This document shows, piece after piece, positions 1-64,000 of a stretch of 64,000 bases of DNA (position 1 is its first letter; each line of letters begins with the position of its first letter). The position numbers and the translations under genes were made by a program. Source of the stretch: a virus; IMG/VR virus record IMGVR_UViG_3300045988_180880, positions 160,001-224,000 of that record; one strand, given 5' to 3'. The notes below the pieces were generated by a model, which saw only the letters and a list, made by a program, of their open reading frames with translations, was not told the origin of the DNA and did not search any database.

Positions 1-17
1 TAGGAGATGGTGTTTAT

Positions 18-725
18 ATGGGGTTTGTAAATAGCGGAGAACATGAAATAACGCTAATGGAAAGTAAGAAAAAGCACTCCAACATATTTGATTTTGGATT
101 AGAGAATGGATATATCGCTATAAATAGAACTACACTCAAAGTAATCGTAAAGAATAAAAAAGGTTATATCGACTGTAGACATCTAACTCTAATCTGTGAT
201 TACCTGAAAAAATCTATCAATTCCAAAGAAAAAGAAATTAAATCTTTGGAAAATAGTATATCAAGAATTGAGTCACATCAAGCAACATTTTCTAGTGAAG
301 AATCTAGGGGAACAGTATTAAAATCTCAGAAAGAGATATTATGTGAGCTCAATGAAAAATTACCCTCACAAAAGAAATTATATGAGGAACTTTCAATGAA
401 GAGAGCCAAATTACTGCAAGAAGTTCAAGAAGAATATGAAAATTGCTTGAAATCTTCTAGTGAAATGGAAAAAGTCATGGAAGAACGGAAAAAATCTTAT
501 GATGCAGAGTTAGTTAAGTGTTATGGAAAAGAACATCCTACATCAGAAGATAAGAAAAATAAACACAAATCAGAAGAACTCGCCCTTCTCGAAAAATTAT
601 TGAAAGAAGGAAGAAAAACGATAGCTCTTATTAATTATAGAATTCCTAACTATGAAGATATGTTAGAAATTCTTAGCGGTAAGTCTATTAAAAGAAAATC
701 AAAAAGAAAGGACGACGATGATTAA
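18..725 (+). CDS. hypothetical coiled-coil protein
   Basis: 235-aa ORF from ATG 18. The sequence is K/E-rich and heptad-like. The 3' end overlaps the next ORF by 8 nt. No family recognised. Confidence 0.6.
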   Translation: MGFVNSGEHEITLMESKKKHSNIFDFGLENGYIAINRTTLKVIVKNKKGYIDCRHLTLICDYLKKSINSKEKEIKSLENSISRIESHQATFSSEESRGTVLKSQKEILCELNEKLPSQKKLYEELSMKRAKLLQEVQEEYENCLKSSSEMEKVMEERKKSYDAELVKCYGKEHPTSEDKKNKHKSEELALLEKLLKEGRKTIALINYRIPNYEDMLEILSGKSIKRKSKRKDDDD

Positions 726-999
726 ACTACTAAGATTACACAAGTTAATTTGGGGAATTCTAGTTATTATAGGAATTCTTCTTGAGATGGTAATTGTAGT
801 ACCAATCGTGTTTTTAGTGTTTATTTATAATTTTAGATTTAATCCAAGAAAAGTATGGGAAGCAATACATAGCGCAGACCTAGATTTTCAGAATAATTGG
901 GGAGGTTATGCCTATCGTGATCATACTCCTTGGGATACGTTCAAAAGAAGATATAAATATACATTTAATCATATAGAGAACGAATCTAAAAGACAATAA
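718..999 (+). CDS. small membrane protein (hypothetical)
   Basis: 93-aa ORF whose start overlaps the upstream stop. It has a hydrophobic span LIWGILVIIGILLEMVIVVPIVFLVFIY. Confidence 0.6.
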   Translation: MIKLLRLHKLIWGILVIIGILLEMVIVVPIVFLVFIYNFRFNPRKVWEAIHSADLDFQNNWGGYAYRDHTPWDTFKRRYKYTFNHIENESKRQ

Positions 1000-1006
1000 A
1001 AAAGAT

Positions 1007-1044
1007 AAAGTAGTAAGACATCAAAGCTTACTACTTTTATTTTC
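1007..1044 (+). terminator. rho-independent terminator candidate
   Basis: Stem AAAGTAGTAAG / CTTACTACTTT with a 9-nt loop and a T-rich tail, a few nt after the stop of 718..999. Confidence 0.6.
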
Positions 1045-1078
1045 TATGTAAAAAAAGGGAATCTCAGAAACCCCGAAA

Positions 1079-1093
1079 TCCTTATTAATGTAT
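1079..1093 (+). promoter_or_regulatory. class II promoter-like motif TCCTTATTAATGTAT
   Basis: One of five similar plus-strand copies (others at 15184, 28054, 30324, 35708). Three sit 20-25 nt upstream of start codons. Function is inferred from position only. Confidence 0.35.
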
Positions 1094-1143
1094 GAAAAAG
1101 AATTTTAAAGAAAAAGATGATTTTATATTTTTAAATAAAGAAC

Positions 1144-1220
1144 GAGTTCGGCTTACAATGTTAGTTACTACTAATTATTATATGGAATGCAAGATTATTA
1201 CTGCATTGATCTCCGAACTT
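1144..1220 (+). ncRNA. candidate structured small RNA, copy A
   Basis: About 75 nt closed by the stem AGTTCGG/CCGAACT. It shares the TTAGTTACTACTAA and TTACTG..GATC blocks with copy B, while the closing stem and inner hairpin differ by compensatory changes. It lies between a promoter-like motif and a terminator. It does not fold as a tRNA. Confidence 0.4.
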
Positions 1221-1231
1221 TAAATTTAAAT

Positions 1232-1312
1232 ACGTGGCGGCTCATGTTATTAGTTACTACTAAATTATAGATTTGTAAACTATGCGATTTACTGTAACGA
1301 TCACCGCCACGT
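1232..1312 (+). ncRNA. candidate structured small RNA, copy B
   Basis: 81 nt closed by the 9-bp stem ACGTGGCGG/CCGCCACGT. It has the same conserved single-stranded blocks as copy A and an inner hairpin GTAAA/TTTAC. Confidence 0.4.
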
Positions 1313-1336
1313 AATTTAAAAAATATAAATAATTCT

Positions 1337-1370
1337 AAACTACAAGAGAAATCCTGTAGTTTTATTTTTT
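1337..1370 (+). terminator. rho-independent terminator candidate
   Basis: Stem AAACTACA / TGTAGTTT followed by TATTTTTT, downstream of the two RNA candidates. Confidence 0.55.
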
Positions 1371-1429
1371 CTTCTCTGATACAAATAAAAAAAAGAACCT
1401 AGATTTTACTCTAAGTTCTTATTATTTTT

Positions 1430-1585
1430 CTATTCATTTACAGGAGGAAAGTCATCATTAATAACTTCTTCATTATCAATTAAACCCGCCTCTTTGTAGC
1501 AATTTCTTTTATTCTCCTTCATCCAGGCTACTAAACATCCTATTAAACCGAGAATAATTGCGATAAATCCTAATATCTTTTTCAT
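1430..1585 (-). CDS. small membrane protein (51 aa), not in the ORF track
   Basis: Hand translation gives MKKILGFIAIILGLIGCLVAWMKENKRNCYKEAGLIDNEEVINDDFPPVNE. It has an N-terminal TM segment. A CTTATATATG-type motif (plus-strand CATATATAAG, 1605-1614) lies about 20 nt upstream. Confidence 0.5.
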   Translation of the reverse strand: MKKILGFIAIILGLIGCLVAWMKENKRNCYKEAGLIDNEEVINDDFPPVNE

Positions 1586-1618
1586 AGTTTTCTTATTTAT
1601 TTTTCATATATAAGATTT

Positions 1619-3106
1619 TTAAGCGGATTCTGTGTTATTTTTATCAATATATCTTTTTATTTCTGTTATTAAGTCTTCTTCGGTTGAAATTATTGGTGCA
1701 AAATAACTATCTAACATTTCTTCAATAGTTGAAAAATGTTTTGTTGAGTCTCTACCTTCTCTTTTTAATATTTTAGGAATTGCAAAATAAATTATATCAA
1801 CTCCATGTTCTTTACACAAATTATACTTTATTAAATCTCGTTGTCTATGATTTTTAAATCCTTTCTCTCCTCCCATATAATTTACAGGAACAAAATGTTG
1901 TACTCCATGACCTTCTATTGCTAAGTTTAATTCTGGAATATAAAAATCTAATTCTAAATTCCTTTTATAAACTAACCAATCTAATGTATGACATCTTGGA
2001 ATAAATTCTATTCCCAAAGATTCTAAAATTTTTCTAATAATAGTTTCTATGGCAGATTCTTTTCGTTCTGGATAAACTAATTTCGTTAAATACCCTTCAT
2101 TACTAGCTTTGTGATACTCCTGTGGAAAATTAATTAAAAATTCAGTAGGACTTTGAATATTGTTATTATCTATAAACTCTTGCATTTCTTCAGAAGTTTT
2201 GTACTTGTCACCCCAATTAGCAACACTTGCTTTATATCTTAATTGCGTTCTAATTCCTAAAGTCTTTGCTCTTCCATAAATTTTTGGATAAGTTCTTTCA
2301 AAAGACTTGGCAGAATATATTTCTGGATGTGTATCAATAAATTCTTGAATATCTTCTACTGTATTAAATTCATCCACCAAACTATAAAGTATTCTATTTG
2401 GATATATTACCTTACTTCTTAATCCTAGTTTAGATAATTTAGCATACCCACTTAAAAATCGATTACTAAAATCTTTTGGATTTTGAATATTATTATCATC
2501 TATAAATTTTTGAGCTGACTCTAAATTATATATAGAATCCCAGTTATCTATATTAGTATGTAATCTATTAGGATATACTACAGACCTAGCAAATTTATTT
2601 TTTAATAATTTTCGATAAATTCCACCAAATCTTTTCTTAAAATCAGTTGGGTTTTGTATTTCATTATCATTAATAAATTTTTGATAGTAATCAACAAATT
2701 CTTCTGGATTTGTTCTTTTTGGAAATATTAATTTAGAAATGATTCTTAAGTTATTTGCTCTATTATATATAATTGGATAGTTAATTTTTAAATCAGAGGA
2801 TGATATAATTTGATTATCTTTAATGAATTTATTAATCTTTTCCAGAGAGTTTATATCTCTGTATAATAAGCTAGTTCTTCTATTCGGATAATTTACTTTA
2901 TCGGCAAAATTCTTTCTAACTAGGCGATTATAAATACTTGGATATCCCTTTTTAAAATCTAATGGCCTAGTAATTTTATTGTTATCTATAAACTGTTGAA
3001 AATCCTCAACAGTATTAAAGTCTTTTAAATCTAAAGAATTACTATTGTTCATTCCCGATTTAGCGACAGACTTTTCTTCGCTTTGAGATTTAGGTAAGTT
3101 ATTCAT
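1619..3106 (-). CDS. free-standing endonuclease candidate: six tandem helical repeats plus a DUF559/Vsr-like PD-(D/E)XK nuclease domain
   Basis: 495 aa. The N-terminus has six repeats of about 50-58 aa (F.DNN.I..P.DF...YP.IY.R......L....YPNR). The C-terminal LELDFYIPELNLAIEGHGVQHF matches the DUF559/Vsr core (D...E.xG..H). It is monocistronic between hairpins. Confidence 0.7.
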   Translation of the reverse strand: MNNLPKSQSEEKSVAKSGMNNSNSLDLKDFNTVEDFQQFIDNNKITRPLDFKKGYPSIYNRLVRKNFADKVNYPNRRTSLLYRDINSLEKINKFIKDNQIISSSDLKINYPIIYNRANNLRIISKLIFPKRTNPEEFVDYYQKFINDNEIQNPTDFKKRFGGIYRKLLKNKFARSVVYPNRLHTNIDNWDSIYNLESAQKFIDDNNIQNPKDFSNRFLSGYAKLSKLGLRSKVIYPNRILYSLVDEFNTVEDIQEFIDTHPEIYSAKSFERTYPKIYGRAKTLGIRTQLRYKASVANWGDKYKTSEEMQEFIDNNNIQSPTEFLINFPQEYHKASNEGYLTKLVYPERKESAIETIIRKILESLGIEFIPRCHTLDWLVYKRNLELDFYIPELNLAIEGHGVQHFVPVNYMGGEKGFKNHRQRDLIKYNLCKEHGVDIIYFAIPKILKREGRDSTKHFSTIEEMLDSYFAPIISTEEDLITEIKRYIDKNNTESA

Positions 3107-3313
3107 TTTTTTATTATATTTTTATTATTCATTTTAGACATCAGAAAGGAATTTCGGAGATAATAAAGTTTCCGGATCTTTATTATTTCCTACTTTTCCC
3201 TAATCTAAAATGAATAACTAACGATAAAAGAACACTAGATCAATCTATTATTTTATAAATTTTTCTAATGTTCTTTCAGTTATAAGGTTTTTGGATTCTC
3301 AGGAAAGTAAAAT

Positions 3314-3345
3314 AAAGACTTAGGATATTTCACCTAAGTCTTATA
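3314..3345 (-). terminator. terminator candidate after the clpC-like gene
   Basis: Stem AGACTTAGG / CCTAAGTCT with A/T-rich flanks on both sides, a few nt after the stop at 3352. Confidence 0.55.
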
Positions 3346-3351
3346 TTATTT

Positions 3352-5058
3352 TTATTTATTTACTTTTTCTTTCTTAATATCTAACTCCATTATTATAGAA
3401 TCAGATACAATTACCTCAGAATTATCACCTAAATCTAAATTAATGATATTCCCAGAAACTTTTCCATTTACCATTGCAAGAGCTAATTTATCTTCTACAT
3501 ACTTTGAAATATTCTTTGATAAATCTCTAGCTCCGTATTTAGTATCTACTTGATCAATTATAAATTCTTTTAATTTTTCAGATATATTGATTTTATATCC
3601 TTTTTTTGATAAACGATCGCTAAGTTTTGCAATTTCAAGATCAAATATCTTTATCATTTCCGGTTTTCCAAGTTCATTAAAGATAACAATATTACTAAGT
3701 CGTCCAATAAATTCTGGTCTAAAGAATTTTTCCATGGCCTTCATTACTATAGACTTATTATCTTTATTTTTCTCATCTTGACTTTGTTTATTAAATCCGA
3801 GTCCATTTCCTTTTTCAGATAGTTGTTTCGAAGCTACGTTACTAGTCATCAAAATTACGCAGTTCTTAAAACTCACTTCGAGACCGTTACTTAGGTTAGC
3901 TTTTCCTGTGTCAAGAATTCCTAGGAGTAAGTCATAAATATCTTTATGAGCTTTTTCAATTTCATCAAATACAATAACCATATTTGGATTAGTTCTTACT
4001 TTTTCAAAAACTGCTGTATCTGAATCAGATCCTAAATATCCTGGAGCGCTTCCAAGTAATCGGGATACAGAATAACTCTCTGTATATTCTCCCATATTAA
4101 TAAGTAATAAGTTTTTCTCAGCGCTTTCAAAGAAAAGTTCAGCTATCTTCTTAGAAATCAGGCTTTTACCTACACCAGTCGGACCTAATAAAAATGCCGT
4201 ACAGATAGGTTTATTGGGATCCTGTATATCAAGAATTGATTTTTGAAGTGCAGTAACTACAGTATCAACTGCATCTTGTTGTCCTATAATTTCTTTTTCC
4301 AAGACTTTCTTCATGTTTCTAATTTTGATTGCTTCACTATCCTTCATCTTGTTTATAGGAACATTAGAAATCTTAGATACTACTGACATAACATCTTCTT
4401 CAGTTACTTCAGGCCAACCAGAAGGATCATTAAGTTCTCCAATTAACTTTAATCTCTCCTCCTCAAGTTCTTTTTTCAAAACCAATTCAGTATCTCTCCT
4501 CTTCTGAGCCTCATCGAAATCTTGTTCCTCTACTAACCTAATTTTTTCCTTAACAATATCATCAATCGCTTTTTCTAGGTTATCTACAGAACTAGTATCA
4601 ATATTTTTTCTAAGTTTTGCTGCACTAGCTGCAATATCAATACAGTCTATGGCTTTATCTGGGAAATGTCTATCATAGATATATCTTCCACTAAGTTCTA
4701 CACAAAGTTTTAAAATATCATCTGTATATCTTACTCTATGATAATCTTCATATCTTTCCCTAAGTGTCTTTAATATTTCCAAGGTTTCTTCTTTGGTTGG
4801 CTCAGACACCATTACCGTTTGAAATCTTCTTTTAAGAGCACTATCTTTTTCTATATATTTTTTAAATTCTGTAGTTGTTGTTGACCCGAGACATCTGAAT
4901 TTCCCTCTAGCTAATGGACCTTTAAGAATATTAGCTCCATCTCCTTTACCATCATTCGAACCATTACCTACTAGATTGTGTATTTCATCTATATAAATAA
5001 TTATTTCAAGATTATTTTCTACTTCTTTGATTATAGCATCTAAACGCTCTTCATATTG
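3352..5058 (-). CDS. clpC: ClpA/ClpC-type AAA+ unfoldase, exon 2 (rest of NBD1, middle region, NBD2)
   Basis: QYEERLDAII..IYIDEIH (NBD1 Walker B), KRRFQ, then NBD2 with GPTGVGKS and VIVFDEIEKAH. A GLGF loop is present. The sequence is collinear with ClpB/ClpC after removal of 5059-5280. Confidence 0.9.
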   Translation of the reverse strand, partial: QYEERLDAIIKEVENNLEIIIYIDEIHNLVGNGSNDGKGDGANILKGPLARGKFRCLGSTTTTEFKKYIEKDSALKRRFQTVMVSEPTKEETLEILKTLRERYEDYHRVRYTDDILKLCVELSGRYIYDRHFPDKAIDCIDIAASAAKLRKNIDTSSVDNLEKAIDDIVKEKIRLVEEQDFDEAQKRRDTELVLKKELEEERLKLIGELNDPSGWPEVTEEDVMSVVSKISNVPINKMKDSEAIKIRNMKKVLEKEIIGQQDAVDTVVTALQKSILDIQDPNKPICTAFLLGPTGVGKSLISKKIAELFFESAEKNLLLINMGEYTESYSVSRLLGSAPGYLGSDSDTAVFEKVRTNPNMVIVFDEIEKAHKDIYDLLLGILDTGKANLSNGLEVSFKNCVILMTSNVASKQLSEKGNGLGFNKQSQDEKNKDNKSIVMKAMEKFFRPEFIGRLSNIVIFNELGKPEMIKIFDLEIAKLSDRLSKKGYKINISEKLKEFIIDQVDTKYGARDLSKNISKYVEDKLALAMVNGKVSGNIINLDLGDNSEVIVSDSIIMELDIKKEKVNK

Positions 5059-5280
5059 CATTACGTTAACTATATGAAAATATTTTCATATAGATCAGTA
5101 TATGATTTCAAGTTTAAATATTTAAACTTGGCCAGTCTTTATACGTTACACTAAAGAATATTATCTTTAGTTCGGCATTAAATTACTTAACTAAAGCGTA
5201 AGATAGTTAAGGTTATTCGCCGAATTTACTAGCTTATAATCTAAAGAATCACTTCTTTAAACGGCCATTTTATAATCACA
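5059..5280 (-). other. putative ORF-less group I intron (222 nt) within the clpC-like gene
   Basis: Removing it restores ..LVAGCQFRG|QYEERL.. in frame. Exon 1 ends in U and the insert ends in G. Helices P1-P9 can be drawn by hand (see finding). Not confirmed by a covariance model. Confidence 0.65.
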
Positions 5281-6276
5281 ACCTCTAAATTGGCAACCAG
5301 CCACTAAAGCGTTTAAATCTAATGAGAAGATCCTTTTATCTATCAATTCTCTAGGAACTTCTTTATTTACTATTTTCTGACACAATCCTTCAATAATTGC
5401 GGTCTTTCCACAACCAGCTTCAGCTAATAAAATTCCATTGTTCTTCTTCCTACATGATAGGATTTCAATAATCTGTGAAATTTCTTTATCTCTACCTACA
5501 ATTGGATCATATTCTCCATTTTTTGCAGCTAAAGTCATATCTGTAGAAAATTTATCAAGGAAAGGGGTTCTAGAATTTGGATCTAGGTTTTCGGGCTCAT
5601 TACTTCCTTGTCCAGCCATTTCAAATTCTCGATCTTCCTCTTCGCGACGTTTTTCTGAGTCTTCGTCGCCTTGGTTATAATCGAGAGTTTTTTCTTTAAG
5701 TTCGCCGCCGTTATTTTCCTCACGGTTATCTTCTTGGTCTTTTATTCCAAGTTTCGTATCGAAGTCATTTATCTTCCAAAATAAACTCGTGAGGTCTCTT
5801 GCATCGGCGCCTAATTCATCTACAAGATACTCTGCAATCTTACTAAATTCTGTTTCTGGAAGTGAACACATAAGAAAAGCTAGTGTATCAATATCATCAG
5901 TCATCTCAGATTTTAAATTTATATCTGTCAGTTTATCCAAGATATAATTAATGGCTGGAGACAAGACAATTGAATCAGCGCCAGTATACAATTCAGAAGG
6001 CGCTGTAAATTTATTGTCTTCTCTAATTTCGGCCACTACATCCATTATAAATTCTCTAAGATCTTCCTCTGTACTAGGTTTTCCGATAAACAGATCTTTT
6101 AGATAATCTCTTAGTTCTGGAATATCACCTTCATTATCTAGATAAGTTATAACTATCTGAGAAACTATATGATCTAATGATATTTCTTTTCCCATAAACG
6201 AGACTACTTCTTCATGAGCTTTCTCGAAAAACTTTTTTAATTCTTGAGATAATTCAAATTTTGATGAATCTTTCAT
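5281..6276 (-). CDS. clpC: ClpA/ClpC-type AAA+ unfoldase, exon 1 (N-domain, acidic linker, NBD1 Walker A)
   Basis: Contains ..GRDKEISQIIEILSCRKKNNGILLAEAGCGKTAIIEGLCQKIVNKEVP..LVAGCQFRG. As printed, the ORF continues for 7 unrelated codons to a TAA at 5257. Confidence 0.9.
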
Positions 6277-6327
6277 TTTTCTATTTGTTTAATTTTTATT
6301 ATGTTTATCATCACATTATTAAGGAAA

Positions 6328-7101
6328 TCATCGGTAAATTTTATATCTATTTTTTGCTTCAGAGATATAATCATTAATATCTTCTTGAGTAATAGTTATA
6401 TCTTTTATGTTTTTAAATTTGTTAGCCCAATTACTACACCAACTCCTCCAACTAGTATCACCTTCAAGTTCTTTTATGTACTCAAGAATTTCTCCTTCTC
6501 CTTTAATATTTCTTTTTGGGACCCACCCCGAACAATTCTCAAAGGATTCATTTCGATCATATATTGATTTTACTTTTATCGAAATTTTCTTTTTCTTTTT
6601 CAACCATTTAAAGAAATCTTTTATAGGATTTGGATACATTAACTTCGGAAACTTATAAATCTCATAATCTTCAGTTACAACTATATAAATCCTTGATTCT
6701 TTTCCTAAGGTCGGTGTCTTAAGAAATGGAAGATCGACTCGTTTGGCATCTATATAAACCTTAGTATTCCACCATCTAAAAGTATCTGGTTTATTTGTAT
6801 CTTTTACTTGATATAACATAAAATCTCCAGAAATATCAATAGCATCTACAGCTAAACCTGTTTTTCCAGTAGAATCATCTATGACTACTTGAGAGTTTCC
6901 TTCTTCAAAGAGATCCATAACTTGAGATGCACCATGTTCTACTATATAAAGTGTTTTCCCTGTTAGATTATCAATAGTTTCTAAGTCTTTTTTATCTCCT
7001 TCTGAAAGTTCTACAAACATATACCCATCTGTACGCGTTACAGATCTAGTTCCAGTAATTCGGTCTAATTTTGTTTTCTTTACTAATTCTTCTGGTTTCA
7101 T
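6328..7101 (-). CDS. hypothetical protein
   Basis: 257-aa ORF, 50 nt upstream of the clpC-like start and 1 nt after the previous ORF. No family recognised. Confidence 0.7.
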   Translation of the reverse strand: MKPEELVKKTKLDRITGTRSVTRTDGYMFVELSEGDKKDLETIDNLTGKTLYIVEHGASQVMDLFEEGNSQVVIDDSTGKTGLAVDAIDISGDFMLYQVKDTNKPDTFRWWNTKVYIDAKRVDLPFLKTPTLGKESRIYIVVTEDYEIYKFPKLMYPNPIKDFFKWLKKKKKISIKVKSIYDRNESFENCSGWVPKRNIKGEGEILEYIKELEGDTSWRSWCSNWANKFKNIKDITITQEDINDYISEAKNRYKIYR

Positions 7102-7102
7102 G

Positions 7103-7642
7103 TTAAATTATTCTCGGTTCATTAATAATTCCTTTATCAATTAGATAGTTTCGATAGAGAAGATTTATAACAAATTCAGGTGATTTACAACAAAATTCTC
7201 TATCTACTACCTTTAGATTTTTCAATAGTTCAAATAAAGAAACTTCAGGTAAATATTCTTTCCTACAACAAATGCTATTATTTCTATTTACAATATCTAA
7301 TCTTGAATCTGTATAGATTAATTTTTTCTCTCGATTTAGTATATTTATTATTTTTCTATTAGAAAGTTTTTTACAGATATACCCTTCTGTAACAAAATAT
7401 AAAAATACCTCAGATAAAGAAGCTAGACGTACATCCTTTTCTAATTGAATTCCTTCAAAAAATTTTAACACATAAGTTTTATCAAAAAGATTTTTATAAT
7501 TATTCCTAGATAAAATATATCTTGAGTGTAAAAATGGAAAAGTATATAATAAATCTTCTTTATTTGAAGAAGAAATTTCTAAGTAAGTGTATTTTGCTCC
7601 TTTAAAATTTATATAACTTAATAACATACTTACTTTCCCCAT
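7103..7642 (-). CDS. hypothetical protein, tandem paralog of 7630..8196
   Basis: 179 aa. The C-terminus LYRNYLIDKGIINEPRII resembles IFRNYLIDTGKITGEPKI of the upstream neighbour. Confidence 0.7.
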   Translation of the reverse strand: MGKVSMLLSYINFKGAKYTYLEISSSNKEDLLYTFPFLHSRYILSRNNYKNLFDKTYVLKFFEGIQLEKDVRLASLSEVFLYFVTEGYICKKLSNRKIINILNREKKLIYTDSRLDIVNRNNSICCRKEYLPEVSLFELLKNLKVVDREFCCKSPEFVINLLYRNYLIDKGIINEPRII

Positions 7643-8196
7643 TTTAAATTTATTTTTGGTTCTCCAGTAATTTTTCCAGTATCTATAAGATAATTTCGAA
7701 AGATTATAGTTTTTAGAAATCCTGTTACAGTTTTAAATTTCTTTTCAGGGATAGGAACCACAGAAGTCAGAATATCCTTTCTAGTAAATGAGTTTAATTC
7801 GTACTCCCTGATTAATCGGGTTCCTGGTTGTTTATTCAACGATTCTACTTCCATTATAAATGAAAGTTGTATCATTGGATCTTTATAAAGTCTTTTTGAC
7901 ATAGAATTAAGATTTGAAATTTTTGGACGGTCAATTGAGGATGCTAAAACTAATCCTACTTTAGAGAAATCCATTAATTGTATTGGTCTTTCTTTTTCGA
8001 ATTTTTCTAAGTATGGTTTTAATTTTACTTCGTCCTGTACAATTTCAAAACTAAATCCAGGTTCTGCAAACACTTCGAATCTACCATAATCTACATAAGG
8101 TATTGTAATTTTTTCTGTAGAATTTGATTCTGTAAGTACTGTATAATATACTGTGAATACATTTTGTATAACACATTGATAAACTTTTACATCCAT
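7630..8196 (-). CDS. hypothetical protein, tandem paralog of 7103..7642
   Basis: 188 aa with a shared C-terminal motif. It overlaps both neighbours by about 10 nt. Confidence 0.7.
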   Translation of the reverse strand: MDVKVYQCVIQNVFTVYYTVLTESNSTEKITIPYVDYGRFEVFAEPGFSFEIVQDEVKLKPYLEKFEKERPIQLMDFSKVGLVLASSIDRPKISNLNSMSKRLYKDPMIQLSFIMEVESLNKQPGTRLIREYELNSFTRKDILTSVVPIPEKKFKTVTGFLKTIIFRNYLIDTGKITGEPKINLKWGK

Positions 8197-9974
8197 TCTT
8201 CTATAGTATTATCGTTCCACTTCACCCTAGCATATACATCTGGGGCATTATCTAATCTCAATTCTAAGTTTTTAAAATCTTCTCTGAATTCTTGAGGTAG
8301 TTCGAATACTTTATTTATTACCTCCTTCATAATTTCTCGAGCCTTTAATTGTCTGGCTTTCTTTCTCCATACTCTGGGACAAAATACGGCCGGAACATAT
8401 ATAAAGTGATCAGAAGCGGCGGATATATCTGTTATAACTACCTCAGAAGGATCTATCTCAAGTTTTTCATACTCTGGGGTGTTCCAGTATCCATATTCAT
8501 TTTTCTTTGGTTCCTTAGAAAAACATAAATACTTATCTCCTTCTTTAACAAACCATAAACTTCCGCCGCTAAACTCCTCTTTATATTTTTCTAATAAATC
8601 AGCCGGTGTTGATAGTCCCGGATCTTCATCGAAATAATCTTGAAGAATTTGTTTTATCTCTCCAACTATTTTTCCAGGAGCTAATCTAAATTCTGTCATT
8701 ATACACTCTCCTGTAACTGGAACTGTGAAATTTGCAGTAGGTTGAAGATTTTTTATTCTTTCAACTTCGGAGAGAAATGATTCAGTTTGACCTGGCATAT
8801 TCCAACAAGGTTTATGGTTCATATTATCAGCTTCAATTAACTTCATTTCATCCGTCAAGTTATCTCCAAGAAGTCTGATAAGTTGACGAGTTTTCTTTGG
8901 TTTTCCTGTATATAATCCCCGAGAATAGTCATATAGCTGTTTAATACACATATGATTTTCAACTAAGAAAACGACTTTATCAATTACTTCCCCCGGATAT
9001 TTAAGATTAGTTAGGATTTTTCTTGTTTCTTTTGCTGACTCTTTATCATGTTCATGAAATGAAAATGATCCATCTTCTTTTACTTGATAACATATTGGTT
9101 TAGAAACATCATGAAAGAGGGCTGCTAACCTAAGTTCAAGATTTGCTCCGCCTTGAATTACATGACCCAATACAGCAAGAGAATGTTCACCCCAAGTCTT
9201 ATCATGATATTTATTATTCTGTACGAAACCAATATTTAATTGAAAAATCTTAGAAATTCTCCACATAAGACATCTTCCAATTAGTTCTCGAATTCCCCAT
9301 ACTGCATTTTTTGACATTAAAATCTTAGTAAACTCATCTCTAATCCTTTCCATACTAAGAGATGAATATTCTGGAATATTATCAATCTTAGAGTATGTTT
9401 CCTCAGAAATAGTAAACATTTTAGTACAGGCAAATCTGATTGCTCTTAACATTCTAAGAGGATCATCTTTAAAAGTCTGTTCAGGATCAAGAGGCGTTCT
9501 TAAGATTCTATTCTTACAATCATCTAAACCTTTCCCCGTTGGATCTAATACCTCTCCAGTTAATAGGTTTTTATATAATGCATTACAACAAAAATCACGT
9601 CTAAAAGCATCCTCTGTGATATTAGTTTGTTGTACTGTATCTGGTTTTCTCGGTCCTTGATTATAAGTTTCAACTCTAGGTACAACACACTCTATATCTA
9701 TCTTTTCATTGGCTCCTATGTCTAATGAAAATTTCCCAGTTTTAAATCTATTATAAGTAACGAAACCAGAACATTCAGGCTTTGTTTTTAGGAAATCTAT
9801 AAAGAGATCTGTTCCTTCTGGATAATCAATACAAAGATCTATATCTTTTGGAGTTTTTCCTAAAACTAAATCCCTAACACATCCACCAACTAGATAGATT
9901 TTTTCTTTGAATTTACAATCTTGAACTACTTCTTTTAATAATTCGACTGCTTTTTCGTAATCAATTTTCTTCAT
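8187..9974 (-). CDS. cca: CCA-adding tRNA nucleotidyltransferase / poly(A) polymerase family with HD domain
   Basis: Motifs GGCVRDLVLGKTPKDIDL, RRDFCCNA, DPLRMLRAIRF and the HD motif LAALFHDVSKP. A C-terminal extension of about 170 aa has no recognised family. Confidence 0.9.
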   Translation of the reverse strand: MKKIDYEKAVELLKEVVQDCKFKEKIYLVGGCVRDLVLGKTPKDIDLCIDYPEGTDLFIDFLKTKPECSGFVTYNRFKTGKFSLDIGANEKIDIECVVPRVETYNQGPRKPDTVQQTNITEDAFRRDFCCNALYKNLLTGEVLDPTGKGLDDCKNRILRTPLDPEQTFKDDPLRMLRAIRFACTKMFTISEETYSKIDNIPEYSSLSMERIRDEFTKILMSKNAVWGIRELIGRCLMWRISKIFQLNIGFVQNNKYHDKTWGEHSLAVLGHVIQGGANLELRLAALFHDVSKPICYQVKEDGSFSFHEHDKESAKETRKILTNLKYPGEVIDKVVFLVENHMCIKQLYDYSRGLYTGKPKKTRQLIRLLGDNLTDEMKLIEADNMNHKPCWNMPGQTESFLSEVERIKNLQPTANFTVPVTGECIMTEFRLAPGKIVGEIKQILQDYFDEDPGLSTPADLLEKYKEEFSGGSLWFVKEGDKYLCFSKEPKKNEYGYWNTPEYEKLEIDPSEVVITDISAASDHFIYVPAVFCPRVWRKKARQLKAREIMKEVINKVFELPQEFREDFKNLELRLDNAPDVYARVKWNDNTIEEWM

Positions 9975-9993
9975 AATTGTTTATTGTTTTTAT

Positions 9994-10004
9994 CACATAT
10001 AAGG
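9994..10004 (-). promoter_or_regulatory. promoter-like motif CCTTATATGTG (minus sense)
   Basis: A variant of the CCTTATATATG motif, 20 nt upstream of the cca start. A similar copy lies at 30270-30280 upstream of 29999..30244. Confidence 0.3.
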
Positions 10005-10051
10005 AAAATAAACTACCCTGGAAGATTTATTTTCTCCAAGGTAGTAATATT

Positions 10052-11137
10052 TTATTGTTGTTCAGCTTTTTTATATACTTTTATAATAGTTGCTAGATTA
10101 AGAATTACTATAAATCCAGATATAATTATAGTAATTAAATTTATAAAAGGTATTTGAATGAAATTATAAGAATCCAATTCAATATGATTCCAATAATTTT
10201 TTTGATATCCACTAAGTAAACAATCTGAATAATTTTCTATGTTTAACTTTGTTCCAGGCTTAAGAGATTTTTCCAAAATATATTTTTCAAACTTTTTATC
10301 TCTATCCCAACTAAAAGATCCAGACCAAGTTATAGTATCATTTTCATCAATACCTATACAAAATATTGCTTCATTTTCTTTTCCTCCAGACCAGAATGAT
10401 CTTTGAAGTTCTGTTTTATTCTTATAGCTATTTTGCCAAACTAAAAGAATAGGTCTGAACATAGGATCAAGGGAACATATATAACCAATTTTTCTTTCTA
10501 GAGAATCAGGAATATTGATACCATATACGAAATTTTGTCTAGGTTCTAAAATATTATCTGAATTTACAACTCTACCAATACTATATCTCACAAATAATCT
10601 TTTCTTCAAAGCTTCTGATATATCTACATCATATAACTTATAGATCGGTAAGATATTATTCATGTAGTTATAGTAATTAACTGGTTTTGAGAATATTAAT
10701 GCAGTTTCAGGATTACTATTCCACTTAGATCTACACATATGCCAACTCTTATTCTGTGGATGTATGATATCTTCCTTGTTTTTCCATAATCCTTGAAAAT
10801 ACATAAAAGTATTTTTCGAAATTTCAATCTCTACTTCTTCACCAGTATCAAAATCATCATAAACTAGGTAATAAACATCTTCATGAGTAACATCTTTTCC
10901 ATCTACTTTTTCTATCCAATTACTGTAATGTTTTATATACCTAGCTGAGTATTCAACTAGTTTTGTATCTACTGGCTTATTTAAAGTAAATGTAAAAAAT
11001 ACAATAAATATAGCCATAATCGAAGGTAAGACGAAAAATATATTCGGCTTATCTTTTTTCAATCGTCTTTTAACTTTAATAAATATAAATACTGATATTA
11101 ATAACAGTATTACAACAGTCATAAATAAATATTCCAT
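10052..11137 (-). CDS. membrane protein (hypothetical)
   Basis: 361 aa with hydrophobic segments near both termini (VVILLLISVFIFI, IFIVFFTF, LITIIISGFIVILNLATII). Confidence 0.75.
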   Translation of the reverse strand: MEYLFMTVVILLLISVFIFIKVKRRLKKDKPNIFFVLPSIMAIFIVFFTFTLNKPVDTKLVEYSARYIKHYSNWIEKVDGKDVTHEDVYYLVYDDFDTGEEVEIEISKNTFMYFQGLWKNKEDIIHPQNKSWHMCRSKWNSNPETALIFSKPVNYYNYMNNILPIYKLYDVDISEALKKRLFVRYSIGRVVNSDNILEPRQNFVYGINIPDSLERKIGYICSLDPMFRPILLVWQNSYKNKTELQRSFWSGGKENEAIFCIGIDENDTITWSGSFSWDRDKKFEKYILEKSLKPGTKLNIENYSDCLLSGYQKNYWNHIELDSYNFIQIPFINLITIIISGFIVILNLATIIKVYKKAEQQ

Positions 11138-11144
11138 AGGCTTT

Positions 11145-11888
11145 TTAAAAACTTATTAATTTTCTTTTTCTAAGCAAATCTCCAACTACTGAGTTCCATT
11201 CTATCGCATCTTTAATAGTTTTCTCTGGATAAGTATAAGTGATAAAATTATTTTCTGCAAAAATGGTTTCTGTAATAATTATTTTTCCATAATCACCCAT
11301 ATCAGATTCATAAAATATATTTAAAGAGTTTCTGAATATTCCATCATCTCCTGGGGTTAAATAAAGATTATCAGTATCTTTTTCAATAGATCCTAAGAAA
11401 ATAAGATCTTCCCGAGGTTTCTTAACTCCCATTAAGGAATAATCTGCGTACCAAAGATAATGTTCATACTTCCATGAATGAACACTATATTCTCTAAGAT
11501 CTCTTGGAAAACCACTTAACTCTGGGGTCCCTTCACTTCCATAAATTACACAAGGTTTCCACCCTCCATTAATATATTGAAGTTCAAAAAGACATTTTGG
11601 ATAATCTTCATGGATTAAAATATCACCTTCATAAATTCCGTTAGTTATAAATTCTCCAACAGATTTATGTGAAACCCTACTCCAAGTAAAAGATCTCTTT
11701 TCTTCATCGACTCGACTATCACTAGTTATAATTAAACAAGAACTGTCATAAGTAGATATTCTAAGGGATCCATACACGAAATTCAATGAATCATATAGAC
11801 TCATTCCAATAGGTATTCCTCTAAAACTCTTGTCAATACTACTTCCATGTTTTTCTGCAAAGTATTTTTCAAGTAATCTACAACTCAT
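11145..11888 (-). CDS. hypothetical protein
   Basis: 247-aa ORF in a coupled array. No family recognised. Confidence 0.7.
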   Translation of the reverse strand: MSCRLLEKYFAEKHGSSIDKSFRGIPIGMSLYDSLNFVYGSLRISTYDSSCLIITSDSRVDEEKRSFTWSRVSHKSVGEFITNGIYEGDILIHEDYPKCLFELQYINGGWKPCVIYGSEGTPELSGFPRDLREYSVHSWKYEHYLWYADYSLMGVKKPREDLIFLGSIEKDTDNLYLTPGDDGIFRNSLNIFYESDMGDYGKIIITETIFAENNFITYTYPEKTIKDAIEWNSVVGDLLRKRKLISF

Positions 11889-13317
11889 TTTTTCTCTTTT
11901 CTTGTTTTAATCTTAATAACTCTTTTGACAAAGTAGGATCATTATGAGAGATGCCATCCAAGATATCATAATAAATACCCCAAATGGATCTTACAAATGC
12001 TAATCGTTTCGACACAAGCATATAAGTTCCATTCATTAAGGGCAGTTTAGATTCTTTCATAGAACTGTAAAGAGCACTAAGACGTAAGTATCTCTTATGC
12101 CACTTCAAAAGTTCTGGCATAGCTGTCTTTTCAGATAAACCCATTTCTCCAAGAACTTCTTTAACATCCTCTGGAAGTTCATCAAAAAACATATTATAAC
12201 TTTTCTGCAAAGATTCTTTATCTTCACTTAATTTCTCTACTACTTGATCCCATGTTAAATCACAAAGATCATCTATCCAGGAATCAATATAATATAATTT
12301 ATCCGAATCTTTAATAACACCAAATAGAATTGGATCCTTTTTAATTCTCTCCTCTTCAGCTTTTTCATATTCTGTTAAACTGAATGATTTTCCGGTAGGA
12401 TCATAGTACAGAATTACGTAGTTATCAAATACTTGTAAATTATCTGCCAGTACTTTCTTTTCAGCAACTGAATCTGGAATTACTCTTGTGAAATTCTTAA
12501 TATAATCAATATCAAGTTGTTTTTCACATTTTTTCTGAAGAGTTACTAGATCCGACATTGTAATATAATGATTAATTCCAGAAACTGCTAGAACTGATTC
12601 ATAAATATGTATAACTAATTCTGAAATTAATTTTTCGAGTTGAGCTTGTTGATTTAATACAGTAGCTTTATGAATTAAGCTCATATAAGCTTCAGTACGT
12701 TCTTTAAACTCTTTTTCTTTTCCAGCTAATATCTTAACTTGATCAAACAATTCTATTACATTTATTTCATACAGCTTTTTCGGTTCCTCTATCTTATCCT
12801 CAGTAATTGTCTTTTTTCTCTTTCCAAATAATTTTTCTAAGAAACCTTTCTTCTCTTTCTTATTCCCCGAAGAATTCATATTAGTATTAACATATTTAAC
12901 AGAATCATCATTATTATTTACGAAAATTTGATTCCGAATTCTACCTGAGATTAAAGAATTATTTTCCTTCAGAATTTTTAATAGCTTTTCTGAAATTGAT
13001 ATATTAAATTTCCTAGCATTTGAGTCTCCAAGAAATTCCTTAACTCTAGATAAACCTTTTAGAATTTTATCTGTAGCTTCTATTTCTTTCTCACCTTCTA
13101 AGAAAAGAAATTGTCCTGGAGTTATTGAATCAGGATCTGTATTTACTATTCTATTAAAATTTATATTTACTTCAGATTCCTTAAGGTCTTCCTTTGAACT
13201 TAAAGTTACTTTTTCGGTTGTATCTTTTACTAGATTTTTATATTTTAATAAATTTTCATCTACTACAATACCACCTTCAAACAATGTAATTCTGTTTCCT
13301 TTTTCTAATAATTTCAT
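11878..13317 (-). CDS. hypothetical protein
   Basis: 479-aa ORF that overlaps both neighbours. No family recognised. Confidence 0.75.
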   Translation of the reverse strand: MKLLEKGNRITLFEGGIVVDENLLKYKNLVKDTTEKVTLSSKEDLKESEVNINFNRIVNTDPDSITPGQFLFLEGEKEIEATDKILKGLSRVKEFLGDSNARKFNISISEKLLKILKENNSLISGRIRNQIFVNNNDDSVKYVNTNMNSSGNKKEKKGFLEKLFGKRKKTITEDKIEEPKKLYEINVIELFDQVKILAGKEKEFKERTEAYMSLIHKATVLNQQAQLEKLISELVIHIYESVLAVSGINHYITMSDLVTLQKKCEKQLDIDYIKNFTRVIPDSVAEKKVLADNLQVFDNYVILYYDPTGKSFSLTEYEKAEEERIKKDPILFGVIKDSDKLYYIDSWIDDLCDLTWDQVVEKLSEDKESLQKSYNMFFDELPEDVKEVLGEMGLSEKTAMPELLKWHKRYLRLSALYSSMKESKLPLMNGTYMLVSKRLAFVRSIWGIYYDILDGISHNDPTLSKELLRLKQEKRKNEL

Positions 13318-14210
13318 AATCTATATAATATTTGTGAGTTTTTATTTCCTAGTTCACATCTAATATTTTCTATCAAACCCCTTTTAAGAGTTGGATGAAG
13401 ACCCGACATTGATGTTATAAATAAACACCTTTCTTCAGGATCCTCTATAATACTAAATATTATAGGAAGCATATACATAAGAATTCTAAATCCTGATCCA
13501 TGATCAATTATACTTAATAATCCAGTTGGATCATGATCTGTTATTATCCTCCAGTCTTCAGTTATTTTATTTATTCCAAAACCTAAATCAGGAATAATAT
13601 TTCTTACTTTCTCTTGAACTGATTCAGGATATTTCATGAGTTTTTCAATAAATGGATCAATACCCCATTTAAGTCCTTCACCTGAATCAGCTATTATTAA
13701 ATCTTTTTCAAAAAACTTACCTATTCCATAAGATATATTAGGATAGTCATAGGATAAATTAGAAATAAAAGAAGTAATAAATTTTGTTGATTTATAAACT
13801 TCATATAAATTTAATAAAATTTCTTCATCCTCCCCAGTTCCTTTAAATCCTGCTCCTATACTTATTTCATATTGATCTACATATACAGCTAATTTTTGAT
13901 CTACAACAAGGGATTCAGATATAAACTCATCTAACGTAAAGATAACACTATATCCTATATCATAATCTTCAGAACAAAGAGTTATAGACATCTCAATAGG
14001 TTCTATAGGATCATATGGTCTAAAATCTACTTTACTAACTTTTTTCAGTAAAAATTTACCAATTCCTTTGAGAAATTCATCTAAGGATATATCTACTTTG
14101 TAATCAACATCACTGCTTATTAACTCTGTAAGTCCAGTCGGAGAAAATCCTATTGATATTTCTTCTTTACATGCGAAAAAATTTTTTAATCTTAAATTTT
14201 TTATTCTCAT
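13314..14210 (-). CDS. ABC/OLD-family (AAA_15/21-like) ATPase homolog with degenerate catalytic motifs
   Basis: The N-terminus MRIKNLRLKNF and the C-terminal GSGFR...CLFITSMSGLHPTL resemble this family. No GxxGKS P-loop is present, and the Walker B acidic pair is replaced by TSMS. Confidence 0.5.
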   Translation of the reverse strand: MRIKNLRLKNFFACKEEISIGFSPTGLTELISSDVDYKVDISLDEFLKGIGKFLLKKVSKVDFRPYDPIEPIEMSITLCSEDYDIGYSVIFTLDEFISESLVVDQKLAVYVDQYEISIGAGFKGTGEDEEILLNLYEVYKSTKFITSFISNLSYDYPNISYGIGKFFEKDLIIADSGEGLKWGIDPFIEKLMKYPESVQEKVRNIIPDLGFGINKITEDWRIITDHDPTGLLSIIDHGSGFRILMYMLPIIFSIIEDPEERCLFITSMSGLHPTLKRGLIENIRCELGNKNSQILYRL

Positions 14211-14277
14211 TTTAATTTTCTTTGATCATAGTTAAGGCTATTAGAGTTTTATATCTTTCTTATGTACATTTCCCTTA

Positions 14278-14292
14278 AAAACCTTATATATG
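14278..14292 (+). promoter_or_regulatory. class I-like promoter motif AAAACCTTATATATG
   Basis: Lies in the divergent intergenic region, 110 nt upstream of 14402. Confidence 0.3.
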
Positions 14293-14401
14293 GAAATTAT
14301 TGTTAATGAAAATTGCTTTAGTCAATAAGTCTGGTCTGCGAAGATCGGGCTTATTTTTTTTTGGCCTGAGAATCTTATACTTGAAATAAAAACCTAAAAG
14401 A

Positions 14402-15073
14402 ATGGAAAGATTAGAACAAATTTTCGAAAATGAAGTATTAAAAAATCTAAAAGAAGGTAAAATTAGTGGGAAATCTATCAAAGAACTTCCAGTATTATTT
14501 GAGAAGAGGAAAAGAAATGATAAATACACCCACTCTGAGTTATCATATATTATGAAACTTAATGACCTAGGAATACCTTATGGATTAATCGCTAAATCTA
14601 TATCTAGAACTGAAACATCCGTTAGAAATAGATGTGTTAAGTTTAGAACAGAAAATGGAACTTATAATAAGGGTCATATAGAAGAAAAATATAATCTTAA
14701 CGATAAATTCTTAAAATATCTTGAAAAAGAAGATAGAGTAATGACTATCTTAGACGCTTATTCGGGGAGTAAGCCATTTTGGACAAAGTATGAAAAAAGA
14801 AGAGTAGTATTAACAAATGATATAAATAAAGATTATCCAGCTAAATTACATTTTCCTGCTGAAGATCTTGTTAAGGTATTATATGAGAAAGAATATGAAT
14901 TTGACGTTGTAGATCTAGATCCATTTAATACTCCAATGAAATGTTTTGATAATGCAATTAAGATTTGTAATAGAGGATTAATCATGACTTTCGGGGATAA
15001 ACGAGGAATAATAAGTAATAAAAACTTAGCAAAAGAACGTTATGGATGTAGGGTCTATGATGAAAGAAAATAA
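14402..15073 (+). CDS. SAM-dependent methyltransferase with Trm1 (tRNA m2,2G)-like motifs and an N-terminal HTH-like segment
   Basis: ILDAYSGS (motif I-like), VLTNDIN, and FDVVDLDPFNTP..FDNAIK resemble the TRM family (DxDPFGSP). The frame may continue to 15192 after a -1 shift (see finding). Confidence 0.5.
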   Translation: MERLEQIFENEVLKNLKEGKISGKSIKELPVLFEKRKRNDKYTHSELSYIMKLNDLGIPYGLIAKSISRTETSVRNRCVKFRTENGTYNKGHIEEKYNLNDKFLKYLEKEDRVMTILDAYSGSKPFWTKYEKRRVVLTNDINKDYPAKLHFPAEDLVKVLYEKEYEFDVVDLDPFNTPMKCFDNAIKICNRGLIMTFGDKRGIISNKNLAKERYGCRVYDERK

Positions 15074-15183
15074 TACAACATTATATCAGAAGAGCTAAGA
15101 AATTTGGAGTGAAACTTAGAGTATGGAAATTTGTAAAATGGAAAATGACATGGAGAGTTTACTTTAAAGTACTAACCCCGAGT

Positions 15184-15198
15184 TCCTTATAAATGTAT
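15184..15198 (+). promoter_or_regulatory. class II promoter-like motif TCCTTATAAATGTAT
   Basis: Lies 23 nt upstream of ATG 15221. Confidence 0.35.
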
Positions 15199-15220
15199 TA
15201 ATAAAAAAAATTAAACAATT

Positions 15221-15604
15221 ATGAAAGTAAGATTTTTATCTACAAAGTTTTATGTGAGCGAAAAAAGAAGAACAGTAACTTGTGTTATGACTGCAAAATT
15301 AGACGATAGAAAGTCTGGTCAAAACAATTTCCGATTTACATGGGAAGGGGAAGAGAGATTCTTAGAACCTTTCGAAGTTATAACAGTTGCCCGTTGTCAC
15401 AAAGATGATAAATTCGATGAGACAAAAGGAAGACGTATCGCTGAATCTAAAGCTAAACGTTTAGTTTATTCAGAAGGAATTCAACGAGGAAGAATGATAC
15501 TAAAAGCAGAAAATGCTTATCGGAAAGAGTTGGAAACATTTGTAGAAAATACAGTAAAGTATAAAGAAAAAGAAGTAGCTCATACATCTATTGTAATGGG
15601 ATAA
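15221..15604 (+). CDS. hypothetical protein
   Basis: 127-aa ORF (..ARCHKDDKFDETKGRRIAESKA..). Family name not recalled. Confidence 0.75.
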   Translation: MKVRFLSTKFYVSEKRRTVTCVMTAKLDDRKSGQNNFRFTWEGEERFLEPFEVITVARCHKDDKFDETKGRRIAESKAKRLVYSEGIQRGRMILKAENAYRKELETFVENTVKYKEKEVAHTSIVMG

Positions 15605-15614
15605 AAAAGAAAAT

Positions 15615-15658
15615 AAGAGAGGATTTAACTTGACTTTTAATTAGTCAAGACCTCTCTT
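15615..15658. terminator. nested-hairpin bidirectional terminator, copy 1
   Basis: Outer stem AGAGAGG/CCTCTCT and inner stem CTTGACT/AGTCAAG, between convergent genes. It is the reverse complement of 29948-29990. Confidence 0.6.
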
Positions 15659-15665
15659 ATTATTT

Positions 15666-15926
15666 TTATAGTCCTTCAGCAACTGAATTAAGAATCGAAT
15701 CTAGGATCACCTTTTCAGTTGTTGTTTTTATTTTCTCCATTTTATATTCACCAGTACCTAAATAAATTATAGTATATTCGATAATATCTGAAGATTCTCT
15801 TTTCAGTTCAAATAAAACCATAGATGAATATACTAAAGTTATTTGATCAGGATAATCATTAGCAACGTACAAAGGATCTCCAAAAACATCTGATATTTCT
15901 TTAACTATATTCTTCAGATTTATCAT
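15666..15926 (-). CDS. hypothetical protein
   Basis: 86-aa ORF, the last gene of a long coupled minus-strand array. Confidence 0.65.
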   Translation of the reverse strand: MINLKNIVKEISDVFGDPLYVANDYPDQITLVYSSMVLFELKRESSDIIEYTIIYLGTGEYKMEKIKTTTEKVILDSILNSVAEGL

Positions 15927-16213
15927 AATGCTGCTAAGTAACGATATATATAATTCTCAATATCTTCATAGGATATAGTGATAAGTTCTTCAGTTGGAAG
16001 TTCACCTTCTGGTTCAGTTCTAATTATATACATAGGTACTTTAGAAGCATCAGGTCCTATCTCATCAGAATGAATTAAGAATACTGTTGGAATTCTTACT
16101 CCAGTTAGTTGTAGATAATGAGTCTTAACAACTGTAGAATAATATTGAAATGACCCTTTCCCTAGCTCTTTACATATATTTTCGAAAATCTTAGTAATTC
16201 TTTTATTTTCCAT
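15923..16213 (-). CDS. hypothetical protein
   Basis: 96-aa ORF with a 4-nt overlap with the downstream gene. Confidence 0.65.
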   Translation of the reverse strand: MENKRITKIFENICKELGKGSFQYYSTVVKTHYLQLTGVRIPTVFLIHSDEIGPDASKVPMYIIRTEPEGELPTEELITISYEDIENYIYRYLAAL

Positions 16214-16668
16214 TAGTATCTAAAATCTCGATAAGATTTGTAAAAATAGTAATACCCTGGACCTCCATTTAAAGTTGGTCTTGGATCTACTCTAAATACT
16301 AAAAATTCCGGTGGAAGTGGTGGAAGCTGAATTGTATCTCTCCATCTAAACTTTATACGTTCTGGATCTCTTTGACTATCTAAACCAACTCCAATACCTT
16401 CTATATAACACAATCCATTATCTAAAATCTTTAACATCAAAGGAGCTTCATCTCCAATTGCACCTGATTCTACATAAGGATCATATATAAATATCTCACC
16501 AGGTTTTAGATTTTGATATTCCATAAGACTAAGATGATCATTTCCTATTCCTGGAAATCCAAGTTTCATTTCTGTCATTCTGGACTTCATTTTATTAACT
16601 TGATCTGGCCAAGTCTTAGAAAAACCTCTTTTTCTGGCGAATTTTATAAGAATATCATCATTTACCAT
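16213..16668 (-). CDS. hypothetical protein
   Basis: 151-aa ORF coupled to its neighbours. Confidence 0.7.
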   Translation of the reverse strand: MVNDDILIKFARKRGFSKTWPDQVNKMKSRMTEMKLGFPGIGNDHLSLMEYQNLKPGEIFIYDPYVESGAIGDEAPLMLKILDNGLCYIEGIGVGLDSQRDPERIKFRWRDTIQLPPLPPEFLVFRVDPRPTLNGGPGYYYFYKSYRDFRY

Positions 16669-17248
16669 TTCTTATATAATTTTTAATATATTTATAAACA
16701 TCTGTAATTAACCCTGTAGTCTCTTTATCTTGAAATAATTCATCAGATATTAAATTATCATCTACTAAATCTTTCAAAAGCTTTGTTATATCATCACTGT
16801 TACTAAATGAAACTATATTTGTTATATGATAATATTGAGACTTATCTCCGATATATGTAAAAGTTAATTTGACATATGGAAGTCTTACTAAATCATATGA
16901 ACCATCCTGATTTTGAGACTCTGAAATCAAACATTCTCCTGAAATATTAGTATAACTGTAAAGATCAAGAATTGTTTTTCCTGGAATACATTTAAGATAA
17001 TTAAAATTCTTTACTATTTCGGTGTCCGAACTTCCTCCAGTAACCACTACATTATTATGCATCTTAGAATGTGTTTCTGTTTTCTTAAAGAATCCAAAAA
17101 CTTTTTTCTCTGTTGTGTACTTTTCTTCATAAACAAAGTAGAACTTATGATCTTCAAGTTTTAATGATTCTGGATTTATTTCTATCTTTGTAACTCTATA
17201 ATCTTTAATTGAGGGTAAGTCGTTAAATAATCTTCCTATTTTCATCAT
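16658..17248 (-). CDS. hypothetical protein, tandem paralog of 17245..17742
   Basis: 196 aa. It shares DGSYDLVRLPYVKLTF versus DGSYKVYRLPYIIIYY, and also the C-terminal L..L.....L..D.LF.D motifs. Confidence 0.7.
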   Translation of the reverse strand: MMKIGRLFNDLPSIKDYRVTKIEINPESLKLEDHKFYFVYEEKYTTEKKVFGFFKKTETHSKMHNNVVVTGGSSDTEIVKNFNYLKCIPGKTILDLYSYTNISGECLISESQNQDGSYDLVRLPYVKLTFTYIGDKSQYYHITNIVSFSNSDDITKLLKDLVDDNLISDELFQDKETTGLITDVYKYIKNYIRNGK

Positions 17249-17742
17249 AATTTAACATTTTTTATTAATTTACTTGAAGTTCTATCATAAAATAAATCCT
17301 TATCAGTAAGTAGACCCTTTTCATATAATAGATTAAGAAACTCATTTAATTCTTTTTCTGTTTTAAATGTATATTCTTTTCTTCTTATATTATTCCCATA
17401 CATATCGATTTTATAGTAAATTATAATATATGGAAGTCTATATACTTTATAAGATCCATCAGAATACATATCTTCTCCTATTATTCCATCCTTAACACCA
17501 CAATAAAATACTGAATTTGGAAGTCTTATAGATTGTCCCGGTTCAATATTTTCATATTTTCTAGATTCTTGTGAGTAAATCATATCTCTCATATAATTCT
17601 TTTGACGACATTTGATAAACCCAAGGAACTTTTTTGTATATTCTGGATAAAATCGATATCTTTCTTCTAAAACAATTGATTTTTCAATTGATACTGAGAT
17701 AATCAATTCTTTTGTAAAAATTAATTTTTCTAATGTTATCAT
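17245..17742 (-). CDS. hypothetical protein, tandem paralog of 16658..17248
   Basis: I prefer the start at ATG 17742 (MITLEKL..), which gives a 4-nt ATGA-type overlap with the upstream stop at 17739. The track start is 17775. Confidence 0.65.
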   Translation of the reverse strand: MITLEKLIFTKELIISVSIEKSIVLEERYRFYPEYTKKFLGFIKCRQKNYMRDMIYSQESRKYENIEPGQSIRLPNSVFYCGVKDGIIGEDMYSDGSYKVYRLPYIIIYYKIDMYGNNIRRKEYTFKTEKELNEFLNLLYEKGLLTDKDLFYDRTSSKLIKNVKL

Positions 17743-18134
17743 AATAGTAAAAGTAGTTTTTCTGGTCGATCCCAATAAGCTTCTATTGCTGATTTCAAAT
17801 ATTCATATGCATTAGTCTTTGGGATGTCAGGATTGTAATGTAAAATGAAATCTCGAATTTTCATTCTATACATTCTAAATTTCTTCAACATAAAATCATT
17901 ATCTCCACCTGGACACTCTGGATTTTGATAAGCTTGTTCCTTGTAAGACTGAATAATATTATACAATCTATCTCCAAGTTCAATACTATAACCAGCAGAA
18001 TATGGTCCTTGGTTATGATTTTCTTCAATTAATTTTCCAGATTCCCAAGCTTCTTTTTTATACTCTACTTCTTTTCTAACGTTTCTAAGATATCTTTGAT
18101 GACGTCTTTCTTTTTTTCTTTTACTACTAGTCAT
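17739..18134 (-). CDS. hypothetical protein
   Basis: 131-aa ORF with a basic N-terminus. Confidence 0.7.
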   Translation of the reverse strand: MTSSKRKKERRHQRYLRNVRKEVEYKKEAWESGKLIEENHNQGPYSAGYSIELGDRLYNIIQSYKEQAYQNPECPGGDNDFMLKKFRMYRMKIRDFILHYNPDIPKTNAYEYLKSAIEAYWDRPEKLLLLL

Positions 18135-18691
18135 ACTGTTCTTTTATATATGAATAATTTATCTTTATTACCATCTATTACAAACTTCCAATCTTTCCGA
18201 AATATTACTTTAAGGAAATCAATATAATCAGAAAAACCGATCCCAAGTTGAGGTTTCATCCCATTTAAGAATATTTTATCAACTGAAGATATTCTTATAG
18301 TTCCATAATAACCTTGTAAATTTTCACGAGGGTCTTTTAATACAGGATTAACGGAAGCAACAATATTACTAATTTTATAGTCAGTTACTATAACTTCAAT
18401 ACATTTCCGTATAGATTTAACATATTCCTTATACTCTTTTGACCCTAAAGTTCTCTTAAGATCATAGGCTGCATATAAAACATCATAATTAATGCTTCTA
18501 CACAACTCTTCTCCATACTGATAAAAAATATCTATAAAACTAGAATAAGGTGAATCATCAATAATATCTAAGATCTCAGATTTTCTAGGATAACCAATAA
18601 AAGCTTCGAATTTAGTTTGAATACACCAACCCTCATTATTTAAAATCGAGAGTAAAGTTTTAAGTTGTTCAATATTAGTACTTTCACTCAT
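18131..18691 (-). CDS. hypothetical protein
   Basis: 186-aa ORF with 4-nt overlaps. Confidence 0.7.
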   Translation of the reverse strand: MSESTNIEQLKTLLSILNNEGWCIQTKFEAFIGYPRKSEILDIIDDSPYSSFIDIFYQYGEELCRSINYDVLYAAYDLKRTLGSKEYKEYVKSIRKCIEVIVTDYKISNIVASVNPVLKDPRENLQGYYGTIRISSVDKIFLNGMKPQLGIGFSDYIDFLKVIFRKDWKFVIDGNKDKLFIYKRTV

Positions 18692-19028
18692 CGAAAACTT
18701 GTTCTTCTGAAATTGGTAATACTGGAAGTTGCTGAATTTCTTCGGGAGTCATAAGGATCTCTGCTACCTTCATAATAACCTCCTCACACTCTTCCGATTT
18801 TACTTTTGGAGGAATTGTTCTTACTATCCTTCCAAATAATTCCTTAATATCTTTATATTTTTCAGTATCAGGAAGACTTAGAGATAAAGTTCTAGTATCT
18901 TGTCTAAGTCCTCGTACTGTGTGAATATATTGACATCTAGGACGATTATCAATTCTTCTATAATAAATTATGTTTCTAGCTCTAGCTAAAATACAATTTA
19001 TTCTAAAGTCCATTTCTTGTTCGTTCAT
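18684..19028 (-). CDS. hypothetical protein
   Basis: 114-aa ORF. Confidence 0.65.
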   Translation of the reverse strand: MNEQEMDFRINCILARARNIIYYRRIDNRPRCQYIHTVRGLRQDTRTLSLSLPDTEKYKDIKELFGRIVRTIPPKVKSEECEEVIMKVAEILMTPEEIQQLPVLPISEEQVFDE

Positions 19029-19034
19029 AATTTT

Positions 19035-19562
19035 TTATATATTTTTAATTACATTATTAAGGGATTCAAATCTTTTCGGATCACTATTTATAAATCTTCT
19101 ATAAAATATTTCTTTTTCTACAGCGTAACCTAATTCAAAATAATTTATTAAAGAATAACCCATAACGATACCAGTACCAATATCACTGAAACGAATAGAA
19201 AAAACATCTCTTAATCTATTATTTCCATCAAAAAACCAAAACTCATTCTGTTGATTTACTCCAATAAAATTACCTAAGAGATCAAAATACTTAGATTTAT
19301 ATAATCCTTCCATTGCTTTAGAAGATAAAATTTCTAATTTCTGATCTGTCTCCCATAAATACTCTTTAATTTCAAGAGACCTAAGTTCTCCGAGAGTTGG
19401 AAAAAGAATATTAGTATAATTATTCCAATCAGCCCAAGGAATTAAAATTTCTAGGTCTTTTCCATACAAAGGTGGTTTTTCTGGATTTACTTTCAAACAT
19501 TTTTCATACAACTGTAATCCTTTTTTTACATCCGAAGTATAAATTGAAATATAACTAATCAT
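19035..19562 (-). CDS. hypothetical protein
   Basis: 175-aa ORF. Confidence 0.7.
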   Translation of the reverse strand: MISYISIYTSDVKKGLQLYEKCLKVNPEKPPLYGKDLEILIPWADWNNYTNILFPTLGELRSLEIKEYLWETDQKLEILSSKAMEGLYKSKYFDLLGNFIGVNQQNEFWFFDGNNRLRDVFSIRFSDIGTGIVMGYSLINYFELGYAVEKEIFYRRFINSDPKRFESLNNVIKNI

Positions 19563-20094
19563 AATTACTACTAACTGCTATATATCTATTATTATCTAGA
19601 TCTACTAATACTAAACATATTTTACCACCTGACATATAAAATAAATCACCTTCCCAAAATTCATTCCTATTAACTCCAACTTCTTTCCAAGCTTTTCTAA
19701 AGGATGTTATTAAATAATCTTTAGTATAAAAGTTAGTTATTGTAGATGATTTAGATATATTAACAATCTCTATAAACTTTTTAGAAATCGAACTTCCTGA
19801 AATAAATCCAAAAGGCATAACTAATTCTTCTAGGTCTTTCTTTAATGATAGCATCCTCGAAACATTAAGATATTTCTCATTAATTGGATGTGTCGGTTCT
19901 TTTACTTCTCCTAAACTAAAGAAATAATCATATAGCTCAGAAAATTCAGGATAAAACTCTTCAATTATCTTAGGATCCGCTGTTATAAGTTCGGCCGTAT
20001 TATTTTCCCATCTAACCTTACAATACTGTCTGAATTTCTTATTTAAATCTAATCCAGAACATAATACTCCCAATAAAAATCTACTATCTCTCAT
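19555..20094 (-). CDS. hypothetical protein, paralog of 20084..20684
   Basis: 179 aa. It shares the ..EEFYPEFSELYDYFF.. region with the upstream gene. Confidence 0.7.
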   Translation of the reverse strand: MRDSRFLLGVLCSGLDLNKKFRQYCKVRWENNTAELITADPKIIEEFYPEFSELYDYFFSLGEVKEPTHPINEKYLNVSRMLSLKKDLEELVMPFGFISGSSISKKFIEIVNISKSSTITNFYTKDYLITSFRKAWKEVGVNRNEFWEGDLFYMSGGKICLVLVDLDNNRYIAVSSNYD

Positions 20095-20684
20095 TGTCGT
20101 GTATGATATAATTTGTTAAATATGGAGTAATTACAAAACGGCCGGAAGAAAACAGCGAAATATCTAAAACCTTGATCCTCCAATCTCTCTCAGGTGGTAA
20201 AGGAAATTCATCATTATTTTCAAAAGTAGTGTAATTATGTCCATAAGGTAGACTTTCTTTATAAAAGCTATCTAACCCGGAGATATTTACTCTTGCATCA
20301 TTCCCATCACTTATAAAAGGATTACTCAAAAGAGTTTTAAAACTCTTTTCTAGGTTTCTTGTAAAATCATGTTTGAATGTTTTGACCTCCGTTTCTATTT
20401 CTCTACCACCAAAAGAATATTTACTTGAAAAATATCTATATATCTCCTTAAGTCTGGTGAAAGAGATCTTATAATCAAACTTTCCTCCCGTTAAACAAAA
20501 AAACAGTTCGAAAAATATGAAACTCTGGATAAAATTCCTGAACTGCATCAGAAACTACAGGCTCAAGAGAATCATTAAAAGGTGTTGTAATATACTCTTG
20601 ATAGAACTTACAGTATTCATAAAATTTTTGATCCAATGAAACCTCAGGATCTGATAGGATATTTATTATATTATTCTCTTCCAT
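20084..20684 (-). CDS. hypothetical protein with an interrupted frame (track ORFs 20475..20723 and 20084..20548)
   Basis: MEENNIINIL..QEFYPEFHIF in one frame continues as ELFFCLTGGKFDY.. in the +1 frame, parallel to paralog 19555..20094. The break is at the run 20511-20515 (T5 on the coding strand). Confidence 0.5.
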
Positions 20685-20741
20685 AATAAAAAATAAAAAG
20701 AGCTGCCTGGAAATTCCAAACAACTCTCTTGATTACTATTT

Positions 20742-21431
20742 CTATTTCTTTCTGATAACTTCGTCAATAATTCCAAAATCTAATGCTTCTTGTGCAGTCA
20801 TCCAATTATCTCTCTCACAAGCATCTGCAACAGTTTCATAGGTTTGACCTGTCTGCTCTACAATAGTTTCATAAAGTTCTTTTCTTAGACGTTCCATCTC
20901 CTTAGCTTCAATAATAATATCTGTAGTTTGCCCAGATAGTTGACCTATGAGTGGTTGATGAATCATTGTTCTAGATCTTCTAAGTGCTGAACGTTTACCT
21001 TTAGTTCCACACATTAGAATCATAGCACCATAAGACGCACATAATCCAGTATTTATTGTTCTAACATCAGAATCAATAAATTCCATAGAATCAATAATTC
21101 CCGCACCAGAACTACAACTACCCCCAGGACTATTCACATACATAGTAATATCTGCATTTTCTACAGAATCTAGATATAATAATTGAGAAACTACTATATT
21201 TGCACTATCTGAATTTACATCTGTACCAAAGAAAATTTGACGTTTACTCATAAGCTTAGAAAAAATATCTAGCTGAGACATATTTCTTTCAGACTCCTCA
21301 AGAATATATGGATTGATATAACCTCCTCTAGCTTCTGACATTTTATGAAGTTTATCATCAAAACTAGTCATCTTAAAAGGATTCTGAGATTTATAAAAAC
21401 TTCTAAAATCTTTAATTGTTTTATTTTCCAT
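20742..21431 (-). CDS. clpP: ATP-dependent Clp protease proteolytic subunit ClpP
   Basis: Triad context: GLCASYGAMIL (Ser), TMIHQPL (His), CERDNWMTAQEALDFGIIDEV (Asp). There is an N-terminal extension of about 45 aa. Confidence 0.9.
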   Translation of the reverse strand: MENKTIKDFRSFYKSQNPFKMTSFDDKLHKMSEARGGYINPYILEESERNMSQLDIFSKLMSKRQIFFGTDVNSDSANIVVSQLLYLDSVENADITMYVNSPGGSCSSGAGIIDSMEFIDSDVRTINTGLCASYGAMILMCGTKGKRSALRRSRTMIHQPLIGQLSGQTTDIIIEAKEMERLRKELYETIVEQTGQTYETVADACERDNWMTAQEALDFGIIDEVIRKK

Positions 21432-21647
21432 AATTTATAATAATTAAATGTTTTTATTCAATTATAAGATTTTGAAGCCTAGAAAAAGAAAAATCCCCAA
21501 TCTTCACAGACTAGGGACTTCTATTAAACTTTAAAAACTAATACTAACAAACAAAACACATCTATATGTTTACCATTAATTAAGATTCTGAATCGCTGTA
21601 AAGAGCAAAAAGAAGAAGACCGGATTTCTCACAGTCTTCTTTTGGTT

Positions 21648-22178
21648 TTAACCTGGAAATTTATAAACATAAACAGGCTCTTTTTCGAATTCTAAGTCTT
21701 CAACGATACAAGGAAATGAATATTCTGAATGTAATCGTCGGATGATTCTAGGAAATAATTCTTGATCTCCTCGATTTTGTAAGTTATTTACAAACTTATA
21801 CATCTTAGGTCTTCCATCAGCTGCTACAATCTCTAAGTTATCTATCCACGTATTCCAGATTCTTTGAGCTTGTTCTTCAGAGAGTGCTAAGATGTAATAT
21901 CCTTTCCATCTATAAACATTGAAATTTGTTGGGACAATTGAAAAAATTCCATCTGTATATACTCTTTCACCTAACCCATCAAGAGTTATGTAATAAATTG
22001 GCTTAGGAGAATCCAATTTTATAACTTTTTCAACATTAGTAACTTTGTACTCCTTTTCTCTTTCAATTTCAGGAAAACCGATAATTTCTGGAGATATTAC
22101 AAGTTTAACCCCAATTCTTAAGATTCCATCTTCTCTGACATAATTAATTCCTTGTTTTTGTTTTAATTCTTTTTCCAT
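21648..22178 (-). CDS. hypothetical protein
   Basis: 176-aa ORF followed by the hairpin AAGAAGAC/GTCTTCTT at about 21610-21645. Confidence 0.7.
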   Translation of the reverse strand: MEKELKQKQGINYVREDGILRIGVKLVISPEIIGFPEIEREKEYKVTNVEKVIKLDSPKPIYYITLDGLGERVYTDGIFSIVPTNFNVYRWKGYYILALSEEQAQRIWNTWIDNLEIVAADGRPKMYKFVNNLQNRGDQELFPRIIRRLHSEYSFPCIVEDLEFEKEPVYVYKFPG

Positions 22179-22217
22179 GATTCTTGGATTTTATTGGTTT
22201 ATCTCAAAAGTAAGGTT

Positions 22218-22499
22218 TTAAGACTTTTTCCAAGAAAAGGATCTATCAGTTAAATCAACTTTTATTCCTTCTATCTTTGACGATGAAGTTATTCCAGGGA
22301 GTCTTATTAACTTTCCAAATTTCTTTAGGAAGGCTCTATATTCCCCAAGTTTTAGAATATCAGTACCTTGCGCCGGTAATATAATAAATTTTGAATATTC
22401 TTCATAAATTTTAATAGCTGATTCCTTAGATTTAGCAAATATAAAATACCAACAAAAATCAATATCCGGCGCCTCTATTTCTACTTTATAAACTTCCAT
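22218..22499 (-). CDS. hypothetical protein
   Basis: 93-aa ORF. Confidence 0.65.
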   Translation of the reverse strand: MEVYKVEIEAPDIDFCWYFIFAKSKESAIKIYEEYSKFIILPAQGTDILKLGEYRAFLKKFGKLIRLPGITSSSKIEGIKVDLTDRSFSWKKS

Positions 22500-22504
22500 A
22501 ACTC

Positions 22505-22972
22505 CTATAACATTCCCATTCTTTCTAAAATTGTTTCAATAGCCTCCCAATCAACACAAGAGGTATATATAGTTTTTATTTCTCCAGTATCGAAATTTAC
22601 ATACTCGGCTTCACCCCATCTAAGAGGTATTCCAAGAGCTGTATCATCTATCAAGAAATCTCCTAAAACTTTTCTTGCATATCCTATTACACCTTCTTCC
22701 TCTGGATTATCATTTACACAATACAGTGGAATTTCTCTTTCTCGAAACCATCTCTCAGCTTCTTCTAATGATGTTTCAGTTCTAAATTTTCCTCCAATAT
22801 AATTATATGGATTATTTCTAGAATTATTCCGACAAGTCCAAAGAATCAATCTATGTCCAGCAGAAACTATCCTTTTTAAAACCCTTTCAGCTCCTGTATC
22901 AACCTCTGAAAAACCGGGTTCAGGAAGATTAGGAACACAAGTGCCATCGAAGTCTATCAAAAAAGTTGCCAT
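22505..22972 (-). CDS. HAD-superfamily phosphatase-like protein
   Basis: The N-terminal FLIDFDGTC matches HAD motif I (DxDxT). The protein is 155 aa and its subfamily was not determined. Confidence 0.5.
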   Translation of the reverse strand: MATFLIDFDGTCVPNLPEPGFSEVDTGAERVLKRIVSAGHRLILWTCRNNSRNNPYNYIGGKFRTETSLEEAERWFREREIPLYCVNDNPEEEGVIGYARKVLGDFLIDDTALGIPLRWGEAEYVNFDTGEIKTIYTSCVDWEAIETILERMGML

Positions 22973-23337
22973 AAATTTTCTATAGGTTTTGAGTTAATAA
23001 AAATCTTTTCAATCTCAGGAGAAATTGGTTTATTATGATAAAAATAATCAATCCAATTAGATATAACTATTTCTGCTGTAACTCCCCAAGGAACATAAAA
23101 CACTCGAGATTCAGATATAGTATTCCTAAGTTCTTTGATAAAATCTTTTTGTTTTAAAATAGGTGGATATTTATATTTCCATCTACATAGAAAAAATTCT
23201 TTAATCTCCTTAAGTTTTTCATCTGTAATCTCTCCAGAATTATTAAGTGTTATTGGAAACCAATCGCTCATTTCACTCGTAAAAATAAGTATATCCAATT
23301 TTAATATTAAAATATATCTTCCTCTGTTATTTTCCAT
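22957..23337 (-). CDS. hypothetical protein
   Basis: 126-aa ORF. An alternative start lies at 23271 (MSDWFPI..). Confidence 0.6.
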   Translation of the reverse strand: MENNRGRYILILKLDILIFTSEMSDWFPITLNNSGEITDEKLKEIKEFFLCRWKYKYPPILKQKDFIKELRNTISESRVFYVPWGVTAEIVISNWIDYFYHNKPISPEIEKIFINSKPIENLWQLF

Positions 23338-23516
23338 CTTTTGAATTCTTGTTCATAATTCTTTCTTTTCGGAGATCTAGGTCTTAGTTGTTCTTCAAAT
23401 TTTTCCCAAGCTTCATTCTCGGAGGATGCAATAATTGTCATAAATTCTCTGAAAAATATAGGATTTCCTAATTTATCAAAATCAGATATTTCTTTTACAA
23501 AAAGATATGTCTTCAT
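23307..23516 (-). CDS. hypothetical protein
   Basis: 69-aa ORF. Confidence 0.6.
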   Translation of the reverse strand: MKTYLFVKEISDFDKLGNPIFFREFMTIIASSENEAWEKFEEQLRPRSPKRKNYEQEFKRWKITEEDIF

Positions 23517-23947
23517 TTAACAAAGTGAGTTAGGTCATCAAACTTAACAGGCATACACTCCTTTCTGTAAAATTCCCACATATCTCCAGGCATAATACCT
23601 CTTCTTCCACAATGAGATATCAATTCGATAATATTTAATTCAGATGCAGTATAAATTCTACGTCCTTTAAAGAAATAAAACTCAACTGATTCTTTAATAG
23701 TTTTTATAAGTTGTGCTTCTTTGTAAATTATCTTAGGAGGATTAAGGAGATTATCTTGAAAGTATTTATTATTCATCCAAATAATTTGTTCTTTAAGATC
23801 AGTATAAAAATCATTCCAATCATCCCAATTATAACTTACTAACGAATATTTTTCAAGAATTCGAATAGCTACTATCGGAACTGGAGAACCTAATTTCAAA
23901 TATTCTCCCCATACATCTTTATCTATTTTCTCTTCACCTGAACTCAT
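23513..23947 (-). CDS. hypothetical protein
   Basis: 144-aa ORF with 4-nt overlaps on both sides. Confidence 0.7.
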   Translation of the reverse strand: MSSGEEKIDKDVWGEYLKLGSPVPIVAIRILEKYSLVSYNWDDWNDFYTDLKEQIIWMNNKYFQDNLLNPPKIIYKEAQLIKTIKESVEFYFFKGRRIYTASELNIIELISHCGRRGIMPGDMWEFYRKECMPVKFDDLTHFVK

Positions 23948-25053
23948 CTTACTCTAATAACTAAAGTATTATCTCTAAATTCCTTCCAAGACTTAGCGTT
24001 TGACATCATAAATCCATAATTAATACACTCCTTTAGACCCTGTATCCAATCCTTTAAAGTAGTTCCAATCTCTACCCAAGTCCATTCCGAATCTGATACT
24101 TTTACTCTGGGCTTTTCTCCTGACGATCTCCAAGAATTTACATCTGAATAACCTGCTCGAAGTGCTTGCATCTCAGGGGTAGTATTTCCGAAGTATTGTC
24201 TAACTAAATCTAACTCAGATAATTCGATAGGAGACATATTAACTAAACCTCCTAACTCCTGAACTTCTTCGATAATATCCTGATCTGACTTTACTGTTCT
24301 TTTATAAATTGTTCCAGATGCTTCCAAGATCTTAGCAAACTCACGACCAATCATTACATAATCAGCACCAAGGGCAATAGCTTTTAGGATATCCGAGTGA
24401 CAAGTAATACCACCATCTGCAATAACTTTAACATCCCGAAGTCTACCTTTTCCTGATTTTCGAAGTGAATTAATTGCGCCGAGAATAGATGCCATAGGAT
24501 AATGAAACCCATACTTATCTTGATCAACTAAAGATCCAGATGATATTCCGACACGTACATAATCAAATCCGGCGCCACTATACACTTCGTAAGTCTTAGG
24601 GTTAGCTATATTTCCACCCATCAAGATAACCTGTTTTCCGTAGAGCTGTTTTAATCTCTGTCCAATTTCCATAAGAGCTACATCATGACCATTTCCAGAG
24701 TCGATGCAGATATGAAATTGTTGAGTTGAACCTCTTTGATCTATATTTATAAAATTTTCTCTTACCTCCTGAAGACTAAACGCACAGAAGATAAATCCAC
24801 ACGCTTCAAGTCTAGTTCCAAGTTCAACAGTTCTAGGGAGGATAGGCTTAATTCCAGAATCTTGCCATACTTTCCAATTATCAACTCCAACAATAGCTTC
24901 CATCGGACTTGTAAAAATAGGTAAACTCTTTGGGACCCCTGTAACTTCCTGATCATCTAGAACAAAATAATCAAGTTTCCCAGAGTTAGTCCATCCTAAA
25001 TTAAGATTATCAGGAACTAACATAACATCTGATAATTCTAAGTACTTTTCCAT
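23944..25053 (-). CDS. IMPDH/GMP reductase-family TIM-barrel protein (atypical active-site loop)
   Basis: Motifs DVMLVP, ICIDSGNGH, GGNIANP, VIADGGI and GADYVMIG. The loop aligned with GS(I/V)CTT reads GSLVDQ, so there is no Cys at the catalytic position. Confidence 0.7.
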   Translation of the reverse strand: MEKYLELSDVMLVPDNLNLGWTNSGKLDYFVLDDQEVTGVPKSLPIFTSPMEAIVGVDNWKVWQDSGIKPILPRTVELGTRLEACGFIFCAFSLQEVRENFINIDQRGSTQQFHICIDSGNGHDVALMEIGQRLKQLYGKQVILMGGNIANPKTYEVYSGAGFDYVRVGISSGSLVDQDKYGFHYPMASILGAINSLRKSGKGRLRDVKVIADGGITCHSDILKAIALGADYVMIGREFAKILEASGTIYKRTVKSDQDIIEEVQELGGLVNMSPIELSELDLVRQYFGNTTPEMQALRAGYSDVNSWRSSGEKPRVKVSDSEWTWVEIGTTLKDWIQGLKECINYGFMMSNAKSWKEFRDNTLVIRVR

Positions 25054-25062
25054 ATTCTTTTA

Positions 25063-25875
25063 TTATAATTTAAATAATTCATTCAACCTTTCCTCTTCGT
25101 AGAAAAACTTCTCTAAGAGCTCATCTTTACTCTTATTAAGCTCCTCTAATCTTTTTTCTATGGACTTTATATTATTTTCCATTTTTGTAATTCTATTTGA
25201 CATATTTCTAATTCCAATACGTTTAAAAACATTAAATTGTTCTTCTAGCATCTTCTCTGAAAACGCTACACAATTACTACAATTTAGTATTATACGTTTT
25301 CCTTTAGAATCTTTAAATTCTCTATTATAGTGATCCTTATATACTTCCCTAACAATTGGCTTATTATTAAAAATATTAAAAGAAGGAAGATAATATATGT
25401 ATATCTTCTGGGTTCTCATATAATCATCATAATATTTTTTATATTTATTACGAACTTCACAATTATAGATAACTTTATAATAAGGTACAGAGCGATCTAT
25501 CGTATACTCCCACTCATACTCACCAATTTTCTGTTTATAAGTATAAGTATCTGGATTATTTTCGATAACTTCAGAAAATATTAATTTCCCTAAATCTTCA
25601 GTAATTTCTAATTCTCGTGTAAGAAAAACAGGTGGATAATCCACAATAGAAAAATCAAACCTATCAATGGGAATAATTGGTATTCCCGGTTTATATAATT
25701 TCTTAAGTTCTTGTTTATTAATTAAAGGATTATTAATTACAGTATTTATATATTCTGCTGAAAGAAATTCCTCACTTTTTGGAGAAAAATCGTTAAATAA
25801 TTTTTCTATTATTGGATCGTCTTCTATACGATCCATTGTTAAATACTTATTATAAATTTCTTCTAATGTTAACAT
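25063..25875 (-). CDS. hypothetical protein with C-terminal coiled coil
   Basis: 270-aa ORF. A CTTATATATG-type motif lies at about 25897-25906 (minus sense) upstream. Confidence 0.7.
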   Translation of the reverse strand: MLTLEEIYNKYLTMDRIEDDPIIEKLFNDFSPKSEEFLSAEYINTVINNPLINKQELKKLYKPGIPIIPIDRFDFSIVDYPPVFLTRELEITEDLGKLIFSEVIENNPDTYTYKQKIGEYEWEYTIDRSVPYYKVIYNCEVRNKYKKYYDDYMRTQKIYIYYLPSFNIFNNKPIVREVYKDHYNREFKDSKGKRIILNCSNCVAFSEKMLEEQFNVFKRIGIRNMSNRITKMENNIKSIEKRLEELNKSKDELLEKFFYEEERLNELFKL

Positions 25876-25955
25876 TTATAATTTTATTTTTATTACTACA
25901 TATATAAGAAAATTAAAGATTTAGTAGTTTCATCACCACTAAACCTATTCCAAAT

Positions 25956-26093
25956 TCAATCTAAAAAAGCAAATTCATCACTTAACTGACAAAGCCACTC
26001 TTGATATTCTTCATCACTCATAGTCCTTTGCTTCTCTTTTGCTACTTCTACAATTGTTTCTCCGAAGTTAAACGATTCTTCATATTCTTCCAT
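25956..26093 (-). CDS. small acidic protein (45 aa), not in the ORF track
   Basis: Hand translation gives MEEYEESFNFGETIVEVAKEKQRTMSDEEYQEWLCQLSDEFAFLD. It has its own class I motif 23 nt upstream and a hairpin downstream (about 25918-25945). Confidence 0.45.
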   Translation of the reverse strand: MEEYEESFNFGETIVEVAKEKQRTMSDEEYQEWLCQLSDEFAFLD

Positions 26094-26115
26094 AATTTCT
26101 TTTTTAAGTTTATTA

Positions 26116-26130
26116 CATATATAAGGCTTT
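26116..26130 (-). promoter_or_regulatory. class I promoter-like motif AAAGCCTTATATATG (minus sense)
   Basis: An exact copy of the 15-mer also found at 30705, 32072 and 35108 (plus strand). A one-insertion variant lies at 28002 (minus strand). Confidence 0.45.
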
Positions 26131-26231
26131 AAGGAAATTATATACGGAAAATAAAAAAAATTTACTTATCACAAAAAATAAATTATATTTTTATTTCATA
26201 TATAATATTTTAAGAAAAAAAAGAAGGGAAA

Positions 26232-26972
26232 TTAATCCCCTCTATTAAAAATATTCACATTTACTTCTTTAAAACCTCCTGCTGATAAAACAGCATTACT
26301 ACAAGCAAATCTATCCTCCTGTTTTAATTTTTGATACATTTGAAGTATTTGTCCTGTTGGAGAATCATCAGTTAAGTGTATCTGATTTTCCCTTAACATT
26401 TCATTACTAACATATGTAATAAAACGGAAAAATTTTGTATCTTTCTGAAAAATTCCTAAGGCAACTCCATCATTCAATTTTCCTTCTAAATTCCATTCTC
26501 CCTCTTTTTGAACTTCAGGAATTATTGTTGTAATCATTGCAGAATTAGATCTTAGATAAATATCTACAATCTTTTCAAAGTCAATATTATCTATTTTTAG
26601 ATATCTTTCGCGATACCTTCTCATAAAATGTGCTTCGAATATTACAATATTCCTCAAATTAACATCAAGTGATGGGAATAATATAGCATTCTTTTTTCCA
26701 GTTATTCCATTATTTACGATAGTATAAATGGTAGTCCCTTTTGAAAATTCTCTTTTATTAGGCCATGCTTCAATAATTGCTCGATATTGATTTCTTGATA
26801 CATTAATAATCTTCGTCTCCTTAAACGGAACTGGAGACTTCGTTTGTTGATAAATCTTTAATATTTTATGTTTATTTTTATCTATTTCTCTATTAACTAC
26901 ATCTAGTATAGTCTGATAATCTCTTTTCAATTCTTTAAAGATCTCATCACTGTTCATGTTCATTGTAATCAT
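26232..26972 (-). CDS. hypothetical protein
   Basis: 246-aa ORF that looks monocistronic. Confidence 0.7.
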   Translation of the reverse strand: MITMNMNSDEIFKELKRDYQTILDVVNREIDKNKHKILKIYQQTKSPVPFKETKIINVSRNQYRAIIEAWPNKREFSKGTTIYTIVNNGITGKKNAILFPSLDVNLRNIVIFEAHFMRRYRERYLKIDNIDFEKIVDIYLRSNSAMITTIIPEVQKEGEWNLEGKLNDGVALGIFQKDTKFFRFITYVSNEMLRENQIHLTDDSPTGQILQMYQKLKQEDRFACSNAVLSAGGFKEVNVNIFNRGD

Positions 26973-27068
26973 AATTTTATTCCTTTCTTTTAAATTGTTA
27001 ATAAATCTCTTTTGATTGGTTTAAAAAAGCCGGAGACTTTATATCCCCGGCCAAGAATGGAAAAAGAA

Positions 27069-27506
27069 TTACACTAAACAAGAAAACCCTGATAAAACAC
27101 TTTTCCAGGATCTTATATTCTTCATTTCGGTTGATGTGCATTCAAACATATCCACCCCAAGTCTTTTCTTTCTCTTTGGATCTGGACCTCCTGTCTGTAA
27201 TGTAAACCGAAATTTGTCACTATCTCTAAGGTGTTCAATTTTCACCATATAATAAGTTTCGTAATTTCCCTCTTCATTCTTTTCTGTAATTCGAACGAAA
27301 GATCTAACTGTATAATCTTTATCGTTCTCTGATACATAAAGCTCTTTAAGCGAGCCTTGTATGAATTCAAGATCAGCATCTTCAAGTTTTACTGCTAATC
27401 TAGTCATTCCGTGAACTCCTATACCTAAGAGTTCTGCATTGTAATTTTGTTTGATCAATTCTGCATCTAAACGAATTCCTGACCAAATTTCTTTTAAGTT
27501 TTTCAT
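27069..27506 (-). CDS. hypothetical protein
   Basis: 145-aa ORF followed by a GCCGG/CCGGC hairpin plus a T-run (about 27030-27060, minus sense). Confidence 0.7.
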   Translation of the reverse strand: MKNLKEIWSGIRLDAELIKQNYNAELLGIGVHGMTRLAVKLEDADLEFIQGSLKELYVSENDKDYTVRSFVRITEKNEEGNYETYYMVKIEHLRDSDKFRFTLQTGGPDPKRKKRLGVDMFECTSTEMKNIRSWKSVLSGFSCLV

Positions 27507-27613
27507 TTTCTTAATTGTTTTCTATCCTCTAATTGCTTCGGACGTTGCACTTTTGTTAATTTAATTGTCTCTAAGGCTTCTCTATGAAGCCCTTTTGGTT
27601 GTTTATTCTTTTA

Positions 27614-27901
27614 TTATTTTTTAAAGATTATACACTCTGGTTCCCACCAATCCATTATCGCTTTTTCAGATTTCCATTCTAGTCCTCTATTTGAATTTAA
27701 CCATCTTGAGATCTTTATTTTTGTCTCTATACTTTTATCAGATATTACAAACCTCCTGGCTGCTGTCTCTGTTAGAAAAACATGTTCATCTCTATAGACG
27801 GGTAATTGTTCAAAAAGTACTAAAGGTAGGGTGTATGCTCCTGTAAGACGATCATAACCTAATAAACGAACACCAAATACTACTACATATCTTTTTTTCA
27901 T
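27614..27901 (-). CDS. hypothetical protein
   Basis: 95-aa ORF followed by the hairpin GGCTTC/GAAGCC (about 27565-27600). Confidence 0.65.
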   Translation of the reverse strand: MKKRYVVVFGVRLLGYDRLTGAYTLPLVLFEQLPVYRDEHVFLTETAARRFVISDKSIETKIKISRWLNSNRGLEWKSEKAIMDWWEPECIIFKK

Positions 27902-28001
27902 AATATTTATTTTGTTAATTATTGTCTCTAAAAATCAAAGAGAATTAACTGACATTGTTATATATCAATTAATTCTCTCTAGTAAGATATCTATTTATCT
28001 T

Positions 28002-28017
28002 CATATATAAGGCCTTT
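28002..28017 (-). promoter_or_regulatory. class I promoter-like motif AAAGGCCTTATATATG (minus sense)
   Basis: Lies in a divergent intergenic region, 100 nt upstream of start 27901. Confidence 0.4.
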
Positions 28018-28053
28018 AAGGATTTTGAAATGGAGTAATTTTTGACTCTATTT

Positions 28054-28068
28054 TCCTTATTAATGTAT
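28054..28068 (+). promoter_or_regulatory. class II promoter-like motif TCCTTATTAATGTAT
   Basis: Lies 20 nt upstream of ATG 28088 and is identical to the copy at 1079. Confidence 0.4.
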
Positions 28069-28087
28069 AATAAAAATATAAAAAATT

Positions 28088-28633
28088 ATGATAGAAAATG
28101 ACAATTTACTATTTTTAGGTTTTGTTGGTGTTATAGTAATAATATGGTATATATTATTTTATGTATGGCTAGTAAAACGAAGAAAAGATTTAATTTTTGT
28201 TCGTGATGTTTGGATAGATGAAGTTTCTGAAGTTGATATCATCTTACAATCTATGAAGGTATATAAACTTTCAGAATGTGTTACTCGCCAAGAAAAATAT
28301 TATCAAGAATTAATCAAATATAAGAACGACAAAAGAGATTATTTATTTTTCCACCCTATTGGAGATAAGAAAGGTCAAGAAGAATTTTACAAGAATATGA
28401 TAATAGCAACAGAATTAGTCCTAGATATTGATTCTTTAGAACCAGGTGATCAAGTTGTTATCAGTATCTCTGGAAAATTTTACTTAAGGAAAGTATATAA
28501 ACTTGACTTCGAAAATAATATTATATATTATAAAGAACCGAACAATACAGTAGTATCTGAAGCGAAATTATATAGTGTAGTATCTAAAGTTAAATTAATA
28601 TTTGGTAAAGATTTATTAAAAGAAATATTATGA
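28088..28633 (+). CDS. membrane-anchored hypothetical protein
   Basis: 181 aa with an N-terminal TM segment LLFLGFVGVIVIIWYILFYVWLV. Confidence 0.7.
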   Translation: MIENDNLLFLGFVGVIVIIWYILFYVWLVKRRKDLIFVRDVWIDEVSEVDIILQSMKVYKLSECVTRQEKYYQELIKYKNDKRDYLFFHPIGDKKGQEEFYKNMIIATELVLDIDSLEPGDQVVISISGKFYLRKVYKLDFENNIIYYKEPNNTVVSEAKLYSVVSKVKLIFGKDLLKEIL

Positions 28634-28977
28634 AAGATTTAATTAAAGAAACATTCAAAGTAATGTATGTAAAAGAAGGAATGAATCAGACTAAAAACTT
28701 AATCTCACAAGAAGATTATGAAGAAAAAGTTAAACCAATTCTAAAAGAGATTCAAGAACTAGAGTCAAAACAATCTGAGTATAACAAGAAAAATAAAAAG
28801 TATCAAGAACTCGAAAAGGAGATTAGAACACTCAAGGGAAAACTTAAACCCCTGGGAGAATGGTTTACTTCTAGATCACCTCTTGGAAAAGCCTTAGAGA
28901 ATGGTGGACTCTTAATATTACCTTCACAACAAGGAGGTACTCATAAAGTAGAATTTATAAAAGAAGAGGTGGTATGA
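28630..28977 (+). CDS. hypothetical protein
   Basis: 115-aa ORF with a 4-nt overlap. Confidence 0.7.
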   Translation: MKDLIKETFKVMYVKEGMNQTKNLISQEDYEEKVKPILKEIQELESKQSEYNKKNKKYQELEKEIRTLKGKLKPLGEWFTSRSPLGKALENGGLLILPSQQGGTHKVEFIKEEVV

Positions 28978-29246
28978 GAATTCGAGAATCATTACTTAGA
29001 AAATCTGCTATATATGGAGTAGTATTTCAACGTTCAGAACCAAAGAAGTCATTTTTTAATCCTGGAAGACCCTGTAAAGTAATATTATATGTAACAGGAG
29101 AAATCAGACCAGTTGAATTTAATTATGGAGATGATGATACTATGGGATATGATGTATATAAACGCTTGAAAGATGAACTGAATATAACCACTGGAGATGA
29201 TGTTATAGAAATTATGAAGTTTATGTTGGAGGAAAAGAAAGAATGA
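28974..29246 (+). CDS. hypothetical protein
   Basis: 90-aa ORF with a 4-nt overlap. Confidence 0.65.
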   Translation: MRIRESLLRKSAIYGVVFQRSEPKKSFFNPGRPCKVILYVTGEIRPVEFNYGDDDTMGYDVYKRLKDELNITTGDDVIEIMKFMLEEKKE

Positions 29247-29941
29247 TAAAAATAGGTTGTTTATCGGATATTCATGGTTATGTTTATGATTTACAAACAA
29301 AATGTTACCCAGAGATTGAACTTCTAATTATTGCTGGAGATCTGTGTCCCACTGATGAAGTTATGTATCAAGAAGAGTGGCTTGAATATAATTATCAGAA
29401 TATATTCATGAATAAGAAAATATTTCCGGATCTTCAAGAAATTATAATAGTTCCCGGAAATCATGACTACTGGATTGAGAGACACTATGATGACTTCCTC
29501 ACACTTAGAAAGATATTTGGATACTCTACTAAAGTTCTGGTTGATGAAGAGTATGAATATATTTCTGGAATTACTGGAGAATCAGTAAAGATATATGGAA
29601 ATCCTAGAACTTCTTTATGGTTACACGCTTTCCCACATAAACCTGGAAATATTGATATCTTAGAAATTCCAGGAGGAATAGATATTTTAGTAACTCATGA
29701 AGCCCCTAGAATATATCAACTTGAATGTATAAAACAATCTCAGAGGTGGTATGGAAAAGATGAACCTGGGAATCTAGCATTATCACAAAGAGTATTAGAG
29801 ATCAATCCAAGGTATCACGTGTTTGGTCACATACATTACCCGGAAAGAGGTGAAGTATCTGGAATAAAATTTATGAATGTATCTCAACAAACTAGAGAAA
29901 ATTATACTCCTAAGATACATATAATAGAATATACAGAATAA
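29243..29941 (+). CDS. calcineurin-like metallophosphoesterase
   Basis: Motifs CLSDIHGY, IAGDLC, VPGNHD, VTHEAP and FGHIH. Confidence 0.8.
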   Translation: MIKIGCLSDIHGYVYDLQTKCYPEIELLIIAGDLCPTDEVMYQEEWLEYNYQNIFMNKKIFPDLQEIIIVPGNHDYWIERHYDDFLTLRKIFGYSTKVLVDEEYEYISGITGESVKIYGNPRTSLWLHAFPHKPGNIDILEIPGGIDILVTHEAPRIYQLECIKQSQRWYGKDEPGNLALSQRVLEINPRYHVFGHIHYPERGEVSGIKFMNVSQQTRENYTPKIHIIEYTE

Positions 29942-29947
29942 AAAATA

Positions 29948-29990
29948 AAGAGAGGTCTTGACTAATTAAAAGTCAAGTTAAACCTCTCTT
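29948..29990. terminator. nested-hairpin bidirectional terminator, copy 2 (inverted copy of 15615-15658)
   Basis: AAGAGAGGTCTTGACTAATTAAAAGTCAAGTTAAACCTCTCTT lies between convergent genes. It is identical to the reverse complement of copy 1 apart from a single 1-nt indel (hand alignment). Confidence 0.6.
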
Positions 29991-29998
29991 TTTATTTC

Positions 29999-30244
29999 TT
30001 AAAGATATTTTTCTAGAAATTCTTTTAGTTCTTCCTCTGTACTATTTACAAAGGAAAATATTTTTTGTTTGGGTACATATTTTCCTTTAACTTTTTCTAC
30101 ACAAAACACTACTAGGTTAGTTCCAAAAAGTTCTAGTTGATCCATTCCATCATATCCTCCAAAGAAACTTCCTTTTTTAGTTTCATACAGATCTATATCT
30201 GGATAATTCTTTTCAAAATAATTGTAAACTTCTTTCTGTGTCAT
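29999..30244 (-). CDS. hypothetical protein
   Basis: 81-aa ORF with a CCTTATATGTG motif (30270-30280, minus sense) upstream. Confidence 0.65.
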   Translation of the reverse strand: MTQKEVYNYFEKNYPDIDLYETKKGSFFGGYDGMDQLELFGTNLVVFCVEKVKGKYVPKQKIFSFVNSTEEELKEFLEKYL

Positions 30245-30323
30245 TTTTCTTAATTTATTTTACTATTTACACATATAAGGAAATCAACCGTCCAAAAATT
30301 CGACCGTCTGAGAAACCGGGAAA

Positions 30324-30338
30324 ATCTTATAAATGTAT
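30324..30338 (+). promoter_or_regulatory. class II promoter-like motif ATCTTATAAATGTAT
   Basis: Heads a stretch of about 400 nt with no long ORF that contains the tRNA-like element. Confidence 0.35.
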
Positions 30339-30545
30339 TAAAAGACACAATAACAAAAAAAAGACATCATAGGCGTCTCAAGAAATGCGTAATGTATAGC
30401 TTGAGCTTGTGAAGAACTGAAAAATCATGTAAGGTTTAAATCTCACTAATCTCTTCAGAACTTCTACGTTTATGAGGTGCAAAATTAAACAACTTTAAAC
30501 GACACAACAACAAAATTAAAATTAAAATAATTAACTGAATCTATA

Positions 30546-30623
30546 GACAAGATAGTTTAGCGGGTCAAAACACTAAGATAATTGTTTATCTTAGAATCTC
30601 AGGTTAGAATCCTGATCAAGTTC
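30546..30623 (+). ncRNA. tRNA-like element (possibly a degenerate tRNA)
   Basis: It has U8-A9, a D arm GTTT-AGCGGGTCA-AAAC and a T arm TCAGG-TTAGAAT-CCTGA. The anticodon arm is a 22-nt hairpin (8 bp plus a 6-nt loop). The acceptor GACAAGA/TCAAGTT has two A-A mismatches, and T-loop position 56 is A. Confidence 0.4.
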
Positions 30624-30659
30624 TCTAGATTTATAATAGTTAATTATTTTATTTTTTCC

Positions 30660-30675
30660 AACTGGATTCTGTATT
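30660..30675 (+). repeat. 16-nt direct repeat AACTGGATTCTGTATT (copy 1)
   Basis: An identical 16-mer recurs at 32771-32786. Both copies lie upstream of plus-strand units. Confidence 0.6.
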
Positions 30676-30689
30676 AAAAATATTTTCCA

Positions 30690-30722
30690 TCTCAAAAAAT
30701 GCTAAAAGCCTTATATATGAGA
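30690..30722 (+). promoter_or_regulatory. class I promoter-like element (core AAAGCCTTATATATG at 30705-30719)
   Basis: The roughly 32-nt block TCTCAAAAA(A)TGCTAAAAGCCTTATATATGAGA is repeated at 32058-32089. It lies 33 nt upstream of ATG 30752. Confidence 0.45.
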
Positions 30723-30751
30723 TAATAAAAGTAAATAAATACTCCTTAAGC

Positions 30752-31376
30752 ATGACAAAAAGCTTAAAGGAGTTTAATTTTTTAAAAATAAAGATTATGA
30801 AAAGAATTAACAAAATGAATGAGTTGAATGTAGTAAACAGTAAAGTAACGGCAGAATTAGTTAAACCAGAAATTACAGGACATGCTACATCAAATTTTGA
30901 AACAACCTTCCCTATTCCAAAGGTAGGAGAAGTGAAAATGAAGATTGACGTGACAAGTACAGTAACGTCATCAATAGCCGCTCAAGAAAAATTGGATGAG
31001 TTGGCAGAAAAAAAGAGCAAACCGAACCTTAGAAAACATTGGAAAATTTGTGGGTTTGGTACTTGAGAAATCTCCGGAAATATTTGATATGTTCCAGAGT
31101 TTCGCAGAAAAGAATGAACAATACAAAGAAAAGTTCAGAGAAAAACAAAGCTTGGAAGAATGGGATGAAAAAGTAAATAATCTCATCTTCCTGCTAAGAC
31201 AAAAACCTAGTTCAATGACGAATCTAGAGTTTTTAGAAGAGACGTTAGAGAATGGGGATTATGAATCTCAAAAAATCTCTAAATGGGCGATCTTACAGTT
31301 TAATAAAAATAACCTTGGATTGCTGAATGAAAGACAAAGAGATTCATTAGCTAGTATAGGTTTTATTGGCTATTGA
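30752..31376 (+). CDS. hypothetical protein with an interrupted frame (track ORFs 30752..31066 and 30996..31376)
   Basis: ..QEKLDELAEK in frame A continues sensibly as RANRTLENIGKFVGLVLEK.. in the +1 frame. The break is at the A7 run 31008-31014. Confidence 0.5.
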
Positions 31377-31467
31377 AATTTAAAAAAGGTAGAAGGACGA
31401 TAAAAAGTTCTTCTACTTCTTTTTCTCCCTTGACTTTCTTATATATGTATTATTAATAAAATATATT

Positions 31468-31947
31468 ATGGGAACAAATTTCTATGCAGTAATCCCAGTG
31501 AAAAAAAGGGATAAAGAAAAAGCAAAAAAATTAATTGACGAAAACAAATTTAGTGAAGCAGCCGATCTTTTAAAGGATATAACAAAAGAAATACACCTAG
31601 GTAAAAGATCGGCCGGGTGGAAGTTTTTATTCAACGCCAATCTCGGAAAATATTATGAACTTACTCGCGAAGGTATAAATAAGTTCTTCGCGAAAAATAA
31701 TGTTATAATAAAAGACGAATATGGCGTTGAGTATACGGCCGAGGAATTTTGGGAGAGTGAATTAAAAGAGTTCTTGGATAAAGGATATGACTTAGAGAGC
31801 TACTATAATGACAATCCAGATGAAGTTAGTCCATATTTTAGCTACTCTCGATCAATACCTTCCGAACTAAAAAAATATAACCCAAATAAATACGGGGAAT
31901 TTTATAGTGATGGTCTAAGATTCACCATCACTGAAGATTTTTGTTAA
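31468..31947 (+). CDS. hypothetical protein
   Basis: 159-aa ORF with a CTTATATATGTATT motif about 25 nt upstream. A terminator hairpin follows at about 31963-32000. Confidence 0.7.
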   Translation: MGTNFYAVIPVKKRDKEKAKKLIDENKFSEAADLLKDITKEIHLGKRSAGWKFLFNANLGKYYELTREGINKFFAKNNVIIKDEYGVEYTAEEFWESELKEFLDKGYDLESYYNDNPDEVSPYFSYSRSIPSELKKYNPNKYGEFYSDGLRFTITEDFC

Positions 31948-32057
31948 CGCCATAAAAATAAAGGATATAAGTGTAATAAAAGCTTGTATCCTTTTTATTT
32001 TCTGTTCTTGAAGAAAAAGAAAAGGATAGCACATATACCACCCTTTTCTCCTAACCG

Positions 32058-32089
32058 TCTCAAAAATGCTAAAAGCCTTATATATGAGA
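32058..32089 (+). promoter_or_regulatory. class I promoter-like element (core at 32072-32086)
   Basis: A near-identical copy of 30690-30722. It is followed by an 11-bp inverted repeat AGAGAATAGAA..TTCTATTCTCT (32087-32155). Confidence 0.45.
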
Positions 32090-32190
32090 GAATAGAAATT
32101 AAACTATAGAATCCTAAAGTATTGAAAGAAATTGGATATAATAGTTCTATTCTCTAATATTTTTAACTAAAACTCAATTAAATATTTATT

Positions 32191-32343
32191 ATGAACATTG
32201 AGATTTTTAACGTAATACTATTCATACTATTCGCTGTAGTATGGATAGCTGGGAGTATCGTAGTGATATCCCTGGTAGCTTCAGTCTTAGTAAAAATATT
32301 ACTGAAGGCTTTGATAGCTACTTTCAATTTGGTTATTAATTAA
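32191..32343 (+). CDS. small hydrophobic protein (50 aa), not in the ORF track
   Basis: Hand translation gives MNIEIFNVILFILFAVVWIAGSIVVISLVASVLVKILLKALIATFNLVIN. It lies between a class I motif and a terminator. Confidence 0.5.
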   Translation: MNIEIFNVILFILFAVVWIAGSIVVISLVASVLVKILLKALIATFNLVIN

Positions 32344-32352
32344 TCAAATACA

Positions 32353-32380
32353 CCCTGGGCAAAATGTGCCTGGGGTTTTT
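32353..32380 (+). terminator. rho-independent terminator candidate
   Basis: Stem CCCTGGGC/GCCTGGGG (two G-U pairs), loop AAAATGT, then TTTTT. Confidence 0.6.
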
Positions 32381-32400
32381 CTTTCATATATTAGAATCTA

Positions 32401-32610
32401 AAGGACTATAGAGAGCAAAATTGTCCTTAAAGTTCGAAGACAAAGGAGCTTCCCGTTATCTATCCCCTCCGATCGCTACCGCTGAGGGGATCTAAGGAAG
32501 AAACTTTGAATAAGATATATAGGAATGATAATAGGTTTTTCTCCGATTATTTAGATTTAAGTATATAGATTTTATTCAGATTTCCGCCTTCAAGAGGCGG
32601 ATCTTATTTT
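32401..32610 (+). ncRNA. candidate structured RNA with a local GC-rich core
   Basis: There is no ORF. Hairpins: AAGGAC/GTCCTT (32401-32428), nested CTTCC..CCCCTC/GAGGGG..GGAAG (32449-32500), the long-range pair TGAATAA/TTATTCA, and a terminal TCCGCC/GGCGGA hairpin plus T-rich tail (32583-32610). Confidence 0.35.
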
Positions 32611-32770
32611 AATATTAAAAAGTGTCCTTTTTTTTTCAGATTTAGATTTATTTACTATTTTATATTTTTATGATATCTAAAGTGACAAAACGCATGTATT
32701 ATCCTTTTAAACTCTAATTAATGAAAAAGGGATCCTCCTGTGTCTTCAATTTAAAAAGACAATTTATTAA

Positions 32771-32786
32771 AACTGGATTCTGTATT
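32771..32786 (+). repeat. 16-nt direct repeat AACTGGATTCTGTATT (copy 2)
   Basis: Identical to 30660-30675. It lies 35 nt upstream of ATG 32821. Confidence 0.6.
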
Positions 32787-32820
32787 GAATTAAAAATAAC
32801 AATTAAAATATTTAATATTT

Positions 32821-34899
32821 ATGATCAATAAATTACCTGATATCATAGTACCTAGAGGTATTAGATATATTTCAGAAATGGATAGTTTATTTAGATTTTA
32901 TAAACTACCTGTAAAGTGTATAATAAATAAGCAACTTCCAGGTTGTGGTTTCACTGAATACTGTATTAATGGTCCTGAGAATGTAATACTTTGTTCTCCT
33001 AGAAAAATGTTACTTAAGAATAAAAAAGATCAACATGAATTTGAAGTTTATCTAGTTGTGAATGAATTAGAAAAAGAAATAGAGGTTGATAAAGATCTCT
33101 CTAAACTAGATAAATCTAGATCATTTATGGAAAAATTAAAAGAGTGTACTGGAGAGGATAAAAATGATATTTATAATCGATTAATGAGAGAAATTAAAGA
33201 TTATATTAATTTCCGAAAGTCTTATGATAAACCTTATAAGATTCTAGTAACATACGATTCATATAGAATTGTAAAGGATATCCTAGAGAGTCTTGGAATA
33301 TTTCAATCATTCTACACTGTAATAGATGAATTTCAGACAATCCTACATGATGCTAGATTTAAGTCAGATACCGAATTAGGATTTCTTTATTATCTTAAAC
33401 AATCTCATAGTGCATTATTTGTATCAGCAACCCCTATGTTAGAGGAATATTTAAATATGTTAGATGAATTTAATGGTCTCCCATACATAGATATGAATTG
33501 GGGAAAAGAAGATCCTAGTCGAATAATTAGACCGAATCTAAAGGTGTTATCTATGATGAGTGTGGGGACTAAGTTACCAGAAATTATTCAATCCTACAAG
33601 GATGGTAATTTTGAGAGAGCTATTAGGATGATTAATGGATATCCTAGGGAAATAATATCAGATGAAGCAGTGCTTTATGTAAACTCTGTTAATCATATAG
33701 TTAGTATTATAAAAAAGTGTGATCTCCAACCTGAAGAAGTAAATATTCTATGTAGTAAAACAGAGGGAAATCTTAAACGTATACAGAAAAAACTAGGAAA
33801 GAGGTTTGTAATAGGAGAAGTACCATTAAAAGGAGTAAAACCTAAAATGTTCACCTTCTGTACAAGGACTGTATATCTAGGAGCCGATTTTTATTCTACA
33901 TGTGCTAGAAGTTTTATATTTAGCGATAGTAATATAGATACTTTAGCTGTAGATATTTCTGATGATCTCCCACAAATCCTAGGTCGTCAGAGATTATTTG
34001 AGAATCCCTGGAAAAATGATGCTGTATTTTATTATAGGTCAATATGCGATTATAGAAAGGTTAGTCAAGAGGAGTTTGATAAAGAACTTGAAAGAAAAAA
34101 GAAGGCTACCAGTGATTTATTAAGATCTTTTGATTCTGCACCAGATGATGCTAAGTTAACTTTAGCAGAAAAATATCAGAAAGATGCTAAGATGTCTAAT
34201 TATAAAGATGATTATGTTTCTGTTAATAAACATCAAGGGTCAAGTTTAATTCCAGTTCTTAATAATCTCGTTCTGGTTAATGAGATTAGAGCTTTCAGAA
34301 TACAACAAATAGATTATAAAGATAGATTTACAGTATTCTCTAGTGTACATTCTGTTTTAGATACAAATGATATTATTAATCAAGAGGTGTCTAATTTCTT
34401 ATATCAGTATGAACAATTAGGAACATATTTTGAGAAAGCTAGATTATTATGTGAATCTGATTTATCCAAAGAGGTTATAGATTTAGTATTAGCTCAGATA
34501 TCAGAGGAAGATGATGTTAAATCTCATTATATAGCAATTGGACCTCAGAAATTTAGAGCTTTAGGATATAAAGCAACTCTAGTCAGAAGAGAATTAGGTA
34601 TAGTAACATTTAGTAAAGAGCTTTTAATAAATACAATATTTTCAAATTTTAGTATTGGAGATAGAATAAGTTCTGCAGAAGCTAAAGAAAGATTAAGATT
34701 TTTATACTCTTCTATTTCTTATACAGCTACTCCTAAAGCAACTGATTTAGATGCATATTTTATTACGAAAGAAGCAAAAGTTAATGAAATTTCAGAAGAT
34801 GGTACGAAGAAAAGAGTAAAAGGATTTGATATTATAGGAGTAAAACCAGAATATCAAGGAACATATAATAACTTAAAAATAATAAATAATCAATTATGA
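32821..34899 (+). CDS. SF2 helicase-like protein with an atypical motif I
   Basis: Motif II VIDEFQ, motif III VSATP, motif V-like TRTVYLGADF and motif VI QILGRQRL. The motif I position reads LPGCGFTE, with Phe where the GKT lysine is expected. Confidence 0.6.
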   Translation: MINKLPDIIVPRGIRYISEMDSLFRFYKLPVKCIINKQLPGCGFTEYCINGPENVILCSPRKMLLKNKKDQHEFEVYLVVNELEKEIEVDKDLSKLDKSRSFMEKLKECTGEDKNDIYNRLMREIKDYINFRKSYDKPYKILVTYDSYRIVKDILESLGIFQSFYTVIDEFQTILHDARFKSDTELGFLYYLKQSHSALFVSATPMLEEYLNMLDEFNGLPYIDMNWGKEDPSRIIRPNLKVLSMMSVGTKLPEIIQSYKDGNFERAIRMINGYPREIISDEAVLYVNSVNHIVSIIKKCDLQPEEVNILCSKTEGNLKRIQKKLGKRFVIGEVPLKGVKPKMFTFCTRTVYLGADFYSTCARSFIFSDSNIDTLAVDISDDLPQILGRQRLFENPWKNDAVFYYRSICDYRKVSQEEFDKELERKKKATSDLLRSFDSAPDDAKLTLAEKYQKDAKMSNYKDDYVSVNKHQGSSLIPVLNNLVLVNEIRAFRIQQIDYKDRFTVFSSVHSVLDTNDIINQEVSNFLYQYEQLGTYFEKARLLCESDLSKEVIDLVLAQISEEDDVKSHYIAIGPQKFRALGYKATLVRRELGIVTFSKELLINTIFSNFSIGDRISSAEAKERLRFLYSSISYTATPKATDLDAYFITKEAKVNEISEDGTKKRVKGFDIIGVKPEYQGTYNNLKIINNQL

Positions 34900-35084
34900 T
34901 AACATTTTTATTCTATTATTTTCTTATTGCAATATTTATCGGATTATTCTTTATTCATACTCTAGATAATATAAAAAATATACTCCCTGAAGATGAATAT
35001 AGGAAGATGAGACAGACTATTGTTAATTTTATGCCTTTCTTACCGATTGCATTGTTAGTTGTCTTGTTTTGGAAGAGATTTTAG
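34896..35084 (+). CDS. small membrane protein
   Basis: 62 aa with two hydrophobic segments and a 4-nt overlap with the upstream gene. Confidence 0.6.
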   Translation: MITFLFYYFLIAIFIGLFFIHTLDNIKNILPEDEYRKMRQTIVNFMPFLPIALLVVLFWKRF

Positions 35085-35107
35085 CTTTTTCCATATAATA
35101 ATCTTTC

Positions 35108-35122
35108 AAAGCCTTATATATG
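35108..35122 (+). promoter_or_regulatory. class I promoter-like motif AAAGCCTTATATATG
   Basis: Lies 26 nt upstream of ATG 35148. Confidence 0.45.
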
Positions 35123-35147
35123 TAGAAATAAACTTAAAAGAGAGATT

Positions 35148-35675
35148 ATGGAAAAGTTAAAATTTTGGTTAGATGAATTAGATCTAATCGCAAAGGAATT
35201 TAATCGTGAATATGAACAATTATGTAAAGAACACCTCACAAGATTGCAAAAAATTAATATGGAGCTAGATGAGGGTAGTCCAGAACATATTTTTGCATGT
35301 GAATATTACTACAATCTACTAGATAATAGATTGGAAAGTTTGAGAAGCCTTGGACAATTTTATATGTTATCAGTTACAAAAATGGACGAGGTGCTTAAGA
35401 AATCAAGAGAAAACGAAAATCCCGTTAAGAAGACTATAAGAAAAACGATAGATAATTTCATGGAATCTATTGAGAACCTAATGAAACTTCAGAACGGACT
35501 TAAAGGTTATTTGATGTCTCATATTGATAGTGTAAAATCTATCAAACCGGAGATGCAAAAAATGATGAATGAGTTCGAGACTAAGAAGTTGGTTAAGATT
35601 CCAGAAGGTTGGGATTTTTTAGAAGTTGATGATGAATATAATGTCATCGTAGCAAGGGAGAAAAAGGGAGCTTAA
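35148..35675 (+). CDS. hypothetical coiled-coil protein
   Basis: 175-aa ORF. A hairpin AGGGAGC/GCTTCCT plus a T-run overlaps the stop codon (about 35662-35690). Confidence 0.7.
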   Translation: MEKLKFWLDELDLIAKEFNREYEQLCKEHLTRLQKINMELDEGSPEHIFACEYYYNLLDNRLESLRSLGQFYMLSVTKMDEVLKKSRENENPVKKTIRKTIDNFMESIENLMKLQNGLKGYLMSHIDSVKSIKPEMQKMMNEFETKKLVKIPEGWDFLEVDDEYNVIVAREKKGA

Positions 35676-35707
35676 TGCTTCCTTCTCTTTTTTCTTCTCC
35701 CTTGAAT

Positions 35708-35720
35708 TCCTTACTAATGT
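35708..35720 (+). promoter_or_regulatory. class II-like motif TCCTTACTAATGT
   Basis: Heads a stretch of about 135 nt with only tiny ORFs, ending in the hairpin AAAGAAC/GTTCTTT plus a T-run (35820-35855). Confidence 0.25.
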
Positions 35721-35886
35721 GGATTAAAACTATGTGAGAACTAAAACAAAGTAATAATGAATCAAAAATCAAGATCACCCTGAAAAAAGATAAAAGTTAT
35801 TAGGGTTAAAACTATTATGAAAGAACTATGCGATGAGTGTGGTTCTTTCTTTTTGCTTCTCTTAAAAATGCAAAACCTTATAATTG

Positions 35887-36654
35887 ATGGAAAGAGAATC
35901 AAAGCTTTCCATCCTAAAAGAAATTATGAAAAATGAACAAGAAAGAGATTTATACTTTTGTGCAGATATTCATGGAAGTTTTCGAGAAATTACATGGATT
36001 ATAACTCAACGTTATAAACTTAAAGATGCTAATATTATTTTTCTTGGAGATGTAGGATTAGGTTTTTCTAAGCCAGGGTATTATAATCAGGAGTTTGAAA
36101 GAATTAATACTAAACTAGAGAAAAATAATATAACATATTATTTTATAAGAGGAAATCATGATAACCTAGAGTACTGGAATGAAAAATTAATAAATGATTT
36201 CCCCAAAATTAAGTTTCTTCAGGATCATGAAGTAGTAGAACTCTCGGGGAAAACAATATATCCGATCGGGGGAGCAACTTCAGTAGATTATAAATGGAGA
36301 ATGAATTATAATGGATTGATGGAGAGAGTTAGTTCGTCTAAAAGAGTATGGTGGGAGACAGAAGATATAATTAAGAAGCCTATTAAAGATCTTCCAGGGA
36401 GGGTTGATATAATAGCTTCTCATACTGCTCCACTATGTTTTGAACCAATTATTACACGTCACGAAGAGGAAGCAGAAGATGTTTACCTCAGAGACTTAGA
36501 AAATCGAAAATACTTAGATCAGGTATTTAGAGGAGTAAGATGTAAGTATTGGTTCTTTGGACATTTTCATACTTCAATCACATCAAGTCTTGAGGATACT
36601 ATATATAAATGTTTAGATATTAATGAATTATATATGTTTAGAAATCATGAGTAG
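35887..36654 (+). CDS. calcineurin-like metallophosphoesterase
   Basis: Motifs CADIHGS, LGDVG, RGNHDN, SHTAP and FGHFH. I prefer ATG 35887 over TTG 35884. The motif CCTTATAATTG abuts the start codon. Confidence 0.8.
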   Translation: MERESKLSILKEIMKNEQERDLYFCADIHGSFREITWIITQRYKLKDANIIFLGDVGLGFSKPGYYNQEFERINTKLEKNNITYYFIRGNHDNLEYWNEKLINDFPKIKFLQDHEVVELSGKTIYPIGGATSVDYKWRMNYNGLMERVSSSKRVWWETEDIIKKPIKDLPGRVDIIASHTAPLCFEPIITRHEEEAEDVYLRDLENRKYLDQVFRGVRCKYWFFGHFHTSITSSLEDTIYKCLDINELYMFRNHE

Positions 36655-36973
36655 TAGTAAGGGTACAATTTCAAATCCGTTATTAATGCCTATCGGAGAA
36701 GTTTTTTATGTTGATCATACTAAAGCAGTTTTGGATAGTAGTATAAAAATAAATTCAAAAGCTATCTTAGAAGAAATATTGCATTCTAAAGATACTGACC
36801 TTCAAGAGGATTTAAAGCTAATCATTAGATATCTTCAAGGTTGTTTAGAGGAAACTATGGATAATCCTTGGTTTTTGAAAGAGATTAAAGACTTGAGGAA
36901 AAAGCTAGAGGAAACCGAGAAACGATGTGATGACTTAGAGGAAAAGTTAAAACATGTATTACATAATGAATAA
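36647..36973 (+). CDS. hypothetical protein
   Basis: ATG 36647 (MSSSKGT..) overlaps the upstream stop. The track start is 36623. Confidence 0.65.
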   Translation: MSSSKGTISNPLLMPIGEVFYVDHTKAVLDSSIKINSKAILEEILHSKDTDLQEDLKLIIRYLQGCLEETMDNPWFLKEIKDLRKKLEETEKRCDDLEEKLKHVLHNE

Positions 36974-37277
36974 TATTAAAAGTAGAATTGAATATATAAC
37001 AGATCTTGAATTTAAAATAGAAGATAAGTATTTAGTTCTGGGAGGATATTATAATTCACTAAAAAGAACAACACCTAGAATTATTGCTAAGAGAATTACT
37101 ACATTTTTCTTATCGGATGGAGGTAAAAGTGTTGTATTCTATGATCAAGCTTATTCAGGATTGTTTGAAGATGAATTTATTAAACCTATACTCCAGAAAA
37201 TATTATCTGAAGCTAAACAATTATTTTCAACTCTCTCAGTAGATTATAAGATAATTCAAGATTACCTAAAAAAGTGA
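36966..37277 (+). CDS. hypothetical protein
   Basis: ATG 36966 (MNNIKS..) overlaps the upstream stop. The track start is 36954. Confidence 0.65.
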   Translation: MNNIKSRIEYITDLEFKIEDKYLVLGGYYNSLKRTTPRIIAKRITTFFLSDGGKSVVFYDQAYSGLFEDEFIKPILQKILSEAKQLFSTLSVDYKIIQDYLKK

Positions 37278-37496
37278 ATTTTGCTATTTAAGAGAGGTTA
37301 AAGCCTTACAATTGAGAAGAACATTAGAAAAATTTATAAAAATATAGATTAATCTAGTGTTCTTTTTAATTTTGAAGTATAATAAATAGCACTTCAGAAA
37401 CCCTCAAAATCTAATAAATGAGGGGATATTATATAGAAACCTCCCCTCAATGATTAAAGTTATAAAGAAAAATAAACAAATTAAAAAGCTAGAAAA

Positions 37497-39017
37497 ATGG
37501 CAAAATCAAAAAATGACAACATTAACATTTCAATTTTTACAGCATTGAAAGTTAGTGAGATTTCAAGAGTACCAGTACTTATTATGTCTAATCCAGGTCT
37601 TGGTAAATCAACTTCAGTAGAAATGTTTGCAGAAGTTCGAGATTATCACCTAGTCCTTCTTAGAGGTAATAGTACAACTGCAGAAGAAGTTATGGGATAT
37701 GATGTGGCTACGAGTGATCAAGAAAACCCCACAACTAGACATCTTAGACCTTTTTGGTATACTGAAATCTTAAAAGTTGCAGAAAAAGGAGGTAAATCAC
37801 TGTTATTTTTGGATGAGATCACTACAGCAAACGAATACGTACAGGCTAGTTTATTGCATTTAGTATTTGAGCGTAAAGTGGGTTCAGAAAGACTTCCAGA
37901 GAATACATTGATTGTTTCTGCAGGTAATTATGCACAGAATCTTTCGAATTCTATGCAAATGCTACCTCCGTTAATGAATCGTTTTATGATTTACAACATT
38001 ACTCCGGATCATACAGACCTGGATACATTCCTTTGTAAATATGACGGAGCTATTGCATCATCAGAAGGTAAGGTTAAAGATTTCATGGGAAGTCTTAGAG
38101 ATACGATGAAAAAACTTGATGCTCAGGAAGTAGAAATTCCGGCTGATCAATATAATAAGATTGGTGAGTATATCGAACGTGGTATTAAACAAACTGCTCG
38201 AGCATTGATGACTTCTGGTGGTAAACCTGTAGACTTAGCAATTACAGAACTTAATGGTATCTATGCTGATGCCGAAAATGAGACTAAGCTTTATGGATTT
38301 ACAACTTTCCGAACTTTGAATTATCTTAGAGACGTTACAATTGCAAGTTTTAAGTGTTTTGGTAAGAGCGGTATTACTTCAGATAACTATCGTAATATGA
38401 TCGATGGTCTTTGTGGTATTGGTATTTCTCGAGATCCAAAAACAAAGAATTTGATTAAGACGCCGATTTCTAAGGACTTCTATGATACTATGGTTAATAT
38501 CGTTAATGATATTGAAAAGATGAAGAATGATAAACTTCCTAAGTATACTAAGTTCTTCAACGAGATCATAGATGGAAAGAAAAAGCTCGAAGTTCCTGAA
38601 ATGCAAGCAATAATCAATAAGTTATCAGAACTTAAATCAGATAAGGACTTAGAACAAATCGAACGTCCGATTGATCCGGCTTGCATCGAGAAATTGTTTA
38701 AATTGAGTAAGGATTCTGGTTCTTCTATTACCAAGATTAAAGTATCTACTACTGATAAATTCTTGGATAAAGTACCAGTAGAGACATTCATCGGATATGT
38801 ATCTTATTGGAATACAATTTCAGATCTTATGACTTCTATTCAAAGTCTGATTACAGATTCTTCTAAGGGTTATAAGGATGATACTTTGGCATTGTTGAAG
38901 AATACTCAAGAAGACCTTAGAACTTCTGGATTTAAACTCAGATCAATTCGTAAGATTATTCTTCAGGAAGATCCGAGCATGGGAAGTATGGTTCCTGATA
39001 TTAGAAGTTTTAAATAA
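37497..39017 (+). CDS. MoxR-like AAA+ ATPase
   Basis: Walker A NPGLGKST, Walker B LLFLDEITTA and sensor-like VSAGNY. There is a C-terminal extension of about 200 aa. Confidence 0.8.
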   Translation: MAKSKNDNINISIFTALKVSEISRVPVLIMSNPGLGKSTSVEMFAEVRDYHLVLLRGNSTTAEEVMGYDVATSDQENPTTRHLRPFWYTEILKVAEKGGKSLLFLDEITTANEYVQASLLHLVFERKVGSERLPENTLIVSAGNYAQNLSNSMQMLPPLMNRFMIYNITPDHTDLDTFLCKYDGAIASSEGKVKDFMGSLRDTMKKLDAQEVEIPADQYNKIGEYIERGIKQTARALMTSGGKPVDLAITELNGIYADAENETKLYGFTTFRTLNYLRDVTIASFKCFGKSGITSDNYRNMIDGLCGIGISRDPKTKNLIKTPISKDFYDTMVNIVNDIEKMKNDKLPKYTKFFNEIIDGKKKLEVPEMQAIINKLSELKSDKDLEQIERPIDPACIEKLFKLSKDSGSSITKIKVSTTDKFLDKVPVETFIGYVSYWNTISDLMTSIQSLITDSSKGYKDDTLALLKNTQEDLRTSGFKLRSIRKIILQEDPSMGSMVPDIRSFK

Positions 39018-39036
39018 TTATACTATTATATGAGTG

Positions 39037-39085
39037 TTAACCTTAGAGAAAAATATGTAATGATCATGTGGATCTCTAAGGTTAA
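39037..39085 (+). terminator. 12-bp hairpin between the ATPase and VWA genes (terminator or attenuator candidate)
   Basis: TTAACCTTAGAG / CTCTAAGGTTAA with a 25-nt loop, followed by TTTATT. Confidence 0.4.
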
Positions 39086-39115
39086 TTTATTAGAAAAATA
39101 TCAAAATTTAAAATT

Positions 39116-40861
39116 ATGAGAAATCAGACAGAGTTAGAATTTATTAAAAGATTCATTGACAATACTTATAGTAGATTCGGGAATATGTTGATGGTTAATA
39201 CAGAAAAACCATTTAATCCTGATAATCCTGAACTTGGATATTGTTTTAAATATAAAGATGATATCTCAGGAAATGTTATCTATAAAATTGTCTGCTCAGA
39301 GATTAAGATTCCACGTACTGATTTTCGTATTCTTATGCATGAGTACGGACATATTTACTTAGGACATCTTGATGGTATTCATGAAGAGCTTGATACTCAG
39401 ATTTGTAATACCTTCAGAGATTATCGAGGCGAATTGATTGATCGAATTAATAAAGAGTGTGGAATTGATTTTGCAGAGAAGTTGATTGAGAGAGTAATAG
39501 ATGATCCAGTTCTTAATCACAGTCTTCATAATATTGCTATGGATATGGAAGTAAATTCTAAAATCCTAAGTACTGAAGATGTAGAGGAGATGGAATCAGA
39601 TATTTCATCAGTTCTTCCTAATTATCAACTTGAGCTCTTGAAATATAATAGAGATCACACTGATAATGAAGAAGCAAAACAGGCTCTTGATGATATGATA
39701 AAGAAGATGGAAAATGAGGCTAAAATTAAACTCATTGTTCCAGAAAGATATTATATATCCGAAGGTAACCCTTTCCCGAGTGAACTTAGTTACCCTGAAT
39801 ACTTGATGCTAATTGTTCAACACTTGGATCAGTTTGTTAAGATGTTGGTTTCTATTAAAAAGGGTGGAAACGGTGATACATCTCAAGTTACAAATCAAGA
39901 TATTCAAGATGCACTTCAAGGTAGTGGTTCAGGATCTGGACAAGGTAATCAGCAAGGTGGTGGAATGCAAGGTCTTTCTGATCTTATGCAGGAAATGGGT
40001 ATGACTGATGGTTCTGGTAGTAGTTCAGGATCTGGACAAGGTAATCAGCAAGGTAAAGGTGATCCAAAAGATTGTCCATATAAAGGAAAGAGAGATTCTG
40101 GTTCAGGTGATTTGAACAGTAACGGTATAGATGAGGGTGGAACTCATAAAGATCACAGAACAGACTCTAGAGACGATGCCGATAAAAAACGTGAGCTTGG
40201 ACAAATTCGTTCAGGAGGTGGCGTTGGATGTGGTTCTAGTGGAGCTCCAGATGCAACGAGACTTGTGGATAAGACAGACGAAGTAGATATGGCTCTAGAT
40301 GAAGTAATGTTAAATTATAAATCTAGAGTGGTTAAAGTTGATACAAAGAAAGATCTTATGTATCTTTATAATCGTGGTATTAATCGTTCTGTTATTGCTC
40401 CAACTATTAGAAGAAAGGTAACCATGTCTAATGAACCAACTATTGTATTTTTAATTGATGTTTCGGGATCTATGGATACACGATTGGTTGATAGAATTTT
40501 GAATACTATTGCCAATAAAATGAAAAAGATTGGACGTGGATTAAAGTATAATATTATTTCATGGTCTACACAGCTTGGAGATCATATTAAAGATATCGAC
40601 CCGAGAAAGGGTGTTCCAAGAATCTCTATGGGAGGTGGAACAAGAATGGCTAGAGGTATGGAATATTTCAGACAGAATTATGGACCTGAAGCTATCTTGA
40701 TCTTAATATCAGACTTTGAAGATTACTTGGAAGAATGGCATGAACAAGAACTTAAGATGCCTAACTATACCATGTACGGATTTAATTATGGATATAGTAA
40801 TTATAATCAAGAATTTAAATATTTCAAAGTGAAAAATTTTAAAAACAATGGCAACTATTAA
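39116..40861 (+). CDS. VWA-domain protein with an N-terminal HExxH metallopeptidase-like domain (DUF2201-type MoxR partner)
   Basis: MHEYGHIYLGH at the N-terminus and VFLIDVSGSMD (MIDAS-like) in the C-terminal half. A G/S/Q-rich linker carries a duplicated GSGQGNQQG. Confidence 0.75.
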   Translation: MRNQTELEFIKRFIDNTYSRFGNMLMVNTEKPFNPDNPELGYCFKYKDDISGNVIYKIVCSEIKIPRTDFRILMHEYGHIYLGHLDGIHEELDTQICNTFRDYRGELIDRINKECGIDFAEKLIERVIDDPVLNHSLHNIAMDMEVNSKILSTEDVEEMESDISSVLPNYQLELLKYNRDHTDNEEAKQALDDMIKKMENEAKIKLIVPERYYISEGNPFPSELSYPEYLMLIVQHLDQFVKMLVSIKKGGNGDTSQVTNQDIQDALQGSGSGSGQGNQQGGGMQGLSDLMQEMGMTDGSGSSSGSGQGNQQGKGDPKDCPYKGKRDSGSGDLNSNGIDEGGTHKDHRTDSRDDADKKRELGQIRSGGGVGCGSSGAPDATRLVDKTDEVDMALDEVMLNYKSRVVKVDTKKDLMYLYNRGINRSVIAPTIRRKVTMSNEPTIVFLIDVSGSMDTRLVDRILNTIANKMKKIGRGLKYNIISWSTQLGDHIKDIDPRKGVPRISMGGGTRMARGMEYFRQNYGPEAILILISDFEDYLEEWHEQELKMPNYTMYGFNYGYSNYNQEFKYFKVKNFKNNGNY

Positions 40862-41453
40862 TAATGGAAACATAAATAGAGACAAAGTCCATTCATTGGT
40901 TGAAGTATTTTATCAACCATCATTTAAGACTTTCTATGTTAATTCAGTAGATGGAGAGACATTTGTAAAGCCTGTAGGTGTATTTGTAAGTTTAGGAATA
41001 ACTACGTCTTTGAAGGTCTTAGAAGATATCAAGAACATTATTTCCGGAAGTGAAGGTTATAGTGCGACTTTGGCAGAGATTAAATCTAAGAAGGTAGCAG
41101 GTCAGTTCTTAAATACTGTTACATGTACTACCGGACCTAAACAATATAAAATTACAAATCTTTCAGAGGATATTATGGGAGAGGAGGAGTCTAAGGCAGA
41201 ATTGGAGAGAATGAAGAACTTGATGAATCCGTCTCAAGATTTAGATATCCTTAAAGAGTATGCACCTAAGATTTCCAGGTTGCAAGACTTGATAGATAAA
41301 TTAACTTCTACACATGGTTGGGATGCTCATTTGATTCAAAAAGAGGCTTCCGGAGACTATCGAATATTCCATCAATATATTAATTATAAAAAGGAAGGCG
41401 AATTGGAATATCGTGTAGGAATATTCGTAACAGAAGATGTTGGAAACGATTAA
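40848..41453 (+). CDS. hypothetical protein
   Basis: 201-aa ORF. Confidence 0.7.
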   Translation: MATINNGNINRDKVHSLVEVFYQPSFKTFYVNSVDGETFVKPVGVFVSLGITTSLKVLEDIKNIISGSEGYSATLAEIKSKKVAGQFLNTVTCTTGPKQYKITNLSEDIMGEEESKAELERMKNLMNPSQDLDILKEYAPKISRLQDLIDKLTSTHGWDAHLIQKEASGDYRIFHQYINYKKEGELEYRVGIFVTEDVGND

Positions 41454-41772
41454 GAAGGCTGTTTTAATTTCATTACTGTTATTACTTGGGTTTGGATTGG
41501 GGGTATTATATTACTCCCACTCCTCTCAAGATAAATCTAAGGGGGAAACTATATTACCTCCTCCAGAAATTATACAACCTGAAAAAAATAAAATTGATTC
41601 CCTTGAAGTAGAGATAATATCAAGGGATAGTATTATCAGTTATCTCAGAGAAAAGATTCATAGGATAGAATCTACTCGAACTGATAAAGTAGATAGTATT
41701 AGGGAATTACCGACAACAGAAGCGGTAGAATTTCTTAGACTTAAACTTAGAGAATTTGACAGTAAGTATTAA
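41437..41772 (+). CDS. membrane-anchored coiled-coil protein
   Basis: 111 aa with an N-terminal TM segment AVLISLLLLLGFGLGVLYY followed by a helical region. Confidence 0.65.
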   Translation: MLETIKKAVLISLLLLLGFGLGVLYYSHSSQDKSKGETILPPPEIIQPEKNKIDSLEVEIISRDSIISYLREKIHRIESTRTDKVDSIRELPTTEAVEFLRLKLREFDSKY

Positions 41773-41781
41773 AGAAAATAG

Positions 41782-41847
41782 AACTTAGAGAACTTACTTT
41801 CGTGTTGATAAAAAGCACGATTACTGTCAAGTTCTCTAAGTTTTTTA
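41782..41847 (+). terminator. strong terminator hairpin
   Basis: 14-bp stem AACTTAGAGAACTT / AAGTTCTCTAAGTT followed by a T-run. Confidence 0.7.
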
Positions 41848-41863
41848 TTTTTAATATTTAGTT

Positions 41864-42887
41864 ATGATTATTAAAAGAAAATTGAAAAATTTCTCCAGAA
41901 GTAATGGTAGAGATTTAATAGAACACTTTGCTGTTAAGAGATTTAATATTATTGAAAAAAGAGCAAAGAGAGTATGGATTAGTTTCAGATTTATATCATT
42001 CTGGACTAGGAAGAACATATAAGAAATATGTTGGAAGAACTAGAAAATCAATAGCGAATAAATTAGAAAAAGATATTGCTTCTGCTAGAGTTAATGGATA
42101 TTTATTAGAAGGTAAGAAATATGATACTGCTGATTTTGGAGTGGAAAATAAGCTAAAAAGTTTAGCGTCTAGAAAATACAATACTAAAGTGTGGGATGGA
42201 AAGTTTACTGGGAGAGAAGAGAGTATGATTCCTACTAAAGATTTAGATATTGAGAAATCTGCAAATCTAATTGTTTTAAATTCTAGAAAGAATAAATATC
42301 CTGATTTACCTTTTACAGTACTTAGAAATACTAAAAAATATCCAAAACAAAAAGATATCAATCGATATAAAGAATATGCATCTAAAGCAAAATATAATAT
42401 TGATCATCATAGAGGAAATACATCTGGTTTAGCTCATGAAATCGGTCATGTTAAGAATTATGAAAGTAAAAACCCTATTACTAAAGTAAATAATAAGGTT
42501 GCTAATAAATATTCGGAGGAAGTAGCTAATTATGATTCTTTTAATGAAAATGGAAGTTTACTTAAAGGGATAAGTAATTACTTTAAGCAAAGAGCATTAA
42601 TAAATGAAGAATCAAATGCTTCCAAAAAAGCAATGAGGTTGCTGAAAAAATCAGGTATGAATAAAGATAAACTTAATAATTCTAAATTAGATTTAGATGA
42701 TAGTTTAAAAACATATAAGTATGGAGGAGAAGTATTTTATAAGACTCCAATAATGAAAAAGATTCAAATACCTTCTAGGAGATCTTCATCTAATAATAGA
42801 ATTAGAAATCATATTGAAAAACTTGGTGGAGATCCTAATTCTCTTCATCCAGATTTGAGACAAAATTTTTTAGAAATGGATTTATAA
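41864..42887 (+). CDS. zincin-motif (HEIGH) protein with an interrupted frame
   Basis: ATG 41864 opens a 52-aa frame (stop 42020-42022). The long frame (track 41928..42887, TTG start) is +1 relative to it. The two join sensibly at the A6 run 41955-41960. LAHEIGHVKNYE lies in the long frame. Confidence 0.5.
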
Positions 42888-43188
42888 ATTCATTAAAGAC
42901 TTCAGATGAGATGTTTTCCTTAATTGATAGTTCGGTTGGAGAAGACCATCGAGATCTTTGTACTTTTGGAAAATATGGAATTTCTATGATAAAATTATTT
43001 TCTAAATTATCATTGTTGTAGTAAAGATCATCCTCTGTAAGTGAGCTTTCTTTTAATAATTGCTGATCATTTATTGAATATTTATCTTTGGGAATTATAG
43101 CAAAGAGTTTATATGTATCTTTTTTATAATCACTAAATCCTCCCAGTGATTTAGTCTTCTTTCTAAGGAAAAATTTAATATCTTTCAT
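42835..43188 (-). CDS. hypothetical protein (lone minus-strand gene in the late module)
   Basis: 117 aa from ATG 43188. No plus-strand ORF covers 42888-43245. Its 3' end overlaps the convergent zincin-motif gene by about 53 nt. Confidence 0.55.
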   Translation of the reverse strand: MKDIKFFLRKKTKSLGGFSDYKKDTYKLFAIIPKDKYSINDQQLLKESSLTEDDLYYNNDNLENNFIIEIPYFPKVQRSRWSSPTELSIKENISSEVFNEFINPFLKNFVSNLDEEN

Positions 43189-43245
43189 AACTTTATACAA
43201 TTTTTAGATTCACTTATTAGGTTTTATCGTTAAATTAGTAGCAAA

Positions 43246-43638
43246 ATGAAAAAAATAATCTATTGTCTCTTATTATCTCTATTTTTTATCACTAAAGGAT
43301 ATTCACAAGAGATAATAGAGCATCGTGGAGATACAATGATAGTTATATCTCCTGAAAATCTGAAAACAATTAATAGCATAATAGTAGATCTTGAGTCTTC
43401 CGAAAAAATTATAAAACTTCAAGGAGATATAATAAAAGAAGATTCGATTAAGGCAGCGAATCTAGACTCAATTATAATTTATCAGTCTATGATGATGAGG
43501 AAAAAAGATGATTATTATGTTAACTCTATACAAGCTTTAGAAAATAGCTTAAAGAAAGAAAAAAGAAAACGTAAATTATGGGCAGGTGCTTTAGGTTGTG
43601 TAGCAGTAATCCTAGGTGCTCTTGCCATAAGTAATTAA
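43246..43638 (+). CDS. secreted/anchored coiled-coil protein (spanin-like architecture)
   Basis: N-terminal signal-like MKKIIYCLLLSLFFITKGYSQE, a helical middle region and a C-terminal TM segment LWAGALGCVAVILGALAI. Confidence 0.6.
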   Translation: MKKIIYCLLLSLFFITKGYSQEIIEHRGDTMIVISPENLKTINSIIVDLESSEKIIKLQGDIIKEDSIKAANLDSIIIYQSMMMRKKDDYYVNSIQALENSLKKEKRKRKLWAGALGCVAVILGALAISN

Positions 43639-43644
43639 AAAGTC

Positions 43645-44100
43645 ATGGTAGAAGTAGTTATTAATTATGATCAGTCTACACAAGAATATAAGATCTACGA
43701 ACCTACGACAGATACTCTTTTGATATCTAGTAACCTGACTGAAGCGTTCGTTAATCTTTCTGTATTCTTAACATCAGCTGGATTAATTCAGGGCGACATA
43801 TTGAATTATCCAGAAATATCTTATCATTTCGACAGTCATACAGTAAAGTCGATGATAGAGAGTAATGTAAATCTCCTTAAACGTCTACAAACAGCTCCTT
43901 CAGGATTTATGATTAGTAGTCAGAAGTTTGGCGGCTCTACTACATCTCCTATCAAACCTAAGAAACAAGAAAGTGGGTTTGATAGTAATGGTTTTAATAA
44001 ATCTTATCAAGCAGATAGACGTTTTAGTGGGAAAAAGTCTTCTAGTTTTTCAGGGAAGTCAGGATTTAAGACATCTAATAAAAAATTTGGAGGACAATAA
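43645..44100 (+). CDS. hypothetical protein with a basic S/G/K-rich tail
   Basis: 151-aa ORF. Confidence 0.7.
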   Translation: MVEVVINYDQSTQEYKIYEPTTDTLLISSNLTEAFVNLSVFLTSAGLIQGDILNYPEISYHFDSHTVKSMIESNVNLLKRLQTAPSGFMISSQKFGGSTTSPIKPKKQESGFDSNGFNKSYQADRRFSGKKSSSFSGKSGFKTSNKKFGGQ

Positions 44101-44135
44101 ATAAATTTTAAAGTTATTAATAAAACTAAGAAAAA

Positions 44136-44561
44136 ATGGGATACCAATTACAAGTTAAAACATCATTTGTATCTCCGGTAACATTAAAGATATTTACAGA
44201 GAATGGATATTTACCTATTTTTATAATAAGAAATATTAGTAATTCAGAATTAATTGGTAAGTATAATGGAACGGCAGTACATTTTAGAAATTTAGCTCCA
44301 AGTACAGAATTATTTAGAGCAAAGAGAGACGGGCTTATTGATTTTACAGAATTTTCTAAGAGATATATTATTGAGATGTCGAATGTAAATTTTGTAGAGG
44401 TTATTGATAAACTTAATTACTTGGCTGAACTTAGTAATGCAAGAGGAGTTATATTAATGGGTTATGGTTCTGATGATAAAATATGTCACAGATCTATCTT
44501 ATCTAACCTAATTAACAGTATGGGAATATTAAACAGTCATATAACAGAAATAATACTATGA
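44136..44561 (+). CDS. DUF488-like protein
   Basis: LAPSTELFRAKRDGLIDFTEFSKRYIIEM....VILMGYGSDDKICHRSILSNLI matches the DUF488 pattern (LAPS..L, Y..E, C..CHRS.L) as I recall it. Confidence 0.6.
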   Translation: MGYQLQVKTSFVSPVTLKIFTENGYLPIFIIRNISNSELIGKYNGTAVHFRNLAPSTELFRAKRDGLIDFTEFSKRYIIEMSNVNFVEVIDKLNYLAELSNARGVILMGYGSDDKICHRSILSNLINSMGILNSHITEIIL

Positions 44562-44830
44562 GAAGTAATCCTAGAGAAATTGAAATCCAGGAAGACATAG
44601 TAGCTAAATTAGATAGACTTGACATACATCCTTATTCAATAATATGTTCTTTTGCGATAGGAGAAGGAATTATATCAATTACATTTTACCTGAAACAAGA
44701 TTTATCCGAGTTTCTTGATCTTTTAAGTTATAGAAGTCAATGTGATAAAACGGGATATTTAGTGATGGAAGATAATAATACAATAATTCTTTCAGGGTTG
44801 GCTTTAATTAATTTATATACACTATTATGA
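44558..44830 (+). CDS. hypothetical protein
   Basis: 90-aa ORF with a 4-nt overlap. Confidence 0.65.
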   Translation: MRSNPREIEIQEDIVAKLDRLDIHPYSIICSFAIGEGIISITFYLKQDLSEFLDLLSYRSQCDKTGYLVMEDNNTIILSGLALINLYTLL

Positions 44831-45312
44831 AAGATGCCTGGTTTAAAGAAGTATTTACCGAGTTTTACAAATTATCTTATATACGAGAAGGCAAATCTAA
44901 AAGAATCGTTCTAAAAGGACTTAGTGATCATAAGGTTTTAGATTATGTTATCCTAAGAATTACACCTACAGAAGATGTTATTTATTATCTCTATAATGGT
45001 TCTTCGATTCATATTCCAGAAAAGTGGATTGATCTATTTTCAAGTTTTAATACTCATTCAGGGTTTAGAGTCTTGGAGTGTTATGATAGTGATGTAGATG
45101 GATCTTTAAGTCATTTTGGATATCTTATGACAAGGTTAATTTGTCACTTAGATAAAAGTCTATCTAAAATTGAAGGAGAGGAGCTTTTGAATGTTCTTGG
45201 AGAGATAAGTGTAATTGGTACGAAAGAATTTAGAGAATGGTGCCTTGAAGAATTTGGATTAGAACTTGATCCCTTCGAATATCGTTCTTTGGATGAAAAT
45301 TTAGATATTTAA
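44827..45312 (+). CDS. hypothetical protein
   Basis: 161-aa ORF with a 4-nt overlap. Confidence 0.7.
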   Translation: MKDAWFKEVFTEFYKLSYIREGKSKRIVLKGLSDHKVLDYVILRITPTEDVIYYLYNGSSIHIPEKWIDLFSSFNTHSGFRVLECYDSDVDGSLSHFGYLMTRLICHLDKSLSKIEGEELLNVLGEISVIGTKEFREWCLEEFGLELDPFEYRSLDENLDI

Positions 45313-45322
45313 AATTGATGAG

Positions 45323-45814
45323 ATGAAACAGTTTGATATTTATACTGACGGATCTCACCTAGACAAACAAAATAATGGAAGACTTGGTATCGGAGGAGTT
45401 CTTATTGACCCTACCGGACCTGGAATGGGAACTATGCTTAATAAATTCTCAATTGAATTAACTCCTGAATATATGAATTTATCTTTTGGAGCTCAGAAGT
45501 GTAGCAATCCTAGTGCGGAGTTAGTAGCAGTTTTACATGCTTTATATGAATTTCGTGGTTCTTGGGGTCCGAATGATATTGTAGTAGTCCATGCAGATTA
45601 TCTTGGTGTTCGAGAATGGATGACTGGTAATTGGAAAGTAAAAGAACCATACATTGCTCGAATTAAAGGTGATATTGATAAAGAAATAATTAAACAGGGT
45701 TTACAAAGAAGAATTGAGTATAAGTGGGTAAAGGGACATCAGAAAAATAATGGTGTTGATGCCGATATATACTGGAATAACTATGTAGATTCTCTAGCTA
45801 AAGGCAAAGGATAA
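45323..45814 (+). CDS. rnhA: ribonuclease H (RNase HI family)
   Basis: IYTDGSH, NPSAELVAVLHAL, VVVHADY and a C-terminal VDSLAK fit the DEDD arrangement. Confidence 0.8.
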   Translation: MKQFDIYTDGSHLDKQNNGRLGIGGVLIDPTGPGMGTMLNKFSIELTPEYMNLSFGAQKCSNPSAELVAVLHALYEFRGSWGPNDIVVVHADYLGVREWMTGNWKVKEPYIARIKGDIDKEIIKQGLQRRIEYKWVKGHQKNNGVDADIYWNNYVDSLAKGKG

Positions 45815-45815
45815 A

Positions 45816-46340
45816 ATGTTGAATAGTTGTAGAAACTCAAGAATTGTAGGTCCTTCTGGAATTTGGGAATATGAACAGTTGATCGGTGCTAAGGTAAAAG
45901 TTAGTTCATTACCTGTTAGTAATTTCTTTGGTTGTTTCTCAGGTGGAGGAAGTAATGATCTATTAACTATTAAAGATATTTATTTTAGAATATCTCTTGA
46001 TGGAAAAACTATAACAGTGATCGAATTAACCGAGTATCCAGGGAAAATATTTACTTGGAAAGATTTGGAAATTATCGAGCTTAATGTTATTAGTAAGTTT
46101 AAAGCTGTATGTGGAACTTTCTTATCTAATCAATCAATTTGTGGATATGGAGTTGATACTGAAGCTTCTTGGATAAAAGATATGTCAAATGGAATAGCTT
46201 TTATCGATGAAAAGGGAAATATAATAACTAATCGTATAGTGAGAATCGTTGGAGCAAATGTAGAGGATATTAATACCGATACAAATGAAATTACAGATAT
46301 AGATGTAAACTTCAATGGTGATATACTAGATAAAAGATAA
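45816..46340 (+). CDS. hypothetical protein
   Basis: 174-aa ORF. Confidence 0.7.
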   Translation: MLNSCRNSRIVGPSGIWEYEQLIGAKVKVSSLPVSNFFGCFSGGGSNDLLTIKDIYFRISLDGKTITVIELTEYPGKIFTWKDLEIIELNVISKFKAVCGTFLSNQSICGYGVDTEASWIKDMSNGIAFIDEKGNIITNRIVRIVGANVEDINTDTNEITDIDVNFNGDILDKR

Positions 46341-46345
46341 TAAAA

Positions 46346-46924
46346 ATGGCACAATCACAGTTAACAAGATTTGAATGTATTTATGCCAATCGAGATGAAG
46401 CACTTAAGGCTCTCTCATGTGCATCTAGACAATATGCTGAATTAGTTGCTGTAAGATATTATAATGAAGTTGAAGATGTTTGTATTCTTTTAGTAATTTT
46501 TAAGAGTGCAGACTTAGGTGATTTTGACATTGTTTCAGATACTATGGAATTAAGTCAAGGTCCTAGAATATTTACAGCAAAAAAACAGTCAGAGGAACAA
46601 TCAGATCAGGAGTGTATCTTGATTGCGTTGTTTGGTGAAAAACCTAAGAATGGAGATGTAGTAATCCTGACTTCTTATGATGGTACTACTTCCATTACTT
46701 ATACAATGATCGGAGGACAGTGGATAAAAACTGGTGGAACTACTGCAGATGGACTTGGAATTATATTTGAAGATTCTAATACCATCGATTTTACAATGAG
46801 TCCTGGTCCTACTGAATCTAAGAAAACATTAACCGCTGATGTAAAATTGGATAATAATAATTTGATTTATGATGAGAAGGTTGATGGAATTCGTATTAAT
46901 AAAATCTATGGAGGAACATTCTAA
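46346..46924 (+). CDS. hypothetical virion-module protein
   Basis: 192-aa ORF at the head of the fibre region. The call rests on position only. Confidence 0.6.
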   Translation: MAQSQLTRFECIYANRDEALKALSCASRQYAELVAVRYYNEVEDVCILLVIFKSADLGDFDIVSDTMELSQGPRIFTAKKQSEEQSDQECILIALFGEKPKNGDVVILTSYDGTTSITYTMIGGQWIKTGGTTADGLGIIFEDSNTIDFTMSPGPTESKKTLTADVKLDNNNLIYDEKVDGIRINKIYGGTF

Positions 46925-47110
46925 ATGAAAAAAGTAAGAAGCCCGAAAGATATAAAAGTGATCTCCGGACGTTCTGCTAGAAATACAGCTCCTTTTGTTG
47001 GAAGACTTGGTAAACCTCTTAATCCGGGGGCTCTAAAATTTAAGCAGAGTAATATTCCAGGAGGAGATATATTTAATGATTATCTCTTAGATTTAATGAA
47101 ATTAAAATAA
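46925..47110 (+). CDS. hypothetical small basic protein
   Basis: 61-aa ORF that starts immediately after the upstream stop. Confidence 0.55.
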   Translation: MKKVRSPKDIKVISGRSARNTAPFVGRLGKPLNPGALKFKQSNIPGGDIFNDYLLDLMKLK

Positions 47111-47120
47111 GAAAAATATT

Positions 47121-47483
47121 ATGGACTTGCTTGATAGAACTGATGTTAGTAATAAAAATCCTGGGGATTCATTAACTAGTGCTGATATCAATAGTATAAA
47201 TAATACTGTTAATGCTGCAGTTAGTTATATAAATGAAAACTTAAAAGATTTTTGTAATGCTAATGCTGAAATAAATAATTATGAAAGAAAATTAACTCTT
47301 TCGGGAGCAATTAGATTAGTACCTGAAGCAAGACGACGTAGCGGATTGAAAATTAGATTTCTTGGTAGTGAAGGTGCATATTCAGAATATATTTATAAAG
47401 GACCAGATGCTGATGAATCTAATTGGGCTAATGAAGATAATTGGAAATCTCCTTGCAACATTATTGACGGAGGAGAGTGGTAA
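47121..47483 (+). CDS. hypothetical protein
   Basis: 120-aa ORF. Confidence 0.65.
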   Translation: MDLLDRTDVSNKNPGDSLTSADINSINNTVNAAVSYINENLKDFCNANAEINNYERKLTLSGAIRLVPEARRRSGLKIRFLGSEGAYSEYIYKGPDADESNWANEDNWKSPCNIIDGGEW

Positions 47484-47504
47484 GTTTAAATAATAACATA
47501 AATT

Positions 47505-47885
47505 ATGAAAAATAGTTATATAAAAACTACATGGATTGATAATAAAACTCCTGTTAATGCGGCTAATTTAAATAAGATCGAGAGTGCTTTATCAGATCTT
47601 TATACTAACGCTCTTAGTTCTTCTGAGATTTTAGAAGGAGATGGTATTAGAATTACTAATACTAGTTGTCAGTCAGATTGTTACGGTAATACTACAAAAG
47701 GTATTCAATTTTCTGTATCAGATCGTGTAATGCAATCTGATTCTTGTAAAGGTGTTGATATTGTAACAAATACCTTGGATATCCTTCAATTTGAAAAGGA
47801 TAGATTATACCTATTCTTAGATCCAGAGAGAAAAACTTTGGTTAAGATGGTAATAAACGGAGTTACTATTTTTGAAGTGAAATAA
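47505..47885 (+). CDS. hypothetical protein
   Basis: 126-aa ORF. Confidence 0.65.
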   Translation: MKNSYIKTTWIDNKTPVNAANLNKIESALSDLYTNALSSSEILEGDGIRITNTSCQSDCYGNTTKGIQFSVSDRVMQSDSCKGVDIVTNTLDILQFEKDRLYLFLDPERKTLVKMVINGVTIFEVK

Positions 47886-47887
47886 TA

Positions 47888-48487
47888 ATGAGATGGAACG
47901 ATAAAAACGGATACATCACATATAAACAAGCTCTTCAAAATATTAAATCATGTCTAGGGATAGCTAAGATAGATTATTCTATGAGATGTGAATTAGCTCC
48001 GTATATCACATATATCTTAAAATATATATCAGATAGATTAACTTTACTTCCAGAAGGATCAGATGTCAAAACTTATATTCAAGAGTTTTTTGATATTCGA
48101 GATCATGGTGAAGCTAAGATTGTATTTTATGCTGTAGATGAACTTAGATGTGAACTTGGAATTGATAATGGTGAAATATACGTTGAAGGTTCTGAGATTC
48201 CATACAATGAGGATAGATTTATTTATGCATGGAGTAATGTTTTGACTGCTATGTTAGTTAGAATTTTATTCCAGTATCAAAATCTTCTAGCTCAACCCGA
48301 ATCTAATGACTGCCCTTGTAATAATGAATGTGGAAGAGGACAGACTACAGCGGATTACGAATCTTGGAGTTCTGGTGTTTATCCAGAAGATGAAAGTTAT
48401 TCTTACTATAATTATAAAGAAGTAAACAATACGGAATGGAGAACTAATAATGATGTTCCGGAGTGTACAAAATGTCTAAGACAATGA
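47888..48487 (+). CDS. hypothetical protein with a Cys-rich C-terminus
   Basis: 199 aa, with ..CPCNNECGRGQ....PECTKCLRQ. Confidence 0.7.
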   Translation: MRWNDKNGYITYKQALQNIKSCLGIAKIDYSMRCELAPYITYILKYISDRLTLLPEGSDVKTYIQEFFDIRDHGEAKIVFYAVDELRCELGIDNGEIYVEGSEIPYNEDRFIYAWSNVLTAMLVRILFQYQNLLAQPESNDCPCNNECGRGQTTADYESWSSGVYPEDESYSYYNYKEVNNTEWRTNNDVPECTKCLRQ

Positions 48488-49944
48488 GTGATATAATTGT
48501 AAAAAATCAACTTCCTGAACCAACCGTAATTATTCTTAAAAATTCGGTAGAACAGGGAAAGATGCCTACTCCAGAACAGCTTGAAGTAGGTGAATTAGGT
48601 TTAGGTCTTCATGCCGGAGAGGAAAGTATATGGGTCAAAAATTCTGATGGTGTAGTTGTAGATCTTAGAGTTCCTAGAGTTGATAATTTTTGGGGTGATT
48701 TTCTCCTTGAATATGAAACTCTTGAGGAATTTAATGCAGATCTAGAAGCCGGAAAAATTAGTGATACTTCGATAGCTTTCATCAAAGGATCTAGACAGGC
48801 TTGGACTAAAGGAACTTTCTTCGCATTATCGGAGGAAGAAATAAATAAACTGATCGATAGTAAAGTATTGTTATTCCCAAGTATGACTTCTGAGTTAACA
48901 TCAGAAAGTACATCTGAAGAAATAGCAGAAATTTTTGGTGGAGCAGAGAATTTTGTTAAGCTTACTGAAAAGATTAAAGATCAGATTTCAATTGCGTCTT
49001 TAAGAGTAGATTCTGGGAAAGCGATAGTTCCTGTATCTATTCAATCTAGTATTATAGAGTGTGAAACTCAGTGTAAAAATGTATTAGTTCTAGAGTGGAT
49101 TTATTCAGGGAAATATTATTCAGAAAAGATTATCCTGAATAGTTTTACATCTGAATTCTCAGTTGAAAGAGAATTTACAGAATCTACTTTTATTGAGGTA
49201 GTAGAAAAAATAGATGAGCTTTTTAATACAAACTTAGAACTTGTAGAACCTAAGATTAATGGAACTTGGGATTTCTATAATAATGCATTCGAACCTATAA
49301 CAATTACTCCAAGTCCAAATAAATATAATCCTGTAATTGAAAATGGATATAAGGCTGTTTTCAAAGGAGTTTATACATGGACAAGTGAAGATGGAAAGAA
49401 AGATCCTACTGGAGTTGTTAAGGGTTCATTCTGGGATACTCTTACAGGTACTGATGTTAGTTCTGATATAGTAACTAGTCCTTATTATACAGAAGATGCT
49501 ACTATTTCTATTAAACTTGAAGCTCCTAAGACTGGTTTTATGGTTAGAGGAGAAGATGTTGTTAGAAGTACTGGCGTTTATGATTATACAGAAGATACTA
49601 GATCAGTAACATTCGCACATAGATTATTCTATGGTGTATCTACTAAGGGAAAAGACTTAGTAGAGTATGATATTAAATCTCTGAAAACATCTGAATTAAT
49701 TACTGAACATCCTAAAAAGACTCTAGAACATTTTTCTACAGAAATGGATGAATATGCTATTTTTGCTTATCCTAAAGTTCTTGGTGAGTTAGATAGTATT
49801 TATCAGGATGGAATTCGTGTAATTAAGGCATTTAACAAAGTAGAATTAGAAATCACTAATGGTGCTGGTGTAGTAATAGATTATATAGTTTATGTTACTA
49901 ATAATCCAGGTGCTTTTACTGATGTTGAGTTAGAATTTAAATAA
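48472..49944 (+). CDS. fibre-associated protein (cassette 1 upstream gene), paralog of 58604..59584
   Basis: The C-terminal part matches 58604..59584 (EAPKTGFMVRGEDVV / SAPKKGFMVSGSSVV; ITNGAGVVIDYIVYVTNNPGAFTDVELEFK / VTNGAGVNIVYYVYTSKYKGAFQNVKLDFK). The start is uncertain (GTG 48463, ATG 48472 or ATG 48484). Confidence 0.7.
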   Translation: MSKTMSDIIVKNQLPEPTVIILKNSVEQGKMPTPEQLEVGELGLGLHAGEESIWVKNSDGVVVDLRVPRVDNFWGDFLLEYETLEEFNADLEAGKISDTSIAFIKGSRQAWTKGTFFALSEEEINKLIDSKVLLFPSMTSELTSESTSEEIAEIFGGAENFVKLTEKIKDQISIASLRVDSGKAIVPVSIQSSIIECETQCKNVLVLEWIYSGKYYSEKIILNSFTSEFSVEREFTESTFIEVVEKIDELFNTNLELVEPKINGTWDFYNNAFEPITITPSPNKYNPVIENGYKAVFKGVYTWTSEDGKKDPTGVVKGSFWDTLTGTDVSSDIVTSPYYTEDATISIKLEAPKTGFMVRGEDVVRSTGVYDYTEDTRSVTFAHRLFYGVSTKGKDLVEYDIKSLKTSELITEHPKKTLEHFSTEMDEYAIFAYPKVLGELDSIYQDGIRVIKAFNKVELEITNGAGVVIDYIVYVTNNPGAFTDVELEFK

Positions 49945-49952
49945 ATAGTACA

Positions 49953-52900
49953 ATGGCGTTAAATTTTGCAGATAGATTAGTGTCCAACAATCCTAGTGCA
50001 TATGGAATTGTTAGAGCTATAGAAGTTAGTGGACACAAAACAGTATCTTCTCTTTCAGCATTGTATAAAATTCCCGACTGTATTCTTTCTGATACAGGGG
50101 ATAATTCTGGTAATGATTCTCTTGGACAATTGTGGTATGTAATTGATGCCAGAGAAGTTTATCAGCTTGTTAATTGGGAAAAAAGAAATGAAGCTGGAGG
50201 ATGGAAACCATACTTATCTGGAGTAATTACAGATGAAGCACTGGAAGAGATATTAAAGACTAAGCAAGATAAATTGATAGCCGGAGAAGGGATTAGTATC
50301 AGTGAGGATAATGTAATTTCTTGCACTATAGATACATCACTTTTCAGAATGGTGGATGAGCTACCTTCTTTGGAGGAAGCAGAGACAAATAAAATTTATC
50401 TTCTTAGAAAAGAAAATAATATCGGAGAACTTCAGAGTTATACTGAATATATAGTAACTATTAAGGTTGACGAAGAAGGGAAAGAAATAAAAGAATGGGA
50501 AAAGATCGGTGAATATGATTTATCTATTGAACTTGCTCCCTATCTTAAAATAGAAGATGCAGAAAAGACTTACGTAAAGAAGGAAAACATCGTAGATTCA
50601 TTCGAAGGTGGTGATCCTAAAGAGCAAGTTTTATCTGCTGAAAAAGGAAAAGAACTTAAAGGACTTATTGATTCTCTTGAAGAAAGAAAAGTTGATAGTG
50701 TAACTGCTACTCCTGGAAAAGGAATCATAGTAGAAGGTACTCATAACGATCCTACTATTGGTGTTCTTCGTGATCCTGAGTCTGAAGGATTTTTTACAAT
50801 CGAAGAAACAGGTCTTAAACTTAGTGGTGTTCAGGATGCTATTGATGAAGCAGTTGGTGAATTAACTGATAGAGTAGAACTTGAATCTGATGTAGTCTAT
50901 AATATCAATGAAATATTTCCAGGTGAAGGTAAGGGAGAAAATGGAGATCAGTGGCACATCCAATATGCTGCTGCTAAATTAGATGCTTTCCTTCCAGCTG
51001 AAAAGAAAGTTCCAGGTATAAAAGTTAAGTTTATTAACTTAGACGGTAACTGGAGAACTTTCACTTTCAATGGTGGATATTTCTTGGATGGTAGAAACTG
51101 GAGTTATGATATCACTTCTAATGACTTCACTGAATTAGCTACAGAAAATCTTCCAACAGCTACTCCAGAATCAAATGGAGTAATGTCAAAAGAAGATAAA
51201 GCTAAACTTGATGGAATTAGTGAAACTATCAATAAAGATGTAGATGATAAGATTGCAGAAGTTAAAGAGACAATCGATAACTATACTGTAAATGGTTATA
51301 AAATTTCCACAAATCCATCTTTAGATAGAAATGATATCGGTCTTGGAAATGTTACTAATGACGCTCAGATAAAACGCTCTGAAATGGGTGTTCCTAAGGG
51401 TGTTGCTACTCTTGGAGAAGATGGTAAAGTTCCGGAATCACAACTTCCAGATTCAGTTCTTGGAAATGTTAAATATCAAGGAGTTTGGGATGCAGTTAAT
51501 AATGTTCCTAAACTTGAACTTAACGATTTTGATTCCAATGGTCATTACTATATAGCTATTAATAAAGGCTCTCAATTTGGATATGATTTTGATCCAGGTG
51601 ATTGGGTAATTAATAGTAATGGTAGATGGGTTAAAATTGATAATGTAGATTCAGTTAAGTCTGTAAATGGTCAGATCGGAATTGTTGAATTAGGTATAGA
51701 GGATATTCCTAATCTTAAGGAAACTCTAGATTCTAAAGCAACTAATGATGATTTCAATAGACACTTAACAGACTATAAGAATCCTCACAAGGTTACTAAA
51801 GATCAAGTAGGTCTGGGTAATGTAGATAATACAGCAGATAAGGATAAACCTGTTTCTGATGCTACACAGGCATTAATTGATCAAACAAGAACCGTACTAG
51901 AAAATAAAATTTCTGAATTACAAACTAATACTGAGGCAGACTTAGAAGTATTTAGATCAGAATTTGAGAATAAATTAGCCGAACTTGCTGCTAAAGAAGA
52001 AGCTGATATTGTTGCTGTTAATAATAGTCTGAAGGAAGCAAAGACAGAACTTCAGAATAATATTGATAACTTAGCATCAAAGACAGAAAATGATTTAACA
52101 GTTGCTAAGAAAGAGTTGGATAATAAGATCTCTGAATTATCAACTAAAACAGAATCTGATCTTTCTACTCTTAGAGCTGACTTAGAATCTAGTATTTCTG
52201 TAACTAAAACAGAGCTTGAGAAGAGTATATCTGAATTGGCATCTAAAACAGAAAATGATCTTAATACTGCTAAATCAGAACTTGAAAAAGCTATATCAGA
52301 CCTAACTGCTAAAGAAGAAGCTGATATTGTTGCTGTTAATAATGCTCTTTCTGAAGCTAAGAAAGAATTAGAAAACAGTATCTCTAGTTTAGCATCTAAG
52401 ACAGAAAATGATCTTAGTTTAGCAACAAAAGATTTGAATAATAAGATCTCTGAATTAGCTACTAAAACAGAATCCGATCTTTCTACTCTTAGAGCTGACT
52501 TAGAATCTAGTATTTCCGTAACTAAGACTGATCTAGAATCTAAGATCACTGAATTAGCAACTAAGACTGATGCTAAATTCCAAGCAACTGATTCTAAGAT
52601 TGAAGCAACTAAGACAGAGCTTCAAACTAATATTGATAACCTATCTCATCGTCATGATGATGATATGAAAGATATTAGAAGAGAAATCGAAGAGGCTACT
52701 GCTGGTTCTAATGAAGCACTTAATACACACATCCAAGATAAGAGTAATCCTCATCAAGTAACTAAAGAACAGGTAGGTCTTGGTAATGTTACAGATGATG
52801 CACAGGTTAAGCGTTCCGAAATGGGTATGCCAGAAGGAGTTGCTACACTTGATGCAACCGGAAAAGTGCCTTCATCTCAATTACCTAGTTTCGTAGATGA

Positions 52901-55900
52901 TGTAATCGAAGTAGATTCATTTGACTTACTTCCTGAAACTGGTGAAACTGGTAAGATCTATGTAACTAAGGATACTAACTTGACTTATAGATGGTCAGGC
53001 TCTCAGTATGTAGAAATTTCTGAATCACTTGCACTTGGAGAAACGTCTAGTACAGCTTACCCAGGAGACAAAGGTAAAGCTACTACAGACAAGGTTAATG
53101 CTCATACTTCAGACTACAATAATCCTCATAAAGTAGATAAAGCTCAGGTAGGTCTTGGAAACGTTGATAATACAGCTGACCTCGATAAACCAGTATCTAA
53201 TGCTACACAGGAATTAGTAGATAATACTAAGAAAGAGCTAGAAGAAAAGATTAATAACTCAGGAAACGACTTACAAGATAACATTGATAAGATTGACGAG
53301 AGAGTTACTAATATTGAAGATTCTATTGCTCAGCCTGGTGGTTTAGCTACTCTTGATGATGCCGGAAAAGTACCTCTAGAACAATTGCCAAGTTTAGTAG
53401 ATGATGTAATTGAAGTAGACTCTTTCGAACATCTACCTGAAGCTGGAGAAGTTGGAAAAATCTATGTTACTAAGGATACTAATCTTCTTTATCGTTGGAC
53501 AGGGGTTAAATATGTAGAAGTATCAGAATCTCTCCACTTAGGTGAAACGGCTGATACTGCTTATGCGGGAGATAAAGGCAAGGAGACAACTGATAAGGTT
53601 AATTCTCATATCTCAGACTTCAATAATCCGCATAAAGTTACAGCCGAACAAGTAGGCTTAGGTAATGTTGATAATACTTCTGATATCAATAAACCTGTTT
53701 CTACCGCACAACAAGAAGCTTTAGATGCAGTTAAGACCGAACTTGAGGAGAAAATTAATAACTCTGGTAGTGATCTTCAAGGTAATATTGATAAGATTGA
53801 CGAGAGAGTTACTAATATCGAAAACTCAGTAGGTGCTCCTGATGGTATAGCTACACTTGATTCCGAAGGTAAATTAGAAGTTTCACAGATCCCTAACGAA
53901 GCTCTGAATGTTATCGAAGGTAAGTATATGACTGAAACTCAATTTACTGATTCTGAAGGTGTAGAGTTTATTCCAAGACATAATACTATTTATATTGATA
54001 GTATCGGTGGTTCGAATAAACTTTATCGCTGGGATGGATTCAAGTATGTAGAAGTATCAGATTCAGATAATGTTACAGAAGCTATTGACAATCACATCAA
54101 AGATTTCAATAATCCACATAAAGTAACAGCCGAACAAATTGGGCTTGGAAACGTAGATAATACAGCCGATATTGATAAGCCAATATCTACTGCTGTTCAA
54201 GAAGCTTTAGATACTGTAAACACTAAAGTAACTGAACACACTGAGAATAAAGAAAATCCTCATGGTGTTACAGCAGAACAAATTGGCTTAGGAAATGTAG
54301 ATAATACGGCTGATTATGATAAACCTGTTTCTAAGGCTACTCAAGATGAAATCGATAGAATTGACGGTCGTATTGATACAATCGATAATTCAATTGGTGT
54401 TCCTAGTGGTATTGCAACTCTTGATGGCAATGGTAAATTAACAGATTCTCAAATACCAGACAAGACGATTAATGTTCTTGTAGGTAAACTTATGAGTGAA
54501 ACAGAATTCAAGGACGAAGAAGGTAATACTTATGAACCTAGAACTGGAGTAATTTATATTGATACTGTTTCTGGTACTGAGAAAATATATAGATGGAATA
54601 AATATGAATATGTAGAGATTTCAAATACAGAATTACTTGAAGGTGCATTAAATTCTCACGTTCAGGATAAGAATAATCCTCATCAAGTAACCAAAGAGCA
54701 GATTGGGTTAAGTGAAGTAACAAATGATGCTCAAGTTAAGAGATCAGAAATGGGAACTCCGGAAGGTGTTGCTACTCTTAACGAAAATGGTAAAATTCCT
54801 GTGGAACAACTTCCAGGACAAGTTGATGAAGTATTTGGAATTGATCGTTTCGTATCAACAAAAACAGATATTCCTTCTTCTAGATTAGTAATTGGTTCCA
54901 CTTACTATGTAGAAGATGAGAAGAAAATATATACAGCAATTTCTGAAACGGAATTAGATGAAGGTGCTACTCCTGATAAAGGTGTAATCTATTCTAATCG
55001 AGAAACTAATATAATCTATCGTTGGGATGGTGCTGAATTAGTAGAAATTGGTAACCCTATTCATCTTGGTGAAGTAGCTGGAACTGCATATCCTGGAGAT
55101 AAAGGTAAGGCTACTACAGATAAAGTTAATGCTCATGTGGCTGACTTTGAAAATCCTCACCAAGTAACTAAAGAACAGATCGGTCTTGGAAATGTAGATA
55201 ATACTTCTGATGCTGATAAGCCTATTTCTAGTGCAGTCCAGGAAGCTTTAGATGCTGTTAATAAAGAAGTTTCAGAACATAAAGCTGATAAGAATAATCC
55301 TCATGAGGTAACAAAAGCTCAGGTAGGTTTAGGAAATGTAGATAATACTGCAGACCTTGATAAACCAGTATCTAATGCTACACAGGAATTAGTAGATAAT
55401 ACTAAGAAAGAGCTTGATACTAAGATAGATAATCATACTTCAGACTTTAACAATCCTCATAAGGTAACAAAAGAACAAGTAGGACTAGGGAATGTTGATA
55501 ATACAGCTGATATTAATAAGCCTGTATCTGTAGCACAACAAGCTTTAGTAGATTCTACAAAGGCAGAGTTGAAGAAAGATATTGGTGATATTGAAAAAGA
55601 TGTTACTAATCACATAGCTGACAAGAATAATCCTCATGAAGTAAATAAACTTCAGGTAGGTCTTGGAAATGTTGATAATACATCAGATATCAATAAACCT
55701 GTATCTATTGCACAACAAGCTGCTTTAGATAAACTTAAGAGTGATCTTGAATCTATTATAGGTTCTACAGGAACAGATCTTAGTGCTCACTTGAAAGACT
55801 TTGATAATCCTCATAAGGTTACTAAAGATCAGGTTGGACTTGGTAAGGTGGATAACACTGCTGACCTTGAAAAACCTGTCTCTGTAGCAACTCAAGAGGC

Positions 55901-58604
55901 AATCAATGCTGTTCAGTCTAATCTTGATAAGACCAATATTTCATTAGAGAATCATATTGCAGATAAGAAGAATCCTCATGAAGTAACGAAGGAACAAGTA
56001 GGTCTAGGTAATGTAGATAATACATCTGACTTAGATAAACCTGTTTCTCATTATCAACAGGATGCTCTTGATGAACTTGAAAGAAGACTTCAAGGTTCTA
56101 TTGATGGTTCTGGTTCTGATCTTAGTGCTCATATTTCAGATTTTAATAATCCGCATAAAGTAACTAAGGATCAGGTTGGACTTGGTAATGTAGATAATAC
56201 AGCTGACAAGGATAAACCTATTTCTGATGCTACACAGAAAGCTTTGGATAGTATTAAGACAGAAACTAATACTATTATCGAAACTCATATAGCAGATAAG
56301 AATAATCCTCATGAAGTAACTAAGGAACAGATTGGATTAGGTGAAGTAACAAATGATGCTCAAGTAAAACGTTCAGAGATGGGCGTAGCTGGGGGAGTTG
56401 CTACACTTGACCAAGAAGGCAAAGTTCCTAGTTCTCAATTACCTAGCTTTGTAGACGATGTTATTGAAGTAGATTCTTACGATAACTTGCCTACTACAGG
56501 TGAAGCTGGAAAGATTTACGTAACCAAAGACACTAACCTAACCTATAGATGGTCTGGTTCTCGATATATTGAAATTTCTGCTTCCTTAGCCCTCGGAGAA
56601 ACTAGCTCAACCGCATATCCAGGTGACAAGGGAAAAGAAACAACTGATAAGGTTAATACTCACGTAGCTGATCTTAATAATCCTCACCAAGTAACTAAAG
56701 AACAGGTTGGACTTGGAAATGTAGATAATACATCCGACCTTGATAAGCCTGTTTCTAATGCTACTCAAGAATTAGTAGACAACACTAAGAAAGAACTTGA
56801 GGATCTGATTACTTCTAATGAGGGAGGTCTAGATAATCATATTAAAGATTTCAACAATCCTCATAAGGTAACTAAAGATCAAGTAGGTCTAGGTAACGTT
56901 GATAATACTTCAGATAAAGATAAACCTTTGTCTGATGCAGCTAAAGAAGCTATCAACGAGGTTAAGACTCTAATTACTTCTTCTGGAACTGACTTAAGCA
57001 ATCATATTAAAGATTATACAAATCCTCATAGAGTAACTGCAGAACAAGTAGGTCTCGGAAATGTAAATAATACTTCCGACCTTGACAAACCTATTTCTAA
57101 TGCTACTCAGAAGGAACTTGATAAACTTGACGCTAAGATTGATAAGATTAATACAGATCAGGGAACAGATCTTAGTGCTCACTTGAGAGATTTCAGTAAT
57201 CCTCATAAAGTAACTAAAGAACAAATTGGACTCGGAAATGTAGATAATACTGCAGATCTCGATAAACCAATATCTACTGCTACACAAAAAGCAATTGATG
57301 ATGCCAAAGCAGCTAATAATACTGCTTTAGATAATCATGCTAATCGTACAGATAATCCTCATAAGGTAACTAAGGATCAAGTAGGTTTAGGTAACGTTGA
57401 TAATACAGCCGATATTAATAAACCTGTATCTGTAGCACAGCAGAATGCTCTTGATACTTTATCTAATAGTTTAAATACAGCTATTAATAATCACGTAGGT
57501 AATACTAATAATCCTCATCAAGTAACTAAAGAACAAGTAGGTCTCGGAAAAGTAGATAATACATCTGACTTAGAAAAGCCTATTTCAGTAGCAACTCAAA
57601 ACGCTATTTCTGAAGTTGTTTCTAATCTGGATAAACATATTGCAGATAAGAACAATCCTCATGAAGTAACAAAAGAGCAAATTGGACTTGGTAGAGTTGA
57701 TAATACATCAGACCTCGAGAAACCTATTTCAACAGCTACTCAGGTTGCTCTTGATAAGAAGGCTGAACTTGGACCTGATGGAAAAATACCTGAAAGTCAA
57801 TTACCTGAAAGAACAATGCATAGTTTGTTCTATAAGGGTACTTGGGATGCTGAAAGGAATTTACCAACACTAGCTAATGGAGATAAGGCACAAGATGGTG
57901 ATTACTATTTAGTTAATAATGATGGTGAGTCCTTTGGATATAAATTCATGGTAAATGATATTATATTCAATGCCAGTGGAATTTGGTATAGAATGATGGG
58001 CTCTAATAAGAGAGATAATCCTACTGAATTTAAGATTACTAAATTCACAGCAGATAGAACTTTATTAGAGAGAGGTGAATCAACAGAAATTACTCTTGAA
58101 TGGGAATATCAATTGACCCCAAGTGGACAAATTAATTTCCAATTCATAGATACTCATGATATTCCTGTTGAGGAACGTACTTATAAGATTACTGCCACTG
58201 GAGGACAAACATTCACATTGAGAGGTTCGTATCTAAGTGAAGTTGCAACAGCTACTTTAACGATTGATACAGCTGATAAGGTTTATGTAGGTGCATCAAG
58301 TAATTCTGCTCCTACTGACTCTGACTTTATAGCAATGAATTCTTTCTTCTCCTTCGGTGATAATGAATTCCCATTCACTCCTATTGATTGTTCAGGAGGT
58401 AAGTATATTTACGTAGCAATTCCAACAGAAGAGTATAGTAAGTATAGAATCTATTGTAATAATTATCCTGTTGATGATGTAACAGTATACTCTAGACGTA
58501 TAACTAACATCTTTACTGGATATACTGATTATACAATTACTAAACTTGCTAATCTCTATCATGGAATACTAAATATTGAAGTTAAATTAATTGATAAAAG
58601 ATAA
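49953..58604 (+). CDS. giant tail fibre protein (2883 aa) with a phage tail-fibre repeat array
   Basis: About 22 hand-counted units of NPH.VTK.Q(V/I)GLGNVDNT.D.DKP.S.A.Q. It also has coiled-coil repeats and recurring GKIYVTKDTNL.YRW modules. The N-terminus is paralogous to 59602..61761. Confidence 0.9.
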   Translation: MALNFADRLVSNNPSAYGIVRAIEVSGHKTVSSLSALYKIPDCILSDTGDNSGNDSLGQLWYVIDAREVYQLVNWEKRNEAGGWKPYLSGVITDEALEEILKTKQDKLIAGEGISISEDNVISCTIDTSLFRMVDELPSLEEAETNKIYLLRKENNIGELQSYTEYIVTIKVDEEGKEIKEWEKIGEYDLSIELAPYLKIEDAEKTYVKKENIVDSFEGGDPKEQVLSAEKGKELKGLIDSLEERKVDSVTATPGKGIIVEGTHNDPTIGVLRDPESEGFFTIEETGLKLSGVQDAIDEAVGELTDRVELESDVVYNINEIFPGEGKGENGDQWHIQYAAAKLDAFLPAEKKVPGIKVKFINLDGNWRTFTFNGGYFLDGRNWSYDITSNDFTELATENLPTATPESNGVMSKEDKAKLDGISETINKDVDDKIAEVKETIDNYTVNGYKISTNPSLDRNDIGLGNVTNDAQIKRSEMGVPKGVATLGEDGKVPESQLPDSVLGNVKYQGVWDAVNNVPKLELNDFDSNGHYYIAINKGSQFGYDFDPGDWVINSNGRWVKIDNVDSVKSVNGQIGIVELGIEDIPNLKETLDSKATNDDFNRHLTDYKNPHKVTKDQVGLGNVDNTADKDKPVSDATQALIDQTRTVLENKISELQTNTEADLEVFRSEFENKLAELAAKEEADIVAVNNSLKEAKTELQNNIDNLASKTENDLTVAKKELDNKISELSTKTESDLSTLRADLESSISVTKTELEKSISELASKTENDLNTAKSELEKAISDLTAKEEADIVAVNNALSEAKKELENSISSLASKTENDLSLATKDLNNKISELATKTESDLSTLRADLESSISVTKTDLESKITELATKTDAKFQATDSKIEATKTELQTNIDNLSHRHDDDMKDIRREIEEATAGSNEALNTHIQDKSNPHQVTKEQVGLGNVTDDAQVKRSEMGMPEGVATLDATGKVPSSQLPSFVDDVIEVDSFDLLPETGETGKIYVTKDTNLTYRWSGSQYVEISESLALGETSSTAYPGDKGKATTDKVNAHTSDYNNPHKVDKAQVGLGNVDNTADLDKPVSNATQELVDNTKKELEEKINNSGNDLQDNIDKIDERVTNIEDSIAQPGGLATLDDAGKVPLEQLPSLVDDVIEVDSFEHLPEAGEVGKIYVTKDTNLLYRWTGVKYVEVSESLHLGETADTAYAGDKGKETTDKVNSHISDFNNPHKVTAEQVGLGNVDNTSDINKPVSTAQQEALDAVKTELEEKINNSGSDLQGNIDKIDERVTNIENSVGAPDGIATLDSEGKLEVSQIPNEALNVIEGKYMTETQFTDSEGVEFIPRHNTIYIDSIGGSNKLYRWDGFKYVEVSDSDNVTEAIDNHIKDFNNPHKVTAEQIGLGNVDNTADIDKPISTAVQEALDTVNTKVTEHTENKENPHGVTAEQIGLGNVDNTADYDKPVSKATQDEIDRIDGRIDTIDNSIGVPSGIATLDGNGKLTDSQIPDKTINVLVGKLMSETEFKDEEGNTYEPRTGVIYIDTVSGTEKIYRWNKYEYVEISNTELLEGALNSHVQDKNNPHQVTKEQIGLSEVTNDAQVKRSEMGTPEGVATLNENGKIPVEQLPGQVDEVFGIDRFVSTKTDIPSSRLVIGSTYYVEDEKKIYTAISETELDEGATPDKGVIYSNRETNIIYRWDGAELVEIGNPIHLGEVAGTAYPGDKGKATTDKVNAHVADFENPHQVTKEQIGLGNVDNTSDADKPISSAVQEALDAVNKEVSEHKADKNNPHEVTKAQVGLGNVDNTADLDKPVSNATQELVDNTKKELDTKIDNHTSDFNNPHKVTKEQVGLGNVDNTADINKPVSVAQQALVDSTKAELKKDIGDIEKDVTNHIADKNNPHEVNKLQVGLGNVDNTSDINKPVSIAQQAALDKLKSDLESIIGSTGTDLSAHLKDFDNPHKVTKDQVGLGKVDNTADLEKPVSVATQEAINAVQSNLDKTNISLENHIADKKNPHEVTKEQVGLGNVDNTSDLDKPVSHYQQDALDELERRLQGSIDGSGSDLSAHISDFNNPHKVTKDQVGLGNVDNTADKDKPISDATQKALDSIKTETNTIIETHIADKNNPHEVTKEQIGLGEVTNDAQVKRSEMGVAGGVATLDQEGKVPSSQLPSFVDDVIEVDSYDNLPTTGEAGKIYVTKDTNLTYRWSGSRYIEISASLALGETSSTAYPGDKGKETTDKVNTHVADLNNPHQVTKEQVGLGNVDNTSDLDKPVSNATQELVDNTKKELEDLITSNEGGLDNHIKDFNNPHKVTKDQVGLGNVDNTSDKDKPLSDAAKEAINEVKTLITSSGTDLSNHIKDYTNPHRVTAEQVGLGNVNNTSDLDKPISNATQKELDKLDAKIDKINTDQGTDLSAHLRDFSNPHKVTKEQIGLGNVDNTADLDKPISTATQKAIDDAKAANNTALDNHANRTDNPHKVTKDQVGLGNVDNTADINKPVSVAQQNALDTLSNSLNTAINNHVGNTNNPHQVTKEQVGLGKVDNTSDLEKPISVATQNAISEVVSNLDKHIADKNNPHEVTKEQIGLGRVDNTSDLEKPISTATQVALDKKAELGPDGKIPESQLPERTMHSLFYKGTWDAERNLPTLANGDKAQDGDYYLVNNDGESFGYKFMVNDIIFNASGIWYRMMGSNKRDNPTEFKITKFTADRTLLERGESTEITLEWEYQLTPSGQINFQFIDTHDIPVEERTYKITATGGQTFTLRGSYLSEVATATLTIDTADKVYVGASSNSAPTDSDFIAMNSFFSFGDNEFPFTPIDCSGGKYIYVAIPTEEYSKYRIYCNNYPVDDVTVYSRRITNIFTGYTDYTITKLANLYHGILNIEVKLIDKR
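51780..57743 (+). repeat. coding repeat array (NPH..GLGNVDNT..DKP units) inside the giant fibre gene
   Basis: The units were read directly from the translation. Spacing is variable and diverged at the DNA level. Confidence 0.8.
51990..52540 (+). repeat. tandem duplication of about 318 nt (106 aa) in the coiled-coil region of the giant fibre
   Basis: AKEEADIVAVNN..ASKTENDL..NKISEL.TKTESDLSTLRADLESSISVTKT occurs twice, with copies starting at 51990 and 52308. Confidence 0.75.
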
Positions 58605-59584
58605 TGCCAGAAAATAATTTAAAAGGAACGGTACTCTATTCGGGTATCGTTCCCACCAATACTTCTGACGTATATCCAACACATTCAGCCATTTATGGTA
58701 TGGGAGGCTTCCGTTCAGTTAAAACAATAGCTGAGCGGGATGCTATTCCTGTAGAGCGACTAGAAGTAGGAGCTAAAGTATTGGTATCTGAACAAGAAAC
58801 TGGATATTACGTTGAATCAATAGTAGATGGAAAAGTAAATTGGCAACTTGATACTTATTTATTTGCTGATAAACTCTTAGCATCTCCAGTTATCTCTGGT
58901 ACTTGGAGTTTTAAAAATAATGCTGGTACAGAGGTTACAAATACAGAAGTTGGTGTTAGTAACGTAAATGCTAGTTCTATTACTATCGAACGAGGATATA
59001 AAGCAAAATTTGTTGGAAGTTTTAAATGGACTAAGACAACTACAAATAAAGCCCCTACTTCATGTAGTGGTGACTTAGGGACAACTTTACCTTCTAGTGA
59101 TGTTGCTTCTCCAACAACTACTATTGATAATATTGCTGCTTCCAGAGTAATTAAAGAAACCTTAAGTGCACCTAAAAAAGGATTCATGGTTTCTGGTAGT
59201 TCTGTAGTTGTTGCATCTGGAAATGATACGACATCTGCACAATTTAGTATCAATGTATGGTCTAGACAGAGATATGGTGTAACTACTTCAGCTACTCCTA
59301 CACAAGATGATATTAAAGCTATGACTGGAACAAAATTAGTCAATGCTAGAACTTTATCAGTTTCTGGAGTTACTGCTGATGGAACTCAATATTACAGTTA
59401 TGCTTACCCAAAAGACTTAGGAGCTCTTACATCAATTGTTCAGAATGGAGCAGCACCTGTTTTGGAAGACTTTAATAGAACTGAAGTGACTGTAACAAAT
59501 GGTGCAGGTGTAAATATCGTTTATTATGTATACACCTCTAAATATAAAGGTGCATTTCAAAATGTTAAACTAGATTTTAAATAA
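58604..59584 (+). CDS. fibre-associated protein (cassette 2 upstream gene), paralog of 48472..49944
   Basis: 326 aa. The start overlaps the giant fibre stop by 1 nt (TAATG). See the paralogy evidence above. Confidence 0.75.
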   Translation: MPENNLKGTVLYSGIVPTNTSDVYPTHSAIYGMGGFRSVKTIAERDAIPVERLEVGAKVLVSEQETGYYVESIVDGKVNWQLDTYLFADKLLASPVISGTWSFKNNAGTEVTNTEVGVSNVNASSITIERGYKAKFVGSFKWTKTTTNKAPTSCSGDLGTTLPSSDVASPTTTIDNIAASRVIKETLSAPKKGFMVSGSSVVVASGNDTTSAQFSINVWSRQRYGVTTSATPTQDDIKAMTGTKLVNARTLSVSGVTADGTQYYSYAYPKDLGALTSIVQNGAAPVLEDFNRTEVTVTNGAGVNIVYYVYTSKYKGAFQNVKLDFK

Positions 59585-59601
59585 TTAAAGATTAGAATAC
59601 A

Positions 59602-61761
59602 ATGGCTCGTTACCCGGCGCAGTTACAATCTGCGAATCTTAATGAATTTGGTATTGTCTATGCCGACGAAATACAAGGCCATAAAACAGTTGCTACTCTG
59701 AATGCACTTTATGCTATCACAGATCCTATTCTTAGTAAATCCGTAGTAAATACTAATAATGATGCTATCGGACAAGAGTGGTTTGTTGTATCAGAGGATT
59801 GTTATTACAGATTAGACAACTGGGCCAATAGACATGCAGCTTCTGGATGGACTAAACTTCAAGTAGTAGATACAGAGTTTAATAGTCTTTCTACACATGG
59901 AGCTGATAAGATAAAAAATTTCACAACATCACCATCGACAGTAACTCTCAACTATAATACGTGGAGATCATCTACTGTAAATGCTGATGGAACCGCTGTA
60001 ATAAACGCTGCTACACAATCTGCAGCGGGTGTTCTAAGCGCAGCGGATAAAACTAAATTAGATGGATTAAATACAGATTCTATTAATGATATATCTGTAA
60101 CATCTAATGCTAATAAAGCTACTATTACATTTGTATCTGATAATGGTAATAAGGAAGATATAAGTACTACTATAGATTTTCCTATATCTACTACTACCGC
60201 AGCAGGTACAATGAGCGCCAAAGATAAAACAGAATTAGATAGAATTAATACTGCTAACTTTGCTCTTGGCGCTGTAACTCCTGCTGCGTCTACTGTAGGA
60301 ATAGCTGCTTCTAAAACAAATGTAACTGATGGTACTACCGCTGCGAATAATATTACGCTGCCTGCTGCTACACAATCTGCAGCGGGTGTTCTAAGCGCAG
60401 CGGATAAAACTAAAGTTGACCGAATCACAGGTACTAATCATGTTATCTCTCAGCCTACTACAACAGCTACCTCAAGAGTAATTACTATAACGGGTATAAA
60501 TCCTACAGATAATAAAGCAGTTTCTAGTTCTATCACTCTTCCAGAAGTATCAGAAACTCAGGCAGGTCTCGCAAGTGCATCTGATAAGAAAACTCTCAAT
60601 GCTATTAAAACTCTTGGGAATTCTTCTCACTTGAAAGATGAAGGTTGCTGGACTAGAACAGCTTCTAATGTAGCTATAAACTTCACTTGTACTAATGTTA
60701 GTGGTAATTCTACAGATACTAACGCAAAAAATGAACATTCAGTTAATATTGGAGCTGCATCATCTACTCTTGCAGGGGTAATGACTTCAACCGATAAGAC
60801 AGAACTTGATAGAATAACCACAGCGAATTTTGCTTTAGGTGCAGTTACGCCAGCAGCTTCAAGTGTAGCTATCGCAGCAACAAAAACAACTATTTCTACA
60901 GGAGTTAGTGCAGCAAACAATATAACTCTTCCCGCTGCAACTGCTAGTGTAGCTGGTGTTATGACTGCTGCAGATAAAGTAAAGCTTGATACTACTCTTC
61001 CTAACTTAATTAACTCTAATAAAACAACTATTGATAATTATACTGTAAATGGAATTAAAATTTCTACTAATCCCGTTGTAACAGGAGCAAATACTAAAGT
61101 AACTGGGTATTCAAAACCAACTACGACTGGAGCTATTGCAGCAACTGATAGTATCAATGGAGCTCTTGGAAAATTAGAGAAAAAGTTAGATGATGAAGTA
61201 ACTAATAGAACTAATGCTGTTTCAAATCTAACTAATACAGTAAATAATAATAAGACTACAATAGATAACTATACTGTTGGAGGAATAAAAATTTCTGCTA
61301 ATCCTAAAGTGGCAAATGGAACAAATACTACAGTATCTACTGCTAATAGTACGATTACTTGGTCTCTAAACTCTACTATATCACTTACTAGAGTTAATGC
61401 TTCTAGTGGATTCTATCAGACTTCAGATAAACGTTTGAAATCAGATATTAAACCTTTGGAACATACACTTGAGGAGATTTGTTCTATTCCGACAGATTCA
61501 TTTATTTTAGGTGGGAAAAAAGACCTTGGAACTATAGCACAAGAACTTGAACCAACTTTCCCTGAACTAGTAACAGACGCCGAACTTAAACAATCCGATG
61601 TACCTAACCCTGAAAACTTTGAAACCATTGAGAAAGATGGTGAAACTTATGTTCTAGTTAAAGAAGTTGATTATGCTAAAATGAGTGTTCTAGCAATCGA
61701 AGGTATTAAATTACTTAAGGCCGAAATAGATGAACTTAAAAAGCAGTTATTAGATAAATAA
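59602..61761 (+). CDS. tail fibre protein with a C-terminal peptidase S74 intramolecular chaperone domain
   Basis: The N-terminus is paralogous to the giant fibre. It has AG.MS..DK.KLD motifs. The C-terminal SDKRLKSDIKPL....GTIAQELEPTFPELV...VDYAKMSVLAIEGIKLL is typical of the autocleaving chaperone. Confidence 0.85.
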   Translation: MARYPAQLQSANLNEFGIVYADEIQGHKTVATLNALYAITDPILSKSVVNTNNDAIGQEWFVVSEDCYYRLDNWANRHAASGWTKLQVVDTEFNSLSTHGADKIKNFTTSPSTVTLNYNTWRSSTVNADGTAVINAATQSAAGVLSAADKTKLDGLNTDSINDISVTSNANKATITFVSDNGNKEDISTTIDFPISTTTAAGTMSAKDKTELDRINTANFALGAVTPAASTVGIAASKTNVTDGTTAANNITLPAATQSAAGVLSAADKTKVDRITGTNHVISQPTTTATSRVITITGINPTDNKAVSSSITLPEVSETQAGLASASDKKTLNAIKTLGNSSHLKDEGCWTRTASNVAINFTCTNVSGNSTDTNAKNEHSVNIGAASSTLAGVMTSTDKTELDRITTANFALGAVTPAASSVAIAATKTTISTGVSAANNITLPAATASVAGVMTAADKVKLDTTLPNLINSNKTTIDNYTVNGIKISTNPVVTGANTKVTGYSKPTTTGAIAATDSINGALGKLEKKLDDEVTNRTNAVSNLTNTVNNNKTTIDNYTVGGIKISANPKVANGTNTTVSTANSTITWSLNSTISLTRVNASSGFYQTSDKRLKSDIKPLEHTLEEICSIPTDSFILGGKKDLGTIAQELEPTFPELVTDAELKQSDVPNPENFETIEKDGETYVLVKEVDYAKMSVLAIEGIKLLKAEIDELKKQLLDK
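60007..60057 (+). repeat. 51-nt repeat, identical by eye (second copy at 60364-60414), within the fibre gene
   Basis: GCTGCTACACAATCTGCAGCGGGTGTTCTAAGCGCAGCGGATAAAACTAAA appears twice. It is part of a duplication of about 119 aa (ATQSAAGVLSAADKTK). Confidence 0.75.
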
Positions 61762-61767
61762 AATAAA

Positions 61768-61808
61768 GGGAGGTTGATCAAGAGTAAAAACTTGATTGCC
61801 TCCTTTTA
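61768..61808 (+). terminator. terminator hairpin
   Basis: GGGAGGTTGATCAAG / CTTGATTGCCTCC imperfect stem followed by TTTT. Confidence 0.55.
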
Positions 61809-61828
61809 AATTTAAAAGTAGGAATGAA

Positions 61829-64000
61829 ATGGATCAAATAATTAATTTTAAAATAAATACAGAACTATTTACAAGTAGATCTGAAGCGATCCTAGCCTTA
61901 GAAAACATTATATTTACTCAAGGAGAGCCAGTTATTGCAATTTATGGAACTACTTCTCAAAATGCTAAAATTATTCTAGCCGTCGGAAAAAGAAATGGAG
62001 CTGGAAAAAATGCATTTGAAATAATTTCCACTAAAGAAGATATGTCTGAAACTTTGAATATTATTAATTCTTTGAATAATGAGTTCACAGAACATATCAA
62101 AGCAGAAGCAGGTGATAAGCTTGGACATGTAATAACAGGAGGAGATATTGTTTTCTCTGGAGGTATAGGAACTGTAGTTTCGGCTGGAAAGGTAAAAAAT
62201 AAACTCACTTTTACTGGTGGAACTTTTGAAGGAACAGATAAAACTACATTTGATGGTTCTGAGGCTGTAACGATAAAAATTCCTAGCCCCTCATTTACTG
62301 TTCCTAAACCATTAGGACATGCAATAGCTGGAGAATCTAAGGAGTGGGCTAGAGCTGACCATGTGCATGAAGCTCCTAAATCAGTCTCTGGAAATGCTGG
62401 TAGTGCTGATAAATTAAGTTCTAAAAGAAATATAACTTTAACCGGAGCTGTTACTGGAGGTGTAGTAACTGATTTTTCAGGAGATATTACAATTAATACT
62501 TCCAAAAACCATACACATGATATTTCAGAGGTTACTGGTCTACGAGGTGAGTTGAACACCTTAGAAGCAACTAAAGCTCCCATTGAAAGTCCTATCTTCA
62601 CAGGAACTCCAGAGGCTCCAACAGCTCCACAAGGAACTAATACTAATCAGTTAGCTACTACTGCATTTGTTATCAAGGAAATTGGAGAAAAAATAGAAGC
62701 TGCTGTAGCCTTGAAATTTAAAGGAACTCTCGGAACAACTGGAACTGTTAAGAGTCTTCCTGCTCAACATACAACAGGTGACGTCTATGTTGCCACTACT
62801 GGAGCTCCGAATGTATCAGGACTTAGACTTGAACCTGGTGATATAATAATTTGTATCAAAGATGGTTCAACTGCTAATGATTCTGATTGGACAGTTGTAC
62901 AAACTAATATAGATGGAGCTGTAACAGGACCTGGAAATGCAGTTTCTGGGAATTTAGTGCTTTTTAATGGAACTACAGGAAAAGTTATATCAGATTCTGG
63001 TCTTTCATTAGCAGACCTAGCAAAAGTAACAACTACTATTTCTGCAGGCCCTGGTTTAACTGGAGGTGGATCTATTGGAGGAAATCAAGTAATATCACAT
63101 GCTTCTCAACCAACTACAGGAACTAATGCAGGGGGTAATTCTGGAGCTTTTGTCACCAACATTAAGATCGATTCCTTTGGACATGTTGTAGAAGCCTTAA
63201 AAGGAGACTTAACTGGATCATATCTAGCACCCTCCGGAGAATATATTTCAGGAATTACACTCTCAGGGAATACACTATCAGGAAATTCTAAACCATTCCC
63301 TAATATTGAAATTGAAAATGGAGAAGTAGGTGGATCGGAAGAATTTGTTACTGGAATCTCTGTAAATACTGTTTTAAATAATCATAGAATTCAAGTTAAT
63401 AAAGGAACAATCCCTGGAATAATAGTAACTGGAGATGGTGGTGAAGGAAATCCTAGAAAATATGTTTCAGGAATAGAATCAGATGGACATCATGGAATAT
63501 CTTTTACTACTTCTGAAGAATCTGGAATGGTTAAAGTTTCAAAAGATGGTTCAGCTGATTACTTAGGAAATAAAGTTCTCTCTGGAATTAGTTCTGGAAA
63601 TACTTATGCAACTACCGTAACTCAAGATACTGATGCTCTAAGATTAACTACTACAATTTCAGAGATAGATGGTGGAGATGATCAAGGAAGCCAAGGAAAA
63701 CGTCAAGTAATTAGAGTAAAAAGATATACTACAGGTGGAATTCTTCCTAGTGGGTTAGCTTCAGGGGAAATAGCTATAAACTTGGTTGATAATTATCTTT
63801 ATGTTGGAAATGAAAAAGGTGGAGTTCAAAGAGTCTATCCGAATGCTACACCACAAGTAGATGGTCTTTTATCAGCCGAAGATAAATCACGCCTCGAAAA
63901 AGCTATATCTGATATCGCTGATCATGCTTCAAGTCTGGGAACGATAAATACTGAGCTTGATGTTCTTGAGGAAGATTTGAAAGACACGAAGGAAAAATTA
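61829..64000 (+). CDS. third tail fibre protein (partial, runs off the window end), absent from the ORF track
   Basis: Hand translation from ATG 61829 stays open for 724 codons to position 64000: MDQIINFKINTELF....SPIFTGTPEAPTAPQGTNTNQLATTAFV....VDGLLSAEDKSRLEK. These are typical tail-fibre motifs. Confidence 0.8.
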   Translation, partial: MDQIINFKINTELFTSRSEAILALENIIFTQGEPVIAIYGTTSQNAKIILAVGKRNGAGKNAFEIISTKEDMSETLNIINSLNNEFTEHIKAEAGDKLGHVITGGDIVFSGGIGTVVSAGKVKNKLTFTGGTFEGTDKTTFDGSEAVTIKIPSPSFTVPKPLGHAIAGESKEWARADHVHEAPKSVSGNAGSADKLSSKRNITLTGAVTGGVVTDFSGDITINTSKNHTHDISEVTGLRGELNTLEATKAPIESPIFTGTPEAPTAPQGTNTNQLATTAFVIKEIGEKIEAAVALKFKGTLGTTGTVKSLPAQHTTGDVYVATTGAPNVSGLRLEPGDIIICIKDGSTANDSDWTVVQTNIDGAVTGPGNAVSGNLVLFNGTTGKVISDSGLSLADLAKVTTTISAGPGLTGGGSIGGNQVISHASQPTTGTNAGGNSGAFVTNIKIDSFGHVVEALKGDLTGSYLAPSGEYISGITLSGNTLSGNSKPFPNIEIENGEVGGSEEFVTGISVNTVLNNHRIQVNKGTIPGIIVTGDGGEGNPRKYVSGIESDGHHGISFTTSEESGMVKVSKDGSADYLGNKVLSGISSGNTYATTVTQDTDALRLTTTISEIDGGDDQGSQGKRQVIRVKRYTTGGILPSGLASGEIAINLVDNYLYVGNEKGGVQRVYPNATPQVDGLLSAEDKSRLEKAISDIADHASSLGTINTELDVLEEDLKDTKEKL

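What the first reader, a model, noticed from the sequence alone, without database searches (positions are those of the whole stretch)
5059..5280. A 222-nt ORF-less group I-like intron splits a phage ClpA/ClpC-type unfoldase gene inside NBD1
Minus-strand ORFs 5257..6276 and 3352..5061 are the two halves of one Hsp100. The first reads ...GCGKTAIIEGL...LDLNALVAGCQFRG, followed by 7 unrelated codons and TAA. The second reads (M)QYEERLDAIIKEV..IYIDEIH. Bacterial ClpB/ClpC read ..VAGxKYRGEFEERL.. continuously, so deleting exactly 5059-5280 restores FRG|QYEERL in frame, between Walker A and Walker B. The last exon-1 base is U and the last inserted base is G, as group I introns require. Numbering the insert 1-222 from 5280 downward, I can draw a full core. 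P1 pairs the exon UUUAGAGGU end with 16-22 GCC(G)UUU, including the U-G pair. P2 is 21-40, closed by a GUGA (GNRA) loop. P3 is 48-53 GCUAGU with 145-150 ACUGGC. J3/4 is AAA at 54-56. P4 is 57-62 UUCGGC with 105-110 GCCGAA. P5 is 70-76 with 89-95. P6 is 111-117 with 124-130. P7 is 137-141 GUAUA with 179-183 UAUAC. P8 is 151-172, J8/7 is 173-178 and P9 is 188-211. The terminal G is at 222. The insertion sits in one of the most conserved motifs of the protein, which is typical of self-splicing introns. I am not aware of group I introns reported in Clp unfoldase genes. An alternative is a genuinely split gene, because an in-frame ATG (5059-5061) sits exactly at the junction.
Basis: partly seen in the sequence, partly recalled or inferred. 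Interest (0 to 1): 0.8.

Follow-up and report, generated by a model that had tools for sequence, protein, structure and literature searches.

The report
Self-splicing intron in phage ClpC gene
A 222-base group I intron with no gene of its own interrupts the ClpC-like unfoldase gene of a human-gut jumbo phage; it is a real but fairly ordinary example of the small introns already known to be common in such phages.

Summary
Minus-strand ORFs 5257-6276 and 3352-5061 are two halves of one ClpC-like Hsp100. Removing exactly 5059-5280 gives a 900-aa protein that aligns without a break to B. subtilis ClpC. Related phages carry uninterrupted alleles reading ...FRG|QYEERL at the same nucleotide.

The insert belongs to a family of about ten distinct paralogues in related gut huge phages. 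These also split GyrB-like, amidase-like and RpoB-like genes, always after GGU and inside conserved motifs. Covariation across the family supports P1-P9, including the P3/P7 pseudoknot: 96-98% of cells pair, against 35-45% in slid controls.

Rfam Intron_gpI misses the whole family, although it finds the phage Twort introns. A model built from the family does hit those proven self-splicing Twort introns, at their annotated 5' ends.

Small ORF-less group I introns are already documented in gut jumbo (Jug) phages, so this is a new member of a known kind.

One addition: a free-standing homing-endonuclease-like gene (1619-3106) sits just downstream of clpC. It occurs in 4 of 4 intron-bearing loci and 0 of 14 intron-less ones, which suggests collaborative homing.

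The parts
5281..6276 (-). clpC-like gene, exon 1 (332 codons). It encodes the N-terminal domain and the NBD1 Walker A motif (GCGKT), and ends ...VAGCQFRG with U at the splice site (5281).
5059..5280 (-). ORF-less group I intron, 222 nt. Intron position i corresponds to window coordinate 5281 - i.
5263..5283 (-). P1. Exon GGU (5283-5281) plus intron UGU (5280-5278) pair with the internal guide AUGGCC (5268-5263). The U-1/G16 wobble lies at the 5' splice site.
   Evidence: helix 1: GC 12/12, GC 10/12, UG 10/12; 3 pairs covary
5239..5262 (-). P2 hairpin (19-28/33-42) closed by a GNRA loop. The loop is GUGA here, and GUAA or GAAA in paralogues.
   Evidence: 6 of 10 pairs compensatory
5228..5233 (-). 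P3 5' strand (48-53, GCUAGU). It is followed by J3/4 AAA (5227-5225).
5151..5224 (-). P4-P5-P6 domain: P4 57-62/105-110, P5 70-77/88-95, P6 111-117/124-130.
5140..5144 (-). P7 5' strand (137-141, GUAUA). G137 pairs with the invariant C183 and is the candidate guanosine-binding pair.
5131..5136 (-). P3 3' strand (145-150, ACUGGC). It closes the pseudoknot with P7.
5109..5130 (-). P8 hairpin (151-159/164-172). It follows P3' directly, with no P7.1/P7.2.
   Evidence: 6-7 compensatory pairs
5098..5102 (-). P7 3' strand (179-183, UAUAC), preceded by J8/7 AAAUCA (5108-5103).
5070..5093 (-). P9 hairpin (188-197/202-211).
5059..5069 (-). 3' tail UUAACGUAAUG, ending in the terminal (omega) G at 5059. 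The AUG at 5061-5059 is part of this tail.
3352..5058 (-). clpC-like gene, exon 2 (568 codons plus stop). It starts QYEERL and encodes NBD1 Walker B, the middle region, NBD2 and the D2-small domain.
3315..3342 (-). Terminator-like hairpin just after the clpC stop codon. No such site lies inside the intron.
1619..3106 (-). Free-standing homing-endonuclease-like gene (495 aa) with repeated N-terminal modules and a C-terminal nuclease-like region. Among the loci examined it is found only next to intron-containing clpC alleles.

Best explanation
Window 5059-5280 (minus strand) is a compact, ORF-less group I intron inside the NBD1 ATPase core of a ClpC-like unfoldase gene of a human-gut huge phage.

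**Inferred mechanism (standard group I chemistry; not shown here)**
1. The gene is transcribed as one pre-mRNA.
2. The intron folds into P1-P9 with the P3/P7 pseudoknot.
3. An external guanosine docks at the invariant G137-C183 pair of P7. It attacks the phosphate after U-1, which is held in the U-G wobble of P1 by the guide sequence GGCC.
4. The terminal G222 then takes the guanosine site, and the freed 5' exon attacks the 3' splice site.
5. This joins ...CAA UUU AGA GGU to CAA UAU GAA... and yields a 900-aa ClpC-like protein reading FRG-QYEERL.

**Inferred spread**
- The intron carries no endonuclease, so it probably moves together with the free-standing homing-endonuclease-like gene just downstream of clpC (1619-3106). 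This would be collaborative homing, or simple co-conversion.
- The paralogous introns in other genes all sit after GGU. They may have arisen by retargeting through the short P1 pairing (reverse splicing) or through relaxed endonuclease specificity.
For: **Shown**
- The 222-nt insertion is exact relative to intron-less alleles, and the ORF is restored.
- U-1 and the terminal G are present.
- The fold has z = -4.83.
- Related gut huge phages hold about ten distinct paralogues.
- On the model-fitted alignment, 96.4% of cells pair and 33 of 67 pairs show compensatory change in all nine helices. Slid controls give 35-45% paired and 3-10 such pairs.
- An independent MAFFT/RNAalifold run recovers P2-P6, P8 and P9 de novo.
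- With P7 added to that independent alignment, 97.6% of cells pair and 25 of 53 pairs are compensatory.
- P7 covaries perfectly: GUAUA/UAUAC against GAAUA/UAUUC.
- Invariant G-U pairs (for example G19-U42, 12/12) are strand-specific. This points to selection on the sense RNA.
- Paralogues interrupt RRRPG|MYIGG and ARSG|QNGIG (GyrB-like), ILDNG|HGNNTPGK (amidase-like) and RISMG|TSMLKQ (RpoB-like). All follow GGU.
- The family model R2 hits the Twort orf142 introns at 23.5 and 14.8 bits, with 5' ends within 1 nt of the Rfam RF00028 hits. The best unrelated score in the 64-kb window is 11.3 bits.
- Both exons show substitutions biased to third codon positions.
- The endonuclease-like gene is present in 4 of 4 intron-bearing loci and 0 of 14 intron-less loci. 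Paralogous endonuclease genes lie about 250 nt from paralogous introns.

**Context**
- Gut Jug jumbo phages carry 2513 small group I introns, and metatranscriptome reads support splicing for 37 of 76 tested (PMC12880540).
Against: - Rfam RF00028 gives no hit at its gathering score, nor at E <= 10, for this intron or for five paralogue loci. The same model finds the Twort introns at 64-101 bits.
- No spliced product was seen. No full-length protein above 85% identity is in the 5.8-billion-protein database, and the spliced-junction 28-mer is absent from JGI metagenome contigs. Both are weak negatives.
- P10 is only 2 bp.
- P3 carries a U-U mismatch in the L009/L014 variants.
- P7 is all A-U apart from the G-C pair.
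- An in-frame AUG at the junction is conserved in all four clpC intron variants.
Confidence: 0.88

Rival explanations
1. The clpC gene is genuinely split. The 339-aa N-terminal fragment and a 569-aa fragment started at the AUG at 5061-5059 are made separately and assemble non-covalently. The structured spacer RNA would then have another role, or would be an inactive intron relic.
For: - An in-frame ATG sits exactly at the junction and is kept in all four clpC variants.
- Both ORFs are intact in hundreds of metagenomic contigs.
- Both ORFs evolve under purifying selection.
- Split clpC genes exist in some plastids (PMC4603697).
Against: - The break lies between Walker A and Walker B, inside the NBD1 core fold. 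Plastid splits lie at domain borders: clpN | clpC1 | clpC2 (PMC4603697).
- The terminal AUG is only one variant of the family's 3' tail; CUG and AAG also occur.
- The amidase paralogue has no start codon at its junction, so that family member at least must splice.
- Covariation shows that all group I helices, including the catalytic P7, have been maintained. This would be unexplained for a mere spacer.
Confidence: 0.05
2. The insert is a decayed group I intron that no longer splices, so this clpC allele is a pseudogene or only partly functional.
For: - There is no Rfam match.
- P7 is weak and A-U rich.
- P10 is minimal.
- The U-U mismatch in P3 of some variants.
Against: - Both exon ORFs stay intact, with third-position-biased substitutions, across alleles that differ by up to 16% in nucleotide sequence and in several hundred database members.
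- The intron is 93% conserved between these alleles, whereas 31% of third codon positions in exon 2 differ.
- Compensatory changes occurred within the clpC lineage itself: two fully compensated pairs in P2.
Confidence: 0.04
3. The element acts at the DNA or translation level rather than as a spliced RNA. Candidates are a miniature mobile DNA insertion, or a translational bypass of the kind seen in T4 gene 60.
For: - The insertion is precise.
- In the window the insert length happens to be a multiple of three (222 nt).
Against: - The L014/L016 variants are 226 nt, which is not a multiple of three.
- The take-off and landing codons do not match: GGU before the gap, and AUG before the landing site.
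- The gap is over four times the 50 nt of T4 gene 60 (figure from my own knowledge).
- The frame contains TAA, TAG and TGA stops.
- Conserved G-U pairs and sense-strand orientation in every host gene point to selection on the RNA.
Confidence: 0.01

Closest known systems
Small ORF-less group I introns of gut 'Jug' jumbo phages (PMC12880540; preprint PMC12363816)
   Same: - The habitat is the same (human gut). The best-matching IMG/VR contig is of similar size (377,817 bp) and GC (about 30%).
- The introns are of similar size: about 206 nt on average there, 193-230 nt here.
- They also lack ORFs and interrupt essential genes, with many free-standing endonuclease genes nearby.
- Splicing of such introns has been confirmed by metatranscriptome reads (37 of 76).
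   Different: - The window's nearest IMG/VR contig (huge_phage_1602) is listed in that study's collection but carries no large-cluster label. Membership of the Jug clade is therefore unverified.
- The paper names terL, nrdD and DNA polymerase as split genes, not a Clp unfoldase.
- Its intron tables were not readable here.
Staphylococcus phage Twort orf142 group I introns (self-splicing shown experimentally; crystal structure cited in PMC3984707)
   Same: - The family model R2 aligns to them with matching 5' ends.
- Shared features are a P2 hairpin with a GUAA loop, J3/4-P4 AAUUC, and J6/7-P7 (U/C)AACGA.UA.AGA.
- They are small, AT-rich and ORF-less, and several occur in one phage gene.
   Different: - The Twort introns score 64-101 bits with Rfam RF00028; this family scores nothing.
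- In this family P3' runs straight into P8. The R2 alignment places extra Twort sequence there, presumably the P7.1/P7.2 elements of subgroup IA2 (my reading, not tested).
- P7 here is GAAUA or GUAUA rather than GACUA.
Cyanophage S-PM2 psbA intron with the free-standing endonuclease F-CphI: collaborative (trans) homing (Zeng, Bonocora & Shub 2009, as described in PMC3984707 and PMC6083498)
   Same: - An ORF-less intron of about 200 nt sits in a conserved gene, with a free-standing homing-endonuclease gene immediately downstream of that gene.
- Here the intron and the endonuclease-like gene co-occur perfectly: 4 of 4 against 0 of 14.
   Different: - The nuclease family is different and unassigned: PHROG 559/9084 hits, no Pfam hit.
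- Cleavage at the intron insertion site is untested.
- The distance from the insertion site to the endonuclease gene is about 1.95 kb.
Genuinely split clpC genes of eustigmatophyte and chrysophyte plastids (PMC4603697)
   Same: One ClpC is encoded as separate ORFs.
   Different: - Plastid splits fall at domain borders (N-domain | AAA1 | AAA2), and no intron-like RNA lies between the pieces.
- Here the break lies inside AAA1, between Walker A and Walker B, and is filled by a structured RNA shaped like a ribozyme.

Membership tests
Group I intron | Precise interruption of a gene; removing it restores an uninterrupted conserved coding sequence, and intron-less alleles exist. | tested here: met
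   - Removing 5059-5280 restores FRG|QYEERL.
- L001/L002 are uninterrupted at the same nucleotide.
Group I intron | 5' splice site after a U that forms a U-G wobble in P1 with an internal guide sequence. | tested here: met
   - U-1 (5281) pairs with G16, flanked by G-C pairs to C17 and C18.
- The pair is conserved across paralogues (UG 10/12; the other two rows are misaligned).
- The intron-proximal P1 pairs covary.
Group I intron | Terminal (omega) G as the last intron nucleotide. | tested here: met
   - G at 5059.
- For every paralogue, a G at the 3' end gives an in-frame junction that continues the conserved motif.
Group I intron | Core order P3-[P4-P5-P6]-P7-P3'-P8-P7'-P9 with the P3/P7 pseudoknot, supported by covariation. 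| tested here: met
   - 96.4% of cells paired and 33 of 67 pairs compensatory, against 35-45% paired in slid controls.
- repeat this on an alignment not fitted to the structure.
- P7 has one perfectly covarying pair; P3 has two.
Group I intron | Guanosine-binding G-C pair in P7. | tested here: inconclusive
   The G137-C183 pair is invariant in 12 of 12 family members. Whether it binds guanosine cannot be tested in silico.
Group I intron | Match to the curated covariance model Rfam RF00028 (Intron_gpI). | tested here: not met
   - No hit at the gathering score, or at E <= 10, for the window or five paralogue loci.
- Positive control: three Twort introns score 64-101 bits.
- The subtype models used in the Jug phage study could not be run here.
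Group I intron | Detectable homology to experimentally proven group I introns. | tested here: met
   - Family model R2 hits Twort orf142 introns at 23.5 bits (E = 0.0017 in 114 kb) and 14.8 bits. The 5' ends fall within 1 nt of the Rfam hits.
- Two further hits flank the gene the Twort record annotates as 'intron encoded nuclease'.
- The background maximum is 11.3 bits.
Group I intron | Guanosine-dependent self-splicing, or spliced mRNA in vivo. | not testable with these tools
   Indirect searches for a spliced product were negative: no full-length protein above 85% identity; junction 28-mer absent from JGI contigs.
Group I intron, subgroup IA2 (typical of phages) | P7.1/P7.2 helices between P3' and P8. 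| tested here: not met
   P3' (145-150) abuts P8 (151-172) with no intervening nucleotides, in all family members. The subgroup is left unassigned.
Collaborative homing pair (ORF-less intron plus free-standing homing endonuclease) | A free-standing endonuclease gene lies next to the intron-bearing gene and is inherited with the intron. | tested here: met
   - ORF 1619-3106 hits PHROG 559 (5e-23) and PHROG 9084 (7e-18).
- It is present in 4 of 4 intron-bearing clpC loci and absent from 14 of 14 intron-less loci.
- Paralogous endonuclease genes lie about 250 nt from the GyrB-like gene's first intron (after RRRPG) in L157, L161 and L166.
Collaborative homing pair (ORF-less intron plus free-standing homing endonuclease) | The endonuclease cleaves intron-less alleles at or near the intron insertion site. 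| not testable with these tools
   This needs a cleavage assay on the L001-type sequence TTTAGAGGTCAGTATGAAGAG.
Jug phage clade | Genome-wide similarity to the curated Jug genomes. | tested here: inconclusive
   - The window is 98.1% identical over 12.2 kb to IMGVR_UViG_3300045988_180488.
- That contig is in the study's collection (human gut, 377,817 bp, GC 0.297) but has no large-cluster label. The Jug genome table was truncated in the held copy.
Genuinely split Hsp100 gene | Split at a domain boundary, with independent translation signals for each part. | tested here: not met
   - The split lies inside NBD1 between Walker A and Walker B.
- Promoter-like sites occur at chance frequency, and no terminator-like site lies in the spacer.
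- The junction AUG is not conserved across the family.

The most novel reading that the evidence does not exclude
The clpC intron and the free-standing endonuclease-like gene downstream form one mobile cassette (window 1645-5593).
- This cassette has been exchanged between gut huge phages that are otherwise 95-99.8% identical, carrying a divergent clpC ATPase core with it.
- In this reading the intron protects its carrier from the endonuclease, which cuts intron-less rivals during co-infection. That would be collaborative homing used for competition between phages.
- The same Rfam-invisible intron lineage would have colonised GyrB-like, amidase-like and RpoB-like genes by retargeting a minimal GGU/GCC P1 pairing.
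Probability: 0.35. Interest if true: 0.5.

Novelty: new member of a known kind. Interest (0 to 1): 0.35.

Why it matters
- **Annotation.** The two ORFs should be joined into one 900-aa ClpC-like unfoldase. In public databases they are called separately as 339-aa and 569-aa proteins, in clusters totalling several hundred members.
- **Detection gap.** A whole lineage of compact group I introns in abundant human-gut phages is invisible to the standard Rfam model. Intron counts from Rfam-based pipelines will therefore be too low, and the family alignment and model built here could fill that gap.
- **Mobility model.** The strict pairing of the intron with a free-standing endonuclease gene, and the mosaic clpC cassette, give a tractable natural case for studying collaborative homing and gene exchange in uncultured jumbo phages.
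- **What it is not.** It does not reveal a new kind of element.

Tried and rejected
- **Rfam.** Searches at the gathering score on the whole window and at E <= 10 on 4900-5450 found no Intron_gpI hit. Five paralogue loci also gave nothing.
- **Phage GenBank searches.** Megablast of the locus gave no match. Sensitive blastn with the intron gave only short chance hits.
- **14-mer scan.** AACGTATAAAGACT against viral contigs returned over 113 mostly chance hits, but one real paralogue (L109) was rescued from them.
- **20-base gapped pattern.** It still returned coding-sequence chance matches, identified by eye and by their failure against model R1.
- **Other family members in the window.** Scans with R1 and R2, the latter also with filters off, found none.
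- **Spliced or precisely intron-less version of this allele.** None was found in the protein database or in JGI metagenome contigs.
- **Endonuclease ORF.** Pfam gave nothing, even at E <= 10 on its C-terminal part.
- **Promoter and terminator scan.** It gave no evidence for a separate transcription unit for exon 2.
- **Alternatives rejected.**
  - An intein or in-frame insertion is excluded by stop codons of all three kinds and by the 226-nt variants.
  - A group II intron is excluded by size and structure.
  - Translational bypass is excluded by mismatched codons and by length.
- **Jug clade membership.** It could not be settled because the supplementary tables are truncated.

Full report
**1. 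The observation**

On the minus strand, ORF 5257-6276 (339 aa) ends ...GCGKTAIIEGL...LDLNALVAGCQFRG, followed by CDYKMAV and TAA. ORF 3352-5061 (569 aa) begins MQYEERLDAIIKEV...IYIDEIH.
- Pfam finds AAA_lid_9, AAA_2 and ClpB_D2-small in the second ORF. The first ORF gives only a weak P-loop hit.
- Deleting 5059-5280 (222 nt, 26.6% GC against 32% for the exons) joins 996 and 1707 nt in frame into a 900-aa protein.
- That protein matches B. subtilis ClpC (3j3t) at E = 1.3e-167 in a single stretch. The stretch crosses the junction without a gap: VAGCQFRGQYEERL against VAGTKYRGEFEDRL.
- The insert has TAA, TAG and TGA stops in the exon-1 frame, so no recoding could make it readable.

**2. Intron-less and intron-bearing alleles**

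A scan of IMG/VR viral contigs with the joined protein returned 19 loci from gut huge phages.
- L001 and L002 (82% amino-acid identity) are uninterrupted. They read VAGCQFRGQYEERL, with DNA ...TTTAGAGGT|CAGTATGAAGAG.
- L001 aligns to window 5643-5281 and 5058-3258 contiguously (6993|6994). This fixes the insertion at exactly 5059-5280.
- Three other alleles carry the insert: L009 (225 nt) and L014/L016 (226 nt). The 226-nt length is not a multiple of three.
- The window is 98.1% identical over 12.2 kb to L003, from contig IMGVR_UViG_3300045988_180488 (377,817 bp). A published collection lists that contig as a human-gut huge phage with GC 0.297.

**3. Structure**
- The insert plus flanks folds at -60.1 kcal/mol (z = -4.83; 0 of 200 shuffles as good).
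- Written out, the helices are P1 (exon GGU + UGU with AUGGCC), P2 19-28/33-42 (loop GUGA), P3 48-53/145-150, J3/4 AAA, P4 57-62/105-110, P5 70-77/88-95, P6 111-117/124-130, P7 137-141/179-183, P8 151-159/164-172 and P9 188-197/202-211, ending at G222.
- This is the canonical group I order, with P3 and P7 crossing.

**4. A family of paralogues**

The clpC variants are too alike for statistics, although P2 already shows two fully compensated pairs. Pattern scans of viral contigs were therefore combined with a covariance model built from the clpC introns (R1). Together they found related elements in other genes of related gut huge phages.

Joining the flanking ORFs places the paralogues as follows:
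- after RRRPG | MYIGG in a GyrB-like gene;
- after ARSG | QNGIG in the same GyrB-like gene;
- after ILDNG | HGNNTPGK in an amidase-like gene;
- after RISMG | TSMLKQSIPL in an RpoB-like gene;
- in a gene of unknown function, where the intron splits a codon.

Common features of the family:
- Every 5' exon ends GGU, and every guide sequence contains GCC.
- All copies are in the sense orientation.
- All L2 loops are GNRA (GUGA, GUAA or GAAA).
- The 3' tails vary: ...UAAUG, ...ACAUG, ...AACUG, ...AAAAG, ...UAAAG.

The junction AUG is therefore not a family feature. The amidase paralogue has no start codon at its junction.

**5. Covariation**
- On the model-fitted alignment (13 distinct rows), with P7 added as a pseudoknot, 96.4% of cells form standard pairs. 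33 of 67 pairs show changes on both sides, spread over all nine helices. Sliding the 3' partners by 1-3 columns gives 35-45% pairing and 3-10 such pairs.
- An independent MAFFT alignment folded by RNAalifold recovers P2, P3, P4, the base of P5, P6, P8 and P9 de novo. 24 of 48 pairs are compensatory.
- With P7 added to that alignment, 97.6% of cells pair and 25 of 53 pairs are compensatory.
- P7 reads GUAUA/UAUAC in four sequences and GAAUA/UAUUC in eight, with no exceptions. G137-C183 is invariant.
- Invariant G-U pairs show that selection acts on the sense RNA.

**6. Link to known group I introns**
- Rfam RF00028 does not detect the window intron or any paralogue, even at E <= 10.
- The same model finds the three Twort orf142 introns at 64-101 bits. 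The miss therefore reflects real divergence of this family.
- A model built from the family (R2) hits Twort at 17247-17442 (23.5 bits; E = 0.0017 in 114 kb) and 16972-17207 (14.8 bits). Their 5' ends lie within 1 nt of the Rfam hits.
- The next two hits flank the gene the Twort record annotates as 'intron encoded nuclease'.
- With filters off, nothing unrelated in the 64-kb window exceeds 11.3 bits.
- The alignment shares the P2 GUAA hairpin, AAUUC at J3/4-P4 and AACGA.UA.AGA at J6/7-P7.
- Unlike Twort, P3' here abuts P8. I therefore do not assign the family to subgroup IA2.

**7. Rivals**
- **Genuinely split gene.** An in-frame AUG at the junction and two intact, selected ORFs allow this reading. 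However, the break lies inside the NBD1 core, whereas plastid clpC splits lie at domain borders (PMC4603697). This reading also leaves the maintained catalytic-core covariation unexplained.
- **Dead intron.** This is disfavoured because both exons stay intact across alleles that differ by up to 16% and in several hundred database members. The intron is also 93% conserved, against 31% divergence at third codon positions in exon 2.
- **Translational bypass or a DNA-level element.** These are excluded by the 226-nt variants, mismatched codons, stop codons and strand-specific G-U pairs.

**8. Spliced product**
- The protein database holds no full-length relative above 85% identity. It does hold large clusters of the separate 569-aa and 339-aa ORFs; one 569-aa member occurs on 143 contigs of up to 403 kb.
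- The spliced-junction 28-mer is absent from JGI metagenome contigs.
- So the interrupted allele is widespread, and splicing remains inferred.

**9. Endonuclease gene and mosaic structure**
- ORF 1619-3106, about 250 nt downstream of the clpC stop codon, matches phage homing-endonuclease families: PHROG 559 at 5e-23 and PHROG 9084 at 7e-18. It has no Pfam hit.
- It is present in all four intron-bearing clpC loci and in none of 14 intron-less loci.
- Paralogues of it (about 30% identity) lie about 250 nt from the GyrB-like gene's first intron (after RRRPG) in three loci.
- Phages L004, L008 and L018 are 99.7-99.8% identical to window 1-1644 and 95-97% identical to 5594-12226. They are only about 70% identical across the clpC core, and they lack both the intron and the endonuclease gene.
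- This fits co-inheritance of intron and endonuclease as a cassette, as in collaborative homing (PMC3984707, PMC6083498). Cleavage specificity is untested.

**10. Comparison and verdict**

Small ORF-less group I introns are already documented at scale in gut Jug jumbo phages: 2513 introns averaging about 206 nt, with 37 of 76 supported by RNA reads (PMC12880540). They are also reported in crAss-like phages. Literature searches found no report of a group I intron in a Clp unfoldase gene. That absence is limited to the papers held in the library, and the Jug intron tables were not readable.

It is a new member of a known kind, with two modest extras: invisibility to Rfam and the pairing with an endonuclease gene.

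Noticed in passing
window 1619-3106 (-): A 495-aa free-standing homing-endonuclease-like gene lies just downstream of clpC. It has several repeated N-terminal modules of about 55 aa and a C-terminal nuclease-like region (PHROG 559, 9084 and 3339; no Pfam hit). It occurs only next to intron-bearing clpC alleles: 4 of 4 against 0 of 14.
   Followed up: partly
window 1645-5593, compared with L004/L008/L018: Phages that are 95-99.8% identical to the window on both flanks are only about 70% identical across the clpC ATPase core. They lack both the intron and the endonuclease gene. This mosaic cassette suggests recombinational exchange. In L004 a 90-aa ORF occupies the place of the endonuclease gene.
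   Followed up: partly
L109:1053-1300 and L109:1550-1761 (contig IMGVR_UViG_3300045988_180413); the first-site (RRRPG) intron also at L166:99-349 on contig 3300045988_180488: In L109, two paralogous introns of the same family sit about 250 nt apart in one GyrB/topoisomerase-like gene, at RRRPG|MYIGG and ARSG|QNGIG. The IMG/VR contig nearest to the window (L166) carries the first-site intron.
   Followed up: yes
L159:7868-8090 and L159:8133-8219: Two family members lie in tandem, separated by only about 40 nt of apparent exon. The host gene was not identified, and the second hit matches only part of the model.
   Followed up: no
window 30546-30623 (+): The Rfam tRNA model scores 39.8 bits (gathering score 29), but ARAGORN finds no tRNA in the window. 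The sequence has a good T-arm, a 9-bp anticodon-type stem with a 4-nt loop, and no clear acceptor stem. It may be a degenerate or unusual tRNA-like element.
   Followed up: partly
window 8187-9974 (-): A 595-aa protein has PolyA_pol head, RNA-binding and HD domains, like a CCA-adding enzyme or poly(A) polymerase. It lies three genes upstream of clpC, and the arrangement is conserved in the intron-less relative L170.
   Followed up: no
window 49953-58604 (+): A single very large ORF of 2883 aa. It was not examined.
   Followed up: no
L169 (phage Twort) 17504-17655 and 18926-19047: The family model R2 gives weak hits on both sides of Twort ORF018, annotated 'intron encoded nuclease'. Rfam reports no hit there at its gathering score. 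The two hits are probably the halves of an ORF-containing intron.
   Followed up: no
window 1-12226 compared with L003: The window is not identical to its best IMG/VR match (98.1% over 12.2 kb), although the intron and clpC exon 2 are identical in sequence. The window therefore comes from a close relative of that contig.
   Followed up: yes
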